A DNA stretch of 64,000 nt from Klebsiella pneumoniae (lineage in GTDB: Bacteria > Myxococcota_A > UBA9042). The position numbers and the translations under genes were made by a program. This document shows positions 1 to 64,000 of this stretch, piece after piece (the stretch's first letter is position 1; every line of letters begins with the position of its first letter). The notes below the pieces were generated by a model. The model saw only the letters and a program-made list of their open reading frames with translations, did no database searches and was not told where the DNA came from. The DNA lies in the NCBI GenBank assembly GCA_945889325.1, contig CAMDBH010000008.1, positions 10,118 to 74,117 of the forward strand, in the 5' to 3' direction.

Positions 1-1
1 G

Positions 2-655
2 GCTCTTGTCGACGCCTCGTGGGATTTTCGCAATTACGCCACCCAGCAATTGGCAACGATCGGGTTGGCGAGCAATTCTAAACCTTTCCGCGCGCGCGTC
101 GGTTTGGCCGGCGCCCTCACCAAACGCACCAGCTTTGATGTTCGCGTCGGTTGGGGTTCGTCGCTTTCCGTCAACACCGCTCAGCGTTTTGGTTCTGTGA
201 TCGGATCGGTCAACGTCGGCTTCTTGCCAGCGCCCAACACCCGCCTCGTCGCTGGATTCGCCCGCGATTTTCGCGACTCTTTTTATGGCAGCGCGGCAGA
301 AAGCGATCGCGGCTCAATTTCTCTCAAGCAGCGCTTCGGCACGATCATGGATGTGACTGCCAGCTTCGGCGCGGCCTATGTACTGTACGGTGCCGTTGAC
401 AAGATTCCCGCGGGACTGTCGGTGACCGGGCAAATCGCCGGCAAGCAACGGCATGACGTCCAACTCGATGGCGGAGTATCTGCCAGTTTTGAAGTGGCAC
501 GTTACTGGGGCCTGCAAATTGGCTATACGCTTCGTTCGGTTATCACGCCATTTGCGTTGACGGGTGCCAAGGGTACGCAGTTTGAAGGCATCATTTTGGA
601 TACTGGCGCGTACACCGGGCATGAGATTTTTGCTTCAGCCGTGCTGCGTTACTGA
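2..655 (+). CDS. Outer-membrane beta-barrel protein, 5'-truncated by the window edge; candidate Wzp-type porin partner of the adjacent OPX protein
   Basis: The frame is open from nt 2, with no stop before the listed start at 50. The sequence shows an alternating beta-strand pattern rich in G/S/T/Y. The C-terminus is ...SAVLRY, and an aromatic last residue is typical of OMPs. The gene ends 3 nt before the listed start (659) of the wza-like ORF. Confidence 0.55.
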   Translation, partial: ALVDASWDFRNYATQQLATIGLASNSKPFRARVGLAGALTKRTSFDVRVGWGSSLSVNTAQRFGSVIGSVNVGFLPAPNTRLVAGFARDFRDSFYGSAAESDRGSISLKQRFGTIMDVTASFGAAYVLYGAVDKIPAGLSVTGQIAGKQRHDVQLDGGVSASFEVARYWGLQIGYTLRSVITPFALTGAKGTQFEGIILDTGAYTGHEIFASAVLRY

Positions 656-733
656 GCCATGGACGCGCCTGCACAGCTAGTTCGTGTGCAAGTGAAATAC
701 GGACAGCCACGTCGAAACACAGCATTGCAGCCC

Positions 734-1336
734 ATGTATTTTAAGCAGTTGTCCGTACTTGCGGTCGTCTGGCTGGTCGGTTGTTCAACCACCGCAACGC
801 TTGATTACAGCAACGTGCATGTCGACACGCGATCGGCCATTCAAGCTGCGAGCTTGGGGCCCGGCGATGAATTTGAAGTTCGGGCCTACGAGGAACCGGC
901 GATGAGCGGTCAGTTTGTGGTCAGTCAGGCGGGGCAAATCGACTATCCCCTGCTGGGCACGATTACCGTGGAGGGTTTGGCAGCCGCGCAGGTCGCGCGA
1001 CTTCTGCGCGAACAGCTGATTGCACGGCGTCTGATTAAGAATCCTTCGATTCTGGTCCAGGTCAAGACACTGAGCAGCAAAAAAGTGTTTGTTCTCGGTG
1101 AAGTGAAAGCGCCAGGCCGCTTTGCCTTTGTCGACAACATGTCGATTGTGGAAGGCGTGACGTTGGCCGGCGGCTTTACCCAACTCGCCGAACGCAATTA
1201 CGCAATTGTGACGCGAGCCGATACGAGCGGTCAGCGCAGGATTCCGGTGCCAGTTGAAAAAATCATGCAAGGACTGGCCGAGAATTTTGTACTTCAACCA
1301 GGCGATATTATTTATATTCCTGAAACAGTGATGTAG
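734..1336 (+). CDS. wza: Polysaccharide export (OPX/Wza-family) lipoprotein, short form without a C-terminal OM-spanning helix
   Basis: The internal ATG at 734 gives a lipoprotein signal, MYFKQLSVLAVVWLVGC. A Poly_export-like core is present (PGDEFEVRAYEEPAMSGQFVVSQAGQIDYPLLG). An SLBB-like segment follows (KKVFVLGEVKAPGRFAF ... LQPGDIIYIPE). The protein is only about 200 aa. Confidence 0.85.
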   Translation: MYFKQLSVLAVVWLVGCSTTATLDYSNVHVDTRSAIQAASLGPGDEFEVRAYEEPAMSGQFVVSQAGQIDYPLLGTITVEGLAAAQVARLLREQLIARRLIKNPSILVQVKTLSSKKVFVLGEVKAPGRFAFVDNMSIVEGVTLAGGFTQLAERNYAIVTRADTSGQRRIPVPVEKIMQGLAENFVLQPGDIIYIPETVM

Positions 1337-1403
1337 CAACGATCGCGACGGTTCGCTAAAGTTAGCGAAACACAGACCCAAAAAGACCTCGCCACCGGAC
1401 GCA

Positions 1404-3617
1404 ATGACCAACGACTTGCCCAACGCCGCACCAGTTGCGGATCAGTTGCAAACTGAGGAAATGTTGCGCCGCGGCTTGGATATTTTGTCCAAACGGCGCT
1501 GGTGGTTCATTTTGGCGACGGCTATCGTGCTCGTGGGCGCCATCGTGTTCGTGCGTCACCAAAAGCCGATCTTCAAGGCCACGGGGATGCTGCATATCGA
1601 CGCGCAACCGCCCAAGCTCCTTTCCGAAGTTAGTGAAATTGTGCAGTTGGGTGCGACCGGCTACGGTTCCTCCATCAGGGCCTATTACGCCGCGCAGTTG
1701 CAGATCATGCAGTCGCGTTCGGTTGCCAGCATTGTCGCTACACGTCTGCATTTGCAGTCGGATCCTAAGTTTTTGGGCATCGACGATCCCGAAAAGCGCC
1801 TAACCAAAGTGCAGCAAAATCTGATCATGACAAACGCCGATGTGGTGGGCATTTTGGCCTCGCGCGTTCTGGTTGAGCTGTCCGAAGATTCCATGATCGC
1901 TAAAGTTTCTATCGAGGACGCCAATCCGCAGATGGCGGCGACTTTGGTCAATGCGGTGATGCAGGCGTACAAAGAACGCAACATGCAGCAGAAGCGGGCC
2001 ACGGTGCAGACGGCTTTTCAAGATCTGCGCGGCTTGCGTGAAAAAATGGAAACCGAAAGGCGGTCAACGCAGGAGAACCTATATAAATTTGAAAAAGAAC
2101 ACGACCTTAGCGACAACCGCCGCTTGGCGGTCAACGAGCGCATCTTGGCGCTCAACCGCGATCTGCGCGAGGTGCACGCCGCGAGGCTGCGCGCTTCTCA
2201 GGAAGTCGCTCAGTTGAAGAAGTATCGAAATTCAAAAGATATTTTCAGTGCGTCAGCGCCCGGACTCATGCGCGATTCGCTTGTAAGCGATCTCAAACGA
2301 CGCTGGCTCGATGTCGACGTGCGCCGGCGCGAAGTTGAAACGGTGTACCTTGAGAACCATCCTAAAGTTCAGATGTTGCAACATCAGATGGATCAACTGG
2401 TGACCCTGGGCGGCAAGCACGTGGCTGCGATGTACGATGCGGCCAGCCAAACGCTGCAGACCGCGACCGTGGAAGAAAGCGATCTGATTGCTCAACTGGC
2501 CAAATCGAAAGCAGAAGATGCGGAAATTCGCCAGACGAAGATAGATTACGATCGCCTCAAGGACAAAGCCGATGAGGTGCGGTCATTTTACGACAAGGTG
2601 GCAAAACGTTTTGCAGAAACCGACTTGACCAAAGAAGTGGGCTTCAACAACGTGTCCGTGCTCGATCCCGCCGTCGTGCCGGTGGTGCCGGTGCGCCCCA
2701 ATGTGCAGTTGAATTTGCTCATCGGCGTTTTGCTGTCGCTCATCATCGGCGTTGCGGTCGCGGTGGCGGTGGAAATGCTCGACAACACGATCAAAGATCG
2801 CTTGGATATCGAGCAGGTGCTGCAAGTGCCCTATCTGGGCTCGATTCCGACGTTTTCACCGAGCAACCAAACCGACGGCCTGGCGGTGCCGGACGGCAAA
2901 CTGGATCTGTATGTGCATTATCGGCCCAATTCGCGGGTGGCCGAGGCTGCGCGCTCGCTGCGGACAAATTTGCTTTTCATGCGACCGGACAAGGCGTTGC
3001 GCAGCATTTTGGTGACAAGCGGCCAGCCGCGTGAAGGCAAAACGTCGACGTCGACCACGTTGGCCATCACGCTGGCTGCGTCGACGGGCAGCACGATCCT
3101 AGTCGACACCGATCTGCGCAAACCGCGCTTGCACCGTGTTTTTGGCGTGCCGAGCGATGGCGGCGTGACCGGCTACATCGTCGGCCACGACACGATCGAC
3201 AAGTTTACCAAGAAAACCGACATCCCCGGCTTGGACATTTTGCCGTGCGGCGCGCTGCCACCCAATCCATCGGAAATTCTGCACACGGAGCGGTTCCGCC
3301 AGATGATCGTCGAATTGACGCAACATTACGAATGTGTCGTGTTCGACTCGCCGCCGATAGAAATTGTTTCGGACGCGTTGGTCATGGCCACGCTGGTCGA
3401 CGGCGTGATTCTGGTTGCGCAAGCCGAGCGCAGTCGCCGCGATTCGGTTGGACAAACCGTTGCCGCGTTGCGCGCCGTGAACGGCAATTTGTTGGGGATC
3501 GCGTTATCGCGCACCCAAACCCGCGGCACCGGCTATGGTTATTACTACCGCGGCCGCGGCTATCGTCGCGAGGCGGCTTACCGATATCGCTACGCAGCCG
3601 ACGCCGAAAAAGACTGA
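1404..3617 (+). CDS. wzc: Polysaccharide co-polymerase PCP-2a / BY-kinase (Wzc-like tyrosine autokinase)
   Basis: Two TM segments flank a long coiled periplasmic region. The Walker A motif is GQPREGKTST and the Walker A'-like motif is ILVDTDLRKP. The C-terminal Tyr cluster is GYGYYYRGRGYRREAAYRYRY. Confidence 0.9.
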   Translation: MTNDLPNAAPVADQLQTEEMLRRGLDILSKRRWWFILATAIVLVGAIVFVRHQKPIFKATGMLHIDAQPPKLLSEVSEIVQLGATGYGSSIRAYYAAQLQIMQSRSVASIVATRLHLQSDPKFLGIDDPEKRLTKVQQNLIMTNADVVGILASRVLVELSEDSMIAKVSIEDANPQMAATLVNAVMQAYKERNMQQKRATVQTAFQDLRGLREKMETERRSTQENLYKFEKEHDLSDNRRLAVNERILALNRDLREVHAARLRASQEVAQLKKYRNSKDIFSASAPGLMRDSLVSDLKRRWLDVDVRRREVETVYLENHPKVQMLQHQMDQLVTLGGKHVAAMYDAASQTLQTATVEESDLIAQLAKSKAEDAEIRQTKIDYDRLKDKADEVRSFYDKVAKRFAETDLTKEVGFNNVSVLDPAVVPVVPVRPNVQLNLLIGVLLSLIIGVAVAVAVEMLDNTIKDRLDIEQVLQVPYLGSIPTFSPSNQTDGLAVPDGKLDLYVHYRPNSRVAEAARSLRTNLLFMRPDKALRSILVTSGQPREGKTSTSTTLAITLAASTGSTILVDTDLRKPRLHRVFGVPSDGGVTGYIVGHDTIDKFTKKTDIPGLDILPCGALPPNPSEILHTERFRQMIVELTQHYECVVFDSPPIEIVSDALVMATLVDGVILVAQAERSRRDSVGQTVAALRAVNGNLLGIALSRTQTRGTGYGYYYRGRGYRREAAYRYRYAADAEKD

Positions 3618-3751
3618 TGCAGCGAAATTTTGCAGTCGCTTGACCGCCGAGGGCCTTTCGCGCCATGCTAACGGCAATCCGCCATTAGTCAGCAGCGTAC
3701 GACATAAAATCCTCGCGCAGTTGGCACAAGATATCAGAAGGGTAATGAGCA

Positions 3752-5560
3752 ATGGATAAGGTGATCGGGATCGACTTGGGCACGACAAACTCGTGCGTGG
3801 TCGTTTATGAATCAGGTGTTGCGCACGTGATTCCGAACTCAGAAGGCTCCCGCACGACGCCGTCGATGGTCGCCTTTACGCCAGACGGCCAGCGTTTGGT
3901 CGGCAACATCGCCAAGCGCCAAGCGGTCGCCAACGCGCAAAACACCGTGTTTGCCACCAAGCGTATGATGGGCCGCAAGTCCAACTCCCCCGAAGTACAA
4001 CGGATGCGGCAAAGCACGCCGTTCAAAATTGTCGCGCACGACAACGGCGACGCCGCGGTCATGGTCCACGGCAAACGCTATTCGCCGGCCGAGATAGGTG
4101 CGTTCGTTCTGCGTCAACTGCGTGATTCAGCGCAGGAATATACCGATGCGGGCGTCAAAGACGCCGTGATCACCGTGCCGGCCTATTTTGACGACAGCCA
4201 GCGTCAGGCGACGCGCGATGCGGGCCGTTTGGCCGGTCTCAACGTGCTGCGCATTATTAACGAACCAACGGCAGCGGCACTCGCCTACGGCATAAACGCC
4301 GAATCATCCGGAATTATTGCCGTATACGACTTAGGCGGCGGCACTTTCGATATTTCGATCCTCGAATTCTCCAACGGGGTGTTTCAGGTCAAGGCCACCC
4401 ACGGCGACACGTTTCTGGGCGGCGAGGACGTCGACGCGCGTTTGATGGACGGCCTCATCGAGGGCTTCGGGATGGAAACCGGCATCGATTTGCGCCAGGA
4501 TCCCGTGGCGTTGCAGCGCCTGAAAGATGCGGCCGAACGGGCAAAGATTGAGCTGTCGTCCATTGAGGAGACCGAAATCTCTTTGCCGTTTCTGAGCGCT
4601 GATGCCAGCGGTCCCAAACACATGAACCGCTTGCTCACGCGCCGAGAATTGGAAGAAATCTGCGCAGATCTGATTGAAACGACCATTGAGCATTGCCGCG
4701 AGGCACTCGCCGCTGCCAGCATCGGCGTGCAGGATATCACCGACGTTTTGCTGGTCGGTGGTATGACAAAAATGCCGGCCGTGCAGCGCGCGGTTCAAGA
4801 TTTTTTTGGTCGAACGCCCAACCGCAGCGTCAATCCAGATGAGGCCGTGGCCGTCGGTGCTGCGATCCAAGGTGCGATTTTGTCAGGCGATGTCGGCGAT
4901 GTCGTGTTGCTCGACGTCAATCCGCTGTCTTTGGGCTTGGAGACAGCTGGCGGCGTGATGACCAAACTCATCGCGCGCAACGTCACCGTGCCGGTTAGCG
5001 TCACCGAAGTGTTCACAACTTCAGACGATTATCAGCCGTTGGTCAACTTGCACGTGCTGCAGGGCGAACGCCCGTTGGCGGGCGACAACACGAGTTTGGC
5101 GCGTTTTGAACTTACCGGTATTCCGCCGGCATTGCGCGGTGTTCCCAAGATCGAGGTCACATTCTCCATCGATGTCAACGGCATTTTGGGTGTTTCCGCG
5201 CGCGATCTCGGCACCAAACGCGAACAGCAGATCAAATTGCGCGCGACCAGCGGCCTGAGTGAAGCGGCGATCGAGCGGATGCTGGCCGAAGCCGAGCAGT
5301 ACAACGAAGTCGATCGCGATTTGTTGGAACTTTCGGAGATGAAGCGCCGCCTTTCCGGCCTGATCTACACAACGGAACGATCGCTTGCCGAGAGCGCGAA
5401 CTATTTGACAGAAGGCGAACTAGGCCAAATTCGAACCGATTTGGATGTGGCGCGGCGCTCGGTTGACTCGCCGGATATCAACCGACTGCAAAACTCGCTG
5501 CGCGACTTGGAAAAATCTGCTTTCCGCGTCACTGAAGTGATGTACAAAGATTTCGCGTAA
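3752..5560 (+). CDS. dnaK: Hsp70 chaperone (DnaK family paralog)
   Basis: Hsp70 signatures are present: IGIDLGTTNS, DLGGGTFDIS and VLLVGGMTKMP. The protein is 602 aa. Confidence 0.9.
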   Translation: MDKVIGIDLGTTNSCVVVYESGVAHVIPNSEGSRTTPSMVAFTPDGQRLVGNIAKRQAVANAQNTVFATKRMMGRKSNSPEVQRMRQSTPFKIVAHDNGDAAVMVHGKRYSPAEIGAFVLRQLRDSAQEYTDAGVKDAVITVPAYFDDSQRQATRDAGRLAGLNVLRIINEPTAAALAYGINAESSGIIAVYDLGGGTFDISILEFSNGVFQVKATHGDTFLGGEDVDARLMDGLIEGFGMETGIDLRQDPVALQRLKDAAERAKIELSSIEETEISLPFLSADASGPKHMNRLLTRRELEEICADLIETTIEHCREALAAASIGVQDITDVLLVGGMTKMPAVQRAVQDFFGRTPNRSVNPDEAVAVGAAIQGAILSGDVGDVVLLDVNPLSLGLETAGGVMTKLIARNVTVPVSVTEVFTTSDDYQPLVNLHVLQGERPLAGDNTSLARFELTGIPPALRGVPKIEVTFSIDVNGILGVSARDLGTKREQQIKLRATSGLSEAAIERMLAEAEQYNEVDRDLLELSEMKRRLSGLIYTTERSLAESANYLTEGELGQIRTDLDVARRSVDSPDINRLQNSLRDLEKSAFRVTEVMYKDFA

Positions 5561-5571
5561 TCCTTGCCGAG

Positions 5572-6732
5572 ATGGACACGCTAATCCCCGATCATTACCG
5601 CATTTTGGGGGTGCAGCCGCACGCCAGCGAAGCGGACATCAAAAACGCGTACCGCAAGTTGTCGCGGATTTATCACCCCGACGCCCAGATGGGTTCGGAC
5701 CGTGCGACCGATTGCTTCAAACAAATATCTAGTGCTTATACGGATTTAGGCGACCCGTCGCGGCGATTGCTGTACGATCGCCAGTTGCTGCTCAAAGACC
5801 CCGTGCGGCTCATCGATGACCCGCGTGCCGAAAAGGCACTGGATGTGCTGGACAATGTCGTTTCGCGCTTGCGGCGGCGCCCGCTGGCGCTGCCCACCAG
5901 CGCGCGCGGGCGAGATTTGCGTGTACAGCAAACGATCCCTTTCATCTTGGCCATGACCGGCGGGCCGCTGGAAGTGAAGGCGCAGTACGACACAATTTGC
6001 AACGATTGCAATGGGATGGGGACCACCGATCCGAACAGGATGCCTGTCTGTCACGTGTGTTTGGGCAGCGGCACCTTCAAAGTAGGTTTGCGGCGGCACG
6101 ACGGCATCTGCGGCTTTTGCTTGGGGCGTGGAACGGTCGTGCTCGCGGCCTGCCCGACCTGCCGCGCCCGCGGCCAAGTCTCGGTGATGAAAACGATTGT
6201 CGCGCAAGTGCCGCCGCGCGTTCGCGCCGGTAGCCAACTTCGGGTGCGCGGCGCCGGTGAGAAGCTCAGCGGTGAAAAATCCGCTGGCGCCCAGCCCGGT
6301 GACGTCATTGTTGTGATTCAAATCCAAGCCCATCCACTGCTTACGGTCGACGGCGACGATTTGCATTGCTCGGTCCCGGTGACCTGGGCCCAGGCAGTTT
6401 TGGGCGTCAAAGTCGCAGTTCCCACGTTAGAGGGTATTGAAATATTGAGCCTATTGCCAGAAATGGTCGCGTCGCGCCATGTGCGCATCGCCCAGCGCGG
6501 CTTGCTGAAGGGCGCAGGCGCCACGGGCATAGCTGCGTCCGCCGCACAGCGCGGCTATTTGCATTTGCATTTGGAAGTGGACACCCCCGAAGCGCTGCCG
6601 CCGGAACAATTGCAGGCCGTCAAAACGCTGGAGCAATTCATTGGGGAACATCGGTTTGGCCGCGTGGTCGCCTACCAAAAGCTGGTTTCGGAAAAAGGGG
6701 TCCCTCCGGTAGAACTAGATGACCGTTGGTGA
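5572..6732 (+). CDS. DnaJ-like co-chaperone (J domain plus zinc finger, no G/F linker)
   Basis: The J domain carries HPD (YRILGV...IYHPDAQ). There are four CxxCxGxG repeats: CNDCNGMG, CHVCLGSG, CGFCLGRG and CPTCRARG. The gene starts 12 nt after the dnaK stop. Confidence 0.85.
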   Translation: MDTLIPDHYRILGVQPHASEADIKNAYRKLSRIYHPDAQMGSDRATDCFKQISSAYTDLGDPSRRLLYDRQLLLKDPVRLIDDPRAEKALDVLDNVVSRLRRRPLALPTSARGRDLRVQQTIPFILAMTGGPLEVKAQYDTICNDCNGMGTTDPNRMPVCHVCLGSGTFKVGLRRHDGICGFCLGRGTVVLAACPTCRARGQVSVMKTIVAQVPPRVRAGSQLRVRGAGEKLSGEKSAGAQPGDVIVVIQIQAHPLLTVDGDDLHCSVPVTWAQAVLGVKVAVPTLEGIEILSLLPEMVASRHVRIAQRGLLKGAGATGIAASAAQRGYLHLHLEVDTPEALPPEQLQAVKTLEQFIGEHRFGRVVAYQKLVSEKGVPPVELDDRW

Positions 6733-7693
6733 ATTGGGTGAAATGGCGTTGATCGCGCAACTGCGCGCGCTCCTCGATCGGCCGCTGACCGCGCTGTTGT
6801 TGGGCAATGGCGATGACGCGGCAGTTCTACGCGCCGACGGTGACGTGGTGTTGACGGTCGATTCGGTCGTCGAGGGCGTGGATTGGCTGCCGCAAAAGAT
6901 GCCGTTGCGGGCCATAGGTCACCGCGCTGCGGCGGTCAATCTGTCCGATTTGGCCGCCATGGGCGCCCAGCCCCAAGCGCTGCTGCTGGCTTTGGAATTG
7001 CCGGTCTCGACTTTGGTCAGCGACGTCCTTGAGGCGCTCGAGGGCCTTGCTGCCCTCGCTGATCAGCACGGCTGCGGCGTGGTTGGCGGTGACGTCGGCT
7101 TTTCGCCAGGTCCTGCCCGCTGGACTGTGACGGCTGTCGGACAACTCCACGGCGCGGGGCTACAGCGCGATCGCGCGCGTGCGGGCGATGCGATCTGGTT
7201 GATCGGCGACGTCGGGTTGGCGGCGCTCGGCCTGCGCCTGCTTGCTGCGGAATTGCCACTGGATCAACCGTGGATGCAACAATGTGTTTACGCGCATGTA
7301 TGGCCAGAACCGCTGGTTAACGCGGGCCTCGCACTGCAAGCGACCCGTGAACGCATGGCCGCCATCGACATTTCTGACGGCTTGTGGCGCGATGCCGACA
7401 GGCTGGGTCGCGCAAGCAGCGTGCATTTGGACTTGGCGCTGACCACGCCGCGCAAACTGCTGGCAGCGACAGAAATGGGCTATGATGTCGCCACCGCAAT
7501 GGCACATGGCGGTGACGACTATGCCTTATTGGTCGCGGTGCCCGCGCAATTTGATGTGGCGGCGGTGGTCGGCGCGGGCGCACAGCGAATTGGAAGGGCC
7601 CGAGCCGGACAAGCCGGCGCGACGCTGGTCCTCGACGGCGTCGAGATGGGGCAGGGCGGCTACCAACACGGTCGTTGGTCACTTCGCAAGTAG
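6719..7693 (+). CDS. thiL: Thiamine-monophosphate kinase
   Basis: The N-terminus reads GELGEMALIAQL...GDDAAVL. The motif NLSDLAAMGA indicates a PurM/AIR-synthase-like fold. The gene overlaps the upstream stop by 14 nt. Confidence 0.8.
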   Translation: MTVGELGEMALIAQLRALLDRPLTALLLGNGDDAAVLRADGDVVLTVDSVVEGVDWLPQKMPLRAIGHRAAAVNLSDLAAMGAQPQALLLALELPVSTLVSDVLEALEGLAALADQHGCGVVGGDVGFSPGPARWTVTAVGQLHGAGLQRDRARAGDAIWLIGDVGLAALGLRLLAAELPLDQPWMQQCVYAHVWPEPLVNAGLALQATRERMAAIDISDGLWRDADRLGRASSVHLDLALTTPRKLLAATEMGYDVATAMAHGGDDYALLVAVPAQFDVAAVVGAGAQRIGRARAGQAGATLVLDGVEMGQGGYQHGRWSLRK

Positions 7694-8416
7694 CAACTTC
7701 GCACTTGCAACAACCAGCACCAGCGCCAGCAAGCGACGCAGCGCGATCGGTGGCAAGCGCCTCGCGCCCAGTCCGGCGCCAATCGTCCCGCCCAGCACGG
7801 CGGCGATGGCCCACACAGGAGTTGCGCTGGGAATCAGGGCGACCGACTGCCAATTGCCCAACAGACCGGCAACCGAATTGAGCCAAATGAACACGCCTGA
7901 AAGCCCTGCGGCTTGGCGCGGTGTCGCCCACCCGCGTAAAATCGCCAGTGGCGACAGGAAGATGCCGCCGCCTGTGCCGGTTAGGCCGGCGAGCAGTCCG
8001 ATGCCGCTGCCGGTGGCAAGCGCCACCGAGGTGGGCGGCAATTTCACCGCCGCCGCGTCTTGCGCTCCGGTGCGCCGGCCCAGCCGAAACGCCGAATAAA
8101 GCAGGACCAAGCCGACGAGCCAGCGGTACCATTGGCCCGGCAGTGCGACCCAGCCTCCCAAAAATGCACACGGCACGGAGGCCAACGCAAACGGCAGCAA
8201 CGCGCGCCACGGCACCAATTGCGCGCGCCAGAACCGCAAGACGACCACAGTTGAAACCAAGATGTTGAGCACAAGCGCGGTCGGCTTCATCGCCGCGGGC
8301 GCGAGTTCGGTGAGCGCCAGCACGGCAAGATAGCCCGACGCCCCGGCATGTCCCACAGACGCGTACAAAAGAGCGGCGACGAAAATTGGGATCGGCAACC
8401 AGATGGGCATCAGCAC
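7679..8416 (-). CDS. TauE/SafE (TSUP) family membrane transporter
   Basis: This is a 245-aa multi-pass membrane protein with Gly-rich helices. Motifs include YASVGHAGASGYLAVLAL and GTGGGIFLSPL, as in sulfite-exporter TauE-like proteins. Confidence 0.75.
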   Translation of the reverse strand: MLMPIWLPIPIFVAALLYASVGHAGASGYLAVLALTELAPAAMKPTALVLNILVSTVVVLRFWRAQLVPWRALLPFALASVPCAFLGGWVALPGQWYRWLVGLVLLYSAFRLGRRTGAQDAAAVKLPPTSVALATGSGIGLLAGLTGTGGGIFLSPLAILRGWATPRQAAGLSGVFIWLNSVAGLLGNWQSVALIPSATPVWAIAAVLGGTIGAGLGARRLPPIALRRLLALVLVVASAKLLLAK

Positions 8417-8811
8417 TCCGTGGACAAGCGAAGATAATTTGCGCGCGAGGCGTGTGCAAGTCGTCTGAGCCGCGAAAAAGGGCCAAATGACAAATTTGCG
8501 ATCCAGAATGACTGGTTAGACGTAAATCCATGATTATAATATTTATTTGCGTTTGTTAACAAATAATCAAATGGGGTTCGCGACTTGTCGTTTGCCGCAG
8601 ATTGGCGTCGCGCGGGATGATCAGGGAGCAAGTGACGGCGATGATCGCGCTGTTGAGGTCTAGGTTCCTCTGGTTTCTTGGGTTTATTGCTTTGCTGCCG
8701 TCGCCACGTGGGCAGGATTTTTTTTGCTGGCCAAAGATTTGTTGGTGGCGCTTTTGCGGCCTTGGCCAAGCGCAAATAGGGTGCAAATGGGTCGCAAACG
8801 CGATCGGCGAT

Positions 8812-8858
8812 CCACTAGATGTAGGGGTGACAAATTTTCTTGACACAAGATGTGGCGT
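8812..8858 (+). promoter_or_regulatory. Two NrdR-box-like 16-mers 31 bp apart, bracketing a TTGACA hexamer
   Basis: The 16-mers are CCACTAGATGTAGGGG (8812-8827) and ACACAAGATGTGGCGT (8843-8858). Both share CAC-W-AGATGT-R-G. They match 11 and 12 of 16 positions of the published NrdR box acaCwAtATaTwGtgt. The 31-bp register is typical of tandem NrdR boxes. The site lies upstream of nrdJ. Confidence 0.3.
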
Positions 8859-9002
8859 TTTTTTGACAACCGCCGCAGCCGTGCAACGCTCAAGGCGCTT
8901 GACCCCGCCGGTGGGCCAAGTTAGGTTTAGGACGGTTGAGTTGCTGGTTGTGACGACTTTTCAATTGTGCCAGATGTCGTCCGTGGACCACATGGCGTCC
9001 AT

Positions 9003-9037
9003 GGATCACGAAAACGGTGTGGGATCATGAAAACGGT
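9003..9037 (+). repeat. Tandem direct repeat GGATCAYGAAAACGGT x2 (19-bp register) in the nrdJ leader
   Basis: Copies are GGATCACGAAAACGGT at 9003-9018 and GGATCATGAAAACGGT at 9022-9037, with 15/16 identity. Confidence 0.6.
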
Positions 9038-9629
9038 ATGAAAAGCGTCAAAAGGTAGCGAAACCAATCCAAAAATCCATCATGCCAAACCGGCCCGACG
9101 CGGAAAGTCCGCGTCGACTTGCGGCGATCGCGCTTTAGTTTTAGTGCGTTGTGGGAAGTGATGACGGTGATTTGGGCAACACGATCGGTAAGCGTGTGAT
9201 ATTCAAAAGTTTTGGCAAAGGCAAGATGCAAAGGACAGTCGGCAGGGCCGCCGAAGAGACCAGACCCATCGCGCAATTCTGACAACAGGCGAAACACAGC
9301 AAGATCTTTATTTATTTGTCGGTAGACCGCAGGTGATGCGGCACCACAACTGAGAAAAACGGGGCGGAATCATGGAACAGATGTTGGGGAAAAACGAAAA
9401 TATGCACAGTGAACTGACCAAGCACGGTGAAAAGCCTGCGAAAAGCGACAATTCTGCGGAATCCAGCAAGGGAGAAAGCAGCAAAAACGACAGCGCGCCA
9501 CACGTCGCAAACTTGCGCACGGCCAAGCAAAATGGTCGGCAGAATGAAGAATTTACGTTGCAAAGCAGCCTATTGGGTATTGGGCAAGGCCAGCAGGCCA
9601 ATGAACGCATCTTGGCGACGGAGATAGTT

Positions 9630-12569
9630 ATGGCCGACGCGCAGGACAGTTTGACGCAAGCAACCGAAAGCGTGACGCATGTGTCCAGTTCACGCACGCC
9701 GGGCGGGCAATTGCCGGCGTCGCAAAAGGGGGATCGCGGCCCCGGCATCGCGATGGCGCGCTTGCACACCAAAGTCGGCGTGCATCCCTTTGAGGAAGTG
9801 GCGTGGGAGCGCCGCACGGCGAGCATCACCAACACCCGCGGCGAAACGATTTTTGAGCAGAAAAATGTCGAGTTTCCCTCAACTTGGTCGCAAACAGCGA
9901 CGGCTGTCGTGGTGTCAAAGTATTTTCGCGGCACGTTGGGCACGCCGGAGCGCGAGTACAGCGTGCGCCAGTTGATCGGCCGGGTTGTCAATACGATCGG
10001 CCAGTGGGCGCGTCAGGGCCAGTATTTTGCAACGGAAATCGACTGCAAAGTTTTTGAAGATGAATTGACATGGCTGCTTTTGCACCAGCGCATGGCCTTC
10101 AACAGCCCTGTGTGGTTCAACGTCGGCGTTGAAGCAAAACCGCAATGTTCGGCCTGCTTTATCAACAGCGTCGACGACACGATGGAATCCATCCTGTCGC
10201 TGGCCAAAACCGAAGGCATGTTGTTCAAATTCGGCAGCGGCACCGGCAGCAATTTGTCGCCGATTCGCAGCTCTCGCGAAGCCTTGGCTGGCGGTGGCGA
10301 GGCCAGCGGTCCCGTGAGTTTCATGAAGGGTTTTGACGCTTTTGCCGGTGTGATCAAGTCCGGTGGCAAGACGCGGCGGGCGGCGAAAATGGTGATTTTG
10401 GATGTACAACATCCAGATATTGTTGAATTTATTCGCTGCAAGATGAAAGAAGAAAAGAAGGCCCATGCGCTGATCGATGCGGGCTACGACGGGCGCATCG
10501 ACGGCGAGGCCTATACTTCGGTGTTCTTTCAGAATTCGAACAATTCTGTGCGGGTTAACGACGAATTCATGCGCGCTTTTGAAAACGGCGAACAGTGGCA
10601 GACCAAGGCCATTCGCGACGGCCGCGTGGTTGATACACATCAAGCCAAAGACATTATGCATGAAATTGCCGATTCGACCTGGCAATGCGGCGATCCCGGC
10701 ATGCAGTACGACACGACCATCAACGACTGGCACACCTGTCCGAACACGGCGCGCATCAACGCGTCCAATCCGTGCAGCGAATACATGTTTTTGGACGATT
10801 CTGCTTGCAATTTGGCAAGTTTGAACCTGATGAAGTTTGTCACGCCGCAAGGTGAGTTTGACTGCAAAGAATTTCAACACGCGGTCGACGTCACGATTAC
10901 GGCGCAGGAAATTTTGGTCGATTTTGCGGCCTATCCGACGGCGCGTATCGAAAAAAATAGTCATTTGTTCCGGCCGCTTGGATTGGGTTTCGCCAATTTG
11001 GGGGCCCTGCTCATGACGCGCGGTTTGGCTTACGATTCGGCGGAAGGTCGCGCGTATGCGGGCGCAATCACGGCGCTGATGCACGGTCAAGCCAACTTGC
11101 AATCTGCGCATATTGCTGAGCAAATCGGCGCATTTCCGGGCTATGATCTCAACCGCGAGCCGATGCTGCGGGTAATGAACAAGCACCGCGCAGCTGTCAA
11201 TGCCATTGATACCGTAGCGGTTTCGGGCGATCTGATGGCGTCGGTCCGCCAAGTGTGGGACGACGTCGTGGCGGCGGGTGGGCAGTTTGGTTACCGCAAT
11301 GCGCAAGTCAGCGTGCTCGCACCTACTGGAACTATTGCCTTTATGATGGATTGCGATACGACGGGCATTGAACCAGACATCGCACTTGTGAAATACAAGA
11401 AGCTGGTCGGTGGCGGTACGTTGAAGATCGTTAACAATGCGGTACCGCAAGCCCTGCAAAAGCTCGGCTATTCGGCCCAGCAAGTTGAAGATATCACGAC
11501 GTATATTGACCAGAACGATACGATCGAAGGCGCGCCGCATCTGCGTTCGGGGCATCTGGCCGTGTTCGATTGCGCGTTTACGCCGGCCAACGGCACGCGG
11601 TCTATCCATTATCAGGGGCACTTGAAAATGATGGCGGCCTGTCAGCCGTTTCTGTCGGGCGCGATCAGCAAAACCGTCAATTTACCGCATGATGCGACGA
11701 TTGAAGACATCGAACGCACGTATTTGGAAGCGTGGAAATTGGGCATCAAGGCGGTGGCGGTGTACCGCGACGGCTGCAAGCGCAGTCAACCGCTGAGCGT
11801 GAAAAAAACCAGTGATACCAAAGAAGGCAACACGTTGGGGCACGCGGAAAATCAAGCCGACGTGCGCGCGGGCGGGGGGGGGGCTGAACGAGTCGTTGAA
11901 AAAATTGTTGAAAAAGTGGTCGAAGTGACCAAGCCCGGACGGCGCAAACTTCCAGAGGAGCGTCAGGCACTTACGCATAAATTCAGCATCGCGGGCCACG
12001 AGGGCTACATCACGGTGGGCATGTACGAGGACGGCACGCCGGGCGAGATGTTCATCCGGATGGCCAAGGAAGGCTCAACCCTGAGCGGACTTCTGGATGC
12101 TTTTGCCACTTCGATCTCCATGGCGCTGCAATACGGCGTGCCGCTGCAGGTGTTGTGCGACAAGTTCACGGCGACGCGCTTTGAACCCAGTGGTTTTACA
12201 GGCAATCGCGACATTCCGATCGCCAAGTCGATCACCGATTACATTTTCCGTTGGATGGCGCTGAAGTTTTTGGACGCTGGTGAACAGGATATCGTCGAAT
12301 TGCCGCCCGTCGAGGCGCCTGTGGCGCCAACGGTCAGTTCGTCGGCACCGTCGGCGGCGCCGCGGATTAAAGCCAGCAAAACTGTTGGTTTTGCGGTCGA
12401 TTCAGTTGCGGCCGTGAAAGCAGACGTGGTGCCGACAAAAGCTGACAACAGCAAGCTCTTTAAGGCCTACATGGACAGCCCGCTGTGCTCGAGTTGCGGT
12501 CGCATGATGGTGCCGGCGGGCAAGTGTTACCGCTGCGATTGTGGGGCAACGTCGGGCGGTTGTTCGTGA
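9630..12569 (+). CDS. nrdJ: Adenosylcobalamin-dependent ribonucleotide reductase, class II
   Basis: Class II RNR blocks are present: VGVHPFEEVAWERR, VVSKYFRG, PVWFNVG, CSACFI and FKFGSGTGSNLSPIR. The C-terminal zinc ribbon is CSSCG...CYRCDC. I prefer the ATG at 9630, which has GGAGA 6 nt upstream. The listed ORF start at 9372 would add an 86-aa low-complexity extension. Confidence 0.92.
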   Translation: MADAQDSLTQATESVTHVSSSRTPGGQLPASQKGDRGPGIAMARLHTKVGVHPFEEVAWERRTASITNTRGETIFEQKNVEFPSTWSQTATAVVVSKYFRGTLGTPEREYSVRQLIGRVVNTIGQWARQGQYFATEIDCKVFEDELTWLLLHQRMAFNSPVWFNVGVEAKPQCSACFINSVDDTMESILSLAKTEGMLFKFGSGTGSNLSPIRSSREALAGGGEASGPVSFMKGFDAFAGVIKSGGKTRRAAKMVILDVQHPDIVEFIRCKMKEEKKAHALIDAGYDGRIDGEAYTSVFFQNSNNSVRVNDEFMRAFENGEQWQTKAIRDGRVVDTHQAKDIMHEIADSTWQCGDPGMQYDTTINDWHTCPNTARINASNPCSEYMFLDDSACNLASLNLMKFVTPQGEFDCKEFQHAVDVTITAQEILVDFAAYPTARIEKNSHLFRPLGLGFANLGALLMTRGLAYDSAEGRAYAGAITALMHGQANLQSAHIAEQIGAFPGYDLNREPMLRVMNKHRAAVNAIDTVAVSGDLMASVRQVWDDVVAAGGQFGYRNAQVSVLAPTGTIAFMMDCDTTGIEPDIALVKYKKLVGGGTLKIVNNAVPQALQKLGYSAQQVEDITTYIDQNDTIEGAPHLRSGHLAVFDCAFTPANGTRSIHYQGHLKMMAACQPFLSGAISKTVNLPHDATIEDIERTYLEAWKLGIKAVAVYRDGCKRSQPLSVKKTSDTKEGNTLGHAENQADVRAGGGGAERVVEKIVEKVVEVTKPGRRKLPEERQALTHKFSIAGHEGYITVGMYEDGTPGEMFIRMAKEGSTLSGLLDAFATSISMALQYGVPLQVLCDKFTATRFEPSGFTGNRDIPIAKSITDYIFRWMALKFLDAGEQDIVELPPVEAPVAPTVSSSAPSAAPRIKASKTVGFAVDSVAAVKADVVPTKADNSKLFKAYMDSPLCSSCGRMMVPAGKCYRCDCGATSGGCS

Positions 12570-12578
12570 CGCTCAGCA

Positions 12579-12610
12579 GCTGTGAAATGGATATTTCACA
12601 GCCTCTGAGG
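12579..12610 (+). repeat. AT-rich hairpin element H1 (GCTGTGAAAT-GGAT-ATTTCACAGC plus CTCTGAGG), 10 nt after the nrdJ stop
   Basis: The stem is a perfect 10 bp with a 4-nt loop. The element is 30/34 identical to the inverted copy at 29764-29797 and is related to the copy at 30064-30095. Confidence 0.7.
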
Positions 12611-12660
12611 TTTGCCCAACGGGTCGAGCACACACAGGCGAAAGTGCGGCGCGCCGACGA

Positions 12661-12692
12661 ATCGGAAAAAGGGAATCGGAAAAAGGTGTCCC
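12661..12692 (+). repeat. Tandem pair of A5 motifs (ATCGGAAAAAGGGA / ATCGGAAAAAGGTGTCCC)
   Basis: The pair lies in the convergent nrdJ-gpmI spacer and belongs to the A5 motif family described in the findings. Confidence 0.6.
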
Positions 12693-12740
12693 GTTGGCAA
12701 CACCATGGCACGACAGTAAAAAGCTAGGGCCGCTGACGCT

Positions 12741-14411
12741 TCAGGCGATCAAACTGGGCTCGTAGTCAGCCGGTGCGTCGTACCCAAGCAAATTGCAAAG
12801 CGTCGCTGCGACATTGGCCAAACCGGCGTCGGGGAGGTCAGTGCGCAATTGCCAAGCTTGCTGCGGCCGCGCGTCGAAAATGGTGAATGGCACGGGGTTG
12901 AGCGTGTGGCTGGTTTTGGGCTGCGGTACGCCGTCTCGCATCACCGGCTTGCCTTTGCTGTCTCGGGTCCACATGTCGTCCGCGTTGCCGTGGTCGGCGG
13001 TCACGACTAGGATTCCGTTGAATTCCTTGACTAAATCGAGTAGGCGGCCTATTTCCGAATCGACGGTTTCAATGGCCGCTATCGTCGCCCGCAAGTCGCC
13101 AGTGTGCCCGACCATGTCGCCATTGGCATAATTGAGCCGAACAAAATCCGGCCGTTGCGCGTCGCGCAGGCTTTTTTCCACCAAGTCGGTAATCTCCCTT
13201 GCGCGCATTTGCGGTCGTTGGTCAAAACTGAGCCGATCCGAAGGCACTTCCGCATAGATTTCATGGTTAGCATCCAGAACGCCCGAACGATTGCCATTCC
13301 AAAAATACGTGACGTGGCCGTATTTTTGCGTCTCACTCACCGCGAACGTATGCACGCCAAGGGCCGCAAAATATTCGCCAACCGTGCGTTCAATCGCTGG
13401 CGGCGTCACCAGAAAACGTTTAGGCAGCTGCAAATCACCGTCGTACTGCATCATGCCGGCATAACGCACATCCGGCTGAAAAATGCGCTCGAAGTGTTTG
13501 AATTCATCGCGTTGTTCAAAGCACTGCGTCAATTCGATCGCCCGATCGCCGCGAAAATTCCAAAGAGCAAAACTGTCGCCATTGCGCACGCGGCCCAGCG
13601 GTTCGTTGTCGGCATCGGCCAAGACGAACGGACCCAGCTTTTGATCCGAATCGCCGCCCGGCTGCGCGCGCAAAAAAGCCAAGGCGTTTTGCAGCGTCGG
13701 AAAAAGGGGTCCCTCACCTAAAACATGACATCGCCAGCCTTTTTCGACAATGGACCAATCGGCCTCATAGCGATCCATAGTCACAGTCATGCGCCCGCCC
13801 CCCGACGCGACCAAGTAATCGCGATGGGGATACAGACGCAAATGGTCCTGCAATTGCTGAAGATAATGCTCAAACGACGGATCGGCCACGTCTCGCCCAT
13901 CCGCGAGCACATGCAGGCGAACGCGCTGCACGCCGCCGCGATCGGCCGCGGCGAGCAAAGCCAAAACGTGGTCGATATGGGCGTGGACATTGCCATCCGA
14001 CAATAGGCCGCATAAATGCAAGGTGCTTTGCGGATTCAGCTGTTGCGGTTCAATCAACCATTGCCAGGTGTCGCCGCTAAACAGGCGGCCGTTTTGGATG
14101 GCGTCCGCGACGAGCGCCGCGCCTTGGCGAAAAATTCGCCCAGCGCCCAACGCGTTGTGGCCGACTTCACTGTTGCCCATATCGGCGTCGCTCGGCATGC
14201 CGACGGCCACACCGTGTGCGCGCAGGTTTCGCGTCGGCGCATTTTGCCAAAGCCAAGTTAGCGTTGGCTTTTCAGCCAGAAACACCGCGTCGCCGCCGTC
14301 ACCCAGACCCATGCCAACACCGTCCATGATCGCAAAAATCACTGGGCCGGTCGGCGGCAAAAACGCAGCATGCGGCTTGAGCTTTTCTACGGTCATTTCA
14401 GGTCCTTTCAA
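12741..14411 (-). CDS. gpmI: 2,3-bisphosphoglycerate-independent phosphoglycerate mutase
   Basis: Signature motifs are GNSEVGHNALGAGR and VVTADHGNADDM. The 556-aa length is typical of iPGM. Confidence 0.92.
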   Translation of the reverse strand: MKGPEMTVEKLKPHAAFLPPTGPVIFAIMDGVGMGLGDGGDAVFLAEKPTLTWLWQNAPTRNLRAHGVAVGMPSDADMGNSEVGHNALGAGRIFRQGAALVADAIQNGRLFSGDTWQWLIEPQQLNPQSTLHLCGLLSDGNVHAHIDHVLALLAAADRGGVQRVRLHVLADGRDVADPSFEHYLQQLQDHLRLYPHRDYLVASGGGRMTVTMDRYEADWSIVEKGWRCHVLGEGPLFPTLQNALAFLRAQPGGDSDQKLGPFVLADADNEPLGRVRNGDSFALWNFRGDRAIELTQCFEQRDEFKHFERIFQPDVRYAGMMQYDGDLQLPKRFLVTPPAIERTVGEYFAALGVHTFAVSETQKYGHVTYFWNGNRSGVLDANHEIYAEVPSDRLSFDQRPQMRAREITDLVEKSLRDAQRPDFVRLNYANGDMVGHTGDLRATIAAIETVDSEIGRLLDLVKEFNGILVVTADHGNADDMWTRDSKGKPVMRDGVPQPKTSHTLNPVPFTIFDARPQQAWQLRTDLPDAGLANVAATLCNLLGYDAPADYEPSLIA

Positions 14412-16015
14412 AAGCGATAGCCCATGCCGATCTCGCCTGAAACCGGATAGTTGAGGCGCTCGGTGCCCGCAAGTGGCAAAAAATACGACGACATGGAGGC
14501 TTGTAGCGACACAAAGAAATGGCGACCTAAGTCCAAGTTGACGCCGGTGGCCAAGTTCAAGCCCAAAAGAATGTGCGAATCTAGGTCAAGCAGCGTGCTG
14601 CGATCGCATTGCGGCGAGGTGGTGCCGAACAACTTGCATTGCGGATCTCTTGTTTCAATGAAGCTGCCGAGCAAATGTACGTCGATGGCGGGGCGAAAAA
14701 AAACGCGCAAGGTCTGCGTGCGGTAGGTGAATCCCAGACCGAACATGGCGCGTACCGAGTTGAAAGTATGAAGTAAATCGCGATATGGGTCGGAAATGCT
14801 GGTGTACATGTTGAGGCGCGAAAACCATTCGAGGTTGCCGCGAAACTCTTGGGCAACGCCTAACGCGAAACCAAGACTATGAAATGCTTCACGTGTGGGA
14901 TGACGCACGTACAACGCATACGAGGCGGCCGTGTCGAGGCGGACATCGTCGCTGCGCGACGGAGAAATAGGAGCAAGTTCAGTTACTTGTGCACAAGCCA
15001 GCCACCGAGTCAGAAAAGCGTCGAGGCGATCGGTCGAATTGTCGGCGGCGAGGCGAATTTCAGCATCGATCACACGGCGTTGTGCATCGTAGATCGCCAA
15101 CCACAATTCAGGCGGCGCGTTGGGCTGCGCAGCCGGCCGCAGCGAGCCAAAAATCAACCATTGCACGCCCAAACGCTGCGCCAGTTGCCACATTCTGCGG
15201 TTGTCACCGTAGGGATGAATTGGATCCGCTGTTTTTTGGCGATCGTACAGTGCCGCCAACAGGGCCGCGTTGACTGCCGGCGGAAAAAAATTGGCGCGGA
15301 ACCGGCGCATGGGTTCCAAGCGAAACGCCTCCTTGAGCGCGATGTGGCCCGCATCCTTGTCACCGCTGTCGATCAGGCTGACGCCCAACATGAACTGCGC
15401 GTCGGCAAATGGCTTGGCCTCGATCAAATCTTGAAAAGCTGCCGTGTAGTCGCTTACCGCCTGCCGCAGATACACCGGCGCCTGCGGACCCAAACCCAAG
15501 TACAGCTGCAAACCCTTGCGATACCAATCTTCCGCATTGTGCGCGCGCAGTTGCCCCTCTGCGTCGCCAGCCAGCGCGTCGCGCACGCGGGCCACCGACA
15601 GCACAGCCACGTACGGCTGCCCCGTCGCGACGCGCAAGATGCTCGCTGCGATATCGGGTACCGCGGGTGCGCTGCGTTGGCGATCTGCGCCAAAAAGGTC
15701 TTCGACGGCAGGCAAGTCCACCAAAATAGGCAGGATGGCCACGCTTCGCGAGCGCTTCTGCACGTCCGGCAGGTCGTCGCGCACCAGCGGGGCGGGGTTT
15801 GGCGGCGCGGGGACGGTCTGGGCCACGCTCGGCAACGCCACAGTCAGACCAAGGCAAACAAGTGCGACACGCCAACCGACAGCGTGCAGGGTTGGCTGTG
15901 GGTTGGGCAAAATTTGGCGCAACGGTTTGCGAAAATTTGGCCACAGCCGCGCCTGCGTCGTGAATTGATCAGCGACCACTGAACGAATTTCCTTCAGCTT
16001 CAGTGGGATGTGCAC
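14408..16015 (-). CDS. Outer-membrane protein: TPR-like periplasmic region plus C-terminal beta-barrel
   Basis: A signal-like segment (WRVALVCLGLTVALPSVAQ) begins near aa 45, so the true start may be internal, for example the TTG at 15910. A TPR-like stretch follows (DWYRKGLQLYLG...AFRLEP). The C-terminus is ...GEIGMGYRF, and a terminal Phe is typical of OMPs. The stop overlaps the gpmI start by 4 nt. Confidence 0.6.
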   Translation of the reverse strand: MHIPLKLKEIRSVVADQFTTQARLWPNFRKPLRQILPNPQPTLHAVGWRVALVCLGLTVALPSVAQTVPAPPNPAPLVRDDLPDVQKRSRSVAILPILVDLPAVEDLFGADRQRSAPAVPDIAASILRVATGQPYVAVLSVARVRDALAGDAEGQLRAHNAEDWYRKGLQLYLGLGPQAPVYLRQAVSDYTAAFQDLIEAKPFADAQFMLGVSLIDSGDKDAGHIALKEAFRLEPMRRFRANFFPPAVNAALLAALYDRQKTADPIHPYGDNRRMWQLAQRLGVQWLIFGSLRPAAQPNAPPELWLAIYDAQRRVIDAEIRLAADNSTDRLDAFLTRWLACAQVTELAPISPSRSDDVRLDTAASYALYVRHPTREAFHSLGFALGVAQEFRGNLEWFSRLNMYTSISDPYRDLLHTFNSVRAMFGLGFTYRTQTLRVFFRPAIDVHLLGSFIETRDPQCKLFGTTSPQCDRSTLLDLDSHILLGLNLATGVNLDLGRHFFVSLQASMSSYFLPLAGTERLNYPVSGEIGMGYRF

Positions 16016-16565
16016 AAACCAGGTCGGCGGGATCGATCTGACCTACGTTGTCACGGCGCGAGAAAGTTAAGGGCAACACGGCGCCACCCGGGGTTTCCAC
16101 GGTCAGCGTGCCGACCAAATTGCCAGCGACATCTAAGGTGAGTTCGCCGTAAATGGGCAGTTCGGCCTGCGTCGCCGCACCTTGAACGCAGCCGCGCAAT
16201 CGGAAGTGCAGCGTGTTGGACGAGAGATCCATGCTGCCATCGTGTAAGTACGCACAAGCACACTGATTTAGCGGCGCCAATGCCGATTGCTTTACGTCAA
16301 AAATCTGCGTGCGGTAAAAATGCACCACCCCCGTCGCGTCCGGGCCATATTCGCCTATGACGATTTCAATGCCGATAGGGTCGCCCGCGGCATTGAAAAC
16401 TAAGGGGTTTGCTTTGGGTTTGGCGCGCCATACCCCTTCGACGTCGGTGCTCGCGGTGCAAGCAGACCCAAAGGAAACGAGGGCCGCAAAAGCAAGCGCC
16501 CAAACATTGTCAAACCGCCATGGCATCTTTGTCTTATTGCCCAATGTTGGCACAAGCATACGCAA
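15969..16565 (-). CDS. Hypothetical lipoprotein
   Basis: The signal and lipobox read WALAFAALVSFGSAC. No domain was recognised. The gene lies in an operon-like arrangement. Confidence 0.55.
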   Translation of the reverse strand: MRMLVPTLGNKTKMPWRFDNVWALAFAALVSFGSACTASTDVEGVWRAKPKANPLVFNAAGDPIGIEIVIGEYGPDATGVVHFYRTQIFDVKQSALAPLNQCACAYLHDGSMDLSSNTLHFRLRGCVQGAATQAELPIYGELTLDVAGNLVGTLTVETPGGAVLPLTFSRRDNVGQIDPADLVCAHPTEAEGNSFSGR

Positions 16566-16576
16566 CCCGAGGGCGG

Positions 16577-17035
16577 TCAGCGCGCGTGTGCTGGCACAAA
16601 GCGACCACTTAGGTAGTCGCCGACCACTTGGGCGTGATCAAAGCACAACGGCGGCAGGGCGTCGAGCGGCCAAAAGCGCAACGCCGCCGCATCGTCGCCA
16701 GCCGTCGGCTCGCCGTCGCTGCGGACAACATAAACCACGGTTGCCGTCGCACGCCGCGGGTCTCGCTTGGGGTCGGAGTAAACTTGGAGTTGATAGGCGA
16801 TGGTGCCAACCAGTGAAGTTTCTTCTAGCAATTCACGCAGACATGCCTGTTCGCAGGATTCGCCAGCTTCCACAAAGCCGCCTGGCAACGCCCAGCCGAA
16901 GGGAGGCCACCGGCGTTCTACAAGCAAAATCGCGCGCTTACCGTTAACAAGCTGGCGTTCGACGATGGCATCCGCGGTCAGCGCGGGTCCAGGAAGAAAA
17001 TCTGCCATCGTTGCAATTACTCCAGCGGTGCGCAA
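16577..17035 (-). CDS. NUDIX hydrolase
   Basis: The Nudix box is GGFVEAGESCEQACLRELLEETSL. Confidence 0.85.
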   Translation of the reverse strand: MRTAGVIATMADFLPGPALTADAIVERQLVNGKRAILLVERRWPPFGWALPGGFVEAGESCEQACLRELLEETSLVGTIAYQLQVYSDPKRDPRRATATVVYVVRSDGEPTAGDDAAALRFWPLDALPPLCFDHAQVVGDYLSGRFVPAHAR

Positions 17036-17787
17036 ATCACTTGGAAGTTATCGATATAGATGCCCGAGCCGCCGCGAATGCCAACCGCGACATGCCCCGG
17101 CGGGCAAAGCGATTCAAACGGTTGGCCGCCAGCGCCACCGATACTGGCGGTGTTCTGGTAATTTTTGCCAATTTTGACTTTCAACTTCTTTTTGTCCAAT
17201 GCGTCCAGCGTGTCCTGCAGCAATTTCGCGGTGTAGTTGCCAATTCGCTCGGCAACGGCGCTTTTTTCGGCTTCGTAGGCAAATCCCGATTTTTCAGCGT
17301 ATTGCACGATCCGTTTGCCGGTTTCTCCCTTGCCGCCCCCAGTTAAATCAGCGATTTCAGAGGTTTCTCCCGCCAACGGTTCCTGCAGAATTTCACCCGA
17401 CCCAACGATGCTCACGACCATGATCGCCGTTTTTGGGTCGAGGCCTTTGGGCAAACTGGTGGCTTTGCCCAGCTGCACATTGTATTTGCCGTTGTCGACC
17501 GCAACCCAGAGCTTTTCTTTCCAAAAAGCCTTTTTTTGCTTGGGCTTGCGCAGTTCAAACTGCATCGGAAAAATGCCCGCCACCGGTTTGTTTTCGTCGT
17601 CTTTGAGGGTGCTATCGAATTGCAGCACCGTGCGCTTGTCCTTGACACCATCGCTGGCGCCGGCGCCCTTAGCCGCTGATTTAATGGCGGGTTCCGCGGC
17701 CACGGCGGCAAAGCCCGATGTGAGCGATGCGGCAGCACAGCCCACCAAAACGGCCCATTTAGCAAAAACCGTTGAAAAAATTCGCAT
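17017..17787 (-). CDS. Secreted hypothetical protein with a Cys-flanked beta-prism-like C-terminal blade
   Basis: The ATG at 17787 has GAGGAAG upstream and gives the signal peptide MRIFSTVFAKWAVLVGCAAASLTSGFAAVAA. The C-terminus GGAGGQPFESLCPPGHVAVGIRGGSGIYIDNFQVIC resembles one jacalin/VMO-I-type blade; this call is weak. Confidence 0.5.
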   Translation of the reverse strand: MRIFSTVFAKWAVLVGCAAASLTSGFAAVAAEPAIKSAAKGAGASDGVKDKRTVLQFDSTLKDDENKPVAGIFPMQFELRKPKQKKAFWKEKLWVAVDNGKYNVQLGKATSLPKGLDPKTAIMVVSIVGSGEILQEPLAGETSEIADLTGGGKGETGKRIVQYAEKSGFAYEAEKSAVAERIGNYTAKLLQDTLDALDKKKLKVKIGKNYQNTASIGGAGGQPFESLCPPGHVAVGIRGGSGIYIDNFQVICAPLE

Positions 17788-17892
17788 ACTTACTTCCTCA
17801 AGAATCGCCACAGCAGCGGCCGTCGCGGATGGCCGAGCATAACCCAGTTGGCCAGTCGCGCCAACAATGACAAAACGTCATGAAACAATGAA

Positions 17893-19416
17893 TTAATTCG
17901 GAGGTGCGCCATCCAGCCACAGCCAAAACGCCTCGCCGCTGCGGGTCAAACCCGTTGCAACCGTGCCTTTGGGCAGCAGCGCGTTAAGCGGAAACACAGG
18001 GGTTTGTTGAAAAATTCCGCGCAAGGCGCTGTCTACCAGTTGATCGAGAATCGCGCGGCTTTCGGCGCTGCTGTCGGCGCTGCTGTTTCCAGCCAAAATG
18101 GGGCTCAGCACATGTCGGTCATCGCTTTGCACGTCCACGATTTCCAATTGCAAGTTGGAGCCGCCGACGATCGCGGTGCGCACGCGGGCGCGAAAACCTC
18201 CGTTGATGCGCAGCACCACAACTTCCATGTCGCCGATGCGGCCGAGAATTTCCAACGTCGCTTTGTCGAATTTCCACTCCGCCGCCGGTCCGCTCGGTGT
18301 GTCGACCGCTTTGATTTCGGGCGAAGACTCCGGCCACAAACGCGCACCGCTGGGCGGACCGTCGACCCATGGCGCCAAATCGGGCATCGCGATCGCAGCC
18401 CAATTGGGCGCGAAGGCATGTTCAAACTGTTTGGTCGTCTGCCTCGCCAATGCCCCCGATCGCGCGACCGCCCAGCCAACCCGCGCCATCGCGGTGCCGT
18501 CCACCACCAGAGCGCGTCGGACAAATGCTTTGGAAACAGGCGCAGTTGGAGGCTGCGGTGCAACTGAAGCGACGGCGCCCGAGGGCAGCGGAGCGTCGAC
18601 CGCCGTCGGCGCACGGTCCACGTCCAAACCCACCGCAAGGGAGGCGACTGTGCGCGCGCCCGCATGAATCGCCAGTTGTTCACCCGCCGCGGGGTGCAAA
18701 AAGTCCGCTGAAACCCGCGCCTGAACCTGATGCGCCCACGGGGCTTGCACGTGGAATTGTGCAGCAAATTCTAAGGATGGCGGAAATAGCGCTGCCAACG
18801 CGTTGAGCGTAGATTTCGTGAGCGGATTGGCCGCTTGATTGCGCAGCATCGCCTCCAAGTGTTTTTGCAGCGCCTTCGCTGTTCCTTCAGGTTCACTTTT
18901 GAGACAGGATTCCGTGTCCGCGAGCGTCGGCATTTGCCACACCAGACTTGGCTCAGCTGCCAAGGTTGCTGCCAGTTGGCCTTGAAGGGAGCGAATCACT
19001 TCGACTTGCAGTTGCAGCAAGCCGCCCGAGCTCGACCAGGTCAGTTTGCAGGCCGGTTGGCCTTGCACGCCCAGCGCCAGCGGCACGACGACTTTGTCAA
19101 TTTCAAAATTCAACACCAGATGCTGACCTGCGCTCCAGTTCGCCGCGGCGTGCTTCAAGGTCAGCGACGTGCTCCAAGCACCGAGTTTGTGATCGTCGGT
19201 TTGCGGCAGCGTCCAAGGCGCGCCGGGTACGTCGATGGTTTTGCCGGCGCCGATGCGCACGGTTTCGGCGAACGTGGGCAAGTCGCTGTCGGCAACGACG
19301 ATGCGCAAACCGCCCTCAACGCGATATTGGGCCGCCAGTGGTTTTTCCAGTGGCAACGGCGGATTGCCGCAACCCTGCGCAAATATGAAGCAAATGCACA
19401 GCGTTTGCCGCATCAT
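17893..19416 (-). CDS. Hypothetical lipoprotein (507 aa)
   Basis: The lipobox reads MMRQTLCICFIFAQGCG. No domain was recognised. The start overlaps the upstream gene's stop by 4 nt. Confidence 0.55.
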   Translation of the reverse strand: MMRQTLCICFIFAQGCGNPPLPLEKPLAAQYRVEGGLRIVVADSDLPTFAETVRIGAGKTIDVPGAPWTLPQTDDHKLGAWSTSLTLKHAAANWSAGQHLVLNFEIDKVVVPLALGVQGQPACKLTWSSSGGLLQLQVEVIRSLQGQLAATLAAEPSLVWQMPTLADTESCLKSEPEGTAKALQKHLEAMLRNQAANPLTKSTLNALAALFPPSLEFAAQFHVQAPWAHQVQARVSADFLHPAAGEQLAIHAGARTVASLAVGLDVDRAPTAVDAPLPSGAVASVAPQPPTAPVSKAFVRRALVVDGTAMARVGWAVARSGALARQTTKQFEHAFAPNWAAIAMPDLAPWVDGPPSGARLWPESSPEIKAVDTPSGPAAEWKFDKATLEILGRIGDMEVVVLRINGGFRARVRTAIVGGSNLQLEIVDVQSDDRHVLSPILAGNSSADSSAESRAILDQLVDSALRGIFQQTPVFPLNALLPKGTVATGLTRSGEAFWLWLDGAPPN

Positions 19417-20657
19417 TTGCCACCGCCGGGCAGGTTCCAGTGGTCAAAACGGCCGGTACTCGGTCCGCCTTGGCCACTGAGCGCAATGTAACCCACAGCA
19501 AGGCCGCCATCCGTCTGGCGCAATAGCCGCGGCCAAGCGTGGGCGTCGCCCGGCACATCGATGCGCTTGAAACCGCCTGTCGCTTTGTCGACTGCCACAA
19601 TCACGCGCATGGTGCTGCCATTTTGCATCGCCACAGCGACGCCGCCGTCGGCCAGCACCGCGATGTCCAGCGCCGAACCCACCACATCGACGCGAGATAG
19701 CTGGCTGCTGTCATCGGTATGTTCGCCAGACAAGACGACTTGCGTTGAGATTTCACCGGCTTTAGATCGCACGAGTTGTACCTGACCGCTGCTGCGGTTG
19801 CGGTAGGCGACGGCCAATTCACCCGTCGGTCCGACCGCGAGCGCAGATGGGTCGCCGACATCGCCCGTATCGACGCCCGACGCTGCATCTGTGCCGGCCA
19901 AACGCACGACGCTCCAAACGCCACCGGAGCGTGCGGCCAAAATCAAATCGCCGGCGCTTGCATCGTACGCGCTGATGGCGGGGCCCGAAGGCCCGATCGC
20001 CATCGACAGCGACCGCCCCACGTCAGCCGCAACCGTTAAACCGGCGACCGGCGCTGGCGCAGGCACTTGTTCGATTTGCCACTCCGAGGTCGCCCCGCGC
20101 TGGGCCACGTGGATTGTGTGCGTTTTTTCGGAGTGATACGCCACAACCGGCGCACCTTGAAAAAGTCCGATCGCGACGTCGCGGCCGATCTCGCCATCCA
20201 CTGCGATCTGTTGGCGCGACCATTGCGTTGCACCGCCCGCTGCGTACCAAAGCGTGGCATCGGTCTGGCGGAACCAAGCAACGTGAACTTGGCCGTCAGC
20301 GGCGACCACCGCGGCGCTTGACTCGCCCGCAGCCGGTTCATCGGGCGCAGCAGCTGGACCGGCGATGAAGCTGACCTGGGCCTCGCCGTCCGGATGTAGC
20401 ACAAATACAAGGCTTTTTCGCTGCGCCGAGTAGCCCACCAGCGCCGTTTGACCGTCGGCCATGCGCAACCACTGAATGCGGCCGAACAGTCCGAGCGAGC
20501 CGCTGCTCGAAGCGGCATTCTTGTCACACAAACCGGTGGTTGGGTTGCAAGTCGTGGCCGTTGGGCACAGGCCGTCTTCGCAGTGCTCGATGGCGCGGCC
20601 GCAGCCCGTGATCGCGATGAAACTGACACAGGCCCAATAGAAAAATTGTGATAACAT
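19413..20657 (-). CDS. Hypothetical lipoprotein with repetitive beta-propeller-like segments
   Basis: The internal ATG at 20657 gives MLSQFFYWACVSFIAITGC. Strand motifs of about 45 aa recur (VAWFRQ.., VVAYHSE.., ISAYDAS.., AVAYRNR.., VAVAMQN..). Confidence 0.55.
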   Translation of the reverse strand: MLSQFFYWACVSFIAITGCGRAIEHCEDGLCPTATTCNPTTGLCDKNAASSSGSLGLFGRIQWLRMADGQTALVGYSAQRKSLVFVLHPDGEAQVSFIAGPAAAPDEPAAGESSAAVVAADGQVHVAWFRQTDATLWYAAGGATQWSRQQIAVDGEIGRDVAIGLFQGAPVVAYHSEKTHTIHVAQRGATSEWQIEQVPAPAPVAGLTVAADVGRSLSMAIGPSGPAISAYDASAGDLILAARSGGVWSVVRLAGTDAASGVDTGDVGDPSALAVGPTGELAVAYRNRSSGQVQLVRSKAGEISTQVVLSGEHTDDSSQLSRVDVVGSALDIAVLADGGVAVAMQNGSTMRVIVAVDKATGGFKRIDVPGDAHAWPRLLRQTDGGLAVGYIALSGQGGPSTGRFDHWNLPGGGK

Positions 20658-20847
20658 GACATTGGCTCGTTTGGGGGCGATTTCAACTGGTGTCAACGAC
20701 GGCCAACGCATGAACACAGCATGTAAGCGCTCGGGCGGAGTGTCAAAAGAACCGCCGGTGCAACGGTGCAAAGCTGGCAAGCCGCTCTGATCGTGTTATT
20801 GTTCCACAGCGCGGGGCAGTGGGCTGGAGAGCGAGGAGGAACAGAAG

Positions 20848-21414
20848 ATGAGCGCCGAGAAACGAGCTTTGGTTCGCAAAGTTCCATTGTTCCATGATTT
20901 TTCCGACGGCGACTGCGATGCGATGTTGCACGTGCTGCGGGCGCGGCGTTTTACCGTCGGTGAATATGTTTTTGAGCAAGGCGCGACCGGCGACACGATG
21001 GTCATCGTGCTCGATGGGCGATTGCGGGTGGAGACTGTGGATGCGCAGGGAAACCGCCAAGAATTGGGCGCCATTGGCCCCGGAGAAATTGTCGGCGAAA
21101 GCGCGGTCCTGGATCCGGCAAAGCGTTCCGCAAGTGTCGTTGCGGCTTCGGACGCTTTTGTCTACGAGCTCAACCGCTTGGGCCTGCTTTCGTTGCGGAA
21201 TTCGGCCCCGTTTGCCGCGTCGACTATCACCACGCAGATCATTTCCGAGGTGACCAAGCGCCTGCGCGCCACCAACGGGCGGATCGACTTGCTGCTCAAC
21301 CCCAACGCGAGCGCGCCGCGCAAACGCCCGCTGTCGGGTGCGGTGGAGCCAACCCAGGAACCAGAATCGGGTTCCATGTTCTCGCGCCTTTGGTCGCGTT
21401 TGACCGGCGCGTGA
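20848..21414 (+). CDS. Stand-alone cyclic-nucleotide-binding domain protein
   Basis: The cNMP-binding pattern reads VPLFHDFSDGD...FEQGATGDTMVIVLDGRLRV...GPGEIVGESAVLD...RSASVVA. A strong RBS (GAGGAGGAACAGAAG) precedes the ATG. Confidence 0.8.
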   Translation: MSAEKRALVRKVPLFHDFSDGDCDAMLHVLRARRFTVGEYVFEQGATGDTMVIVLDGRLRVETVDAQGNRQELGAIGPGEIVGESAVLDPAKRSASVVAASDAFVYELNRLGLLSLRNSAPFAASTITTQIISEVTKRLRATNGRIDLLLNPNASAPRKRPLSGAVEPTQEPESGSMFSRLWSRLTGA

Positions 21415-21433
21415 TCGCAATCGGAGGTGGAAA

Positions 21434-22081
21434 ATGGCTCAGGTGAATTTGCGCGCGCTGCCGTCGCTAAAAGATTACAGCAACAATGAACTCAAACTGC
21501 TCGCCAATGTCGCTCCGGCGCGCGAGTATCCGGTCGGGCAGGTCATTTGCCGCGAGGGTGCAGGTGCGGCGTCCTGTTTTTTGCTTGCGACTGGCGAAGT
21601 CAACATTTCCAAAAAGACCGAAGAGGGCGACAAAATACTCGCAACGTTGCGCGCGGGCGCGATCGTGGGCCAAATGGCCTTGGTTGATCGCGCACCTCGC
21701 TCGGCTACGGTCACGACGTCGGCAGAAACGATTGCGCTTGAACTCACGCGCGACGTGTTTGAAGATTTGTTGCGATCTTCGAGCGCGCTAGCCTTGCGCT
21801 TTCAGGAACAAATTGCCATTGCCGGCATTCGGCAGCTGCGTGTGGCCACGCAGCGTTTGGCCACGATCTTGGCCGATATTCACGCCGCGGCTGAAAAAAC
21901 GCGGGCAAAAAAAGAACCGGATGCGCCGATCGCAGGTGCGCAGCGCGACCAATTGCTGACCGTGCAAGCTGCGCTGGATGAGTGGGATATGTCATTGGAA
22001 GATCTAGACAACGTCCATGTTTACACCCCCGACGGCCAGATGGGGCAGGCCGAACTAAAAGCGCGCATGGGCATCCGCTGA
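21434..22081 (+). CDS. Second stand-alone cyclic-nucleotide-binding domain protein
   Basis: The pattern reads ...YPVGQVICREGAGAASCFLLATGEVNI...LRAGAIVGQMALVDRAPRSATVTT. The gene starts 19 nt after the first cNMP gene. Confidence 0.8.
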   Translation: MAQVNLRALPSLKDYSNNELKLLANVAPAREYPVGQVICREGAGAASCFLLATGEVNISKKTEEGDKILATLRAGAIVGQMALVDRAPRSATVTTSAETIALELTRDVFEDLLRSSSALALRFQEQIAIAGIRQLRVATQRLATILADIHAAAEKTRAKKEPDAPIAGAQRDQLLTVQAALDEWDMSLEDLDNVHVYTPDGQMGQAELKARMGIR

Positions 22082-22083
22082 TC

Positions 22084-22105
22084 GCGAGGTGGCCTTTTTC
22101 CGAGC
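22084..22105 (-). repeat. A5 motif copy (reverse orientation): GCTCGGAAAAAGGCCACCTCGC
   Basis: The copy lies between the cNMP gene stop (22081) and the dus start (22126). On the + strand it sits in the loop of GGTGGC...GCCACC. Confidence 0.55.
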
Positions 22106-22125
22106 CACCCTTGGAATCTTTAGTT

Positions 22126-23247
22126 ATGGCTAACGCGCCTGAATGTTCACCTTTTGACCGGCCGCCGATCGAACTCCCCGCGGGTCCGCATCCTGAAGTC
22201 GTGCCCTTTGCCGTCGCTGGCCAAGTCCGCGTTGAAAAACCGTTTATTCTCGCGCCGATGTCGGGGGTAACCGACAGTCCGTTTCGGCGTATGGTCCAAT
22301 CGGCTTCGCAAGGTTCGGTCGGCCTTTTAGTGACAGAATTCATCTCGATTGAAGGTTTGACGCGCAAGAACATGAAATCAGCGGCGCGCATGGCCTTTGA
22401 CGCTCAAGCGGAAAAGCCTCTCTCCGTGCAGATTTTTGGTGGCGAGTTGGAGCGAATGGGCAACGCCGCTCAAATCATAGAAGAATCTGGCGCCCAAATC
22501 GTCGACATCAACTGCGGTTGTCCGGCGCCCAAAGTAGTGCGCCGCGGTGGTGGCGCGGAATTGCTGCGCCAATGCGATCTGCTGGCGCGTTTGGTCGAAG
22601 GCACCGTGAAATCAGTGCGCATTCCGGTGACGGTCAAAATTCGCACGGGCTGGAGCAGCGATAGCATCAACGCACTGCAAGTCGCTAAAATGGTGGAAGA
22701 AGCTGGGGCATCGATGCTGGCCGTTCACGGCCGCACGCGCATGCAAATGTACACAGGCGAGGCCGATTGGGACCTCATCGGTGACGTCGCAAAACATGTT
22801 TCTATTCCGGTTGTTGGGTCCGGAGATGTCACGACGCCCGAGGAAGCCGTGTGGCGCTACCGTTCGAGCGGCGTCGCAGGTGTGATGATCGGTCGCGCGG
22901 CGATCATGAATCCGTGGATTTTTGCCCAAATCGACGATCTGGTTGCGGGCTTGCCGGTGCGGGAAATTGACAGCCGCGAGCGCATCCGTGTGCTGCGAGA
23001 ATTTGCGGCCATGATGGCGGTTTCTATGCCCGATCACGTCATTCCGGGTCGGCTCAAGCAAGTGTTGGCGCGGATGACCAAAGGTTTTTCCTACGGTTCG
23101 CTTTTGCGCGAACGGGCCATGCGCGCCCATACGACGGTCGAAATGTTCGATTGGATCGAGGCGTTTTTCGGCGCGCTTGACGACGGTTCTGTCGAGCATT
23201 GGGCACAAAAAGTCCGCAGTCAGATCACCACCGTGGCCATCAATTAG
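22126..23247 (+). CDS. dus: tRNA-dihydrouridine synthase
   Basis: Motifs include LAPMSGVTDSPFRRM, IVDINCGCPAPKV and AVHGRTR. I prefer the internal ATG at 22126 (MANAPE...) over the listed start at 21982, which overlaps the previous gene. Confidence 0.85.
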   Translation: MANAPECSPFDRPPIELPAGPHPEVVPFAVAGQVRVEKPFILAPMSGVTDSPFRRMVQSASQGSVGLLVTEFISIEGLTRKNMKSAARMAFDAQAEKPLSVQIFGGELERMGNAAQIIEESGAQIVDINCGCPAPKVVRRGGGAELLRQCDLLARLVEGTVKSVRIPVTVKIRTGWSSDSINALQVAKMVEEAGASMLAVHGRTRMQMYTGEADWDLIGDVAKHVSIPVVGSGDVTTPEEAVWRYRSSGVAGVMIGRAAIMNPWIFAQIDDLVAGLPVREIDSRERIRVLREFAAMMAVSMPDHVIPGRLKQVLARMTKGFSYGSLLRERAMRAHTTVEMFDWIEAFFGALDDGSVEHWAQKVRSQITTVAIN

Positions 23248-23590
23248 GCTTTGCCTCTGCCGGACTTGCAGGCTTGTCTGCAGTTGGTTCGCTGGATTTT
23301 TCGGTTGGTTTTTCACTCACTGTTGGTTGTGGCGCATCGCTTGTTGCTTCCGCCGTCGTCTCTTTTTCGGCTGCTGGCGGTTTGTCGCTTGGGTGAGGCA
23401 CCCCTGTTTTTGCACCGTAATCCGAGGCATACCAGCCGCTGCCCTTCAAATGAAACGTCCCACCGCTGATGATGCGCGTGCAGTCGGCGCTGTCGCATTG
23501 CGGACAATTGGCGCCAGACGGTGCCGTAATACGTTGAGTTTTTTCGAAAACATGGAGACAGGCGTTGCAGCGATAATCGTAGTCGGGCAT
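23240..23590 (-). CDS. FmdB-family zinc-ribbon protein with a Pro/Glu/Thr-rich tail
   Basis: The ATG at 23590 gives MPDYDYRCNACLHVFE...CPQCDS, a CxxC...CxxC pattern. Confidence 0.75.
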   Translation of the reverse strand: MPDYDYRCNACLHVFEKTQRITAPSGANCPQCDSADCTRIISGGTFHLKGSGWYASDYGAKTGVPHPSDKPPAAEKETTAEATSDAPQPTVSEKPTEKSSEPTADKPASPAEAKPN

Positions 23591-23818
23591 GGCGTTCTCG
23601 CAGTCGGCGGGCGCGCGACTGTGCAAACCTAAGTCGCGCACAGAGCCTGTCAAGATCGCCGACAAACCGCTCGGCGGCGTCGCACGTCAAAACGAAATGA
23701 TCTCGCGCGCAGCATAAATTTGAGCGCGAAGCCGTCACGTGTTACCCTAATATGTGGCTTTGTAAGCGCGCCGGTACCCCCGCCGCCGCGGTTTGCTAAC
23801 GGCCATCGCGGTTTCAAA

Positions 23819-25570
23819 ATGCGTGTTTGTCCCATTTGCTCCAACGAACGCACCGACGTTGTCTGCCCAGACGACGGCGCAACGACGATCGAAGTCCACG
23901 ACAACCAGCCTGCCACGCTGGATGCTGGTACCATGATCGCCGATCGCTACCGCGTGGACGGCGTTATCGGCGTCGGCGGTTTTGGTGCGGTGTACAAGTG
24001 CACGCAAATGAATATGAATCAGACCGTCGCCGTCAAAGTGCTGCGCAGCGAGCATCTGACGTCGGTCGAGCACGTGAAGCGTTTTACCCGTGAGGCGCAA
24101 GCCGTCAGCAAGCTGAAGCACCCGAATACAATACGGATTTTTGACTTCGGGACCCACAGCGATGGCGCGCTATTTTTGGCGATGGAATTTGTTGAGGGCG
24201 AAACCCTTGGACATCGTTTGGATATGTTGCACACCATTCATTGGGAAACGCTGACGCATATCATCGTGCAAATTTGCCACTCGCTGACCGAAGCGCACGC
24301 GGCGGGCTTGGTACACCGCGATTTGAAACCGGAAAATATCATGCTGCTGCCGGTGGCGGGTGATCCCAATTATGTCAAGGTGTTGGACTTTGGTATTGCA
24401 AAAGTGCAAAAAGTACCGGGACATCCAGCAGAGAACAGCCTGACCGAGAGCGGCATGATCATGGGTACGCCCACGTACATGTCGCCGGAACAGGCCAAAG
24501 GCGAGCAAATCGATCGGCGCTGCGACATTTACGCGTTGGGCGTGTTGCTGTACGAGGGCCTGACAGGCAAGCCGCCGTTTTTGGGTGAAACGCCGATGCA
24601 GGTGCTGATCGCGCATATCAAGGATCAGCCGGCGGCGATGCTGCGCGATGGCAGTGTGCCGATCGTGCCTGCGGCCCTTGAACGGGTTGTATTGGAATGT
24701 TTGGAGAAAGACCCAGCCAAACGCCCGCAGTCGACGGTTTCACTTGTGGACAAGCTCACGACGGCCGTCAAGTTGGCGCGAGAGCCGGAGCCTACCACGG
24801 CCAGTCGGGCGCTTGTTGAGCCACAAGCAACGACAACTATGGGGCAATTGCAAACAGCCGCGCTTAACGCTGTGGGCGGCGTGCCAACGCCGCGCCGCGA
24901 TGCGACGCCTCCCGCAGCCGCGCCGAATCGCACGCCGCTGTGGATCGGCGTTGGCGCGTTTGTCGTGATCGGCGTGGGTGCGATCGCTGCCGTTGCGTTG
25001 GGCGGCAAAACGCAAAACGCGGGCGAACAGACCCAAGTAGCCTCCGCGCCACGAGAACCGGGCAGGTCGACAGCGCAAGAAATCCCCCCCGTGGAATCCA
25101 AAGCGGCGCAAGATCTCAATGCTGCCGCGTTGCAGGCGGCGACTGTGCAAGGCCTACAGCCCAAGGGAATTGCTGCAAAACTGGAAGCCAAGCCGGACAA
25201 AGCGGCGCTGGAATTGGCTGAACAGGCGCGAAAAGATCGCGCGGCGGCTGAAAAAGCCACGGCGGAAAACCGCGCGCTGAGCAAGAAAATGGAAGAAGAG
25301 CGCGCGGCGCAGCAAAAAGCCGAAGCGATCAGGCTGGCTAAAGAAAAGGCGGAGGCGGAAGCTCGGGCGATCGCCGACGCAAAGGCCGCGGCCGAAGCCA
25401 AGGCGGCCGCGGAAGCCAAAGCGGCGGCGGAGGCGAAAAAGCTGAAACTCTCGCATGTTCCGGATACGGCTGTGGTGAAACCGGAAGACAAAGTCCCCGT
25501 GGAGCCCAAGCACAAAGATCCCAAACCCGGCGATTTCAAGCTGGATGACGAGCCGGCCAAAAAGCAGTAG
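23819..25570 (+). CDS. Ser/Thr protein kinase with N-terminal zinc ribbon, one TM and an Ala/Glu/Lys-rich C-terminal region
   Basis: The N-terminus is MRVCPICSNE...VCPDDG. Kinase motifs are GVGGFGAVY, VAVKVL, HRDLKPENI, VLDFGIA and YMSPEQ. The TM segment is LWIGVGAFVVIGVGAIAAVAL. Confidence 0.9.
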   Translation: MRVCPICSNERTDVVCPDDGATTIEVHDNQPATLDAGTMIADRYRVDGVIGVGGFGAVYKCTQMNMNQTVAVKVLRSEHLTSVEHVKRFTREAQAVSKLKHPNTIRIFDFGTHSDGALFLAMEFVEGETLGHRLDMLHTIHWETLTHIIVQICHSLTEAHAAGLVHRDLKPENIMLLPVAGDPNYVKVLDFGIAKVQKVPGHPAENSLTESGMIMGTPTYMSPEQAKGEQIDRRCDIYALGVLLYEGLTGKPPFLGETPMQVLIAHIKDQPAAMLRDGSVPIVPAALERVVLECLEKDPAKRPQSTVSLVDKLTTAVKLAREPEPTTASRALVEPQATTTMGQLQTAALNAVGGVPTPRRDATPPAAAPNRTPLWIGVGAFVVIGVGAIAAVALGGKTQNAGEQTQVASAPREPGRSTAQEIPPVESKAAQDLNAAALQAATVQGLQPKGIAAKLEAKPDKAALELAEQARKDRAAAEKATAENRALSKKMEEERAAQQKAEAIRLAKEKAEAEARAIADAKAAAEAKAAAEAKAAAEAKKLKLSHVPDTAVVKPEDKVPVEPKHKDPKPGDFKLDDEPAKKQ

Positions 25571-25667
25571 TCAGCGGGCCATTTTGCGCCAAAACATTGA
25601 CGAAGGCCGGCACATGCGCGACACATCGCGCTGCGCGGCCGCCAACGCCGCAACGGAAATACGGCCA

Positions 25668-26780
25668 ATGATCGGCAGGGCCCAGAAAAATAGCGGTGTG
25701 CGCCAAGCGATTTCAGTGATATTGCTGATTTGTTTTGGGCTATTGCAACCAATTCGCTTGCCCGTGGCTTTGGGGCAGAACGCGCCCATCTCAGCCGAGG
25801 ATGCCAAAGCGCGTGAGGAGGCGATTGAACTTTTCAATCAAGGTAAGGCGGCGTATAAAGCCAATGATTTTGATGCGGCGGAGAAACTTTTTCGGCGAGC
25901 GCAGGCGCGTTATGACAAGGAGCCGTTGATTATTTTGGCGCTGGCCAAGACGTTGGACAAGCACGGCGATCTCAAAACTGCGCAGGGTTACTATGAAATG
26001 TACCTGCGCCTTGCCCCCGTGGGTCCCAATTTTGCCAAAGATCGCGAGGCAACCGTCAAAAGACTTGAAGAGATCAAGCAAACTTTGGCGTCGCTGCCTG
26101 GAACGTTGAAATTGAAAGGTTTTCCATCGGGCGCGCAACTGTGGTTGGATGGCAAAGTGGCCGACGTCGACGCGCAAAATGAGATCAAAGTGCCGGCGGG
26201 GACCCATGCTGTCAAAGTCACGATGGATCGGCGCTTGCCGTACGAAAGAGGCGCGATCGCGGTGGGGCCGGGTGAGACCAAAGAAATCGACGTCGTGTTG
26301 CTGGATCCGGTTGATCCGAGTCTGCTGCCGCACGATCACAAATGGACTTGGGTTGCGGGCAGTGCGGCGACCGCGTTGCTTATCGGCACGGCCGTGTTCG
26401 CGGGGCTGATGACTAGCGAACTATCGGATTATAATCAGAGGTTTATCGGCGCAGATGGCAATGCTCCGGCTGCAACCATCGTGCAGTATCAACACACCGA
26501 TGGCAGCACCTGTCACAAAGGTGACGCGGCGAGATGCCAAGGCTTGGACGCCGATGCGGCTGTTCGCTGGTCTTCGGTCAGCACAAAGCAGAATCTTACC
26601 ATTGGTTTAGGTGCTGCTTCGGTGGCTTTGATCGGTCTGACGGTGCTGGCCTATTATCAGGCGCCGGTGAAGGATTTGGACCCAAATGGGCCAGGCAAGC
26701 CATCGCGCACGACGCTGCGCCTGGTGCCAACGTTTGACGCCGAGCGCAGCGTGGGCGCGGCGCTGTCGCTGGATTGGTAG
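25668..26780 (+). CDS. TPR plus PEGA domain membrane protein
   Basis: The signal-like N-terminus is MIGRAQKNSGVRQAISVILLICFGLL. TPR-like helices are present (AIELFNQGKAAYKANDFDAAEKLF...). A PEGA-like strand set follows (LKLKGFPSGAQLWLDGKV...VPAGTHAVKVT). Two TM segments are present. The start is uncertain; the listed ORF starts at 25545. Confidence 0.65.
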   Translation: MIGRAQKNSGVRQAISVILLICFGLLQPIRLPVALGQNAPISAEDAKAREEAIELFNQGKAAYKANDFDAAEKLFRRAQARYDKEPLIILALAKTLDKHGDLKTAQGYYEMYLRLAPVGPNFAKDREATVKRLEEIKQTLASLPGTLKLKGFPSGAQLWLDGKVADVDAQNEIKVPAGTHAVKVTMDRRLPYERGAIAVGPGETKEIDVVLLDPVDPSLLPHDHKWTWVAGSAATALLIGTAVFAGLMTSELSDYNQRFIGADGNAPAATIVQYQHTDGSTCHKGDAARCQGLDADAAVRWSSVSTKQNLTIGLGAASVALIGLTVLAYYQAPVKDLDPNGPGKPSRTTLRLVPTFDAERSVGAALSLDW

Positions 26781-26805
26781 CAAATACCGTACTTAATTCT
26801 CGGAT

Positions 26806-27369
26806 TTACCGATTGCCCATGCGCTGATCGAGTTCGCGAATCGTGCGATCGAGCAGCGGCTGGACTTGGTCCGATTTCTCTTGCGCGCGCGCCTTGGCCG
26901 CGATCAAACGCGCGGCCGCGGGATCTTGCACAAATGTGAGCGCGCGCGCGGCCGCTGCGCGGACGCTGACCTCGGGGTCGCGCAGCAGTTTGTCGGCGAA
27001 TTTCAACGCGAGTTTGCTGTCGCGGCGGCCGACGCCGCCGAGCCACGCCACCACGGCAGTAGCCCGCAAAGCCGCATCGCGGTTGCGCAGCTGGCCTTGC
27101 AACAACGCGACCGCTTTGGGGCTGTCCAGGGAACCCAACAAAGAAAGCGCGCGATGTCGAGCGTAAATCGGCTCTTGCGCATCGCTCACCACGGCCTCCA
27201 GCAGCTTTTCCGTTTGTGAACCGCCTGCACGGCGCAATTGTTCGGCGTTGGGCAGCGCCTCAATGGCCATGAGCCAACTGCGCAAAGCGGGCGGAATTTC
27301 AGCGGCAAAGGCATGATAACCTTGCGATAATAGAACCAGTACCGCGCAACACTGAACAAGCTTTGCCAT
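26806..27369 (-). CDS. HEAT-repeat protein (secreted or periplasmic)
   Basis: The signal reads MAKLVQCCAVLVLLSQGYHAFA. HEAT-like repeats include ...RHRALSLLGSLDSPKAVALL, ...DAALRATAVVAWLG and DPEVSVRAAAARALTFV. Confidence 0.7.
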   Translation of the reverse strand: MAKLVQCCAVLVLLSQGYHAFAAEIPPALRSWLMAIEALPNAEQLRRAGGSQTEKLLEAVVSDAQEPIYARHRALSLLGSLDSPKAVALLQGQLRNRDAALRATAVVAWLGGVGRRDSKLALKFADKLLRDPEVSVRAAAARALTFVQDPAAARLIAAKARAQEKSDQVQPLLDRTIRELDQRMGNR

Positions 27370-27414
27370 CCATTGCCTCCGAACTGTCATCGTATCGTTT
27401 GCGGGTCGATCTGG

Positions 27415-28677
27415 CTACTCGGAAAAAGGTATCACCGCCGGATTTGCTTGCAATACAGCGGCTTGCTGCGGCGTCAGTTTGCTCGCAGCCTGACTGGTTT
27501 TGAAGTACATCAAGTTGGTGTCGTCGCCGGTTTCGGGGGTGTCCGGGATGGCGTCATGCAGCGGTTGGCCGGTCGGCGGATCGGCTTCGGTAGTATGAAA
27601 CAGCCCAAGATAATGACAAATCTCGTGGGCCATCACCTTGCCGATCAGATCCTGGCCCGCGTTGGTCGCCAACACCACGCCCGACCGCGGCCCGGGCTGC
27701 CGCGCGATCAAGCCCGACGGCGGCCCGGGAATGCCGCCGGAAAGTCCAGCAATTGTGACGGGCGCGGCGCCAGTGTCGACCATGATCGCGTCGACGAGAA
27801 AAACATTTATGCCCGGCGGCAGCGCCGGCGCCCCCAAAAACAGCGAGGCGATCTCAAGGTCCAGTCCGTTGTCATGTTTGACGATCAAGGTCGTTTGGGC
27901 CATGTCGAACAGGCGAAAGTGGGCGATTTCAATGCCGGCCTGGGCCAGAATGTCCTTCACATCCGCGAACATTTGCACGATCAGTGGGTGCTGCGAGGCG
28001 TTCGTCGCCGTGATACCCTTGGTGCCGCTGAGGCACAGGTTGATGTCGATCGCCCCAGCCTTTTTTTGTTCTGGGGTTTTGCAAACGATATCAAGGGAAA
28101 CGGCGACCGAAGCGCTGGCGCCTTTGATCGTGCCCGCCGCGGCGTCATAATCAAATGCGAAAGCGGAAAGGGTATTTTCGCCAGGGTGAAGTACGAGTTG
28201 CGGCGAATTTGGCAACAAAAAAGCGGCGGCCTGCGGTTGCGCGCGCACGCGATTTTGGCACGCCGCGCAAAGCCACGGCGCGTCGGCATCTTGCAGCCAG
28301 GTTTTGGGCACGACCAGATCGCCTGCGCCGCCCGTCCATTGGGCCACCTGAATTTGGTGTTTTGCACTAGAAAACGTAGCGACAACGGAGGACGCACCCA
28401 TGGGAATCTGCACACCAAAAGCCGCGGTGCGTCCGGCATCGTCGGTTGTAAAATGGCCTGCGTCGACTTGCAGGCGCCAGGCAGGGCAACCATCGGCCGC
28501 TTCATCGGGAGGGGTATCGGCGGCGGACTGGTCTACGGGCGCACTGTCCTGCGCATCTGCCCCAGTGCCAGGGGTCGAACACGCGAAAAAAGTCAATAAT
28601 AACAAGGTTGTGAAGATATATGTGCAAAACTTGGTCGCAGCTGTTGCCGACTGGAATAGAACGCTACGGGCTGGCAT
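27415..28677 (-). CDS. Metzincin lipoprotein, M43 (pappalysin/ulilysin)-like
   Basis: The internal ATG at 28677 gives MPARSVLF...LLLLTFFAC. The zinc site is HEICHYLGLFHTTE, followed by IPDTPE and NLMYF as in M43. The listed ORF runs to 29544, but its first 289 codons look non-coding. Confidence 0.75.
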   Translation of the reverse strand: MPARSVLFQSATAATKFCTYIFTTLLLLTFFACSTPGTGADAQDSAPVDQSAADTPPDEAADGCPAWRLQVDAGHFTTDDAGRTAAFGVQIPMGASSVVATFSSAKHQIQVAQWTGGAGDLVVPKTWLQDADAPWLCAACQNRVRAQPQAAAFLLPNSPQLVLHPGENTLSAFAFDYDAAAGTIKGASASVAVSLDIVCKTPEQKKAGAIDINLCLSGTKGITATNASQHPLIVQMFADVKDILAQAGIEIAHFRLFDMAQTTLIVKHDNGLDLEIASLFLGAPALPPGINVFLVDAIMVDTGAAPVTIAGLSGGIPGPPSGLIARQPGPRSGVVLATNAGQDLIGKVMAHEICHYLGLFHTTEADPPTGQPLHDAIPDTPETGDDTNLMYFKTSQAASKLTPQQAAVLQANPAVIPFSE

Positions 28678-28986
28678 TGTATGAATGGAACCTGCGCGGG
28701 CTGTTCCCTCCCGCACGCCGACGCGCAGCGATTCCGTGGTGTGGCTGCCTGGGCCCGACGTAAGTGGTCCCCCTCCCCCCCGACCGACCCGGTCGGGCTT
28801 CAGGCGAGCCCCCAGTACCGCGCGGTTTTGTTCGCATTTTTTGTCAATCCGGCGGGCTGATCTCTCCACTTTTGCACGCCGCGCGTCCTTTGACGCAGCC
28901 ATCAAACCGCGCGTTCGTGATCTATCCTCCACGTTCTGGCAACGAAAGCAAGCGCAGAGGCCGGGCCGACTTGCGCAAAACGGCGT

Positions 28987-29622
28987 TTGTGGGCGACGAT
29001 CGGCCAAACACGCGCGGCCAGCCATCGCGCCGAGGTGACTCTGATTCGCAATCTTTCGCTGATTATTTTGTTGTTGAGTTTGCCCTATTCGGCATTCGCG
29101 CTGGATTACGACCGCAATGAGGTCGTCAGTCGCGAGCTGGCTTTGGGCGGCATGATGGCGCCGTTTGACATCGACCCGCGCCCGCCGGTGGCTTGCCCCT
29201 ACGACAAGCGTTTGGTCTGCGAATCGTACAACTCCAAACCGGTCGGCTTCTTCATCCGCGGTAGCGCACGTCGGCACCGCCGGAATTTCTACGTAGGGGC
29301 CGAAGCGCAACTTGGCCTCACTTTGCCTTTGGACAGCTTTGGCCCGCACCCGTGGGTGGGTGTCGGCGGCGCCGTCGGCGTGGAAACCGCCGACAATGGC
29401 TGGGCGCGAGTCCGCGGATACTCCGAGCTCGGCGTTGGCATCTATTTTGCTAATAGTTCCATCACAGACATGCTCAATTTCTTTTTTGAGGTCGGTGGGC
29501 GCTACCAACTCCGCGTTTTTGATCGGCCGCACTTTTTGCTGCACCTCGGTATTCGCGGGATGACCAGCTTTAGCGAACTAGGGCTGCAGGTTGCCGCCGG
29601 GGTCGGTTGGACTTTTGACTGA
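28987..29622 (+). CDS. Small OMP-like beta-barrel protein
   Basis: The signal reads LIRNLSLIILLLSLPYSAFA, and the real start may be the GTG at 29035. The sequence has a Gly/aromatic strand pattern and ends ...AAGVGWTFD. Confidence 0.55.
   Translation: MWATIGQTRAASHRAEVTLIRNLSLIILLLSLPYSAFALDYDRNEVVSRELALGGMMAPFDIDPRPPVACPYDKRLVCESYNSKPVGFFIRGSARRHRRNFYVGAEAQLGLTLPLDSFGPHPWVGVGGAVGVETADNGWARVRGYSELGVGIYFANSSITDMLNFFFEVGGRYQLRVFDRPHFLLHLGIRGMTSFSELGLQVAAGVGWTFD
29435..29454 (+). promoter_or_regulatory. Sigma-54-type promoter-like element P3 (TTGGCATCTATTTTGCTAAT), orphan
   Basis: The GG-N10-GC spacing is correct and the -12 element is a perfect TTGCT. P3 shares 14 fixed positions with P1 (47121) and P2 (56797). 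It lies inside the 3' end of the OMP-like ORF and faces a 470-bp gene-free spacer. Confidence 0.4.
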
Positions 29623-29742
29623 GGCGATCCCGCAAAATTTTGTTCTTGCGGATGCCAGTTTTGCTGGCTGGGCTTGGTTTGAGGAGGGGCTTGTCGGTCG
29701 AAGCGTCGCGCCTAGCATTTTGTAAAGATTTTGGGTGGTTTT

Positions 29743-29766
29743 GCAGAGGTGCCCTTTTTCCGAAAC
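29743..29766 (-). repeat. A5 motif copy (reverse): GTTTCGGAAAAAGGGCACCTCTGC
   Basis: This copy directly abuts hairpin H2. Together they form the composite hairpin-CTCTGAG-TTTCGGAAAAAGGGCACCTC. Confidence 0.6.
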
Positions 29767-29797
29767 TCAGAGGTTGTGAAATATTCATTTCACAACC
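29764..29797 (-). repeat. AT-rich hairpin element H2 (GGTTGTGAAAT-loop-ATTTCACAACC plus CTCTGAG), inverted relative to H1
   Basis: The stem is a perfect 11 bp (29772-29782 pairs with 29787-29797) with a 4-nt loop. Confidence 0.7.
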
Positions 29798-30027
29798 AGC
29801 TTCGCAGGGGGCAGGTATTGCCAGTTTCTGTTCCGCAATTTCATAATCCATTGATATTATTTGATTCAGTTTTTGCCTGTGAGCACGCGGCGGGTCGATC
29901 GGCAGAAATTGACAACACCTGACCCCAATTAGAGATGCAGCATGCCGCCGCGGTCGGCACCCTCGATGGACGAAACAGCAGTGCGGCAGGCTGCATGCAG
30001 GCCGCGGATGCGGGCTGCCGCGGGGGT

Positions 30028-30054
30028 TTGGGGGCGGCGCGCCCCCAAGTTTCT
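30028..30054 (+). terminator. GC-rich hairpin TTGGGGGCG-GCG-CGCCCCCAA followed by GTTTCT
   Basis: The stem is 9 bp and is followed by a short T-rich tract on the + strand only. No annotated + strand gene ends here. Confidence 0.4.
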
Positions 30055-30063
30055 ATATAGAGC

Positions 30064-30095
30064 GGTGAAAAAGGGATTTTTCACACGCTCTCAGG
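30064..30095 (+). repeat. AT-rich hairpin element H3 (GTGAAAAA-GGGA-TTTTTCAC plus ACGCTCTCAGG), overlapping the pyrE stop
   Basis: The stem is a perfect 8 bp and the flank CTCTCAGG resembles the CTCTGAGG of H1. The stem-loop contains the A5 core GAAAAAGGGA. Confidence 0.6.
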
Positions 30096-30699
30096 CAACA
30101 GGGACCGGTTCGCCCAATTCTTTGGCGTGGGTTTGAGCCGCGGTGCGGCGGGCCATCAGTTCGCTCAAAGTGATCATCGCATGCACTTGCACGCCGTAGG
30201 CTTGAACCGCTTCACGGCCGCCCTGCTCGCGGTCCACCAGCACGATCGCGTCTTCTACTTGGAGCCCTGCCTCTCTCGCGCGCTCGATCGCGCTGATCGT
30301 CGAAGCCCCCGTGGTCAGCACGTCATCCAGTACAGCAACAGGCGTCCCTGGCGGCAATTCGCCCTCGATCCAGCGATCCAAACCATGTCCTTTTGCAACT
30401 TTGCGCACGACGAATGCCTGCATCGGCTTGGAGCGGGCGTGGCTGTGACTGGCAATTGCGCACGCAATTGGGTCTGCGCCAAGTGTAAGCCCGCCGACTG
30501 CGGTTACGCCGAGGCGTTTGGCGTGTTCGTAGCCAAGTGCGCCAATTAGATTCAGCCCTTCAGGATGCAGCGTGACGGGCTTGCAGTTGATGTAGTACGG
30601 CGACGTCTTTCCGCTCGCCAACACAAAGGGTGGATTTTCACTGTATTGAAACGATCGCAGCAATAGCAACTCGATCAAGCGGTCCTTTCGTGCATCCAT
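30091..30699 (-). CDS. pyrE: Orotate phosphoribosyltransferase
   Basis: Motifs include LASGKTSPYYINCK, FVVRKVAKGHG and the PRPP loop VAVLDDVLTTGAS. Confidence 0.9.
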   Translation of the reverse strand: MDARKDRLIELLLLRSFQYSENPPFVLASGKTSPYYINCKPVTLHPEGLNLIGALGYEHAKRLGVTAVGGLTLGADPIACAIASHSHARSKPMQAFVVRKVAKGHGLDRWIEGELPPGTPVAVLDDVLTTGASTISAIERAREAGLQVEDAIVLVDREQGGREAVQAYGVQVHAMITLSELMARRTAAQTHAKELGEPVPVA

Positions 30700-31107
30700 T
30701 GGATTCTCCTTCTCTAGGTCGATCAGCCCGTCGTCCGATCAAAGTTGTGGCGCCGGAATCGCCGAAATTTGGTGGGCACATCTTCTTTCTGTGACAATCC
30801 GTCCGCGCCGCGACACCCGCGATTTTTGTTGGCGCGACGCGCAGCAGGCCGTTCTATACGCCAATTGTGGTTGTTGTCCATAGCGTCACAAATACTGATT
30901 GCTGAACATGGTTGCGCGGCGCCCGCTCAACGCCTGACGGAGAAATCGCGCGGTACTGCGGCAACAACTTACCTCTCAGCGACGCCCGACCGAACCATTT
31001 CGTCCACGGCTTGCTGGCGATGTTAGTTTGACGCCAGTCCAGTGGGCGTGTATCGAGACGCCACTTTCGCACAACGCGACGATGCGCTTAGCGCACAATA
31101 GGCAAAA

Positions 31108-32277
31108 ATGGCCGTTTCGCTTGCCCAATTGATTGAAACTAAGCGTATTATTGTGTGTGTCGGCGCTGGTGGCGTTGGCAAGACGACGATTTCGGCCGCC
31201 CTGGGCGTGCTAGCGGCGCGCTCAGGTCGTCGCGCGCTCGTGCTAACGGTCGATCCGGCAAAAAGATTAGCCAATGCCTTGGGACTAGAAGCATTTTCTG
31301 AAAACATTCAGCGCATCGAGCCCGACGCATTCGCGGCCCAGGGCTGCGCCGTCGCGGTGCCGTTGGATGCGGCGATGTTGGACGTCAAGCGCACTTTTGA
31401 TCGCGTCGTGTCGCGCTACAGCAAGACCGCGCAAAGTCGAGATAAAATTTTGAACCATCCATTTTACCAACAAGCGTCGACCGCGTTGGCCGGTTCGCAG
31501 GAATACATGGCGATGGAACGCCTGTACGAATGCGCATCTACAGGCGATTACGACCTAATTGTGTTGGACACGCCGCCATCGGCCCATGCACTGGATTTTC
31601 TGGACGCGCCCAATCGATTGGTCGATTTGTTTGATTCCACGGCCTTTCGCCTGCTGCTCAAGCCGACCCAAAAATTGCGCAGCAATCCATTTCGCGGTGG
31701 CTCGATCGTGATGCGCGGCCTGTCGAAGTTTACTAGCGTGGAAATGTTCGGCAATCTTCTTGAATTTTTTGGGCATCTTTCTGAAACGTTTGATGGCTTT
31801 GTCCAGAGAGCCCGCGATGTACAGCGGCTTTTGCACAGCCCCGACACGACGTTTGTGTTGGTTTCCGCTTGTGATGCCACCAGTGGCGAACAGGCGGCCT
31901 ATCTGCGCGATCAACTGACCGAACAGAAATTGCAGGTCGGTGCATTGGTCCTCAATCGAGTAGCGCCGTTTCCGCCCAAGTTGAGCGATGCAGGTAGCGA
32001 ATTAGACGCTGGTTTTGCCGAGTTGCTGCAGCATATCGGCGGCGAGCTGGCGTCGGGCGACGTCGGCAAGACGGCACGCCAACTCGCCATGGCAGCTAGA
32101 CAATTGTCGAACCTGGCCCGGGCAGATGCCCGACATCTCGCGCAGGTTCGGGCGGGATTGCCGCGCGACGCGGCACTTGTGGCCGTGCCGCGCGCGAACG
32201 ACGAGCCCGACACCTTATCGCGCCTGTTTCGACTGGCAGAGCTGCTTCAGGCTGGAGGCATGGCGCAACCGAACTAG
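31108..32277 (+). CDS. ArsA/GET3-family P-loop ATPase
   Basis: Motifs include IIVCVGAGGVGKTTISAALG, LVLTVDPAKRLANALG and VLDTPPSAHALDFL. Confidence 0.8.
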   Translation: MAVSLAQLIETKRIIVCVGAGGVGKTTISAALGVLAARSGRRALVLTVDPAKRLANALGLEAFSENIQRIEPDAFAAQGCAVAVPLDAAMLDVKRTFDRVVSRYSKTAQSRDKILNHPFYQQASTALAGSQEYMAMERLYECASTGDYDLIVLDTPPSAHALDFLDAPNRLVDLFDSTAFRLLLKPTQKLRSNPFRGGSIVMRGLSKFTSVEMFGNLLEFFGHLSETFDGFVQRARDVQRLLHSPDTTFVLVSACDATSGEQAAYLRDQLTEQKLQVGALVLNRVAPFPPKLSDAGSELDAGFAELLQHIGGELASGDVGKTARQLAMAARQLSNLARADARHLAQVRAGLPRDAALVAVPRANDEPDTLSRLFRLAELLQAGGMAQPN

Positions 32278-32289
32278 ATGAATCTAGTT
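32272..32289 (+). other. AT-rich hairpin AACTAGA-TGAA-TCTAGTT spanning the ArsA-like stop codon
   Basis: The stem is a perfect 7 bp and the stop TAG (32275-32277) lies inside the left arm. Confidence 0.45.
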
Positions 32290-32447
32290 GTATTTATCTG
32301 TTTCACCCAACGTCTTGAACGTCCTCCACCGCGGTGGGACCGCGCAATAACCCGCTGGAATCAGGCTTGTCGCAAACGGATGCAGGCCATGAAAGGCCAA
32401 AACGGCCCTTTGATGTAGGACGCGCGTAGCAAAGGAAGGACCCGATC

Positions 32448-34775
32448 GTGAGTTCACGCACACTTGCCATCGCGACCGTCGCAGTTTGTGTGATGCTGGC
32501 TTCGCCGTTGCTGTGGACGCTGTCGCAACCCGGGGTCTATGTAGGCAACGGCACTGACCTTTTTTCCTATCAGATTCCGGCACGGGCGTTTGTCGCAACC
32601 TCCTTGCGCGCCGGCGAATTTCCGTTTTGGAATCCGTACGTTCTGGGAGGAGTTTCGCTCCACGCCGCAACCCAACTCGGTCTGACTTATCCGCCCAACC
32701 TTCTGGCGGCACTGTGCTTCGGCGTGCACTGCAACACTTGGTTGCTCGCGTTGCACCTGCTGTGGCTAGCGTTCGGTGCGATGGTTCTTGCCAGGGCCCA
32801 TCAAGGGCAATTGGCGAATTTTTCAAAGATTTCGCCACGCGAATGGCTGACCGCGTGTGGTGTTGCCACGGTGCTAATCGGGAGCGGGCCCTGTTGGGGT
32901 CATGTTTTCGCCGGTCATATCAGTTTTATAGCAGCATTTTCGTGGCTTCCGTTTGTTTGGGCCTTCGCGATCGATGCGCAGCTGCGGCACAAACTTGCGT
33001 CGCTTTTGGCGGCCGGAGCTGCGCTTGCCCTGCAAGTGCTGGCCGGCCATCCGCAGGTCACGTATCTGACGATTGTTGGGTTGGGATTTGCGCTGTTGGC
33101 GCACGCGGTCGGGCCGCAAGCGACTTTCGGAAAAAGGTATCCCTCAAGCAACTCGCTGATCATGATAGTCGTTGCTGCCTTCACCGGCGCAATCGCCCTA
33201 GCGCTTTCAGCCGCGCAGTGGTGGCCGACCCTGCAGGTCGCCGACACCTTCAACCGCTCATTGGCGACGCCACACGAGATTGCGACGGCCTATTCCGCAC
33301 CCGTGCAAAGTTTGTGGACGCTCCTCGCTCCGCAGATTTGGGGAGGCGTTTCGACTCCGTTAGCAGCATTTTCGTACCATGAAACAGTGGCTTATGTGCC
33401 GTCAGCGGCGCTGGCATTGGTGCTCCTCCGGTTCCCTTGGACGGGTCCGCGCGGCTGGGTTCTCGCTGCAGGAGTCGCATTTTGTCTAACGATGTCACTG
33501 GGCGATCACGGCCCGCTGCTGGAACCATTGCTAGATCTGCTGCCGGGCGCGGCGAGTTTTCGCGTGCCCGGTCGGTGGCTTTTGCCTGCCACCGGATTGC
33601 TGGCGCTCCTCGTTGCAGAAACGTCGGATGTAGATGATCTAAAACAGAAAAAACCTCGGTGGCCGACGCTCGCGCTGTGCGCTCTGGTCGCGACCTGGCT
33701 TGCAATTCAGGCAACAACTCTGGACGGCGCTCACGGTTGGTGGGCTGACGCGATTTTACCCAAACTAAAAGGTTCGAACTCCGCACAACTTTTGGCCATT
33801 ACATCCAGAAATGCACTGATGCTTGCCGCGTGTCTGGCGGCGATTGGCTGTCTAGCGGCTTGGTGGACCAAGCGAACGTGGATTTCCGGCGGTCTGGTCG
33901 CAATATCTCTGTTGCAAGGCGTATGGTTTGGCGCCCAACATGTCGGAGCTGAGCGGCAAATGCCGTCGGAGAACCTGCAATGGCAACCGGATGAGGTGGC
34001 GGCTCTGCAAAAGCTGGTCGACGATCAGCATCGCCTAGCGACCGCGCCGGCTTTGCGGATGACAAATTGGGCAGGGCAGTATCGATTGCGGGCGGCAGGC
34101 GGTTACGAACCCGTTGTCAGCGTTGACACCAATCGATACGCAAACTTACTTGCCGGTCGTGCGACCGACGGGTACGCAGTGATGTTCCAGATTCGCCGAC
34201 CATCACCCTGGCTCGACCGCATGGCCGTCGGTGCGTTGTTGTTGGACGGCTCTGACCGATCTTCGGCGCAAGCTTTTTCTACATGGCCGCAAATACAAAG
34301 CTTTGCTTCGGGGCGGGTGCTACGGCAGAACCCTCACCCGCTGCCACGTTTGGCTTGGGCAGGTCGCCTCGACGTGCAAAAGGACAATAAGCTTGCCGTG
34401 GAAGCGATCAAAATTGCGCCCGTGGACGTTTCCATCTTGTCTCGGCCCCTGACGCATGTTCAAGGTGCTGGCCTTTCTATCGAGGTCACTGGTGACCATG
34501 CGACAGAATTGCATGTAAAAGCTGCCGCTTCCGCGCCTTGCGTCTTGCTCGTTCGCGATGCGCTGGCGCCGGGCTGGCAGGCAACCGTAGACGGCGTCGC
34601 TGTCCAGGCAGCCGTCGCAGACGGACTGTTCCGCGCAATTTCAGTGCCATCCGGAACGCATGACGTCGTGTGGCGCTACCGAGCGCCCGGATTTGCCGGT
34701 GCCTTTGTCTTTAGTTTGCTCGCGTGGATCGCCCTTGGCGTGGCGTTGGCGATCGCGGTTAAGCGGCGAATTTGA
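32448..34775 (+). CDS. Large polytopic membrane protein, YfhO/GT-C-like (putative extracytoplasmic glycosyltransferase)
   Basis: The GTG start has GGAAGGA upstream. There are about 12 or more N-terminal TM helices, a large soluble C-terminal part and one terminal TM (FVFSLLAWIALGVALAIAV). This topology matches YfhO-like proteins. No catalytic motif was verified. Confidence 0.5.
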   Translation: MSSRTLAIATVAVCVMLASPLLWTLSQPGVYVGNGTDLFSYQIPARAFVATSLRAGEFPFWNPYVLGGVSLHAATQLGLTYPPNLLAALCFGVHCNTWLLALHLLWLAFGAMVLARAHQGQLANFSKISPREWLTACGVATVLIGSGPCWGHVFAGHISFIAAFSWLPFVWAFAIDAQLRHKLASLLAAGAALALQVLAGHPQVTYLTIVGLGFALLAHAVGPQATFGKRYPSSNSLIMIVVAAFTGAIALALSAAQWWPTLQVADTFNRSLATPHEIATAYSAPVQSLWTLLAPQIWGGVSTPLAAFSYHETVAYVPSAALALVLLRFPWTGPRGWVLAAGVAFCLTMSLGDHGPLLEPLLDLLPGAASFRVPGRWLLPATGLLALLVAETSDVDDLKQKKPRWPTLALCALVATWLAIQATTLDGAHGWWADAILPKLKGSNSAQLLAITSRNALMLAACLAAIGCLAAWWTKRTWISGGLVAISLLQGVWFGAQHVGAERQMPSENLQWQPDEVAALQKLVDDQHRLATAPALRMTNWAGQYRLRAAGGYEPVVSVDTNRYANLLAGRATDGYAVMFQIRRPSPWLDRMAVGALLLDGSDRSSAQAFSTWPQIQSFASGRVLRQNPHPLPRLAWAGRLDVQKDNKLAVEAIKIAPVDVSILSRPLTHVQGAGLSIEVTGDHATELHVKAAASAPCVLLVRDALAPGWQATVDGVAVQAAVADGLFRAISVPSGTHDVVWRYRAPGFAGAFVFSLLAWIALGVALAIAVKRRI

Positions 34776-35000
34776 CGCAGATCGCTGGTTTGGTTATACG
34801 CCCAACATGCCGCGACGCGAGACGCCCAGAGTGCTGCAGGAAATCGCCAAGAACGGCGGGCAGTTTTTGCCATGCCCGCAGCGCAAGAATCGGGTAATTG
34901 TCGACGTGCGCGTTTGCCAAAGCAATTGCCGATTCGCGCGCAAGTGTGTCGTTTTTGCCGCGTGGCAAAGGCCGATGTTCAGTATTTTCTTGGTCGACTG

Positions 35001-36728
35001 CTAGCGAACCATGAACCAAATTGGGGCGGCCTTGCAAAAACCGGCAATGCATTTGGTGCCTTGGAGCGCCGCGTTGCCTTCGGTATCCGTATAATTGTTA
35101 GTGCCATCCTGCCCGCTCCACATGTCCAACCATTGATCACTGTTGGCGTGTTGCTCCGAGATACCGTTGCCGGTGTAATAGTGAATTTGGCCCACGAGCG
35201 ACGGCCCCGTAACGACACCGGCGACATATCTGGTTAAGCCACCGACCGCGGGATTGTTGCTGACGTTGGCTCCGTTCAAGAAGGATGTAAATTCGGCGGC
35301 GGCGGCTTTGTCATAGGTCACGAAGATCGTTGCAGGTACCTTGAAACGCCACAGCGCGGTGGTCCATGCAAGCGCGGACGGCACCGCAGAAGCGCAGCTG
35401 GCGTCGAGGCTGTTGGCGCATCCGAGGTTGCCAGTTCCGCTCCACGTAACAAATCCAGGTTCAACTTTGGTGTAAACGAGCGTCCAACCGCCGCCGAGTG
35501 TGTCCATGTCACAATAAGCTTGGTACGGCGCGCCTAGTCCTGGACCGTCAGGATCGATCCAGTAGCTCCCCGATTTGGCTGCCGGCACCTTCTTTATCAG
35601 GTCCAAGCAGGAAAGCGCGGGGGTTGGTTGGGTTCCAAGTGCGCTCATGGTGATCGGAAAATACAAAGCGCCATTGCAAATATACAGCGTATTGTCCGCC
35701 TTGCTTGCATAGGCCCACCCGAAGTGCGCGCCGTCACAGGCGATTGGTGCCTTATCCGCGACGGGAAACATGAAACTGCCGATTTTGGGCGCCGTCACGG
35801 CGCCATCGGCGATTTGGGCCGAAGCTACTGCGGCGCTGCCAATTTTGCCGTTGGTCACGGCGCCGTCCGCGATAGATGCGGACGACACGGCATTTGGACC
35901 AATTTTTCCGGCAACCACGGCGCCATCGGCGAGTTTGACAGCGGAAATTGCGTTTGCAGTAATCATGTCGCCCACCACACATCCTGTGCAATCCAGCGCG
36001 CTTGCAGAATTTGCGAATGACGCTGCGCCACCCTTCTTGTCGCTCGCGGCATAATTGAAATTGACCTTGGCTAACGTCACCGCGCCGTCGGCCAACTTTT
36101 CAGTTGTCACTGCGGCGTCCGCGATTTTTGCTGTGGTCACGCTACTGTCCGTCAATTCGGCCGTGTCCACGCAACCAGAGCATTGCAGGTCGCTTGCGCT
36201 GGTCGCGGCACCACCCTTGGCGTTTGAGCCAGCGTAATTAAAGCCGACCTTGTCGGCAGTGACCGAGCCGGGAGCCAGACTTTCAGGACCGAGTGGTTTG
36301 GTAATCGCATCAGCTATTGCGGCGTGTTGTGCTTCAGACGTCGCGATCGCATAGGGCACGCTGGACACGCGTTGCCGCGGCAGCTCGGGCTCGCCGTTGA
36401 CGGAGACTCCTTCCCACAATTCCACATTCTTATTAAATAAATCGGTAGTTAGTGGGTTTTTCGCGTTGCCACCCAGCGACATCGCGAAAAGGCCGTCTTT
36501 TACATTTAGGGCGACGAACCCCTCACTCCAAACCGAATCGACGGCGCTCTCACTGGCGTACAGCGATGCGATGAGGCCATATTTGCCATCGCTTACTGGG
36601 CCGCCGGCGTTTGTGACAAGGCGTCCTTGGTGCGCGATGAGCAGCGGCGCGGCCAGCGCAGCGCTGGCACCTATGCCGACTTCAAGCCAACACAGGATCG
36701 ACACCGCATGCACAATTTTCCTCAACAT
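35001..36728 (-). CDS. Secreted fibre-like repeat protein with a fibrinogen-related (FReD-like) C-terminal domain
   Basis: The signal reads MLRKIVHAVSILCWLEVGIGASAALA. Fibre-type repeats are present (IADAAVTTEKLADGAVTLAKV, LADGAVVAGKIGPNAVSSASIADGAVTNGKIGSAAVASAQIADGAVTAPKIG). A unit of about 60 aa is duplicated (FNYAGSNAKGGAA...CSGC / FNYAASDKKGGAA...CTGC). The C-terminal signature is SCLDLIKK...SGSYWIDPDG...YQAYCDMDTLGGGWTLVY. Confidence 0.7.
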   Translation of the reverse strand: MLRKIVHAVSILCWLEVGIGASAALAAPLLIAHQGRLVTNAGGPVSDGKYGLIASLYASESAVDSVWSEGFVALNVKDGLFAMSLGGNAKNPLTTDLFNKNVELWEGVSVNGEPELPRQRVSSVPYAIATSEAQHAAIADAITKPLGPESLAPGSVTADKVGFNYAGSNAKGGAATSASDLQCSGCVDTAELTDSSVTTAKIADAAVTTEKLADGAVTLAKVNFNYAASDKKGGAASFANSASALDCTGCVVGDMITANAISAVKLADGAVVAGKIGPNAVSSASIADGAVTNGKIGSAAVASAQIADGAVTAPKIGSFMFPVADKAPIACDGAHFGWAYASKADNTLYICNGALYFPITMSALGTQPTPALSCLDLIKKVPAAKSGSYWIDPDGPGLGAPYQAYCDMDTLGGGWTLVYTKVEPGFVTWSGTGNLGCANSLDASCASAVPSALAWTTALWRFKVPATIFVTYDKAAAAEFTSFLNGANVSNNPAVGGLTRYVAGVVTGPSLVGQIHYYTGNGISEQHANSDQWLDMWSGQDGTNNYTDTEGNAALQGTKCIAGFCKAAPIWFMVR

Positions 36729-36795
36729 GATGAACTCCATAGGTGGGGAATCGCGCGCAGGTACGTAAAACGCTAAAAAACAAACAATATCAGGG

Positions 36796-36815
36796 ACTAG
36801 AAAAAGGGGTCCTGC
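36796..36815 (+). repeat. A5 motif copy: ACTAGAAAAAGGGGTCCTGC
   Basis: The copy lies immediately 3' of the CRTAC1-like gene stop (36819), in the loop of CAGGGAC...GTCCTG. Confidence 0.5.
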
Positions 36816-36818
36816 AAA

Positions 36819-38948
36819 TTACTTTTGAGTCACGGTGACGCGACGGTGCACGGGGATGTCTCCAAATTTCTGTACCGTCCCGTCGGGCCAACTGATCGAC
36901 AATTCTTCCACTTTTTGCGCGTTCCCCAAGCCAAAGAGCGCGGCAGCTTCGTTGGTGCCCCAAAGGCCGGTCGAGCCCGCGTCAATCTGTCTAATTTGAT
37001 TCACTTTACCGGCTTTGATTGCCACGGTTGCTCCGATGCCGCGGCTGTTACCGCCCTTGCCAATCAGGCGGACGTGTAACCAGCCGCTACTATCGCAGCC
37101 GTTGCGGTAAACCCTAGGTGCCCCATAGACTTGGCCCACCACGAAATCTGCAAAACCGTCGTTGTCCAAGTCACCCCAACTCGGTGATCGACTTGGTCCT
37201 TCCCAGTTCACCCCGGCGGATGCACCTTTGTCGCTAAATGTCCCGTCGCCATTGGCATGAAATAAATTGTCATTTTGTAACTTGGGTCCGCTCACCGTGA
37301 TGCCGCCACCACCGAACTTTTCGTCGCCAAATCCGGGTTTCAGATAACCATTGGCGATGAACAAGTCCAACCACCCGTCGTTGTCAAAGTCCACGAAGAG
37401 CGTGCCCCATGACACATAATTTTCACCGGGATACCAAACTTTTGCGTCGCCGGTCTTGTCTTCAAACGTCAACGCGCCGGTATTGGCCATTAGAAAATTA
37501 CCGTTGGTCCGCCCCGTGATGTACACGTCGAAATCGCCGTCGCGATCGTAATCACCAACGGCGAACCCCATGCCATTGGCCGCGATGTCCAAGCCTGAAT
37601 CGAATGCGACGTCGACGAATTTGAATGGCGCACCCGGACCCGCGGTGTCGTTGCGCAACATTTGGTTACCACCATACATCTGTCCAAAATCATTAACTAA
37701 ATATAGATCCAAGTCGCCATCGCCGTCGGCGTCAAACCACGACCCGAGATAACACGGATGCAATTTCTTGAGCGGCAACGTTTCAGATTCATCGATAAAG
37801 TTCCAATTGCCCTTGTTTCGATACAACTTGTGTTTGTAGAGCGGCGGCGGAAAAACCTCGGCTCCCGCCGGTTTTTCGATTTTATTAGCAACAACAACGA
37901 GATCGAGCAAACCGTCGCGATCGACGTCACCAGCCGCCGCGGCCTGAAACGGCAAGCCGGTCAGCTTGTCCATGCCCAGCGCCGCCGTCATATCCGTGAA
38001 TTTTATGCCATTAACGGTTGAAGGGCCGTCGTTGCGCAACACGCGAAGCGAGTTTCCGCTGACCACGAGATCGGGATCGCCGTCCCCATCAAAATCGGCA
38101 GCCAAAGCGGCGGTTTCCTCGATCGTCGTCGACTCAACGTCGTAACCGACGTATTTCCAGGGAGCACTCGCGAGGTAAATCCGATCTTTACCTGTCGCTT
38201 CCGGGATGTACATGTCTAACAAACCGTCGCCGTTGAAGTCGGCCAAGGCGATGCCCGTGCCGACCCGCACCTCAGCATCCGGATACGCGGAGTTTTTTGG
38301 CCACAAGGTCGGCGTCACGAAGTCAATCCCAGACGCAGCGGCAACTTCTGTGAACACACCCGCAGGTTTGCCTGTTGCGTTGGCCGGACAATAAATCGGT
38401 GCCGACGCGCTTAATCCGGCAGGTGGGAGCCAAGGATCGACAACCGCCGAGATTTCTCCAGCTGCGTCGGCGACGACTTCATCGCTAATTCCGTCAGCAG
38501 GTTGCGCTACGTCGCCGCTGTCGACCTCAGATTTTGTAATCGAATCCGCGTCAGATGGGCCGACCTCGATGTCATCCGGCGTGGCGTCGGTGTCGGCGCC
38601 GCCCGTTGCATAGCCGACGTCTACTTGATCGCTCTTAATCTCGCTTTCCGTCGTCTCTGGAGTAGCCGTACCGTCAAGACCGGCGACGTGATCAATCGGT
38701 GCGTCATCGTTGGCGGAAGCGTCATAGAATTTGTCGCTTTGCTCATCGACGTCGTAAGAATCCGTGCCGTTTTTTGCGTCGGCGCCGAAATCGAACGGTG
38801 CATCGGCGAAATCATTGACGGCGCTGTCCAGCGCGACGACCGCATCTTCGACGCTAGCCGGCCCAGAACCACAACAAACCGTTGTCGGGCTGAAGGTTAG
38901 CACCAACAGCACCAAATATTTACGGAATTTTGTAGACGGCGAGGTCAT
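36819..38948 (-). CDS. CRTAC1-family FG-GAP/VCBS repeat protein with UnbV/ASPIC C-terminal domain
   Basis: There are at least 7 Ca-binding FG-GAP loops (DFNGDGLLDMY, DFDGDGDPDLVV, DVDRDGLLDLVV, DADGDGDLDLYLVND, DYDRDGDFDVYI, DFDNDGWLDLFI, DLDNDGFADFVV). The C-terminus reads GATVAIKAGKVNQIRQIDAGSTGLWGTNE...LSISWPDGTVQ. An acidic low-complexity N-terminal region follows the signal. Confidence 0.8.
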   Translation of the reverse strand: MTSPSTKFRKYLVLLVLTFSPTTVCCGSGPASVEDAVVALDSAVNDFADAPFDFGADAKNGTDSYDVDEQSDKFYDASANDDAPIDHVAGLDGTATPETTESEIKSDQVDVGYATGGADTDATPDDIEVGPSDADSITKSEVDSGDVAQPADGISDEVVADAAGEISAVVDPWLPPAGLSASAPIYCPANATGKPAGVFTEVAAASGIDFVTPTLWPKNSAYPDAEVRVGTGIALADFNGDGLLDMYIPEATGKDRIYLASAPWKYVGYDVESTTIEETAALAADFDGDGDPDLVVSGNSLRVLRNDGPSTVNGIKFTDMTAALGMDKLTGLPFQAAAAGDVDRDGLLDLVVVANKIEKPAGAEVFPPPLYKHKLYRNKGNWNFIDESETLPLKKLHPCYLGSWFDADGDGDLDLYLVNDFGQMYGGNQMLRNDTAGPGAPFKFVDVAFDSGLDIAANGMGFAVGDYDRDGDFDVYITGRTNGNFLMANTGALTFEDKTGDAKVWYPGENYVSWGTLFVDFDNDGWLDLFIANGYLKPGFGDEKFGGGGITVSGPKLQNDNLFHANGDGTFSDKGASAGVNWEGPSRSPSWGDLDNDGFADFVVGQVYGAPRVYRNGCDSSGWLHVRLIGKGGNSRGIGATVAIKAGKVNQIRQIDAGSTGLWGTNEAAALFGLGNAQKVEELSISWPDGTVQKFGDIPVHRRVTVTQK

Positions 38949-39150
38949 CTTTGGCCAAATGCGCGCAGTTTGCAACGGCACGATTTGCAGCATAACAATT
39001 GCGCTGCCGCTTGTCAGCGTTGGCCAAATTGGCAGGGCCGGGCGCGATGTTGGAGATCAAAGATTGCGAATCCTCGTCGATGCGCTATCGCGCGTAGTGC
39101 GGGTCTGCCCCGCCGCGGAACGCAGGCCCTGTGGCGCGGGAAAAAATCGG

Positions 39151-40266
39151 TCATCGCGCGGCCGACAGTTTAAACCGCGACAGGTCGTGGCCGACGTCGC
39201 CTCCGGTTACGAGCATTGCGCAAATTTTTCCCATCAAAACGGTAAACTTGAATCCGTGTCCACTACACGCACTTACGACGCACACGTTTGAAATATTCGG
39301 GACAAAGTCAAGAATAAAGTCTTCATTTGAGGTACTTGTGTACAGACACGTTTGGGCGTATTCGACGGTCGCACCCACATAGCGAAGCCGCCGTTTGGCT
39401 TGGGCTACCGCGTCCGCGGTGATTGCGTCGCAGATCGCGCGAGACCCAGAATCTGGGTCGATATCGGGCCCGAGCGTATGGGATGCCAACTTGATGCCGG
39501 CAATTTGCCCATCAGCGGGAAATCCGTAGTAGAGCGTTTCGGCGTCAATCCAAACCGGGAATTTGCCAACAGCGAATAGTTCGTAATGGTCCTGAATTTG
39601 CAAGTAAATGACTTGGCGACGTCCGACGCGGAGGGGCAGTTTCAGGTGAGGCAACAATTTTGCGCTCCAAGCGCCGGCCGTGACAATAATGCCGTCAAAA
39701 ACCGCGAGTTCATGACTGGCCAAGCGCACCGCCGCCTGGCCGTCACGCTCGACGATCTCAGTAACTTCAGTATTTTCAAAGATTTGCGCCCCGTGCGCGC
39801 GCGCAGATCTGACGTTTGCGAGCACGCAACGCGACGACCGTAGGTACCCTGCGTCAGGCTGATACAGTGCAATTTCATGTGGTTGAAGTGCGATCGCCTC
39901 AAAGCGCTGACTTGATTGCTGCGGGCTTAATGTTTCGAACGGCGTAGCCGATTCTCGCAGGGCTTGTGTTGTCTGGACCACAAGCGGGTTTTCCGGCCTG
40001 CCGATCAACAGTCCTCCGCAGGGAACGAGCAACTCTTCGACTGATTCGACTTGCAGATCTCGCCACAGGTCGTACGCGCTGCGCATCATTTGCGTGTAGA
40101 GTAAATCGGGGTACGCGTAGCGAATAATCCGCGACTCGCCATGCGAACTGCCGTGGCGGTGGCCGATCGCAAATTGTTCGAATCCGACGACCGTGTGGCC
40201 CGCTTTCGCCAAGTGCCGACACGCGGCGCTGCCGACGCCTCCGATTCCGATGACCGCGACTCGCAT
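39151..40266 (-). CDS. FAD-dependent amine oxidase, monomeric sarcosine oxidase / N-methyltryptophan oxidase (MSOX/SolA)-like
   Basis: The dinucleotide fold is MRVAVIGIGGVGSAACRHLA. The C-terminal motif CSGHGFKF is the covalent-FAD Cys motif of the MSOX family. Confidence 0.75.
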   Translation of the reverse strand: MRVAVIGIGGVGSAACRHLAKAGHTVVGFEQFAIGHRHGSSHGESRIIRYAYPDLLYTQMMRSAYDLWRDLQVESVEELLVPCGGLLIGRPENPLVVQTTQALRESATPFETLSPQQSSQRFEAIALQPHEIALYQPDAGYLRSSRCVLANVRSARAHGAQIFENTEVTEIVERDGQAAVRLASHELAVFDGIIVTAGAWSAKLLPHLKLPLRVGRRQVIYLQIQDHYELFAVGKFPVWIDAETLYYGFPADGQIAGIKLASHTLGPDIDPDSGSRAICDAITADAVAQAKRRLRYVGATVEYAQTCLYTSTSNEDFILDFVPNISNVCVVSACSGHGFKFTVLMGKICAMLVTGGDVGHDLSRFKLSAAR

Positions 40267-40296
40267 ATTTCTCCAGAAATGGTTGTAATTACAGAA

Positions 40297-40320
40297 TACA
40301 GAAAAAGGTCACCTCTCACC
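40297..40320 (+). repeat. A5 motif copy: ATACAGAAAAAGGTCACCTCTCACC
   Basis: The copy lies in the divergent spacer between the oxidase and GNAT genes. Confidence 0.5.
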
Positions 40321-40579
40321 TGTTGAGCTAGCTTAGCGAAGCCGCTTCGAAAATTCGACCCCGCGCCGAGCGCCTGCCCACGCCGCCGCCGACGCGAAAA
40401 ACAGGGCGCCGCGACCATTTGGCCACGTCAATTTGCTGTAGTCCGGCTTCTCTCAGTCGTCGGCTTGCGGAGGCAAGCGGGCCTTGACCCGCCGCCCCTC
40501 GCGGGTTAGACGCAGGGCGGTCTTGCGGGTGGCGCTGCCAGTTTGGCGTCGACGCAGGCGACGATCAAGGGAGCGAAAC

Positions 40580-41173
40580 GTGGGGCAAACGCGCACGAAA
40601 TCAAATATCGAGATCCGATTGATGGAAATTGGTGACTTGGCACACGTTTATTCTCTCGGCAAATTGTTGTTCACCGCAGAGAAATGGCAAACACTTTATC
40701 GCACTTGGGATGAATACGAATTGGCGGCGTTGTTCGCCGCCGATGGCGATCTGTGCTACGTCGCGGAGTCCGGCACCCGCATCGTAGGCTTTGCGGTTGG
40801 AACAATTCTGGAAAAACGCGGGTCTGCTTGGACCTATGGCCATTTGCTTTGGCTCGGCGTCGAGTGCGGCAACGGGCGGAGGGGTGTGGCGCGCAAACTG
40901 CTTGAACGAGTCACTCAAGATTTTATCGAAGGCGGCGCGCGGATCTTGTTGGTCGATACTGCGTCGGATAACGAAGCCGCCTTGGCATTTTTTCAAAAGG
41001 CTGGATTCGGCCACCAAGAGGGCCACGTCTATCTGTCCAAAAATCTAACAGAAGATCCGGAATACAAGGCGCACCGGAAACGCGAACGCCTTCGCGATGC
41101 TGCCGCAAAGCGTCGTGCGTCGGTCAAACGGCGGCTTCAGCCGCGGAGTACAACCCCCGCTGAAATTTTGTAG
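40580..41173 (+). CDS. GNAT-family N-acetyltransferase
   Basis: The acetyl-CoA site reads GVECGNGRRGVARKLLE with ...NEAALAFFQKAGF. I prefer the GTG at 40580, which has AAGGGAG upstream. The listed TTG at 40484 would add an Arg-rich extension. Confidence 0.75.
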   Translation: MGQTRTKSNIEIRLMEIGDLAHVYSLGKLLFTAEKWQTLYRTWDEYELAALFAADGDLCYVAESGTRIVGFAVGTILEKRGSAWTYGHLLWLGVECGNGRRGVARKLLERVTQDFIEGGARILLVDTASDNEAALAFFQKAGFGHQEGHVYLSKNLTEDPEYKAHRKRERLRDAAAKRRASVKRRLQPRSTTPAEIL

Positions 41174-41190
41174 TAAATTTCCTTCACGCG

Positions 41191-41210
41191 GGCTTTGGCG
41201 AACCAAAGCC
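41191..41210 (+). terminator. Hairpin GGCTTTGG-CGAA-CCAAAGCC, 18 nt after the GNAT stop
   Basis: The stem is a perfect 8 bp with a weak T content downstream (GTTGCTCTC). Confidence 0.35.
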
Positions 41211-41284
41211 GTTGCTCTCGGACAGCCCGCCGCCGATGGTGCACAATGCCAAGGTCGTTTGGGTCGGGGTGAATGTTCTGCCCT

Positions 41285-42316
41285 TCAAAAAATATTTTTT
41301 CCCATAGTGCTAGCCACTTTGGCTCGCACTGCAAGCACGGCCGGTGCGGCCGAGCCACCGTTGCCGCGCACTCCTGCCCGACAAGGAAACGCGAGAAATG
41401 GAAAAACCACCGCTCTGGCTCGACGGCCATTGCGCCCGCGTTGTTCTTGAGCGCGCAACTCTTGGCGGGCCAGGTCGTATTCATCCTCAAATGCCTGAAA
41501 CCGTTTGATGTATTCGTCCCGATCGCGTGCCGTAGGGGCGTGCACGATAGGTTTTCGGCGCGGGAGGGGCGGTGGTGCCGAGCGCTGCGGTTGATCTGGT
41601 GGGTCAGTTTGACTAGATTTATCAATTGGTTGTGGGGTGTCCTCGCCTTCGATGGCTTTGGTTCGCCGTTCAGAGATGTCCTTTGCAATATCCTGATATA
41701 ATTTGTGAAAAACATCGTCGGCCAATCCTTCGTGGCACGGCAAACGCGACATCGTGACGCTGACGCGTTTGCCGTAGGCTTCATCGACCTTCGGCCCCGA
41801 TTTCCGGCGCGCGTCCAACGTTCTGGCCGTTTGATCGAATTTCGTGCCATCGATCGAATCTCCGCGCAACATCCAAGGCAAGCTGCTTGCACCGCGGAAC
41901 TCGCTGGGATGTGAAGCGAGTCCGGCCTTGACCGCTTGTCCCATGATATAATCGATCCGTTTCATCAGGGTTGTCTCATCGATGACGACCGGAATGACAT
42001 GCGCGCTGCTGTTCCAAACTGGGCCGCGTCGGTTGTGGCGCCGGTTGGCAATACGCGCCAACGCCGCGTGAAGATGATTGAGAAATTTTGCCATTGTTTC
42101 AGGATCGGGAGCCCAGTATAGCCCGTGGTAGTGGTTAGAAAGCATGTGATAGGCGTAGATCTTCACAGGGTGCCGCAACTGTGCCGCTGCGAAGGCGCCA
42201 TTTATTGCTGCAGTTTGTGCGGGGTCGTCATCGTGAAACCAGAAGGTCCCCTCTATGGTCCTGATTGTGACCTCGAAAAATAGGTCTTGGGCGTACATGC
42301 GGATTGGATGCGACAT
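41285..42316 (-). mobile_element. HUH/Y1 tyrosine transposase-like gene (IS200/RayT-like), solitary, with a long C-terminal extension
   Basis: The HUH motif is LSNHYHGLYW. The Tyr helix is RIDYIMGQAVKAGL, compared with YIxxNPVKAGL in RayT-like proteins. The protein is 343 aa against about 150-190 aa for typical members. I saw no terminal hairpins or a second IS gene. Confidence 0.6.
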
Positions 42317-42582
42317 TTTCCACTCTTCGCGCTCGTTGTTTGGCGCACGAGGGAGTTATCGGCAACTGGCGTATTTTTGCCTCGCCTAGAACCGAAAAAA
42401 GTTTTGACGGGGGGCGTCTCAAATTCATCTTCGATTCCACACAGACGAAGCGACCTTACGCAACGGTGGAGAATTTGACACGACAAGCAACCAATAATCA
42501 TGCTGTTGAACGCGGGTGCCCATTTTCGGATTTCTGTTACGCTACGTAGATCGGCGATTGGGAAGTGCCGAAAGGCGGCGCA

Positions 42583-43281
42583 ATGGAAGAACAACATGTG
42601 GAGACAATTTCAGTAATTCTAGCTGCTTATAATGAAGTCGACAACATTGAGGCCGTTGTCAACGAGATCCAAGACGTTCTAACTTCTCTGCGCGTGCCGA
42701 CCGAACTCTTGATCGTGGACGACGGCAGCCTCGATGGAACGGGCGAGGTCGCCGATGAACTCCAACGTCGTTATCAAAATGTTCGAGTGGTTCACCACGG
42801 CGGTAACCAAGGCTTGGGTGGCGTTTATCGAACCGGACTGAGGGAGGCAGTTGGTGAATTTGTTACGTTTTTTCCAGCTGACGGTCAGTTTCCTGCAAGT
42901 ATCATCGCGAATTTCTTTGCGCTCATCGTCGATCACGAACTTGTCCTTGGCTACATTCCACAACGTAAATCGTCGATTGTCGCTTTGGGCCTTTCTGCGG
43001 CGGAACGAGTGATTTACCGCGCGCTGTTCGGCCGCTTCCCTCGATTTCAGGGCATTTTCATGGTGAGACGCAGCATTCTTGCCGAAATTCCTCTGGTTTC
43101 CGATGGTCGCGGTTGGGCCGTGAGCATGGAACTGATCCTGCGCATCTCCAGAGGGCCATACCGCGTCATCTCGGCACCGAACGAACTGCGCCCGCGCCTT
43201 TCTGGGCAAAGCAAGGTCAACAATTTTCGCAATATTGTGGCGAATCTAAAACAAGTTTTGGTTCTACGCACCAAACTTTGA
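42583..43281 (+). CDS. GT2 glycosyltransferase, polyprenol-phosphate sugar synthase (DPM1/GtrB/CsbB)-like, soluble form
   Basis: Motifs include ISVILAAYNEVDNI, LLIVDDGSLDGT and HGGNQGLGGVYRTG. The protein is about 232 aa with no TM tail. Confidence 0.75.
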   Translation: MEEQHVETISVILAAYNEVDNIEAVVNEIQDVLTSLRVPTELLIVDDGSLDGTGEVADELQRRYQNVRVVHHGGNQGLGGVYRTGLREAVGEFVTFFPADGQFPASIIANFFALIVDHELVLGYIPQRKSSIVALGLSAAERVIYRALFGRFPRFQGIFMVRRSILAEIPLVSDGRGWAVSMELILRISRGPYRVISAPNELRPRLSGQSKVNNFRNIVANLKQVLVLRTKL

Positions 43282-43364
43282 GACCCAACGGCATCGATCT
43301 TACTTGCGAGATCCGCGACGAAACGCCATGATAGCGAAGCCCTTCATGGGCGTTGGGTTCAATC

Positions 43365-46300
43365 ATGCGCACGTCAAGCCAACGAAACGATCTGGTGGCC
43401 AATATCTTCGCCCTAGGCGCGGCCACATTGAGCGCGGCCCACTGTTCCGGCACGGCCGGCAATGGCGGATCGCCAGATGCGGAATCCGATGTAATTACAG
43501 TGGAGTTGTCGATTTCCGACTTAGGTAAAGCACCATCGGACGCGACGGTCGATACGGCGGTGCCGTCAGACACAGCATCAGAAAATGACAGCGCATCCGA
43601 CGTCATCAGCAGCGACAGCCAAGGGAAATGCCCCGGCGCATCTGGCTGTGTGTGCAAAGAAAACGGCGACTGCGACAACGCCAAATGCATCGAAACCGGC
43701 AGCAGCAAGGTGTGCGCAACGCCGTGTGTCGACAAGTGTGAAGACGGCTACAAATGCACGCTGATCAACGGCACAAACGGCGATTCGTCAACGATCTGCG
43801 TACCCAAATTCCTGCACTTGTGCGATCCGTGCGTGAAATCAAAAGATTGCCAGACGCTCGGCAATGGTGACGCGGCCTGCGTCAACGAGGGCGGTCAAGG
43901 CAACTTTTGCGGCACCGCTTGCGGTACGGACGCCGATTGCGCGGCCGGTTACAGTTGCCAAAACGTGATTTCTGTCGAAGGCGCCCCAATAAAGCAGTGC
44001 GCCAAGACGTCGACGGCTCCTGAATTGAAGTTCGGCGAATGCATTTGTAGCGACCTAGCCACAGGACAAAAGCTGCAAACAAGTTGTTTTGTCGAGCACA
44101 AAAATGACAAGGGCGAACTCACCGGCAAATGTGCGGGCGTTAGGGTCTGTGCCGCCACAGGACTTACGAGCTGCGCCGCACCGGCGCTGGACGTTGAGGT
44201 TTGCGACGGCAAGGACAATGACTGCGACGGCAGCACAGACGAAAATACCTGCGACGCTGGCGGTGCTTGCAATGTGGGCTCTTGCGATCCGCAGGCGGGA
44301 TGCCAGTACAACAAGCTCAACAATGTGCCATGCGACGCAGACAAGAATGCCTGTACTGATAATGATCAGTGCAAACAAGGTGTTTGTGTGCCTGGGGCCG
44401 GCAAAATCTGCGATGATGGCAACCCTTGCACGACGGACAGTTGCGATCCGGCGAGCGGCTGCACGAAAACCAGCGACGACGGCAAAGCGTGCGACGCGGA
44501 CGGCAATGCATGCACGGCCGCCGATCATTGTGTTGGTTCAACCTGCACCGTCGGCAAGATCGTTGTATGCGAGAACACCGATTCCTGCAAAAAGGCCACC
44601 TGTGATCTAACTACAGGTAAATGCATCGGTAAATCGCTCCAAGACGGCGTCCCCTGCGACGATGCCACGGTGTGCACGCAAGGCGATCACTGCCAGTCGG
44701 GTGAGTGCTTGGGCAAGATTGTCAGCTGCGATGACAACAATCCGTGTACCGGCAATATTTGCGATGCCATCAACGGCTGCAGCACGTCGAATTTGGAGGG
44801 CATCGCTTGCGATGACGATAACCCGTGTACGATCGGGGACTTGTGTAAAGGTGGCCTTTGTGCAAACGGCGCCCTGAAGGTGTGCAACTCCGGGATGGCC
44901 TGCACGCTGGGCACATGCGATTTGGCAAATGGCAAGTGCAATTACAAGAACAAGGCCCTCGGCGCGCCCTGCAATGACGGCGACGCGTGCTCGGAAAACG
45001 ATGGCTGTGCCGACGGCGCGTGTCAGGGAAAAGCGCTGAATTGTGATGACTCAAACGCTTGCACAAACGACAGTTGCGACATGCTTGTGGGTTGCGCGCA
45101 CAAACCCAACGTGTCGCCGTGTTCCGATGGCGACGCCTGCACGCAGAGCGACAACTGCGTGAACAGCGCGTGCATCTCCGGACCCAACAAAGTTTGCGAG
45201 GACGGCGTTCTCTGCACCGCTGACACCTGCAACAAGACCAGCGGCGCATGTGTTTTTGATGCGGTCGGCATCAACGGGACGCCGTGCGATGACGGCAACG
45301 TTTGCACGCTCGGGGACAACTGCAAAAACGGCCTTTGCTCGGTCGGCATCGTCAAAGATTGCAACGACAACAACGCTTGCACCGATGATTTGTGCGACAA
45401 AATCAAAGGTTGCAGCCCCAACTTCAACAGCAAAGCCTGCGACGACAGCAACGCCTGCACCAAGGACGACCTTTGTAAATTTGGCGACTGCGAGGGCAGC
45501 ATGGTCAATTGCAATGACGGCAACCCCTGCACAGACGATGCCTGCGAAGCGAAAAAGGGTTGCCTCACAGCAAGCAACACCGCATTATGCAATGACAATA
45601 GTGCCTGCACTTCTGGTGACGCGTGCAAAAACAGCGTCTGCGGCGGCGCGCCGGTGAACTGCGACGACGGAAATCCCTGCAGCGACGATAGTTGTGATAA
45701 AACAGCCGGTTGTGTAAATACGCCCAACGCTGCGCTCTGCCCAGACAACGATGCGTGCACGACCGCTGAAACATGTAAGAATCTCAATTGCATCAAAAAG
45801 GCCACCGTCTGTGACGACGCCAACGAGTGCACGATTGACACCTGTGACGGCGTAAAAGGTTGTCAAGTGGCCAATATGGTAGACAAAAGCTTATGCGCCG
45901 GTGGCGCAAAATGGTGCGTGGCAGGAAGTTGCGTCGCCAAGGCGTTCTGCGGCGACGGTATTGTCAATCAAGCGACCGAGGACTGCGACGATGGCAATTT
46001 GGTCGACAACGACGGTTGCAACAATGCGTGCAAGAGCACGATACCCGTAAGTTTTACCCTTAGCCCGTGCGGCGCAACTGGGCCCACCGGCCCGACCCAA
46101 GCCCAATGCGACGCCGCATACGCCGCCCAAAAGCTTGTTGTCAAAATCAACGGTGGATTTCAAGAGATTACTGTGCCAGCGACGGGCACTTATCATATTG
46201 AAGCTTATGGCGCCCAAGGTGGCGGCAACGGCGGCAACGGTGCCAAGGCCACGGGCGATGTCACGATCCAAGCTGGGACGGTTTTACGTTTCATGGTTGG

Positions 46301-46883
46301 TCAGATCGGTCTCGCCGCACCGGCGCAGGTTGGCAATGGCGGTGGCGGCGGGTCGTTTGTCGCGACGGCTGCCAACGTGCCGTTGGTGATTGCCGGCGGC
46401 GGCGGTGGTTGCGGCCACAACACCTGGAATGGCGGGCCTTGGGCCGAGCTCACCGGACGGGCGGGCAACGACGGCGGCGCAGGCATGTACGTCGGAGGCA
46501 ATGGTGGCGTCGGTGGCGCTGGCGGAAAATTCAGCATAACCACAGGCAACGGCACGCCCAATGGCGGCGGCGGTGGCGGTTTCAACGGCGATGGCGGCAG
46601 TTCCGGCGCGTCGACGGGAGGCAAGTCCTTTGTCAACGGCGGCGCTGGTGGTAATTCTACGGGTGGTTTCGGCGGCGGCGGTGGATCCAACGTCTTTATT
46701 TACGGCTGCGGCGCATCGCCCCACGGTGGCAGCGGCGGCGGCGGTTACTCCGGCGGCGGCGGCGGCGGCGACAATTGCAACGGCCCGGGCGGCGGCGGTG
46801 GCTCCTATGTAAGCGGCGCCAACACTGCGATGACTGCCGGTGCAAACGCGGGCGCGGGCAAGATCATCTTCACCAAACTGTAG
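43365..46883 (+). CDS. Giant secreted Cys-rich repeat protein 1, with a C-terminal ALK/LTK-type glycine-rich domain
   Basis: The signal reads [27 protein letters not shown]. The N-terminal Cys module carries a MopE-type motif ([14 protein letters not shown]). About 20 four-Cys repeats of about 25 aa follow (CDDxNxCTxDxCxxxxGC). One myxo-type repeat is present ([28 protein letters not shown]). The last 280 aa are Gly-rich with the motifs [14 protein letters not shown] and [17 protein letters not shown]. Confidence 0.85.
   Translation: [1172 protein letters not shown]
44250..45900 (+). repeat. In-frame tandem array of four-Cys repeats of about 25 aa (protein 1)
   Basis: The periodic pattern is C-x5-C-x4/5-C-x4/5-C, alternating CDDxNxCTxDxC and CxDGxxCTxGDxC units. 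Confidence 0.8.
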
Positions 46884-46892
46884 AAAAGCACT

Positions 46893-46924
46893 GGAAAAAC
46901 TGGAGGGTGACCTTTTTCCGAAGC
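46893..46924 (-). repeat. A5 motif copy with A5/T5 inverted repeat: GGAAAAA-CTGGAGGGTGACC-TTTTTCC
   Basis: The copy lies 10-40 nt after the stop of Cys-repeat gene 1. The reverse strand reads GCTTCGGAAAAAGGTCACCCTCCAG. Confidence 0.6.
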
Positions 46925-47120
46925 ACAGTCACGATACCAACTCGCCGGCACGCTCCGCACACTTTCCTGTCACACCGCCCATGTGCGCCGACGGGCTCGC
47001 TCGGCCTGATCCTGCTTGCTCGCCCGCACGCCTGGCCATAGTCAGCCTTCCCCGGGCGTAAACCTAATCGATATTGCGGGTTTGACATGGTTCGGAGATT
47101 TCGCCGAAATACTGGCTTGC

Positions 47121-47140
47121 TTGGCATAATTTGTGCTAAT
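47121..47140 (+). promoter_or_regulatory. Sigma-54-type promoter-like element P1 (TTGGCATAATTTGTGCTAAT) upstream of Cys-repeat gene 2
   Basis: The sequence is TGGCAT-N5-GTGCT with correct GG-N10-GC spacing, about 90 nt upstream of the ATG at 47231. It is 16/20 identical to P2. The palindrome ATTTCG-C-CGAAAT at 47098-47110 lies just upstream. Confidence 0.45.
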
Positions 47141-47230
47141 GTTGAAAAAGCCGCCGTGCTGGGGCGCGGTTGGTGCGCGTGTGTCTTTTTCGCGCCAATC
47201 AATCGGCGCGAAATGTTGTTGGAGGAAAAG

Positions 47231-50200
47231 ATGAATTGTTCCAAGTCCACAGGCGAAATTCGGCGTTTCACGCGCGTTTTTACGGTTGCGATTGCGCTGG
47301 GCCTGAGCCTGTTGCCAGTCGGCTGCGGCAGTGACGAAGAAAACGCCAACCTCGGCACCGATGCCAGCGACAACGACGGCGATGCCGCGGCGAACAACCT
47401 CGACGGCGCCGATGTTGCTGATGTCGCAGTACCGATTTTAGGCCTCGATCATCTCTGCGATCCGTGCACAAAGGATAGCGATTGTGCTGGCGGGACCTGC
47501 ATCGCCGTCGGCACGCCGGCCGGCAGCAAGGGCAGTTTTTGCACTTCCGTTTGCAAGATCGACAGCGACTGCGGCACGGGCTACAAATGCTTGGACAAGA
47601 TCGCCGCAAGCGGCTCGGTCTGCGTGCCGGAAAAAGCCGAATGTGCGTGCAGCGATGCGGCCAAGAAGGCGAAATTGCAGACCGCATGCTTTGCAGCTTC
47701 ACTAGACGCAGACGGCAAGGTCGTTGGAAAGTGTGGCGGCGTAAGGACTTGTGGCGATATCGGCTTAAGCGTCTGTGACGCGCCAAACCCAGCCACTGAA
47801 ACCTGCAACGGCGTCGATGACGATTGCAACGGCACGACCGACGACATCAATGCTAGTGCTTGCGACGACTTGAACGCCTGCACCGACGACAGCTGTGACG
47901 GCAAAGCCTGCGCCCACGCCCAAAACACCAAAGCCTGTGACGACAGCTCCGCTTGCACAAAGGACGACATCTGTACTTTGGGCAGTTGCGCAGGCGCGGC
48001 CATTGTCTGCGATGACGCCAACGTGTGCACGGATGACAGCTGCGACAAGAAGTCGGGTTGTGTCAATGTGAACAACGTCTTGGGCTGCAATGACAACAAC
48101 AAGTGCACGGAAAAAGACACCTGCGCTGTCGGGCTATGCGCCGGCGCAACCGTCAGTTGTGACGACAAGAATCCGTGCACCGACGAGGCCTGCGACGTGG
48201 CCACCGGCTGTTCAAGCACCATTAACACGGTCGGTTGCACTGATGGTGACGGTTGCACGCTGGTCGACCTCTGCGTTGGCGGCAAGTGCGTTCCTGGCGA
48301 AAAACTCGACTGCGACGACAAGAATCCTTGCACCAAGGACAGTTGCGATTCGAAGACCGGAGAATGCCTGCATCCCGCAATCGCCGACGACACCGTGTGC
48401 ACGGACAACAGCGTGTGCACCACCGGCGACGCTTGCAAAGGCGGATTGTGTATTGGCAAAGCCATCGTTTGCGACGACGCCGAACTTTGCACCAAAGACA
48501 GTTGCGACCCAGCAACGGGCTGCACCGTGACGAATTTGGACGGCTTGGCTTGCGATGACGAAAATCTCTGCACCGTAGGCGATGCTTGCGCGGTGGGCAA
48601 GTGCGTTTCTGGCAAAGGCAAAGAATGCAAGTCGGCGGAATTTTGCATTGAATCTAAGTGCAACATCTTGGACGGCAAATGCAAATTGACGGCCAAAGCC
48701 GCTGGCGTGCCGTGCACCGACGGCACCGCCTGCACAGAAAAAGACGTTTGCGCGGACGGCAGTTGCGTCGGCCAGGGCGTCAATTGCGACGACAAAAACC
48801 CATGTACCCAGGACTCCTGCGATCTTGCAACCGGATGCGGACATAGCGACAGCAACCAGCCTTGCGATGACGGCAACAAGTGCACCGTTGGCGACCTGTG
48901 CAACGCCAGCGCCTGCGTGCCGGGTGGTCCGCTCAAATGCGACGACGGCAACCCGTGTACCCAAGACGCTTGCGACGGCACCAGCGGCCTGTGCGCGTTC
49001 AAGAATTTAGACACGCCTTGCGATGACGGCTCCTCTTGCACGACCGGCGAGGTTTGCAACGGCGGTGCGTGCGTCGGCAAAGCAATTAGCTGTGATGACG
49101 GAAACCCTTGCAGCGATGACGGTTGCGACGCCAAGCTCGGTTGCACGCATGTGAACAACACGGCGCCCTGCAATGATGCCAATGCTTGCACGGACTTTGA
49201 CGTTTGCGCTGCAGGCGAGTGTGCCGGCAAGAAGATTTTCGTCGCCATCTATTGCGACGACGGCAATATTTGTACAAACGACGGCTGCGACAAGAAATTT
49301 GGCTGTGTCAATACGTCCAACCTAGAACTGTGCAACGACGGCAATATTTGTACCGTAGGCGATTCTTGCAAAGACACCGTCTGCTTGCCGGGCCCCAACG
49401 TTTGTTCTTGCCAGACCGACGTGGACTGCAAGAAAGAAGACGATGGCAACTTCTGCAACGGCACGTTGTTTTGCGACAAGTCCAACGGCCTGAACAAATG
49501 CAAGGTCAATCCGGCAACCATCATCACTTGCCCGACCGGCAATGACAACGAATGCCAAAGCAACGAATGTGACCCGCCCACGGGCAAGTGCGCCCTGGCC
49601 GCGCAGAATGAAGCCAAGCCTTGTGATGCCGACGGCAGCGTTTGTACCGTCGGAGACATCTGCAAGAGCGGCCTGTGCACCATCGGACCATTGCAGACTT
49701 GCGATGACGGCAACGGCTGCACCAGTGATTCCTGCGATCCGAAAGCCGGTTGCTTGCACACGGCCAATGCCACGCCCTGCGATGCCGACCAAAATGCCTG
49801 CACCGTCGGCGACGTTTGCGCCGACAAGGTCTGCCAGAAGGGGCCCCTCAAACAATGCTCGGACGGCCAAGTTTGCACGTTGGACAGTTGCGACATCAAA
49901 ACCGGTAATTGCGTCTTTGACGCCGTCGCGCAGGAGGGCGCGGCTTGCGATGCCGATGGCAGCGTTTGCACGATCGGTGACACTTGCAAAGCGGGCGTCT
50001 GCGCTGCCGGCAAGGCCGCCAATTGCGATGACGCCAATCCTTGCACCAACGACAGCTGTGACAACAAACTCGGCTGCCAAAATGTTGCAAATACAGCCGC
50101 TTGTGATGCGGACAAAGATGCCTGCACGGTCGGCGACGTTTGCGCGGACAAGGTTTGCCTCAAAGGCAAAGCGACGACTTGTGACGACGGCAACCTCTGC

Positions 50201-51862
50201 ACAAGTGACGCCTGCGACGCGGCGAGCGGCAACTGTTTGGTCGCCAACCTGGCCACGCCGTGCAACGACGGTTCCGTTTGCACCACCGAGGATGTTTGCA
50301 CAAACGGCGCCTGCGTCGGCGTCCAAGTGCAATGCGATGACAAGAACCCGTGCACAAATGACGTGTGCGACCCCAAACAGGGCTGCACGTACACCAACAA
50401 TACGGTGCCTTGCGATGACAAGAACGCCTGCACTGACTTTGACATTTGCGGCAGCGGCGCCTGCAAAGGCACGCCAAAGGTGCCCGCCACCGATTGCGCG
50501 GATGGCAACGATTGCACCGACGATACGTGTGACCCTGCAACGGGTTGCGTGCACACCAACAACACTGCGCCTTGCGACGATGGCAACAAGTGCACCAACG
50601 CCGACAAATGCGCCGCCGGAAAATGTGTAGGCGGCGCCAGCATTTGTGCGTGCCAGAAGGACTCGGATTGCGCAGGCCAAGAGGACGGCAATTTCTGCAA
50701 CGGCACCTTGATCTGTTCCAACAACAAGTGCGCCATCAATCCGGCTTCGGTGATCGTCTGCAACGCGTCTGGCGATAATGCTTGCACCAAGAATACTTGC
50801 ACGCCATTGACCGGCAAATGCGCGATGGTATCGCAAAATGAGGCTGGGCCTTGCAGCGACAGCAGCGTTTGCACGCAGGGCGACATCTGCAAGGCCGGCG
50901 CGTGCATACCGGGCGCTCAGGTCAACTGCGACGACGGCAATTTGTGCAGCAACGACAGTTGCGATGCGATCAGCGGTTGCGTGCACACGGCCAATGCGCT
51001 GCCTTGCAACGCCGACAGCAATCTGTGCACCGTCGGCGACGCTTGTGCTCTTAGCGCCTGTAAAGCGGGGCCTGCCAAAGACTGCAACGACAAAAATGCT
51101 TGCACAAACGACAGTTGCACAAAAGCTACCGGCAACTGCGTCAACGATGCAGGGGCTCTGCAATTTCAGCCGTGCAACGACGGCAACGCGTGCACAACGG
51201 GTGACGTGTGTCTGGCGGGCACATGCACACCTCAGGGCAACAAAAATTGCAACGACTTCAACGTGTGCACCGACAACGCCTGTGATCCGGTGAAAGACTG
51301 CGTGTTCACCGCCAATGTGCTGCCGTGCAATGCCGACAACAACGCGTGCACGGTTGGCGACACTTGCGCAGCCAGCGTCTGCGTGGCCGGCGCAGCCAAA
51401 GTGTGCAACGACAACCTGCCCTGCACGCAGGACTCTTGCAGTACGCAAAGTGGCAATTGCTCGTTCCAGTCCGGCCCCTTGGACGGCAAGAGCTGCGACT
51501 TTGATCAGAGCGTTTGCACAGTCAACGACTTCTGCAACAACGGCTTGTGCAACGCCGGGCCCAAAGTCAACTGCGGCGACGGCAACGTCTGCACCGACGA
51601 TACGTGCGACGCGGTCAAGGGCTGCCAGCATGGTGCCAATACTGCAGGCTGTAACGCCGACAACAATGCCTGTACGGTCAGCGATGTATGTGCGGCCAAG
51701 GTGTGCACGCCAGGTCCGGTGAAGAACTGCGACGACCTCAACGTTTGCACCGTCGATTCTTGCAAAACGCAAAATGGCGATTGTAGCCATAATCCTCAGC
51801 CGCTTATTGGCTCGGTCTGTGCGCTCGGCAAGAAATGCAGCAACGCTGGCGTTTGCCAGTAA
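47231..51862 (+). CDS. Giant Cys-rich repeat lipoprotein 2 (1543 aa)
   Basis: The ATG at 47231 has GGAGGAAAAG upstream. The signal with Cys reads [32 protein letters not shown]. The N-terminal module is homologous to that of protein 1 and includes [14 protein letters not shown]. About 50 four-Cys repeats follow, interrupted twice by a DDGNFCNG module of about 60 aa. Confidence 0.85.
   Translation: [1543 protein letters not shown]
47861..51859 (+). repeat. In-frame tandem array of four-Cys repeats of about 25 aa (protein 2)
   Basis: The period is the same as in protein 1. The repeats create very long stop-free antisense frames. Confidence 0.8.
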
Positions 51863-51944
51863 ACAGCTGCTTGGGCGGCCGTTGATGTTCGCGATGATGC
51901 AAGTTCGGCGGCGGGTCGAACGGATGCACAGTCAGGAGTCGCCG

Positions 51945-54900
51945 ATGTTCAGACGTGCAACCGTTGGATTTGTCTTGATATTGGCCGGATGTGAGGATGC
52001 CGTCGTCGAAGGCCCTGTGGACTTGGGCGATGCAGTTGCCGGCGATATCGCCACCGACGTTGTTCAAGACATAGCTGCCGTCGACACCGGCCCGGACGTC
52101 ACGGTCGCCGATGTCGCCGCGGCCGATCTCGGAAGTGAGGTTGCCGACGTCCCAGCCGTGGAGGAGGTCGGTCCTGATGCTGAAGTTCAGACGGAATCGG
52201 ATGTTGCGCCCGACGTCGCTGAGGATATCGCGCCAGATATCGCGCCTGACAGCGGTCCGGAGGTCGCCATCGATGCCGGTTGCCAAAACGACCTGCAGTG
52301 CGTGGTCATGGACGACGGGGATTTGTGCAACGGTATTTGGCGTTGCAAAGCAGGGACATGTGAGCCAGATCCGACGAGCGCAGTTGTCTGTGCAGCTGTC
52401 CCGCAATGCAACCTCAACATTTGTGCGCCCAAAACGGGCAAGTGCGAAGCTGGTTTTGTCATCAACGGCGTGATCTGTGACGACGGCAGTGTGTGCACGG
52501 CGAGCGACGCCTGCAACGCCGCTGGCATCTGCGTGGGCAAGGGCATTGTTTGTGATGACAAAAATGTTTGCACGACAGATAGTTGCGACAAGACGACCGG
52601 TTGCGTGTTCACGGCCAACACCATCGCCTGCGATGACGGCAACGCCTGTACCAAAGACGACGCGTGCGCGAACCAACTTTGCGGCGGTGTCGGATTCGAT
52701 TGCGACGACAAAAACGTTTGCACCGACGACCTTTGCAAACCAGTGGTCGGCTGCACCCACAGCGCCAACGCCTTGGTGTGCGACGACGGCAGCGCTTGCA
52801 CGACTGGCGATGTTTGCGCCGCCAACATCTGCGCCGGCAAAACTTTCAGTTGCGACGATAAAAACGTTTGCACCAACGACAGTTGTAACGCGGTCACTGG
52901 CTGCGTCAACGCGCCGAACAGCATCCTGTGCAATGACGGCAGCGCATGCACGGTCACCGACGGCTGCGCCGGTGGAAAATGCGTCGGCAAGGCATTGGCT
53001 TGTGATGACAGCAACCTGTGCACCGACGACGCCTGCAACCCTGCAAGTGGCTGTGTGTTTTCAGCAAGTTCGATTGCCTGCGACGATGGCAGCAAGTGCA
53101 CCACAGGCGATGCGTGCGCGGCGAGTTTGTGCAAGGGTCTGGCGGTCAACTGCGATGACAGCAACCCGTGTACGACGGATGCTTGCGCGCCCGCCAGTGG
53201 CTGCACCCACGTCAACAACACAGGTCCTTGTAGCGACGGCACATTGTGCACGACAGGTGACGTTTGCAACGGCGGCCTTTGCAAAACGAGCCCCGTCAAC
53301 TGTGACGACAACAACGCCTGCACCGACGACGGTTGCGATCAAGCTGCCGGTTGCGTCCACGTGAACAACAGTGTCTCTTGCAATGATGGCACGTTATGCA
53401 CGGCCAGTGATGCCTGCGCAGCCGGCGTTTGCAAAGGCGTTGCGGTCAATTGCGACGACAGCAACGTCTGCACGTCGGACATTTGCGCTGGGCTAACGGG
53501 CTGTAAGCACAATCCAATCTTGGGCGTTTGCAGCGACAACAATGCGTGCACCAATTCTGACACCTGCACAAACGGCGCTTGCGTCGGCGGCACGGTGAAC
53601 TGCAACGATGTCAATGTTTGCACAGACGACAGTTGCGATGTGATCAAGGGGTGTCAACACGCTGCAAATACGGCTAGTTGTGATGATGGCAGCGGCTGCA
53701 CAGTCGGCGATATTTGTGCCAGCAGCCTGTGCAAATCTGGTCCGGCCAAGGTTTGCAATGACAATGACAGTTGCACGTCCGACAGCTGCTCTGGCGTGTC
53801 CGGCAAGTGCGTTTACAGCAAAATACTTGGTTGTGCCGGTGGCGGTGGCTGCAAGATCGATGCAGATTGCAACGACAACGATCTTTGTACCAACGACGTT
53901 TGCAATGTGGGCGCCGGCTGTATTTCGACGTTCAATGCCGCGGCTTGCAACGACGGCAACGCGTGCACGAGCGGCGACGCCTGCACGGTGGGGTTGTGCC
54001 AGGGCGCGGCCGCCGTCTGCGACGACAAAAATCCGTGCACCGATGATACGTGCAAAGCGGCAACCGGTTGCAGTTTCATCAATAATCTTCAGGCTTGTGA
54101 CGATGGCAGCGCTTGCACAAGCGACGACAAATGTGCCGCAGGCGTCTGCGGCGGCGCGAACATTTGCGACGACAGCAACGCCTGCACGACCGATAGCTGC
54201 GGCGCCAACAACAGTTGCGTGCACACGCCGATTGTCGGGCTCTGCGACGATGGCAACGCTTGCACGGGTGGCGACAGCTGCGCCACGGGCGCTTGCGTCG
54301 GTAAAGTCATTAGTTGCGATGACAAAAATGTCTGTACCGATGATGCTTGCTCAGCCAAGAGCGGTTGCGCCCACGTCAGCAACACTTCTGGTTGCGACGA
54401 CGGCAACAGTTGCTCCAGTGCCGACATCTGCGCCGGCGGGCTTTGCGCGGGCAAGGGCCTGATTTGCGACGACAAGAACCCTTGCACGACCGACACGTGT
54501 GGCAACAACGGCTGCATTTTTACCAATAATACAGCGGGTTGCGATGACGCCAGCGCCTGCACCAGCGGCGATGTCTGCTCTGCGGGAAATTGTTCGGGTG
54601 TCGCAATCGCTTGTGACGATGGCAATTCGTGCACCGACGACAGTTGTGACAAGGCCACCGGCTGCGCTCACGCCAACAATGCGGCGGCTTGCAGTGACAG
54701 CAACCTGTGCACGACCGGTGACTTTTGCAGTGGCGGCCTTTGCAAGGCTGGCGTGGCGAAAAGCTGCGATGATGCAAATGCTTGTACGACAGACAGTTGC
54801 GACGCAGCGACCGGCAACTGCGTCAACAGTCCGATTTTGGGTTGCGGCGCGACACCGACCTGGACGGACACTTGCAACAAAGTCATTTTGGGCAATGGCT

Positions 54901-55184
54901 GCACTGGGTGTCATGGCGGACCCGGCGGATCGGGCGGATTTTCCATGGGGCAGACCTGCGACGCGATTTACACGGGGATTGTTAATAAGACTACAAATAC
55001 ACCCAATTGTGCGTCTAAGACCTATGTCAAACCGAGTAGCGCCAGCGGCAGTTTGGTTTGGCTCAAGGCAGACCCGAATGCGGTCCAAGCGTGCGGCGGG
55101 AAAATGCCTTTGGGTTCCAGCGGCGTGTCGCAAGCCGATGCGGACATGTTGAAGGCTTGGATCGATGGCGGCGCGCTGAAGTAG
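51945..55184 (+). CDS. Giant Cys-rich repeat lipoprotein 3 (1079 aa), with a C-terminal CxxCH PSCyt1-like domain
   Basis: The ATG at 51945 has AGGAG upstream. The lipobox is MFRRATVGFVLILAGC. An acidic linker is followed by a DDGDLCNG module and about 30 four-Cys repeats. The C-terminus reads VILGNGCTGCHGG...VKPSSASGSLVWLKA...CGGKMPLGSSGVSQADADMLKAWIDGGA. Confidence 0.85.
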   Translation: MFRRATVGFVLILAGCEDAVVEGPVDLGDAVAGDIATDVVQDIAAVDTGPDVTVADVAAADLGSEVADVPAVEEVGPDAEVQTESDVAPDVAEDIAPDIAPDSGPEVAIDAGCQNDLQCVVMDDGDLCNGIWRCKAGTCEPDPTSAVVCAAVPQCNLNICAPKTGKCEAGFVINGVICDDGSVCTASDACNAAGICVGKGIVCDDKNVCTTDSCDKTTGCVFTANTIACDDGNACTKDDACANQLCGGVGFDCDDKNVCTDDLCKPVVGCTHSANALVCDDGSACTTGDVCAANICAGKTFSCDDKNVCTNDSCNAVTGCVNAPNSILCNDGSACTVTDGCAGGKCVGKALACDDSNLCTDDACNPASGCVFSASSIACDDGSKCTTGDACAASLCKGLAVNCDDSNPCTTDACAPASGCTHVNNTGPCSDGTLCTTGDVCNGGLCKTSPVNCDDNNACTDDGCDQAAGCVHVNNSVSCNDGTLCTASDACAAGVCKGVAVNCDDSNVCTSDICAGLTGCKHNPILGVCSDNNACTNSDTCTNGACVGGTVNCNDVNVCTDDSCDVIKGCQHAANTASCDDGSGCTVGDICASSLCKSGPAKVCNDNDSCTSDSCSGVSGKCVYSKILGCAGGGGCKIDADCNDNDLCTNDVCNVGAGCISTFNAAACNDGNACTSGDACTVGLCQGAAAVCDDKNPCTDDTCKAATGCSFINNLQACDDGSACTSDDKCAAGVCGGANICDDSNACTTDSCGANNSCVHTPIVGLCDDGNACTGGDSCATGACVGKVISCDDKNVCTDDACSAKSGCAHVSNTSGCDDGNSCSSADICAGGLCAGKGLICDDKNPCTTDTCGNNGCIFTNNTAGCDDASACTSGDVCSAGNCSGVAIACDDGNSCTDDSCDKATGCAHANNAAACSDSNLCTTGDFCSGGLCKAGVAKSCDDANACTTDSCDAATGNCVNSPILGCGATPTWTDTCNKVILGNGCTGCHGGPGGSGGFSMGQTCDAIYTGIVNKTTNTPNCASKTYVKPSSASGSLVWLKADPNAVQACGGKMPLGSSGVSQADADMLKAWIDGGALK
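52475..54845 (+). repeat. In-frame tandem array of four-Cys repeats of about 25 aa (protein 3)
   Basis: The period is the same as in proteins 1 and 2. Confidence 0.8.
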
Positions 55185-55253
55185 GCGTTGGTCTGTTGCC
55201 GGTGGCTCGTGCGGCAAAAACGACCAATTCCGCCAAACCCCTGTCATTTCATG

Positions 55254-55283
55254 GATCAGAAAAAGGGTGCCCTCCCACTTTTT
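55254..55283 (+). repeat. A5 motif copy with A5/T5 inverted repeat: GATCAGAAAAAG-GGTGCCCTCCCA-CTTTTTG
   Basis: The copy lies 70 nt after the stop of Cys-repeat gene 3 and upstream of the next lipoprotein gene. Confidence 0.6.
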
Positions 55284-55339
55284 GCGCATCGTCGGACTCT
55301 CCGCTACGCTTAAGGGCCACCGGTGGGCGACACAACAAA

Positions 55340-56575
55340 ATGACGCGAGAAATCCTTATTAGCCTCACCTTCACAGCGCTGTGCGGCTGCTACGACGACA
55401 CCACGGATCGCCCTGCGCCTGCAAATACCCTAAATAATATCGGTTTTACCCTCGCCGCCTCCAAACGTGTCTTGGTGGTCGTCGATTCCGACTACGCCTC
55501 GTCCGCGGTCGCCTTCGTCGACCTCACCAGCGGTGAAGTGGCCTCAAAAATCCTGACATCCGGCACAAAAGTCTCCGCAACCACCACGGCGCTCAGCGGT
55601 GATCTCGTCGTTGCCCAATCGCCGGCTTTGGACCTCACGGCTGTGCTTGTCGATCGCAACCACAGCGTTATTACCTGGATCGGGCGCGGCGGGGGCATCT
55701 CACAACTATCCGTATCTACGGGATTTGCTGCAAATCCTCAGGACTACGCACAAGTTTCAGCGCAGTACGGCTGGGCGTCGCGCAATGCCCGCAATCCGTT
55801 GCCGTCGGCCCCAACCGACGATTTCGACGAAGGCGACGACTTGGTCGAAATCGACCTAGCGACGCACAAGATCGTGCGCCGCGTACCCCTTGGCGCGCAC
55901 ACGAGCCTGCCCGGGGCCGCCGCTGGAGCGATGCGCATGGCGTTCGACGGCGTGTCACTTTGGGTGCCGCTGTCGTCGATCAGCGCCGATTTCAAAGCGC
56001 AAGGCGCCGGACGTGTCCTTGCCGTTGATGCCAAAGCTGCCGCCATTGTGGCTACGGTTGACCTACCGACAACCAAAAATTGCACGACGGTGCGCTACCT
56101 TGCAAAAACGCAGCGGTTGGCTGTCGCTTGCTCGGGGTCATTTGCAGAGCCGACCAAGCAAACGCAACAGAGCGCCATCGCGGTGTTTTCGGCGGCGACG
56201 CCTTCGGATGCAGAAATTGTCTTTCAAGCTAATGAGTTGCCTGGTGGGACCCCTTTTTCCAAAGACTTCGTTTGCCTAGACGAGCGCCACTGCGCCGTCA
56301 TCGGTTTCGGCGATTTCGCCATCGGCCGCCCCGACAAATTGTGGCATCTCGACCTAGTCACCCGCAAAGCAACCTTTGTCGCCAATTGCGCCGCCCCTTT
56401 CGCCGGCAGCGGCCTATTTGCCGATGCAGCCACCGGCATCGTCTGGCTCGGCGAACGCAAACGCAGCAACGGCGACCTGCGACGATTCGATTTCACCAAC
56501 GGCAACAAAGAATTGCCCGCGATCTCCAGCAATCCTGGCGGCCTCGGCGCCACAGAGTTCGGCGCGATGCAATGA
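55340..56575 (+). CDS. Hypothetical lipoprotein, beta-propeller-like
   Basis: The internal ATG at 55340 gives MTREILISLTFTALCGC. The sequence is beta-rich and repetitive (VLVVVDSDYASSAVAFVDL..., VLAVDAKAAAIVATVDL...). No domain was recognised with certainty. Confidence 0.6.
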   Translation: MTREILISLTFTALCGCYDDTTDRPAPANTLNNIGFTLAASKRVLVVVDSDYASSAVAFVDLTSGEVASKILTSGTKVSATTTALSGDLVVAQSPALDLTAVLVDRNHSVITWIGRGGGISQLSVSTGFAANPQDYAQVSAQYGWASRNARNPLPSAPTDDFDEGDDLVEIDLATHKIVRRVPLGAHTSLPGAAAGAMRMAFDGVSLWVPLSSISADFKAQGAGRVLAVDAKAAAIVATVDLPTTKNCTTVRYLAKTQRLAVACSGSFAEPTKQTQQSAIAVFSAATPSDAEIVFQANELPGGTPFSKDFVCLDERHCAVIGFGDFAIGRPDKLWHLDLVTRKATFVANCAAPFAGSGLFADAATGIVWLGERKRSNGDLRRFDFTNGNKELPAISSNPGGLGATEFGAMQ

Positions 56576-56796
56576 CACCGCCAAACGCTGACCGTTAGCG
56601 AGCGCACCGGCGCTGCGGCTTCTGCCGCCGCCTCGCCGACCGGCGTTCGTCGAAGGCACCCCTCTTGAATTTTCGCAATAAGCGACCAATGTTCTTCCAT
56701 GCCCCACCGCCAGCGCCCCACCCGCGCTGATCGCCGCCGCAAACGCCAACTTCGGTCGCTAATCTCGCCGAATCTCGGCGAATTTTGGCTTGACAC

Positions 56797-56816
56797 TTGG
56801 CATTTTTGCTGCTAAT
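56797..56816 (+). promoter_or_regulatory. Sigma-54-type promoter-like element P2 (TTGGCATTTTTGCTGCTAAT) upstream of the 998-aa lipoprotein gene
   Basis: The sequence is TGGCAT-N5-CTGCT with correct GG-N10-GC spacing, about 125 nt upstream of the ATG at 56940. The palindrome TCGCCGA-ATC-TCGGCGA lies at 56765-56781. Similarity to the P1 region extends over about 50 nt. Confidence 0.45.
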
Positions 56817-56939
56817 TCCCCCGCACCGCGCGTCACCTGCGCCAAACGGCACCGCGGTGGTTGCTGCCTGCCTGTGCCACTCTTTCTGCCCAACCGGGCA
56901 TGTTCGACCCGTGTCATCACCGGGTCTTGGATTTTTCGA

Positions 56940-59936
56940 ATGAAAACCAGCACATTCAAAAAAATCGCCTGCTTTCGCCGCCGCGCACTGAGCGTGCTGA
57001 CCGTGTTGTGCGCTCTCGCGACCAGCGCCTGCGAAGACGGTCCCTATCAGACATTCAGCGCGGCGCCGACAGGGGCGCAAAAACGTTGGAACGACGGCAC
57101 GCCGCCAGCCAATGCAAATCCACCTGCTTCTCAGGGTTTTGCCAGCGATTTTGCGGGCGGCGGCAACAAGCAGGAGATTTGCACTGGCGAGGAGCGGGCA
57201 AAGCGCTGGGCGGCAATGGTCCACGAGCCGATTATCCCGCCGACGCAGGCAGCCGGCTTGGACGGTGCGGGCGGGGCGGCGTGGCAAGGGCTGACTGTGG
57301 AGCAAGCGGAGAAAATCAACTGTCAAAGCACGTCCTTGGGCGATTATTACGGCGACGGCACGTTGGTCAATCTGTGGGGCGACAACGGCGAGGTTTTGAT
57401 CAACTATAGCTTGTCAAACCACAATAAAATTGTCGGGATTTCCTTGTCGACCGGTTACTTGGGCGCGTTGAATTTCAAAAGCCGCGATGGCAAAAACAAC
57501 TTCCAAATTGTGCTTAACACCCAGATCACCAAGAACGGCAATCCGTACCAAGTGGATTGGGATGACGACGCCAAATTTAACATTGAAGCGACTGAAATTG
57601 CAGATGCTTTGCTTGCAACGTACGCGCCGCAATTGCCGGCCGAAAACATCAAGGCGGGCAGTTGTATCGCCAATGGCCATTGCACCAAGGCGCTGTATCC
57701 GGATCAAGCCGCGCTGCGGGTTTGGCCGTTGGGCGTGCATTTGTCAGCCGATTACCCGTATTCGGCCCAGCCGATTCCGTCCAAATTCACAGGCATTGAC
57801 CTCAGTATGCCGCGGGTGATGCCGTATTCACTGGCGGCCACGCAGATGAAATTGGACAAGCAGGGCCCCCTTGCGCAAATCGGCGGATTGGGCGGCGGCG
57901 CCAAGACCTGCAAGATCGAACTGGGCATGACTTGGAAGGAATTCTTGGCCAATTGCGTCAATGTGACGGGTAAAAAGGAGCTAGACGATGTGGCCTACGC
58001 CAAGCTGACGGGCAACATCGGTCACGGCGCGGAGTCGTTTTTGTTCGATACTTCCGGCATCGACGTCAATTTCTTGTCGTCGACGCTGGCGCCGTTTGAA
58101 GTATTGCTGGATGCCGATCGACCCCAAGACGGCGACAAGGCCGACAGTGTGAGCATCGATGCCGAATCACTTGGAGTATTTACGAATGATTACGCAAATG
58201 ATGGCAAGACGCAGGATTTGCACGGCACAGGGGCCATCTACTTCGAATACGCGCGGCTGGTGCAAGCCGAGATCAACCGCCAGATTAAGCTCAAGAATCC
58301 CGCGGCTGTGACACATGAACTGGGAGATCCGGCCTGCCTTTTCCCCGATTCGGCCAACTTTGACCCTGCAACCTTCAAATACGCTGAAAATTGCACAGGT
58401 TTTGAAGGTTTTTTGACCCCGCTTGCGCCCTTGACCGACAAAGCCGGCGTGGCGATGCCGGTGGACGTCAGCCCGACCAACCGCTTGCGTTTGGGCGTCG
58501 ATGCCGCCGAGATCATTGGCGCTTTGGGCATGAAGCCGGGCAAGCCGCTGGCGGCCTTTTGCATGGACGCCAACGGCAACTTTGATACTGGCTATTTTTA
58601 TTGCGGCACGGGCGACAAATACGGTGCAAAAGGCGCGTTTTGGGATGTGTCGTATCAGCGGGTGCTCAGCGTGTTGGGCAAGGGGCAACTGACCAATCTG
58701 CCACTGGAATGTCGCGATAGGCGCTTCTACTTCCGCATGTACGCCACGGCCGTGGTCAAGTACCTGACAGTCGCAGCCGATCCGCTGGTTGTCGATCTCA
58801 GCGCCGTCGACATCGATTTGAACAACTTGATCTTCGACACCGAGGGCTCGGGGCAGTCCGAATCGGCCGAGTTCATCGACCGGCGTTTTGTCTCGGGCAC
58901 CCAAGCGCCGTTAGATTTTGTGATCGCCGCCGATATCGTCAACGGTACGCTTTATAACTACAGTTTTGCGCGCTATCTCGTGCGCGAAGAAGCTGCGATG
59001 TACCAGGCGATGACGGAGAAGTCAGGTACCCCTCTGGGCAAGGAAAATGGCTTGAGCCTGACAAATGTCTTTGGTAGTCCAGTGTTAGCTAACGGTTGGA
59101 CGGATCACGAGGTCAAGGGCGCCGCCAAGAAATCGGCGTATCAATGTGCGACGGCCGATTGGAAGACCAAAGACGAATACACCAAAATTTACAGCGCTTG
59201 TGAAGGAGAGTTGCCGCCACTGGATCCGACTTATGCCACAGATCCGACCGATCCGACGGCGCCGCCGGCGATGCCGCTGCGTGAAAATGGCAAACCGTAT
59301 TTGACGCCATACAAAGGCGCATTTGCGGGCAGCGAAACGCCATTTTCCCTTGGTTCGGCGCGCATCGACGTTGAAGCGACGTTGCCCGCATTGGCGTCGG
59401 CCAAAGTCAAAATCCACCGCACAAGCGACCCGTACGACCCAGAAAGCAGCGCGCTTGCACCGATTGCGGTCCTGGTGCCTTGGTTGCCACCGCAGCCGGG
59501 CTCGGGCTATTTTGTGCCGACCAACGCGCAGCAGGACAAGTTAATTGAAGCAGGACTCATTGATTTTTCCGGCGTGACGACCAGTTTTAGCGTTTATTAC
59601 CATCAAGTTGAGCAGACAGACGGTGGCTTGGGCCCTGTGCAAATCGCCGCCGTGGAGGCCAAGACCTTTCTGGGCGACGTATTCCTCTGCCAAGATCCGC
59701 AGTCCCGCGACATCCTGCGCACGCGCATGTACGGGTCGGTGCAAGCGATTATTGAATGGATCGATGCACATCCAGGTGTTTACGACGCCTGCGGCCTGCT
59801 CATCCGCTACAGCCCTTACGACAATTTTCCCGACTTCATCTTGTCGACTGTCAACGGCGTGCGTATCGGCGTAAGTCAAGGCGGCGGTTACGGTCGCGTC
59901 AATGACGCCACGCTGTCGTACGTCGAAACGAACTAA
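56940..59936 (+). CDS. Large orphan lipoprotein (998 aa), no recognisable domain
   Basis: The internal ATG at 56940 gives MKTSTFKKIACFRRRALSVLTVLCALATSAC. The reading frame is long and uninterrupted with coding-like composition. Confidence 0.65.
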   Translation: MKTSTFKKIACFRRRALSVLTVLCALATSACEDGPYQTFSAAPTGAQKRWNDGTPPANANPPASQGFASDFAGGGNKQEICTGEERAKRWAAMVHEPIIPPTQAAGLDGAGGAAWQGLTVEQAEKINCQSTSLGDYYGDGTLVNLWGDNGEVLINYSLSNHNKIVGISLSTGYLGALNFKSRDGKNNFQIVLNTQITKNGNPYQVDWDDDAKFNIEATEIADALLATYAPQLPAENIKAGSCIANGHCTKALYPDQAALRVWPLGVHLSADYPYSAQPIPSKFTGIDLSMPRVMPYSLAATQMKLDKQGPLAQIGGLGGGAKTCKIELGMTWKEFLANCVNVTGKKELDDVAYAKLTGNIGHGAESFLFDTSGIDVNFLSSTLAPFEVLLDADRPQDGDKADSVSIDAESLGVFTNDYANDGKTQDLHGTGAIYFEYARLVQAEINRQIKLKNPAAVTHELGDPACLFPDSANFDPATFKYAENCTGFEGFLTPLAPLTDKAGVAMPVDVSPTNRLRLGVDAAEIIGALGMKPGKPLAAFCMDANGNFDTGYFYCGTGDKYGAKGAFWDVSYQRVLSVLGKGQLTNLPLECRDRRFYFRMYATAVVKYLTVAADPLVVDLSAVDIDLNNLIFDTEGSGQSESAEFIDRRFVSGTQAPLDFVIAADIVNGTLYNYSFARYLVREEAAMYQAMTEKSGTPLGKENGLSLTNVFGSPVLANGWTDHEVKGAAKKSAYQCATADWKTKDEYTKIYSACEGELPPLDPTYATDPTDPTAPPAMPLRENGKPYLTPYKGAFAGSETPFSLGSARIDVEATLPALASAKVKIHRTSDPYDPESSALAPIAVLVPWLPPQPGSGYFVPTNAQQDKLIEAGLIDFSGVTTSFSVYYHQVEQTDGGLGPVQIAAVEAKTFLGDVFLCQDPQSRDILRTRMYGSVQAIIEWIDAHPGVYDACGLLIRYSPYDNFPDFILSTVNGVRIGVSQGGGYGRVNDATLSYVETN

Positions 59937-60010
59937 CTGACGGCAGTGCTGCCTCGGCGCGGCCCGTTGCAACGTGTGTGTCTGCGCATCGCGCGCAAGT
60001 AGGTGATCAG

Positions 60011-63000
60011 ATGGTCAAATTCAGTCATGTCGCCGTTCGGTTGCTGCTTTTGTGTTTGGCGGCATCGGCTTGCGTACAAGATCGCCCGGCGCGCAACGGC
60101 GTGTTCAATGAGAATCAGTACCTACGCAAGGATTTCCTAATCCAGGCCGGCAACGGCGCGACGACGGATCCGGGCTGGTTTGTGAAAGCGACGGTGGTTG
60201 AAACGTCGTCGCCCAATCCTCTCGGCGGTGAAGCCATTGATTTGTTTCCGGGTCTTGAAAATGGCGGTGCCTACGTGCGCTTTCGCGTCACCCAAGACAA
60301 GTTGGAAATGGTCAGTTTGCGCGAACTTGGTCCAGATGCCGTCGGGAAAACCCAAACGGTTATCAATAGTTGGCCGGCGACCAACGTCGACTTGAAATTC
60401 CGCGTCAATTTAGACGGTGAGAACACCAATTTTTACGAAGAAAACCAAGAACTGGACTGGGACGTGCGTCAGTGGGTCAAATTGCAGTTTAATGTCAATG
60501 ATGGCGGCGACTTGCTGATGTTTGGACCGTACACCGGCGCGGGCTTGCAGCGCTGCACCGATCTGGGCCACGCCACGGTGACGCTGGTGCCCGATTCATA
60601 CTATGTCTTAGAAGATCAAGGCTATTTCCAATGGATCGAGGAGATTTCCTTGCCATTGCAGTGGAATGACGACACCTGTTACCAAGAATTTGGCGCAGCC
60701 GGCGATACTGCCCTGTCTTTGGGCCGTTCGCACGTGACTTTGCGCATCATGTTCAGCATGATGCGCGCCAATCCAGCGCCGACGTATCAGCCGCTGCAAG
60801 TGCAGGAAAAAGATCCGATCCACCACAAGTACGGCCCGATCGAGTTCTTAAGCATCGCCCGAGACCCGGACAGCGGTTTGCTGGCGGCGCGCAGCTTGGT
60901 CATGCGATTTGATCCCAAAAACCCGATGATGACTTGGTATTTTGCCCAAGGCTATCCAGAAGCATACAAGAAGCATTTCACCGACAAGAACGGCATCGTC
61001 GATCAAACCAATGCAATCCTGACCGCGGCCGGTGCGACCTTGCGTATGGAAGTCAAGAACTTTGATCAGGATCTGGCCAAAGATGAACGGCCACGGCAGT
61101 ACGGCGACATTCGCTACAATTTCCTGCGCTGGATGAGCGACAAGGATACCCAAGACACTTTTGCCGGTGTGGCGCAGTTCATTACAGATCCGCGGACGGG
61201 TGAGACGCTGTCAGCCTCGATCAACTTGAACGATTTTGCGATTAAAGACGAATATGTGCAGCGCATCGACTTCTATTTGCAGCAGATCGGCGCCAGCGCA
61301 AACATCAACAGCGCTGACGCTTGGCCCGACTTGTGCCCCAATGGCACCGCGCCCGCTTGCCGCAACGCCGACGATGCGGTCACGCCCTGCGCGGCCAACC
61401 AAGCCAAAGTCTGCGCCAAAGCCGCCGCAGTCGGCACGTGCGCTGAAGGTGCGGTGGCGGCGCTGGACGAGAAAAAGGTGGTGACGCTGCACAACACCAA
61501 TTCATCGCTCTTTGGCAAGATGCAGGAATACTTGCAAAAGCCGGTGGCGGATGTAGGTCCGCTTGGGCCAAAGGATTTTATCGCCAAGCAAGACCAAGAT
61601 TTTTACAACGCTTATTACGCGGTTTTGCCGTATTGGATTTACGCCGATCCGTGGATGAACTTGTTTGTCATGCCCGAAGGTCAAGACGGCGTCTACGGGC
61701 CGGAGGAAATTTGGAAGTCTTTGGCCGATGAAGCGGAATTTCACAAATTGACCGGTGCCATCGATCACGGCAAACAGCCGATTGCGGGCATGGCTGGCAA
61801 AGATGGGCTGGCCAACACCGCGGCTTTCCTTAACAAAATGAAAAAGCTCACCCGCAACCACGTCGAATTGCCGCGCAAACTGCAGCGGGCGCATAGTCGA
61901 GTCAAGAAAGACGTGCCAGCGGCGTTTTCCTTCCTAGAAATGATGAAGAAGAACGCGCGCCATTGTGTCGGCGGCAAATGGGAGACCAAGGAGCAATGGA
62001 CCCAAGCGTTTATCGATAGTTACTGGAGCCAAGTGATGTGGCATGAATTTGGCCATGTGCTAGGGCTGGAGCACAACTTCATGGCTTCGGTCGATAGGCC
62101 AAACTTTCCGACGTACAAAATCGGTGACACCACGAATGTGAGCATGTATTCGTCCAGCGTGATGGAATACAACGCCGCGCCGGATCGGGTGTTTTGGCAT
62201 CCCGGCTTTGGGCCCTACGATGCCGGTGCCATCGCTTGGATTTACGCCAACACCCAGAAAAGCGGCAAAGGCGGCAGCAGCATTTCCGGCCAAGTCAGCG
62301 CGACCGCGCCGTGGAACGACCCACTGGGCTTTAACAAAGACGGCAAGGAAACGCAGTTTTTATATTGTTCTCATCAGCACTTGCAGTATACACCCCTTTG
62401 CCGCATGGGCGATTCCGGGACCACGCCGAGCGAAATTATCGCCAACGACATCGACCGCTATGAATGGCAGTACCAATGGACCAATTTCCGCGTCTATCGC
62501 AAGTTCTGGGATCTACATGCTTATGCCGATGCGCCGGCGACGATGATAACCGAGTTGCGCCGCTTCTTGCCGATGTGGACCACCGATTGGGCGCCGGACG
62601 TGTTGGTCGACGCTTTTCGGCGGGTCGGCGTGGTCAATCCGGCGGCAAAAGGCTCTGATGTCGATTACTACGACACCTTGGTGTCAAAATTCAACAAGGA
62701 AGCGTCGCAAGCCAATCAGATGATGGCGGCTTTCCATAAGGCCGTGATTCAACAGTCTTCTGGTGAGCGACCCTTTAGCACGACCTACGACAAGTTTTAC
62801 GGCGACGTGACGCAGCAAGGCATCATTTTGGACAAACTTTTTGCGATGCAGGCCTTTGTCGGGCTTTGGCCGATCGACAATTACGACTTGAATCAAACCG
62901 AAGGCTATTACATGGCCAGTTTTTCTGAAGCAGGCGACGCGTCTTACAACGCTGTCGCCGAAGACGTCGTGGCCAGCATGATCGGCGGTCAATACGATGT

Positions 63001-63481
63001 TTATCCTTACTTTAAGCCACTTGCAGTCGCTCAATTTGCCGCTGACACCCATGACCCGGCCTTTAGCGGCCGCATTGAGATGCGCGACTGGATCGGCGGC
63101 AAAATCTTTGAGCGTGAACAGGATTTCCTAGATTTCTTTCGCAGCATGGCGGTCAAATACGCCTTTGGCGGTTGTACGGCGCTCAACACCTGCAAGTACG
63201 ACCCGCAAACGCCCGCCGTCGATGCGACTGACACCCACCATAGTGATACTTATAACGAATTCATCGGTCCCGATGGTCGCCGCTACATTTGGGCCTACAT
63301 CGCCAACCGCAACCAGTGGGTGGCCGTCGACCGCGACCGGAACATTGCTAGCTATTTGATTGTACGGGCTTATACCGCCGACGTCATCAACCAACAGGAC
63401 GATGGCGGCTCCCCCGGTTTCGCTTATGATTACGAGTTGGAGATGAAGTACTTCCTCGATGCCTTCACTTATTACAATTAG
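60011..63481 (+). CDS. Large zinc metalloprotease lipoprotein (metzincin, DUF4953/Met-zincin-like)
   Basis: The ATG at 60011 has AGGTGA upstream. The lipobox is MVKFSHVAVRLLLLCLAASAC. The zinc site is MWHEFGHVLGLEHNF, followed by SSSVMEYN and GPYDAGAIAWIYAN. Confidence 0.8.
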   Translation: MVKFSHVAVRLLLLCLAASACVQDRPARNGVFNENQYLRKDFLIQAGNGATTDPGWFVKATVVETSSPNPLGGEAIDLFPGLENGGAYVRFRVTQDKLEMVSLRELGPDAVGKTQTVINSWPATNVDLKFRVNLDGENTNFYEENQELDWDVRQWVKLQFNVNDGGDLLMFGPYTGAGLQRCTDLGHATVTLVPDSYYVLEDQGYFQWIEEISLPLQWNDDTCYQEFGAAGDTALSLGRSHVTLRIMFSMMRANPAPTYQPLQVQEKDPIHHKYGPIEFLSIARDPDSGLLAARSLVMRFDPKNPMMTWYFAQGYPEAYKKHFTDKNGIVDQTNAILTAAGATLRMEVKNFDQDLAKDERPRQYGDIRYNFLRWMSDKDTQDTFAGVAQFITDPRTGETLSASINLNDFAIKDEYVQRIDFYLQQIGASANINSADAWPDLCPNGTAPACRNADDAVTPCAANQAKVCAKAAAVGTCAEGAVAALDEKKVVTLHNTNSSLFGKMQEYLQKPVADVGPLGPKDFIAKQDQDFYNAYYAVLPYWIYADPWMNLFVMPEGQDGVYGPEEIWKSLADEAEFHKLTGAIDHGKQPIAGMAGKDGLANTAAFLNKMKKLTRNHVELPRKLQRAHSRVKKDVPAAFSFLEMMKKNARHCVGGKWETKEQWTQAFIDSYWSQVMWHEFGHVLGLEHNFMASVDRPNFPTYKIGDTTNVSMYSSSVMEYNAAPDRVFWHPGFGPYDAGAIAWIYANTQKSGKGGSSISGQVSATAPWNDPLGFNKDGKETQFLYCSHQHLQYTPLCRMGDSGTTPSEIIANDIDRYEWQYQWTNFRVYRKFWDLHAYADAPATMITELRRFLPMWTTDWAPDVLVDAFRRVGVVNPAAKGSDVDYYDTLVSKFNKEASQANQMMAAFHKAVIQQSSGERPFSTTYDKFYGDVTQQGIILDKLFAMQAFVGLWPIDNYDLNQTEGYYMASFSEAGDASYNAVAEDVVASMIGGQYDVYPYFKPLAVAQFAADTHDPAFSGRIEMRDWIGGKIFEREQDFLDFFRSMAVKYAFGGCTALNTCKYDPQTPAVDATDTHHSDTYNEFIGPDGRRYIWAYIANRNQWVAVDRDRNIASYLIVRAYTADVINQQDDGGSPGFAYDYELEMKYFLDAFTYYN

Positions 63482-63485
63482 TTGC

Positions 63486-64000
63486 GTGCGGTTGTCGCTT
63501 CTGGCGCTGCTGTTTGTGGCGCAGACCGCCGCGGCCCAGGAGCCGCCAGCGCTCGCGCTGGAGGTTACGCCAGCTATTACGCCGGAAATACCAGGACTTG
63601 AGCTAGAAATCACAGCCACGACCCTGCCAACGGCGGCGACGGTCGCGGCTAGCGAAAAACTGTGGGAAGTTGGCCTGACCGTTGAAACTCACCGCTTGCT
63701 CATCCAAAACGACCTGGAAGGCGCCGCCAACAACAAATTGGTTAACTTCCTGTATGCTTACGTGGGCTATCACCTCACAAAGCAGGATACTGTTGAAGTC
63801 CGTGGCTATTTCTACCAACGCTTCTTGGCCGACCCGGGCGAAACGGGTCTGCGCAATGACGATATTGCGCTTTATTACAAGCACTTGTTGCCTAGGATAC
63901 CATTTTCCGGCGGCGAACTGGAAGCGCGCATCACCGGCGCCCTTTCGATTCCCGGCTCGTTTTCGACCAAGCTGATGGGCCCATACACCGCCCCGCGCCT
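63486..64000 (+). CDS. OMP-like secreted protein, 3'-truncated by the window edge; absent from the supplied ORF track
   Basis: A GTG at 63486, 5 nt after the metalloprotease stop, opens a frame that stays stop-free to the window end. It gives the signal peptide VRLSLLALLFVAQTAAAQEP. Beta-strand/aromatic-rich text follows (NFLYAYVGYHLT, VRGYFYQRF, IALYYKHL). Confidence 0.55.
   Translation, partial: MRLSLLALLFVAQTAAAQEPPALALEVTPAITPEIPGLELEITATTLPTAATVAASEKLWEVGLTVETHRLLIQNDLEGAANNKLVNFLYAYVGYHLTKQDTVEVRGYFYQRFLADPGETGLRNDDIALYYKHLLPRIPFSGGELEARITGALSIPGSFSTKLMGPYTAPR

Follow-up and report, generated by a model that had tools for sequence, protein, structure and literature searches.

Is the C-terminal end of a bacterial surface protein, some 280 partly glycine-rich residues long, truly related to the ligand-binding domain of the animal receptor kinases ALK and LTK, and if so, what would such a domain do at the tip of a bacterial stalk? 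The question is raised by a gene from an uncultured Myxococcota bacterium, lying in a stretch of 64,000 nucleotides that was analysed as a whole and is called the window below. The ligand-binding domain of ALK and LTK, which is of medical importance, is a TG domain (TNF-like plus glycine-rich), built as a TNF-like beta-sandwich with a lattice of extended, glycine-rich helices projecting from it. The gene and the parts of its product, in window positions, are as follows.

43365..46883, plus strand: whole gene, 1172 aa plus stop; Cys-repeat stalk protein, predicted to be secreted or lipid-anchored, with a C-terminal ALK-like TG head.
43365..43445, plus strand: N-terminal signal sequence, residues 1-27, hydrophobic core at residues 8-20.
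43446..43628, plus strand: acidic, Ser/Asp-rich low-complexity linker, residues 28-88, read directly from the sequence.
43629..45926, plus strand: disulfide-rich stalk, with an N-terminal Cys module common to the paralogs and then about 16-20 CxDxNxCTxDxC repeats at a spacing of about 25 aa.
45927..46034, plus strand: DUF4215-type Cys-rich repeat directly ahead of the head (Pfam PF13948, E 2e-7, 31.6 bits against a cutoff of 27).
46053..46394, plus strand: TG head, N-terminal half of the TNF-like beta-sandwich, with the Cys pair in a 14-letter motif, a further 23-letter motif and VGQ; PF12810 at 29.2 bits.
46395..46817, plus strand: TG head, glycine-rich subdomain, 44% Gly, collinear with ALK and order-specific by shuffling.
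46818..46880, plus strand: TG head, the strands that close the TNF-like sandwich, at domain residues 260-269 and 274-279, ending in a 10-letter motif.

Counted from its first TTG, the open frame (43353..46883, plus strand) encodes 1176 aa; the ATG at 43365 is likely the true start, giving the 1172 aa listed. No record was found for the exact protein, whichever start codon was used. A neighbouring gene placed the organism in three metagenome assemblies, and the taxonomy was derived from relatives of DnaK. The glycine-rich stretch also contains open reading frames in its remaining frames and on the opposite strand; these are rich in Pro, Ala and Arg and are by-products of GGN codon runs. The signal sequence terminates in a Cys within a non-canonical lipobox (His at -1), at which the product is possibly lipidated, and a hydropathy scan of the whole protein detected no hydrophobic or membrane-spanning segment past the signal (maximum KD19 1.35). 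The protein contains 124 Cys, with a Cys content of 13.3% in residues 1-896. The stalk matches Pfam PF00526 (Dicty_CTDC) in six stretches with E 3.8e-18, and 16 strict CxDxNxCTxDxC matches, spaced by about 25 aa, occur between residues 349 and 827. It is thus built of the same repeats as the CTDC proteins of Dictyostelium and the Cys-rich repeat proteins of myxobacteria (PF00526; PF13948, DUF4215), families that describe the stalk alone and say nothing on the head. The latter comprises residues 897-1172 of 1172 (276 aa, 46053..46880) behind the stalk of about 800 aa, and the stop codon (46881-46883) follows immediately after ...GKIIFTKL, the protein ending with the last strand of the TG sandwich.

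That this head resembles ALK was the claim of a first-pass annotation, in which motifs quoted from the translation were set beside strings of human ALK. Both sets of strings are sound: the quoted motifs (74 and 15 letters) are present, in order, within the C-terminal 276 aa, and the ALK strings match the chain sequences in the PDB. A resemblance of this kind could be merely compositional, with the tail a generic, low-complexity or disordered glycine-rich extension. This reading could draw on the silence of the full 280-aa domain in Pfam and NCBIfam searches, and on the composition-adjusted BLASTP alignment, which covers only the first 97 aa of the head. The Pfam silence has a technical cause, because the glycine-rich part triggers the bias filter of HMMER; domain residues 1-100, scanned alone, pass, and reach 29.2 bits against PF12810 (ALK_LTK_GRD), where the gathering score is 24.5 (E 1.1e-6). 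The 97 aa aligned by BLASTP are 40% identical to ALK with E 3e-12. With phmmer, the 86 N-terminal, non-Gly residues of the head match human ALK at E 2.2e-11 with negligible bias, and the head also matches LTK (4e-7) and SCD-2 (1e-4).

The glycine-rich half can be judged with a family profile built from 59 prokaryotic or metagenomic homologs, against which the present head scores 238 bits. This profile matches ALK from end to end with E 1.5e-42 (profile positions 44-328, chain positions 34-342), as well as LTK (E 2.5e-35) and SCD-2 (E 1.5e-18), and in the alignment the closing strands of the head fall on GHGEVNIKH of ALK. The glycine-rich half alone scores 52.1 bits, whereas shuffled versions reached at most 1.0 when residues were permuted singly and 21.0 when they were permuted in blocks with the Gly runs intact (2x1000 shuffles; z 9-14). 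The Cys10 and Cys23 of the domain, part of a CGxxGxxGPTQxQC motif that is also found in ALK, are kept in 39 and 30 of the 59 homologs, respectively. A conservation map shows conserved Gly motifs (a 12-letter motif, NGGxGG and a 23-letter motif) in alternation with loops of variable length, and the glycine-rich subdomain carries an insertion with Cys223 and Cys246 that is specific for the subfamily.

Structure prediction points in the same direction. The AlphaFold2 model of the head, computed without templates and with weights older than the 2021 ALK structures, has a pLDDT of 91.8 and a pTM of 0.92, with no disordered segment (zero segments below 50). Strands occupy domain residues 4-118 (pLDDT roughly 95) and 260-279, and residues 119-259 are ordered without DSSP helix or strand, the pLDDT of the glycine-rich part being mostly 80-98. 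The predicted fold is a TNF-like beta-sandwich that is interrupted by an ordered glycine-rich subdomain. All 21 Foldseek matches in the PDB at E<=1e-3 are ALK, LTK or SCD-2, with E down to 6e-15, and the next match has E 0.56. Since the TM-score to ALK and LTK (0.64-0.70) is normalised on 280 residues, the sandwich of about 140 residues cannot alone account for a value of 0.70. The TM-score, together with the absence of a DSSP class at high pLDDT, hints that the modelled head may contain polyglycine-II helices in hexagonal packing. Thus, the checks that had been proposed for the ALK claim, namely a Pfam match (in the first 100 aa scanned alone), collinear and significant alignments to ALK, LTK and SCD-2, and a confidently ordered model with only ALK-family TG domains as significant neighbours, all came out in its favour, as did the finding that a Cys-repeat stalk bears the domain at its C-terminal tip. 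We regard the head as a secure, true homolog of the ALK/LTK TG domain, and the probability that its resemblance is compositional as negligible.

It is useful to define what the head shares with the receptors and what it lacks. Compared with the ALK-family structures (PDB 7NX4, 7LRZ, 7N00, 7NX1 and 7LIR), the head keeps every sequence motif, in unchanged order from its opening to its closing strand, the Cys pair of CGAxGPxGPTQAQC lies in the well-conserved N-terminal 97 aa, and both the receptor domains and the bacterial protein are extracellular, the latter by prediction. Unlike ALK, in which an EGF-like region follows the TG domain, the bacterial protein is devoid of an EGF-like module, a TM helix, a kinase and a MAM/LDLa/heparin-binding region, and Pfam detected no kinase in the whole protein. 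An insertion of about 30 aa that follows VGQQG in ALK is missing from the head, and the subfamily-specific Cys223/Cys246 insertion is a further difference. The head also differs from ALK and LTK in its position at the C-terminus of a bacterial Cys-repeat stalk. The ligand site of ALK also employs the EGF-like module and the insertion, and a ligand of the ALKAL type is not expected for the head.

The first-pass annotation further implied that the domain is rare outside animals, and here it was mistaken. Searches at E<=1e-3 gave 16,622 cluster representatives, of which 4,646 still qualified at E<=1e-30; they come from a large number of bacterial phyla, from DPANN archaea, and from phages as well as giant viruses, so that the domain forms a very large prokaryotic and viral family, part of which is already covered by PF12810. 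The existence of a bacterial homolog is therefore not in itself new, and the present protein is a clear new member. PF12810 misses 39 of the 59 clear members owing to the HMMER bias filter, and many phage members are automatically named 'receptor protein-tyrosine kinase'. In the literature that was searched, the ALK/LTK ligand-binding domain is treated as an animal module, and no paper was found that links the TG domain to prokaryotes; to our knowledge, no prokaryotic or viral member has a studied function.

Members of this family annotated as 'glycine-rich domain-containing' (P0001-P0003, L003, L024, L032, BFVD A0A0P0YMU3 and phrog_22713) are 35-60% identical to the head over the domain and resemble it in their conserved motif set and extracellular context. 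A C-terminal position of the TG domain was found at 15 or more other prokaryotic loci, including the Cys-rich stalks of L003 (flank with 16% Cys), L024 and L032, which combine a stalk and a C-terminal head as seen here. Most members differ in the carrier, which may consist of PKD or Ig-like domains, Bacteroidota T9SS-type C-terminal regions, pilin-like N-termini, PEP-CTERM or IPTL-CTERM anchors, or giant proteins with multiple copies. In other lineages the domain is often N-terminal or present in internal multi-copy arrays, and many members are giant proteins with 2-10 copies. The partner modules are always of the surface or secretion type (PKD, bacterial Ig-like, PEP-CTERM, IPTL-CTERM, pilin N-methyl). 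On viral contigs, 'virion structural protein' homologs carry the TG domain at the C-terminal tip, with a tail-fibre gene adjoining in one case.

The neighbours of the gene encode paralogous stalk proteins. Two paralogs follow in tandem, the first of them (more than 1.5 kb) being the next gene downstream; both have the same signal layout with better lipoboxes (LLPVGC and LILAGC) and analogous acidic linkers, and they consist almost entirely of repeats of the PF00526/PF13948 type. The three proteins have the N-terminus and stalk in common and differ in their C-terminal ends. The third has a possible cytochrome-c-like tip, with an E-value of only 0.19. No second copy of the TG domain was detected among the 353 six-frame ORFs of the window. 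Promoter and terminator scans around the gene remained at chance level, with 9 terminator-like sites against 7.0±3.1 expected. Recent transfer was considered on the basis of GC content and rejected: the value of 0.61 at 46-48 kb, compared with 0.54-0.64 elsewhere, is due to GGN codons and hence provides no evidence of transfer.

Regarding function, we favour the reading, with a probability of about 0.65, that this is an exported stalk protein of an uncultured Myxococcota bacterium in which a true TG-homologous head serves as the distal binding head of a surface adhesin. Such a role is the most likely one by analogy. The product would be exported by means of its signal peptide, with the possibly lipidated Cys at its end, and a rigid, disulfide-rich stalk of the CTDC type would position the head away from the cell. 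The head may then bind an external target, such as a protein or glycan of prey, of another cell or of the matrix, using the variable loops that separate the conserved glycine motifs, a face of the sandwich, or both. An adhesin or recognition protein is to be preferred to a signalling receptor because there is no membrane-spanning or kinase part. A binding head is suggested by the fact that ALK binds cytokines via its TG domain, by phage virion or tail-fibre proteins that bear the domain at C-terminal tips, by the surface and secretion modules that accompany it throughout the family, and by the tandem paralogs, which carry other tips on the common stalk.

Fibres of the type of Salmonella phage S16 gp38 and cyanophage Pam3 gp24 are trimers with dedicated chaperones; they resemble the present protein in their elongated form and their distal glycine-rich lattice, and differ in that no chaperone-like gene is located downstream here, where a paralogous stalk gene is found instead. 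The tip of the Pam3 tail fibre gp24 is TNF-like plus Gly-rich, and was superposed by its authors on SCD-2 of Caenorhabditis elegans (PMC9608196). Phage relatives of the head itself form the C-terminal ends of virion proteins, with a tail-fibre gene alongside in one case. Neither S16 gp38 nor Pam3 gp24 is among the 21 significant or the best 50 Foldseek PDB matches of the head, and tblastn of the head against 50,697 GenBank phage records gave no match, so that the analogy with phage tips rests on relatives at the profile and structure level. The viral similarity of the head is confined to uncharacterised viral proteins.

Other roles can be envisaged for a TG head on a stalk. Since the flat faces of polyglycine or PPII bundles, such as the snow-flea antifreeze protein, are what these proteins act with (cited in PMC13243192), the glycine lattice might play a structural or surface-active part, for example in binding ice or minerals or in scaffolding a matrix, instead of forming a specific receptor tip. 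The many giant members with several copies would suit matrix or S-layer-like roles, but the closest solved relatives are ligand-binding domains, phage members are located at the tips of virion proteins, and the combination of conserved Gly motifs with loops of variable length fits the design of a scaffold with variable binding loops, which makes this role unlikely. Cytokine binding by ALK and LTK is the only experimentally defined cellular function of the fold, judging from PDB titles, and parallel to ALK and ALKAL the head could trap a small secreted bacterial protein as its ligand, or serve as a co-receptor for it, with signalling via a partner. A Ser/Thr kinase gene is indeed present in the window (23720-25570), but it is 18 kb away and its organisation is unrelated. 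Moreover, neither a TM segment nor a kinase forms part of the protein, which also lacks the EGF-like module and the ALK insertion, and no gene for a small, basic, helical ligand is evident among the immediate neighbours, which are paralogous stalk proteins; we consider such a function quite improbable.

Polymorphic toxins are typically long repeat proteins with variable C-termini. Three tandem paralogs with a common N-terminus and stalk and different ends have this general appearance, and the TG head could in that case be the toxic or effector part of a toxin-like set that is delivered to other cells. The head is, however, followed by a paralog and not by a small immunity-like gene, the TG domain is elsewhere often N-terminal or internal and repeated, and catalytic motifs or matches to toxin families in Pfam and NCBIfam were not detected, which leaves delivery of a toxic head a very remote prospect. 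Thus, a binding head on a surface adhesin is the reading that we retain.

For the locus itself, this amounts to an annotation, that of a probable adhesin with an ALK-like head, and to a clean, well-supported case of an ALK/LTK-type domain on a bacterial surface protein. For the family, two annotation problems have become apparent, since PF12810 misses two thirds of clear members and many phage members are misnamed as receptor kinases. Whether glycine-lattice heads generally serve as binding modules becomes testable with bacterial heads that are simpler than ALK, and the evolutionary origin of the ALK ectodomain becomes testable as well. We tentatively raise the possibility, though we doubt that it will prove to be the case, that the TG domain belongs primarily to prokaryotes and viruses, as a cell-surface recognition head, and that the metazoan ALK/LTK domain stems from their pool, either acquired horizontally in ancient times or exapted into a receptor kinase. 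Its users would then include phages, giant viruses, predatory Myxococcota, Bdellovibrionota, Micavibrio, episymbiotic CPR bacteria, DPANN archaea and Bacteroidota. If this were true, proteins such as the one described here would exemplify the ancestral adhesin state as it survives today, and would belong to a large unstudied class of receptor-binding modules.

The Cys-repeat protein and its C-terminal head are encoded on the plus strand as follows:

43353..46883, plus strand: open reading frame of the Cys-repeat protein, by direct reading of the sequence
46053..46880, plus strand: head, the last 276 residues of the protein

The probable start of the gene is the ATG at 43365, which gives a product of 1172 aa. 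The N-terminus is signal-like with a terminal Cys and is directly followed by an acidic Ser/Asp-rich linker and a Cys-rich region (119 Cys in 896 residues), in which 16 strict CxDxNxCT..C repeats occur at a spacing of about 25 aa. The stalk matches Dicty_CTDC in Pfam (E 3.8e-18) and a DUF4215 match lies directly ahead of the head (E 2e-7), so that the position at the tip of a Cys-repeat stalk, as proposed in the first-pass annotation, holds. The protein terminates with the last strand of the head, and a search for a hydrophobic segment across the protein found none beyond the signal. The product is exported and has no membrane-spanning segment, the order being signal, linker, disulfide stalk and head. 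The remaining open reading frames across the head, whether in another frame or on the minus strand, were rejected as Pro/Ala/Arg-rich by-products of GGN codon runs, lacking homology support.

The head was claimed to be homologous to the TNF-like plus glycine-rich ligand-binding domain (here TG domain, Pfam PF12810, now ALK_LTK_GRD) of the receptors ALK and LTK. All motif strings quoted for this claim are found in the C-terminus in the order given, and the human ALK strings cited along with them occur verbatim in the aligned PDB chain sequences. When the 280-aa tail was compared with all PDB sequences (phmmer), the only matches were ALK (E 2.2e-11), LTK (4e-7) and C. elegans SCD-2 (1e-4); the ALK match rests on the first 86, non-glycine residues of the tail, with negligible bias. 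BLASTP gave 40% identity between head and ALK across 97 aa (E 3e-12). With the first 100 residues of the head as query, PF12810 reached 29.2 bits, above its gathering score of 24.5, in agreement with the proposed Pfam assignment. The scan of the complete head gave no PF12810 match, due to the composition-bias filter of HMMER, which masks this family in 39 of 59 clear homologs as well; scanning the N-terminal 100 aa alone brings the match back. A profile built from the protein and 58 bacterial and metagenomic homologs aligned end-to-end with human ALK (profile 44-328, chain 34-342, E 1.5e-42), and also recognized LTK (E 2.5e-35) and SCD-2 (E 1.5e-18), which bears out the postulated alignment to both receptors.

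Glycine-rich sequences may resemble each other by composition, and this reading was examined by scoring the Gly-rich half of ALK alone with a profile likewise confined to the Gly-rich half of prokaryotic sequences. The real ALK half obtained 52.1 bits, as compared to -18.0±5.0 bits (maximum 1.0) for 1000 residue shuffles and -12.4±7.0 bits (maximum 21.0) for 1000 shuffles of blocks of six in which Gly runs were kept. The order of motifs in the Gly-rich half is itself conserved, and a compositional artefact is refuted as the source of the ALK resemblance.

A disordered Gly-rich tail was the other outcome to be considered. AlphaFold2, run on the family alignment without templates, produced an ordered model of the head with a pLDDT of 91.8, a pTM of 0.92 and no segments below 50. 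Beta strands are found at residues 4-118 and 260-279, and the 140 residues between them are placed with confidence although they fall into no helix or strand class; a subfamily-specific insertion with Cys223 and Cys246 is modelled at lower confidence. In a Foldseek search of the PDB, all 21 matches at E<=1e-3 were ligand-binding domains of ALK, LTK or SCD-2 (best E 6e-15, query-normalised TM 0.64-0.70), the next match having an E of 0.56. Since a TM of 0.70 over 280 residues exceeds what the sandwich of about 140 residues alone permits, the superposition must extend into the glycine lattice, which would be of the putative polyglycine-II type. The AlphaFold2 weights are older than the 2021 ALK structures, and the model is thus not recall. 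The resemblance to ALK is real on four independent lines, namely single sequence, curated profile, family profile and structure. The head belongs to the TG domain family by its profile match, its collinearity and its predicted fold, and also by its N-terminal Cys pair.

Whereas ALK and LTK receptors have a transmembrane helix, a kinase and an EGF-like module, the protein described here has none of these, and its head lacks the insertion of about 30 aa that follows VGQQG in ALK. It is not a receptor of the ALK/LTK type. The carrier is a CTDC-type stalk, which is also seen elsewhere. The solved glycine-lattice tips of phages (Salmonella phage S16 gp38, cyanophage Pam3 tail fibre gp24) are alike in their distal C-terminal placement; Foldseek against the PDB and tblastn against GenBank phages detected no similarity between them and the head.

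We propose that the stalk would carry the head some way out from the cell and that the head would bind an external partner. This is suggested because those cellular members that have been characterised use the TG domain for ligand binding (PDB complexes), because in phages the domain is located at the tip of a virion or tail protein, and because the modules fused to it are without exception of the surface or secretion kind. It is further in line with the Pam3 tail-fibre tip, in which a glycine lattice is joined to a TNF-like sandwich and which was likened to SCD-2 by its authors (PMC9608196), and with the interleaving of conserved Gly motifs and loops of variable length, the Cys223/Cys246 insertion included, which would amount to a scaffold-plus-loop design. 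A structural or ice-binding surface formed by the lattice is less likely than a binding head, and the same applies to a trap for a secreted protein ligand and to the tip of a polymorphic toxin.

The gene is the first of three Cys-repeat (Dicty_CTDC) paralogs in tandem:

43365-46883, plus strand: first paralog, with the ALK-like head
~47231-51862, plus strand: second paralog, no distinct tip
~51945-55184, plus strand: third paralog, with a tail of ~110 aa
54840-55181, plus strand: C-terminal ~110 aa of the third paralog, with CTGCH, ending ...MLKAWIDGGALK

All three begin with a Cys-ended signal (of lipoprotein type in the two downstream copies, LLPVGC and LILAGC) and an acidic linker and have the N-terminal Cys module and the repeat stalk in common; they differ at their C-terminal ends, which suggests a modular family of stalks with exchangeable tips. 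The TG domain is present in one copy only within the window. The tail of the third paralog scored below the cutoff against Pfam Cytochrom_C (E 0.19); we take it to be reminiscent of planctomycete-type cytochrome-c (PSCyt) domains.

Other genes of the window are:

23720-25570, plus strand: eukaryote-like Ser/Thr protein kinase (Pkinase E 8e-50), then a TPR protein
35001-36740, minus strand: COLFI/Fibrinogen_C protein, 579 aa, by Pfam matches
36819-38993, minus strand: FG-GAP/ASPIC-UnbV repeat protein, 724 aa, integrin-alpha-like beta-propeller
41285-42316, minus strand: 343-aa ORF without Pfam match, between a GNAT acetyltransferase and a GT2 glycosyltransferase
56790-59936, plus strand: large probable lipoprotein (signal ...TSAC), no Pfam match
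59978-63481, plus strand: large probable lipoprotein (signal ...ASAC) with a Met-zincin DUF4953/matrixin-like HExxH region

The adjoining FG-GAP/ASPIC and COLFI/fibrinogen-like genes lie upstream of the TG gene. In the 579-aa protein, the fibrillar collagen C-terminal domain (COLFI) is above the cutoff (E 2.4e-8) and Fibrinogen_C has an E of 7e-5, which makes this another extracellular module usually tied to animals within the same Myxococcota window. The 343-aa ORF begins MSHPIRMYAQDLFFEVTIRT..., contains an HYH-type motif and is, we presume, reminiscent of REP/IS200-like (Y1) transposase-related proteins. The kinase and TPR pair is typical of Myxococcota and unconnected with the TG head. DnaK, DnaJ, class II RNR, iPGM and Dus mark the window as chromosomal, and the named close relatives of its DnaK are all from Myxococcota MAGs (best 81% identity).

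The TG domain is widespread. A word-indexed search, in which 8000 candidates were scored, found at least 595 homologs, some carrying PF12810, fused to PKD, bacterial Ig-like, pilin N-methyl, PEP-CTERM or IPTL-CTERM modules. When 1.84 billion cluster representatives were searched exhaustively with the profile, 16,622 matched at E<=1e-3, of which 9,409 reached E<=1e-10 and 4,646 E<=1e-30; giant proteins with 2-10 copies are numerous among them. Scanning one genome per GTDB species confirmed at least 45 loci (L numbers below); the matches listed include Bacteroidota, Myxococcales, Bdellovibrionota, Micavibrio, Planctomycetota, Marinimicrobia, Zixibacteria, Gracilibacteria, gamma- and delta-proteobacteria, and DPANN archaea (Nanohalarchaeota, Woesearchaeota, Iainarchaeum). 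Archaeal MAGs contribute L001, L002, L011, L014, L026 and L028, of which L002 and L011 encode giants with 3-4 copies each; L041 is from a CPR bacterium (Gracilibacteria), and L027 (Bdellovibrionota) and L035 (Micavibrio) are from predatory lineages. The domain may be enriched in organisms that attach to other cells, in a sample that is prone to bias. Three architectures occur: a head at the very C-terminal end, which is the arrangement of the present protein and is accompanied by Cys-rich flanks in L003, L024 and L032; a head immediately after the signal peptide, in Bacteroidota; and multi-copy giants. The genes often lie in tandem paralog arrays.

Viruses carry the domain as well. With the head model as query, 67 viral models were found in BFVD at E<=1e-3. 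The domain also matched phrog_22713 at E 4e-24, and six loci were confirmed in IMG/VR, among them a giant-virus MAG. On two phage-like contigs, proteins with an N-terminal match to 'virion structural protein' carry the domain as their C-terminal tip, and on one of these contigs the gene adjoins a tail-fibre gene. Many phage and giant-virus TG proteins in BFVD are named 'receptor protein-tyrosine kinase', others PE-PGRS or collagen-like; the kinase label seems to have been transferred automatically from the Pfam family of ALK and not to reflect a kinase prediction. Masking by the bias filter, which affects the present protein as it does most clear homologs, leaves the family strongly under-annotated in routine pipelines.

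Since non-animal members are already in Pfam and among UniProt-derived names, a bacterial homolog as such is no novelty; the protein is a new family member on a particular carrier, the CTDC-type stalk. The domain is indeed usually treated as a metazoan module, as had been remarked, ALK reviews describing it in animals only, and our literature search found no paper joining the ALK/LTK glycine-rich domain with prokaryotes. The identification of the head is solid and the evolutionary angle is real, the system being neither of a new kind nor peculiar to this locus. What seems under-appreciated is the systematic under-annotation and mis-annotation of the family, and the size of its prokaryotic and viral part as compared to a single animal lineage; the ALK ectodomain may, at a probability below even, have derived from a microbial or viral adhesin head.

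Follow-up and report, generated by a model that had tools for sequence, protein, structure and literature searches.

A conserved gene cassette of uncultured myxobacteria with a predicted metzincin lipoprotein and a large partner lipoprotein, next to a separate lipoprotein of a candidate cobalamin uptake family

The interval analyzed here, within a window of 64,000 nucleotides (the whole stretch of DNA under study), is made up of two unrelated units. One is the cassette lp998-mz1156-omp342, which is conserved across uncultured myxobacteria and encodes two large lipoproteins, one of them with the motifs of a metzincin, and a predicted outer-membrane barrel-like protein. The other is the separate gene lp411, whose family points to cobalamin (vitamin B12) uptake. 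For the explanation as a whole, a protease cassette together with a separate member of a B12 family, we would put the chances at about even. The Myxococcota live as predators and degraders of polymers, and what is known of their envelope comes from a few model species. The cassette pairs a catalogued but unstudied DUF4953 metzincin with a partner of about 1000 residues that lacks a family, a motif, and a structural neighbor.

The original prediction of three lipoprotein-type open reading frames of 411, 998, and 1156 amino acids was confirmed (Table 1). Each has a signal peptide that ends in a lipobox, and lipidation is predicted for all three from these signals. The lipobox cysteines are conserved in the respective families: in the family alignments, C17 of lp411 and C21 of mz1156 are invariant, and the lp998 family has the consensus L-x-A-C-E-D-G-P. 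Lysine at position +2, the inner-membrane retention signal in M. xanthus (PMC3222651), is absent from lp411, lp998, and mz1156 alike. A GTG at 59978 is an alternative start of mz1156. The third cassette gene, omp342, starts either at the ATG at 63459, which overlaps the mz1156 stop, or at the GTG at 63486; it ends at about window-equivalent position 64487 (contig coordinates 73576-74604). A possible kinship of lp998 to mz1156 or to lp411 was also considered; hhalign showed none for either pair.

Table 1. Positions of genes, motifs, and candidate control elements in the interval.
Feature	Position	Strand	Description
lp411	55340..56575	+	411-aa lipoprotein ORF; lipobox LCGC at 55379-55390, predicted lipidated Cys17
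Terminator-like hairpin	56765..56781	+	Between lp411 and the candidate cassette promoter; consensus match only
Sigma-54-type -24/-12 element TTGGCATTTTTGCTGCTAAT	56797..56816	+	GG-N10-GC, located 124 nt before the start codon of lp998
lp998	56940..59936	+	998-aa lipoprotein ORF; lipobox TSAC at 57021-57032, Cys31
mz1156	60011..63481	+	1156-aa lipoprotein ORF; lipobox ASAC at 60062-60073, Cys21
Zinc-binding motif HEFGHVLGLEHNF of mz1156	62042..62080	+	Residues 678-690 (H678, E679, H682, H688)
Met-turn SSSVMEYN of mz1156	62150..62173	+	Residues 714-721 (M718, Y720), SxMxY type
omp342	63459..64000, continuing past the window end	+	342-aa predicted barrel-like outer-membrane protein, third cassette gene

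In the first loci compared, lp998, mz1156, and omp342 had the identical order in 11 of 11, down to 28-30% identity. For a wider count, HMMs were run on 72 genome loci, of which 60 were assessable for lp998 and 63 for the outer-membrane protein. In 59 of the 60 assessable Myxococcota loci, the metzincin gene was immediately preceded by an lp998-type gene on the same strand, with a median gap of 54 nt. The outer-membrane protein gene flanks the lp998-mz1156 pair in 41/63 loci (downstream in 35 and upstream in 6); the supposed link of the lipoproteins to a downstream OMP-like gene is thus real for lp998 and mz1156. The barrel is missing at 22/63 loci, so not every lineage can depend on it; at 6 of these 22 a small Cys-rich lipoprotein takes its place. 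All other flanking genes recur in at most 9 of the 72 cassette loci, and inspection of three of the top flanking clusters revealed two antisense ORF artefacts and one real small lipoprotein. A homolog of lp411 was found at 0/72 cassette loci. The three lipoproteins, which had been grouped as one set, therefore belong to two unrelated units.

Full-length mz1156 is present in 26 of the 301 genomes of the phylum (~9%), and the full-length protease was found in only 8 of the 24 genomes of the window's own family. At E<=1e-8, lp998 was detected in 22/301 genomes, all of them within the 26 carriers of mz1156 (the overlap of the two genome lists was judged by eye); none of the 301 genomes carried lp998 without the protease. 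The four mz1156 genomes without an lp998 score belong to the most divergent family, and the full trio was present in two genomes inspected there. The number of cassette copies ranges from one to several per genome, with several paralogous copies in some metagenome-assembled genomes of Polyangia. The distribution is patchy but vertical-looking. Every carrier found is a metagenome-assembled genome.

Both parts of the proposed metzincin site of mz1156, HEFGHVLGLEHNF and SSSVMEYN, are present. Residues 678-688 (HEFGHVLGLEH) conform to the extended zinc motif HExxHxxGxxH, and H678, E679, G681, H682, H688, M718, and Y720 are invariant in 41 homologs; judged by its sequence, mz1156 is a metzincin with intact catalytic residues. 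The family comprises more than 341 full-length clusters. In searches against Pfam and NCBIfam, the only match was DUF4953/Met-zincin at residues 675-761. The score against PF16313 (DUF4953) was 44.5 bits, compared to a gathering cut-off of 24.2, for an alignment that covers only model positions 5-100 of 316. The scores for Matrixin M10 (PF00413; 20.3) and M43 (PF05572; 14.9) were below the respective cut-offs of 24 and 23. When the mz1156 profile was compared to PDB sequences, only the MMP/serralysin zinc helix was matched. The AlphaFold (AF2) model is confident (pTM 0.81); in a whole-chain Foldseek search against the PDB there was nothing at E<1e-3, the metzincin catalytic fold included; the fold is therefore assigned from sequence motifs.

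Along the mz1156 chain, residues 35-410 are beta-rich, a helical insert spans residues 487-627, the catalytic site falls at ~650-750, and residues 806-1155 form a helical C-terminal domain. Pfam, the PDB profile search, and Foldseek assigned nothing to the ~650 N-terminal and the ~400 C-terminal residues, in agreement with the original prediction. The protein contains six putative disulfide pairs, and most of its cysteines vary little or not at all across the family alignment. Residues 21-43 are among the best conserved of the protein; the pLDDT is below 50 at residues 10-33.

Nearly all homologs of mz1156, like mz1156 itself, score above the PF16313 cut-off, and they have in common the zinc site HExGHxLGLxHNF; the NCBI name for PF16313 proteins is "zinc-dependent metalloprotease." The mz1156 clade differs from other members of PF16313 in having its own lipoprotein anchor, a length of ~1150 amino acids, and obligate partner genes. 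No paper mentioning DUF4953 was found in the literature searched; the family therefore has no established role. Serralysins (M10B) and astacins (M12A) have HExxHxxGxxH and the SxMxY Met-turn with its "tyrosine switch" in common with mz1156. The distance from the third histidine to the methionine in mz1156 is 30 residues, which presumably resembles the spacing in serralysins, and the Met-turn stretch gave a weak profile alignment to serralysins. In contrast to both families, the order of secondary structure elements in the model suggests that the catalytic core of mz1156 is split by an insert of ~220 residues, and mz1156 has no RTX or EGF/MAM-type appendage, being lipid-anchored instead.

The partner lipoprotein lp998 is not the orphan it was taken to be. 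Its family contains 28 full-length clusters in a word search and 639 representative clusters in a profile search, 295 of these at E<=1e-30. The companion claim, that it has no recognized motif, held. There was nothing in Pfam or NCBIfam, the lp998 profile had no match among PDB sequences, and running Pfam on every member of the lp998 alignment returned scattered, weak, and non-recurrent matches only. The AF2 model of lp998 is confident (pTM 0.82) and depicts a compact body of mixed alpha/beta structure after the tether. A whole-chain Foldseek search against the PDB and BFVD gave nothing at E<1e-3; PorZ was among the non-significant output (E 0.85). Profile self-alignment detected no internal repeats in either lp998 or mz1156. 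The lp998 sequence has ~7 putative disulfide Cys pairs, and most of these cysteines are fully or almost fully conserved in the family alignment. The tether (residues 32-77) is unstructured in the model, with pLDDT<50; its conservation is the same as that of the folded body (0.57 for both). No full assignment of all three lipoproteins to families with established roles emerged from the profile and structure searches.

While the fold of lp998 is not recognized, we infer from its linkage to the protease that it is an obligate, non-catalytic partner of the metzincin. Alternatively, lp998 could be a substrate dedicated to mz1156, could inhibit the protease or keep it latent, or could help it fold as a chaperone, acting as a pro-domain in trans. 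The strict adjacency in 59/60 loci, the lack of any genome with lp998 alone, and the lack of a recognizable pro-domain in mz1156 would fit such a role, as would the faster evolution of lp998, whose identity in the same genome pairs is 38-41% as compared to 52-55% for mz1156. However, lp998 has ~970 residues and is multi-domain, disulfide-rich, and well folded (pTM 0.82), which makes it very large for a protein of this kind; it also carries a lipid anchor of its own as well as a conserved tether, and its profile resembles neither mz1156 nor any known inhibitor. We consider a substrate, inhibitor, or chaperone role for lp998 improbable.

All three sequence criteria applied to omp342 point to an outer-membrane beta-barrel-like protein. 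It has a signal peptide; its C-terminus reads ...AAFSVKY, and 8/8 homologs end in Y or F; and it contains ~10-12 amphipathic alternating segments. There are no cysteines. Neither omp342 nor its alignment members matched a barrel family in Pfam, and the matches that were obtained were scattered, weak, and non-recurrent.

We propose that the cassette encodes a zinc protease module that is associated with the outer membrane and confined to Myxococcota, in which mz1156 would be the catalytic subunit and lp998 its obligate non-catalytic partner lipoprotein. The barrel-like omp342 may anchor or display both lipoproteins, or pass their products. The segments that follow the lipidated cysteine of both lipoproteins, conserved but modeled with low confidence, could serve to dock the lipoproteins onto each other or onto the barrel. 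Most likely, the cassette would serve feeding or predation by cleaving proteins on vesicles or at the surface of the cell. If the trio does form a surface complex, it would represent a new way to mount a protease on a diderm surface, possibly with a new fold. A bolder version takes the trio to be an undescribed outer-membrane machine found only in Myxococcota, whose barrel holds or threads the two lipoprotein tethers and so displays the protease and a recognition subunit of novel fold on the surface of cells or vesicles against prey or polymers, with lp998 as a new fold family; we think it unlikely that all of this applies.

The orientation of the lipoproteins could also be the opposite one. 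The cassette would then be a periplasm-facing housekeeping system of the envelope, with both lipoproteins on the inner leaflet of the outer membrane, where the metzincin processes or degrades proteins of the envelope, for example misassembled outer-membrane proteins, lipoproteins, or precursors of the matrix; omp342 would be one of its substrates or else a site for docking. Outer-membrane lipoproteins of most diderms face the periplasm by default, and we know of no surface-export signal for the lipoproteins of Myxococcota; both points favor the periplasm. The patchy yet vertical-looking spread with one to several copies per genome is consistent with it, too, as is the finding that among the flanking genes of the 72 loci no nutrient transporter is conserved beside the cassette. 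On the other hand, housekeeping systems are usually universal within a clade, whereas this cassette occurs in only 26/301 genomes and in 8/24 of the window's family. The several paralogous copies in some Polyangia are better suited to an adaptive or environment-facing role, and the large size of lp998 and mz1156 and their richness in disulfide-type Cys pairs argue in the same direction. We assign a low probability to the periplasmic orientation.

Comparison with characterized systems provides partial parallels for the proposed surface module. FibA, a zinc metalloprotease of a myxobacterium that is lipidated, as mz1156 is predicted to be, is a thermolysin-type (M4) enzyme and not a metzincin, and neither an obligate partner nor a barrel gene is known for it, in contrast to mz1156. 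It is a lipoprotein of the extracellular matrix of Myxococcus xanthus (PMC3222651); FibA leaves the inner membrane and so shows that lipoprotein proteases can be exported past the periplasm in myxobacteria. The Ala +7 sorting residue of FibA is present in mz1156, whereas the mz1156 family consensus has Ser at this position. Sus-like loci and the PorU/PorV-PorZ/PorQ complex of the T9SS follow the same logic as the cassette, in that large surface lipoproteins or enzymes are encoded together with a dedicated barrel. No homology to these modules was found, however; omp342, which is not a TonB-dependent transporter, lacks a match among the barrel families of Pfam.

Homologs of lp411 are more widespread than the cassette (95/301 genomes of the phylum, mostly in single copy). 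Searches of lp411 against Pfam and NCBIfam gave nothing, and the members of its alignment gave scattered, weak, non-recurrent matches only. Compared to itself, the family profile revealed internal repeats, with alignments at shifts of ~55-65 residues (P 7e-6 and 1e-5). These repeats suggest a propeller, and they fit the earlier description of lp411 as beta-rich. A TonB-dependent receptor gene is located upstream of the lp411-family gene in 22 of 29 relatives, and genes for Peripla_BP_2 and FecCD proteins follow downstream in about half of the 29. A cobalamin riboswitch was detected in 5/8 extended loci of the family; in 4/6 receptor-linked loci it marks the 5' end of the operon, and one stand-alone copy has it immediately in front. 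No riboswitch was detectable at 2/6 receptor-linked and 4/5 stand-alone loci. The usual order in the family is cobalamin riboswitch, BtuB-like TonB-dependent receptor, lipoprotein, BtuF-like binding protein, and BtuC-like permease. Beside lp411 in the window, the genes for the TonB receptor, the binding protein, and the permease are all missing, as is the riboswitch, and the genome, which is 84% complete, contains neither a homolog of these three genes nor a cobalamin riboswitch.

The BtuG-BtuB pair of Bacteroides (PMC6143338, PMC10404256) and XusB-type systems (PMC13142918) combine propeller lipoproteins with a neighboring TonB-dependent transporter for the uptake of corrinoids or siderophores. 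The lp411 family resembles these systems in its propeller-type repeats, its TonB-transporter neighbor, and the cobalamin riboswitch. It belongs to a different phylum and has no detectable sequence similarity to BtuG or XusB-type proteins. A search of the lp411 profile against all PDB sequences yielded no match, BtuG included (the best E-value was 1.2, to a glutamine cyclotransferase). By analogy, the family may be the positional counterpart of the corrinoid-capture lipoprotein BtuG, and the lp411 of the window, which differs from BtuG loci in being without a transporter and a riboswitch, would be an isolated member of a lipoprotein family that is widespread in the Myxococcota and normally encoded in cobalamin uptake operons.

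The family could instead consist of general accessory lipoproteins of TonB transporters, or of periplasmic chaperones, that handle metals, haem, or other ligands and are not specific for corrinoids, with a different role for the copy in the window. Importers of the Peripla_BP_2/FecCD type also transport siderophores and haem, and the loci without a detectable riboswitch (2/6 receptor-linked and 4/5 stand-alone) as well as the genome studied here, with neither riboswitch nor btuB-like locus, are in line with a broader function. Against this stands the cobalamin riboswitch that heads 4/6 of the sampled receptor-linked loci and precedes one stand-alone copy, which is a specific B12 signal; we view a function unconnected to corrinoids as possible, though rather unlikely. 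The corrinoid assignment, for its part, points to a BtuG-like accessory lipoprotein for vitamin B12 uptake outside the Bacteroidota and, if true for the family, would extend the principle of a surface capture lipoprotein plus TonB transporter to another phylum.

The sequence between lp411 and the cassette contains two candidate control elements. The hairpin has a 7-bp stem with 5 G-C pairs and is followed by ATTTTGG; terminator-like sites are no more numerous in the region than expected from shuffled sequence. The sequence TGGCAT-TTTTG-CTGCT at 56798-56813 is close to the sigma-54 consensus TGGCAC-N5-TTGCW, with the -24 GG and the -12 GC at a spacing of 10 nt, and the cassette is probably transcribed from this sigma-54-type promoter. 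No gene for an enhancer-binding protein (Sigma54_activat) was found among the window ORFs scanned. The pattern TTGGCAT-N6-TGCTAAT (14 bases) occurs three times in the window, compared to 0.03 expected (100-fold), and the 3.47-Mb genome has no further copy.

Cys-repeat gene 2 of this genome shares the 20-mer that precedes lp998. Apart from this rare element, the tie of the lipoproteins to the upstream Cys-repeat genes, which the original prediction implied, is not supported, as Cys-repeat genes are near only 1/72 related loci. An explanation in which all three lipoproteins serve the upstream Cys-repeat rod proteins, for example in their processing, anchoring, or export, would draw on the adjacency of the genes in this genome and on the sigma-54-like 20-mer with its three copies. 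Synteny largely refutes this grouping: Cys-repeat genes were found near the cassette in 0/11 of the first loci and in the single case among the 72, lp411 accompanies the cassette in none of the 72, and the context of the lp411 family is B12 uptake. We regard a common service to the Cys-repeat proteins as very improbable. Among lp998 homologs, the sigma-54 motif showed no clear upstream conservation: in a crude scan of 59 such regions, 17% scored >=9, compared to 9% of the background windows.

Eleven related loci were searched by tblastn with the proteins of the window, and we compared the called-gene tables. The genes for the 998-aa lipoprotein (lp998), the 1156-aa metzincin-like lipoprotein (mz1156) and the 342-aa barrel-like outer membrane protein (omp342), together the cassette, kept their order, lp998, mz1156, omp342, and strand also where the locus came from another family or class and identity was as low as 28-30%. 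In none of these loci was lp411, the gene for the 411-aa lipoprotein, or a Cys-repeat gene (in the window, upstream of lp411) found near the cassette. A second set comprised 77 loci, each surrounding an mz1156 relative in a named genome; essentially all were Myxococcota MAGs, and Oligoflexia and Bdellovibrionales gave partial matches only.

HMMs of the four families were run on the six-frame ORFs of 72 Myxococcota loci. Of the 60 loci that could be assessed for it, 59 had lp998 immediately 5' of mz1156, with a median gap of 54 nt. omp342 was found immediately 3' of the pair in 35 of 63 assessable loci, 5' of lp998 in six, and was missing from 22. Cys-repeat genes lay near the cassette in one of the 72 loci, lp411 in none, and no other flanking gene recurred in more than nine. 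The interval consists of two units, the cassette and lp411. Of the three-lipoprotein co-occurrence raised in the original prediction, the pairing of lp998 with mz1156 stood and the inclusion of lp411 did not; the suggested link to the outer-membrane-protein-like gene was borne out. In six of the 22 loci without omp342, a small, very Cys-rich lipoprotein takes its place directly 3' of the metzincin gene (L059, L063, L072, L079, L095, L100); its reading frames span ~185-280 codons, and it belongs to a paralogous cassette subtype.

Coordinates of genes, regulatory elements, protein regions and neighboring loci
Feature	Location	Strand	Remarks
lp411	55340-56575	+	411-aa ORF, ORF listing
lp998	56940-59936	+	998-aa ORF, ORF listing
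mz1156	60011-63481	+	1156 aa counted from ATG; in-frame GTG at 59978
omp342	from 63459, past window end	+	342 aa; start overlaps mz1156 stop
Terminator-like hairpin	56765-56781		
Sigma-54-like element TTGGCATTTTTGCTGCTAAT	56797-56816	+	GG-N10-GC near sigma-54 consensus; 124 nt before lp998 start
Sigma-54-like 20-mer copies	29435-29454, 47121-47140, 56797-56816	all +	within 27 kb
Lipoprotein-like gene, 260 aa	L021:1618-2400, just beyond window end	-	weak Peptidase_C39_2 match, E 0.03; convergent with cassette
838-aa ORF	L021:2433-4949, just beyond window end	-	putative ComEC, judged by sequence alone; convergent with cassette
mz1156 beta-rich N-terminal region	residues ~35-410		AF2 model
mz1156 helical insert	residues 487-627		AF2 model
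mz1156 long active-site helix	residues 660-683		AF2 model; then short strands around Met-turn
mz1156 helical C-terminal domain	residues 806-1155		AF2 model
~184-aa protein	L149:3148-3651, L150:3057-3623, L152:8025-8537, L153:8532-9098, L034:7438-7992		

The source genome of the window (C8:10118-74117) is metagenome-assembled, 3.47 Mb in size and 84% complete. Each of the three lipoproteins opens with a signal peptide and a lipobox (LCGC in lp411, TSAC in lp998, ASAC in mz1156), with C17, C31 and C21, respectively, as the predicted acylated cysteines. C17 and C21 are invariant columns in the family alignments; for the lp998 family, the consensus is LxACEDGP. lp411, lp998 and omp342 had no match in Pfam or NCBIfam. 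The sole family matched by mz1156 was DUF4953 'Met-zincin' (44.5 bits, residues 675-761, model positions 5-100 of 316); its Pfam scores against M10 and M43 fell under the family cut-offs. The original description of the sequence was accurate. Inner-membrane lipoproteins of M. xanthus are marked by a Lys at position +2, and at least one zinc-protease lipoprotein of this species, FibA, is exported to the matrix by means of Ala at +7 (PMC3222651). The +2 Lys is absent from lp411, lp998 and mz1156. The +7 residue of mz1156 is Ala; since the family consensus is Ser, we place no weight on it.

Because the gaps are short and a stop and a start overlap, lp998, mz1156 and omp342 probably form an operon, which we treat as a transcription unit distinct from lp411. 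Convergent genes, one of them ComEC-like, lie 3' of omp342. The motif TTGGCAT-N6-TGCTAAT has three copies in the window, where 0.03 would be expected, and these are all the copies in the 3.47-Mb genome. The copy at 47121 precedes Cys-repeat gene 2; the one at 29435 has no obvious + strand gene downstream. The shared 20-mer suggests local co-regulation in the window's organism, and a putative sigma-54 dependence of the cassette is plausible. In a crude scan, good sigma-54-like sites were only slightly more frequent in 59 orthologous upstream regions than in background windows (17% vs. 9%). The window ORFs that were scanned yielded no gene for an enhancer-binding protein.

In mz1156, H678, E679, H682, H688, M718 and Y720 were invariant across 41 sequences, and the motif pair HExxHxxGxxH ... 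SxMxY is the pattern of serralysin- and astacin-type metzincins. A sequence-profile search of the PDB matched only the MMP zinc helix (E 6e-4) and serralysins from the helix to the Met-turn (E ~0.06). The AF2 model was confident (pLDDT 80.6, pTM 0.81). A whole-chain Foldseek search of the PDB returned nothing at E<1e-3 (best, the PsbO barrel, E 0.08), and the catalytic fold was therefore inferred from the motifs. Judging by how secondary-structure elements follow one another in the model, we suspect that an insert of ~220 residues splits the canonical metzincin domain. The gene at 27415-28740 (-) appears to encode another metzincin lipoprotein (HEICHYLGLFHTTE), with a weak Peptidase_M43 match (E 6e-4); it points away from the third sigma-54-like site.

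The AF2 model of lp998, built on 26 homologues, was likewise confident (pLDDT 83.7, pTM 0.82); from residue 78 on it shows a compact body of mixed alpha/beta structure. lp998 had no structural neighbor in the PDB or BFVD (best E 0.13 and 0.07), no sequence relative in the PDB, no internal repeats and no profile relationship to mz1156. Of its mature cysteines, 14 are fully or almost fully invariant and are arranged in consecutive pairs, which fits an oxidizing, extracytoplasmic location. Residues 32-77, between anchor and body, are disordered in the model and as conserved as the fold (mean majority fraction 0.57 for both). In mz1156 the stretch right after the anchor, C21-R25-P26-R28-N-G-V-F-N-E-N...Y37...K40, is among the most conserved, and pLDDT is below 50 at residues 10-33. 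Lipoprotein tethers that are both conserved and unstructured are unusual; we infer that these are interaction segments. omp342 has a signal peptide, no cysteine, ~10-12 alternating amphipathic segments and the C-terminus ...FSVKY, and Y or F ends all eight aligned homologues. A signal peptide, such segments and a C-terminal aromatic residue are hallmarks of a BAM-inserted barrel; omp342 had no match to Pfam barrel families.

lp998 is not the orphan it had been taken for. A word-indexed search found 28 full-length clusters (identity 86% down to 28%), all 'hypothetical' and without Pfam match, and its profile matched 639 of 1.84 billion representatives at E<=1e-3, 295 of them at E<=1e-30. For mz1156 the clusters numbered more than 341, of which the top 120 were full-length at 46-78% identity. 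Close homologues bearing names came from 'Myxococcales', 'Polyangia/Polyangiaceae', 'Bradymonadia' and 'Deltaproteobacteria' MAGs, and every cassette carrier found was a MAG.

Full-length mz1156 was carried by 26 of 301 phylum genomes. lp998 scored at E<=1e-8 in 22 of the 301, all within those 26 when the lists were compared by eye; no genome had lp998 without the protease. The four mz1156 genomes without an lp998 score belong to the most divergent family, where both genomes inspected had all three cassette genes; their lp998-type protein measures ~800-840 aa. The cassette was present in 8 of 24 genomes of the window's own family, and several Polyangia MAGs had at least three paralogous cassettes. 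lp998 evolves faster than mz1156. Very long open frames (1550-1850 aa) with only the DUF4953-type zinc helix occur three times in the window's genome (C34:8289-8375, C34:13334-13426, C9:39715-39816), and comparable frames (roughly 1000-1800 aa) in ~70 other phylum genomes; they are a different, larger metzincin family.

Together, the gene comparisons show a metzincin lipoprotein, catalytically intact as judged by its residues, in obligate genetic pairing with a large partner lipoprotein; a dedicated predicted barrel usually accompanies the pair, and all three carry predicted export signals. The three proteins may assemble at the outer membrane, where the barrel would anchor or display both lipoproteins, or pass their products, and the complex would degrade extracellular protein. 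Less probable alternatives are a periplasmic role and lp998 acting as a substrate, inhibitor or chaperone. The cassette is patchily distributed and has expanded into paralogues, and lp998 evolves the faster of the two lipoproteins; all this fits an environment-facing role better than housekeeping. We found no description of the three-gene arrangement, and no paper in the library searched mentions DUF4953; lp998-type proteins in databases are named only 'hypothetical'. lp998 is an uncatalogued family whose fold was not recognized, and mz1156, as judged from sequence, is a new clade-level variant within a catalogued family without assigned function.

For lp411, a word search gave 18 clusters, and the profile found full-length, mostly single-copy homologues in 95 of the 301 phylum genomes, among them 23 of the 24 from the family to which the window belongs. 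The family profile self-aligns at offsets of ~55-65 residues, the expectation for propeller blades. Among the called-gene contexts of three lp411 homologues, a TonB-dependent receptor gene overlapped the start of the homologue in two, and a Peripla_BP_2/FecCD importer lay downstream in the third. In the phylum scan, a homologous receptor gene lay immediately 5' of the lp411 relative in 22 of 29, and binding-protein and permease genes lay 3' in about half of the 29, with flanks of only 1.5 kb. Rfam detected a cobalamin riboswitch in five of eight lp411-type loci with longer flanks, scoring 55.7-105 bits where the gathering score is 31.5. In four of the six receptor-linked loci it heads the receptor operon, at the 5' end, and it directly precedes one of the two stand-alone homologues. 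With short flanks scanned too, it was missing from four of five stand-alone copies. By analogy of position and regulation, the lp411 family is the counterpart of Bacteroides BtuG (PMC6143338, PMC10404256), without detectable sequence similarity to it, and likely a new, phylum-specific instance of a known principle.

The window's lp411 is atypical for its family: no receptor, importer or riboswitch lies beside it, and no cobalamin riboswitch or btuB/btuF/btuC-like homologue was found anywhere in the 84%-complete genome. The relatives that score closest to it likewise stand alone. At 9372-12569 (+), the window encodes a class II (B12-dependent) ribonucleotide reductase. The genome, at 3.47 Mb, falls far below the 4.5-8.2 Mb of genomes from its family. 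In four lp411-type operons of Myxococcota, a conserved ~184-aa protein without Pfam match is encoded 5' of the BtuB-like receptor; L149 and L153, the two with a detected riboswitch, have it between riboswitch and receptor, and in L034 a homologue lies directly 5' of the lp411 homologue.
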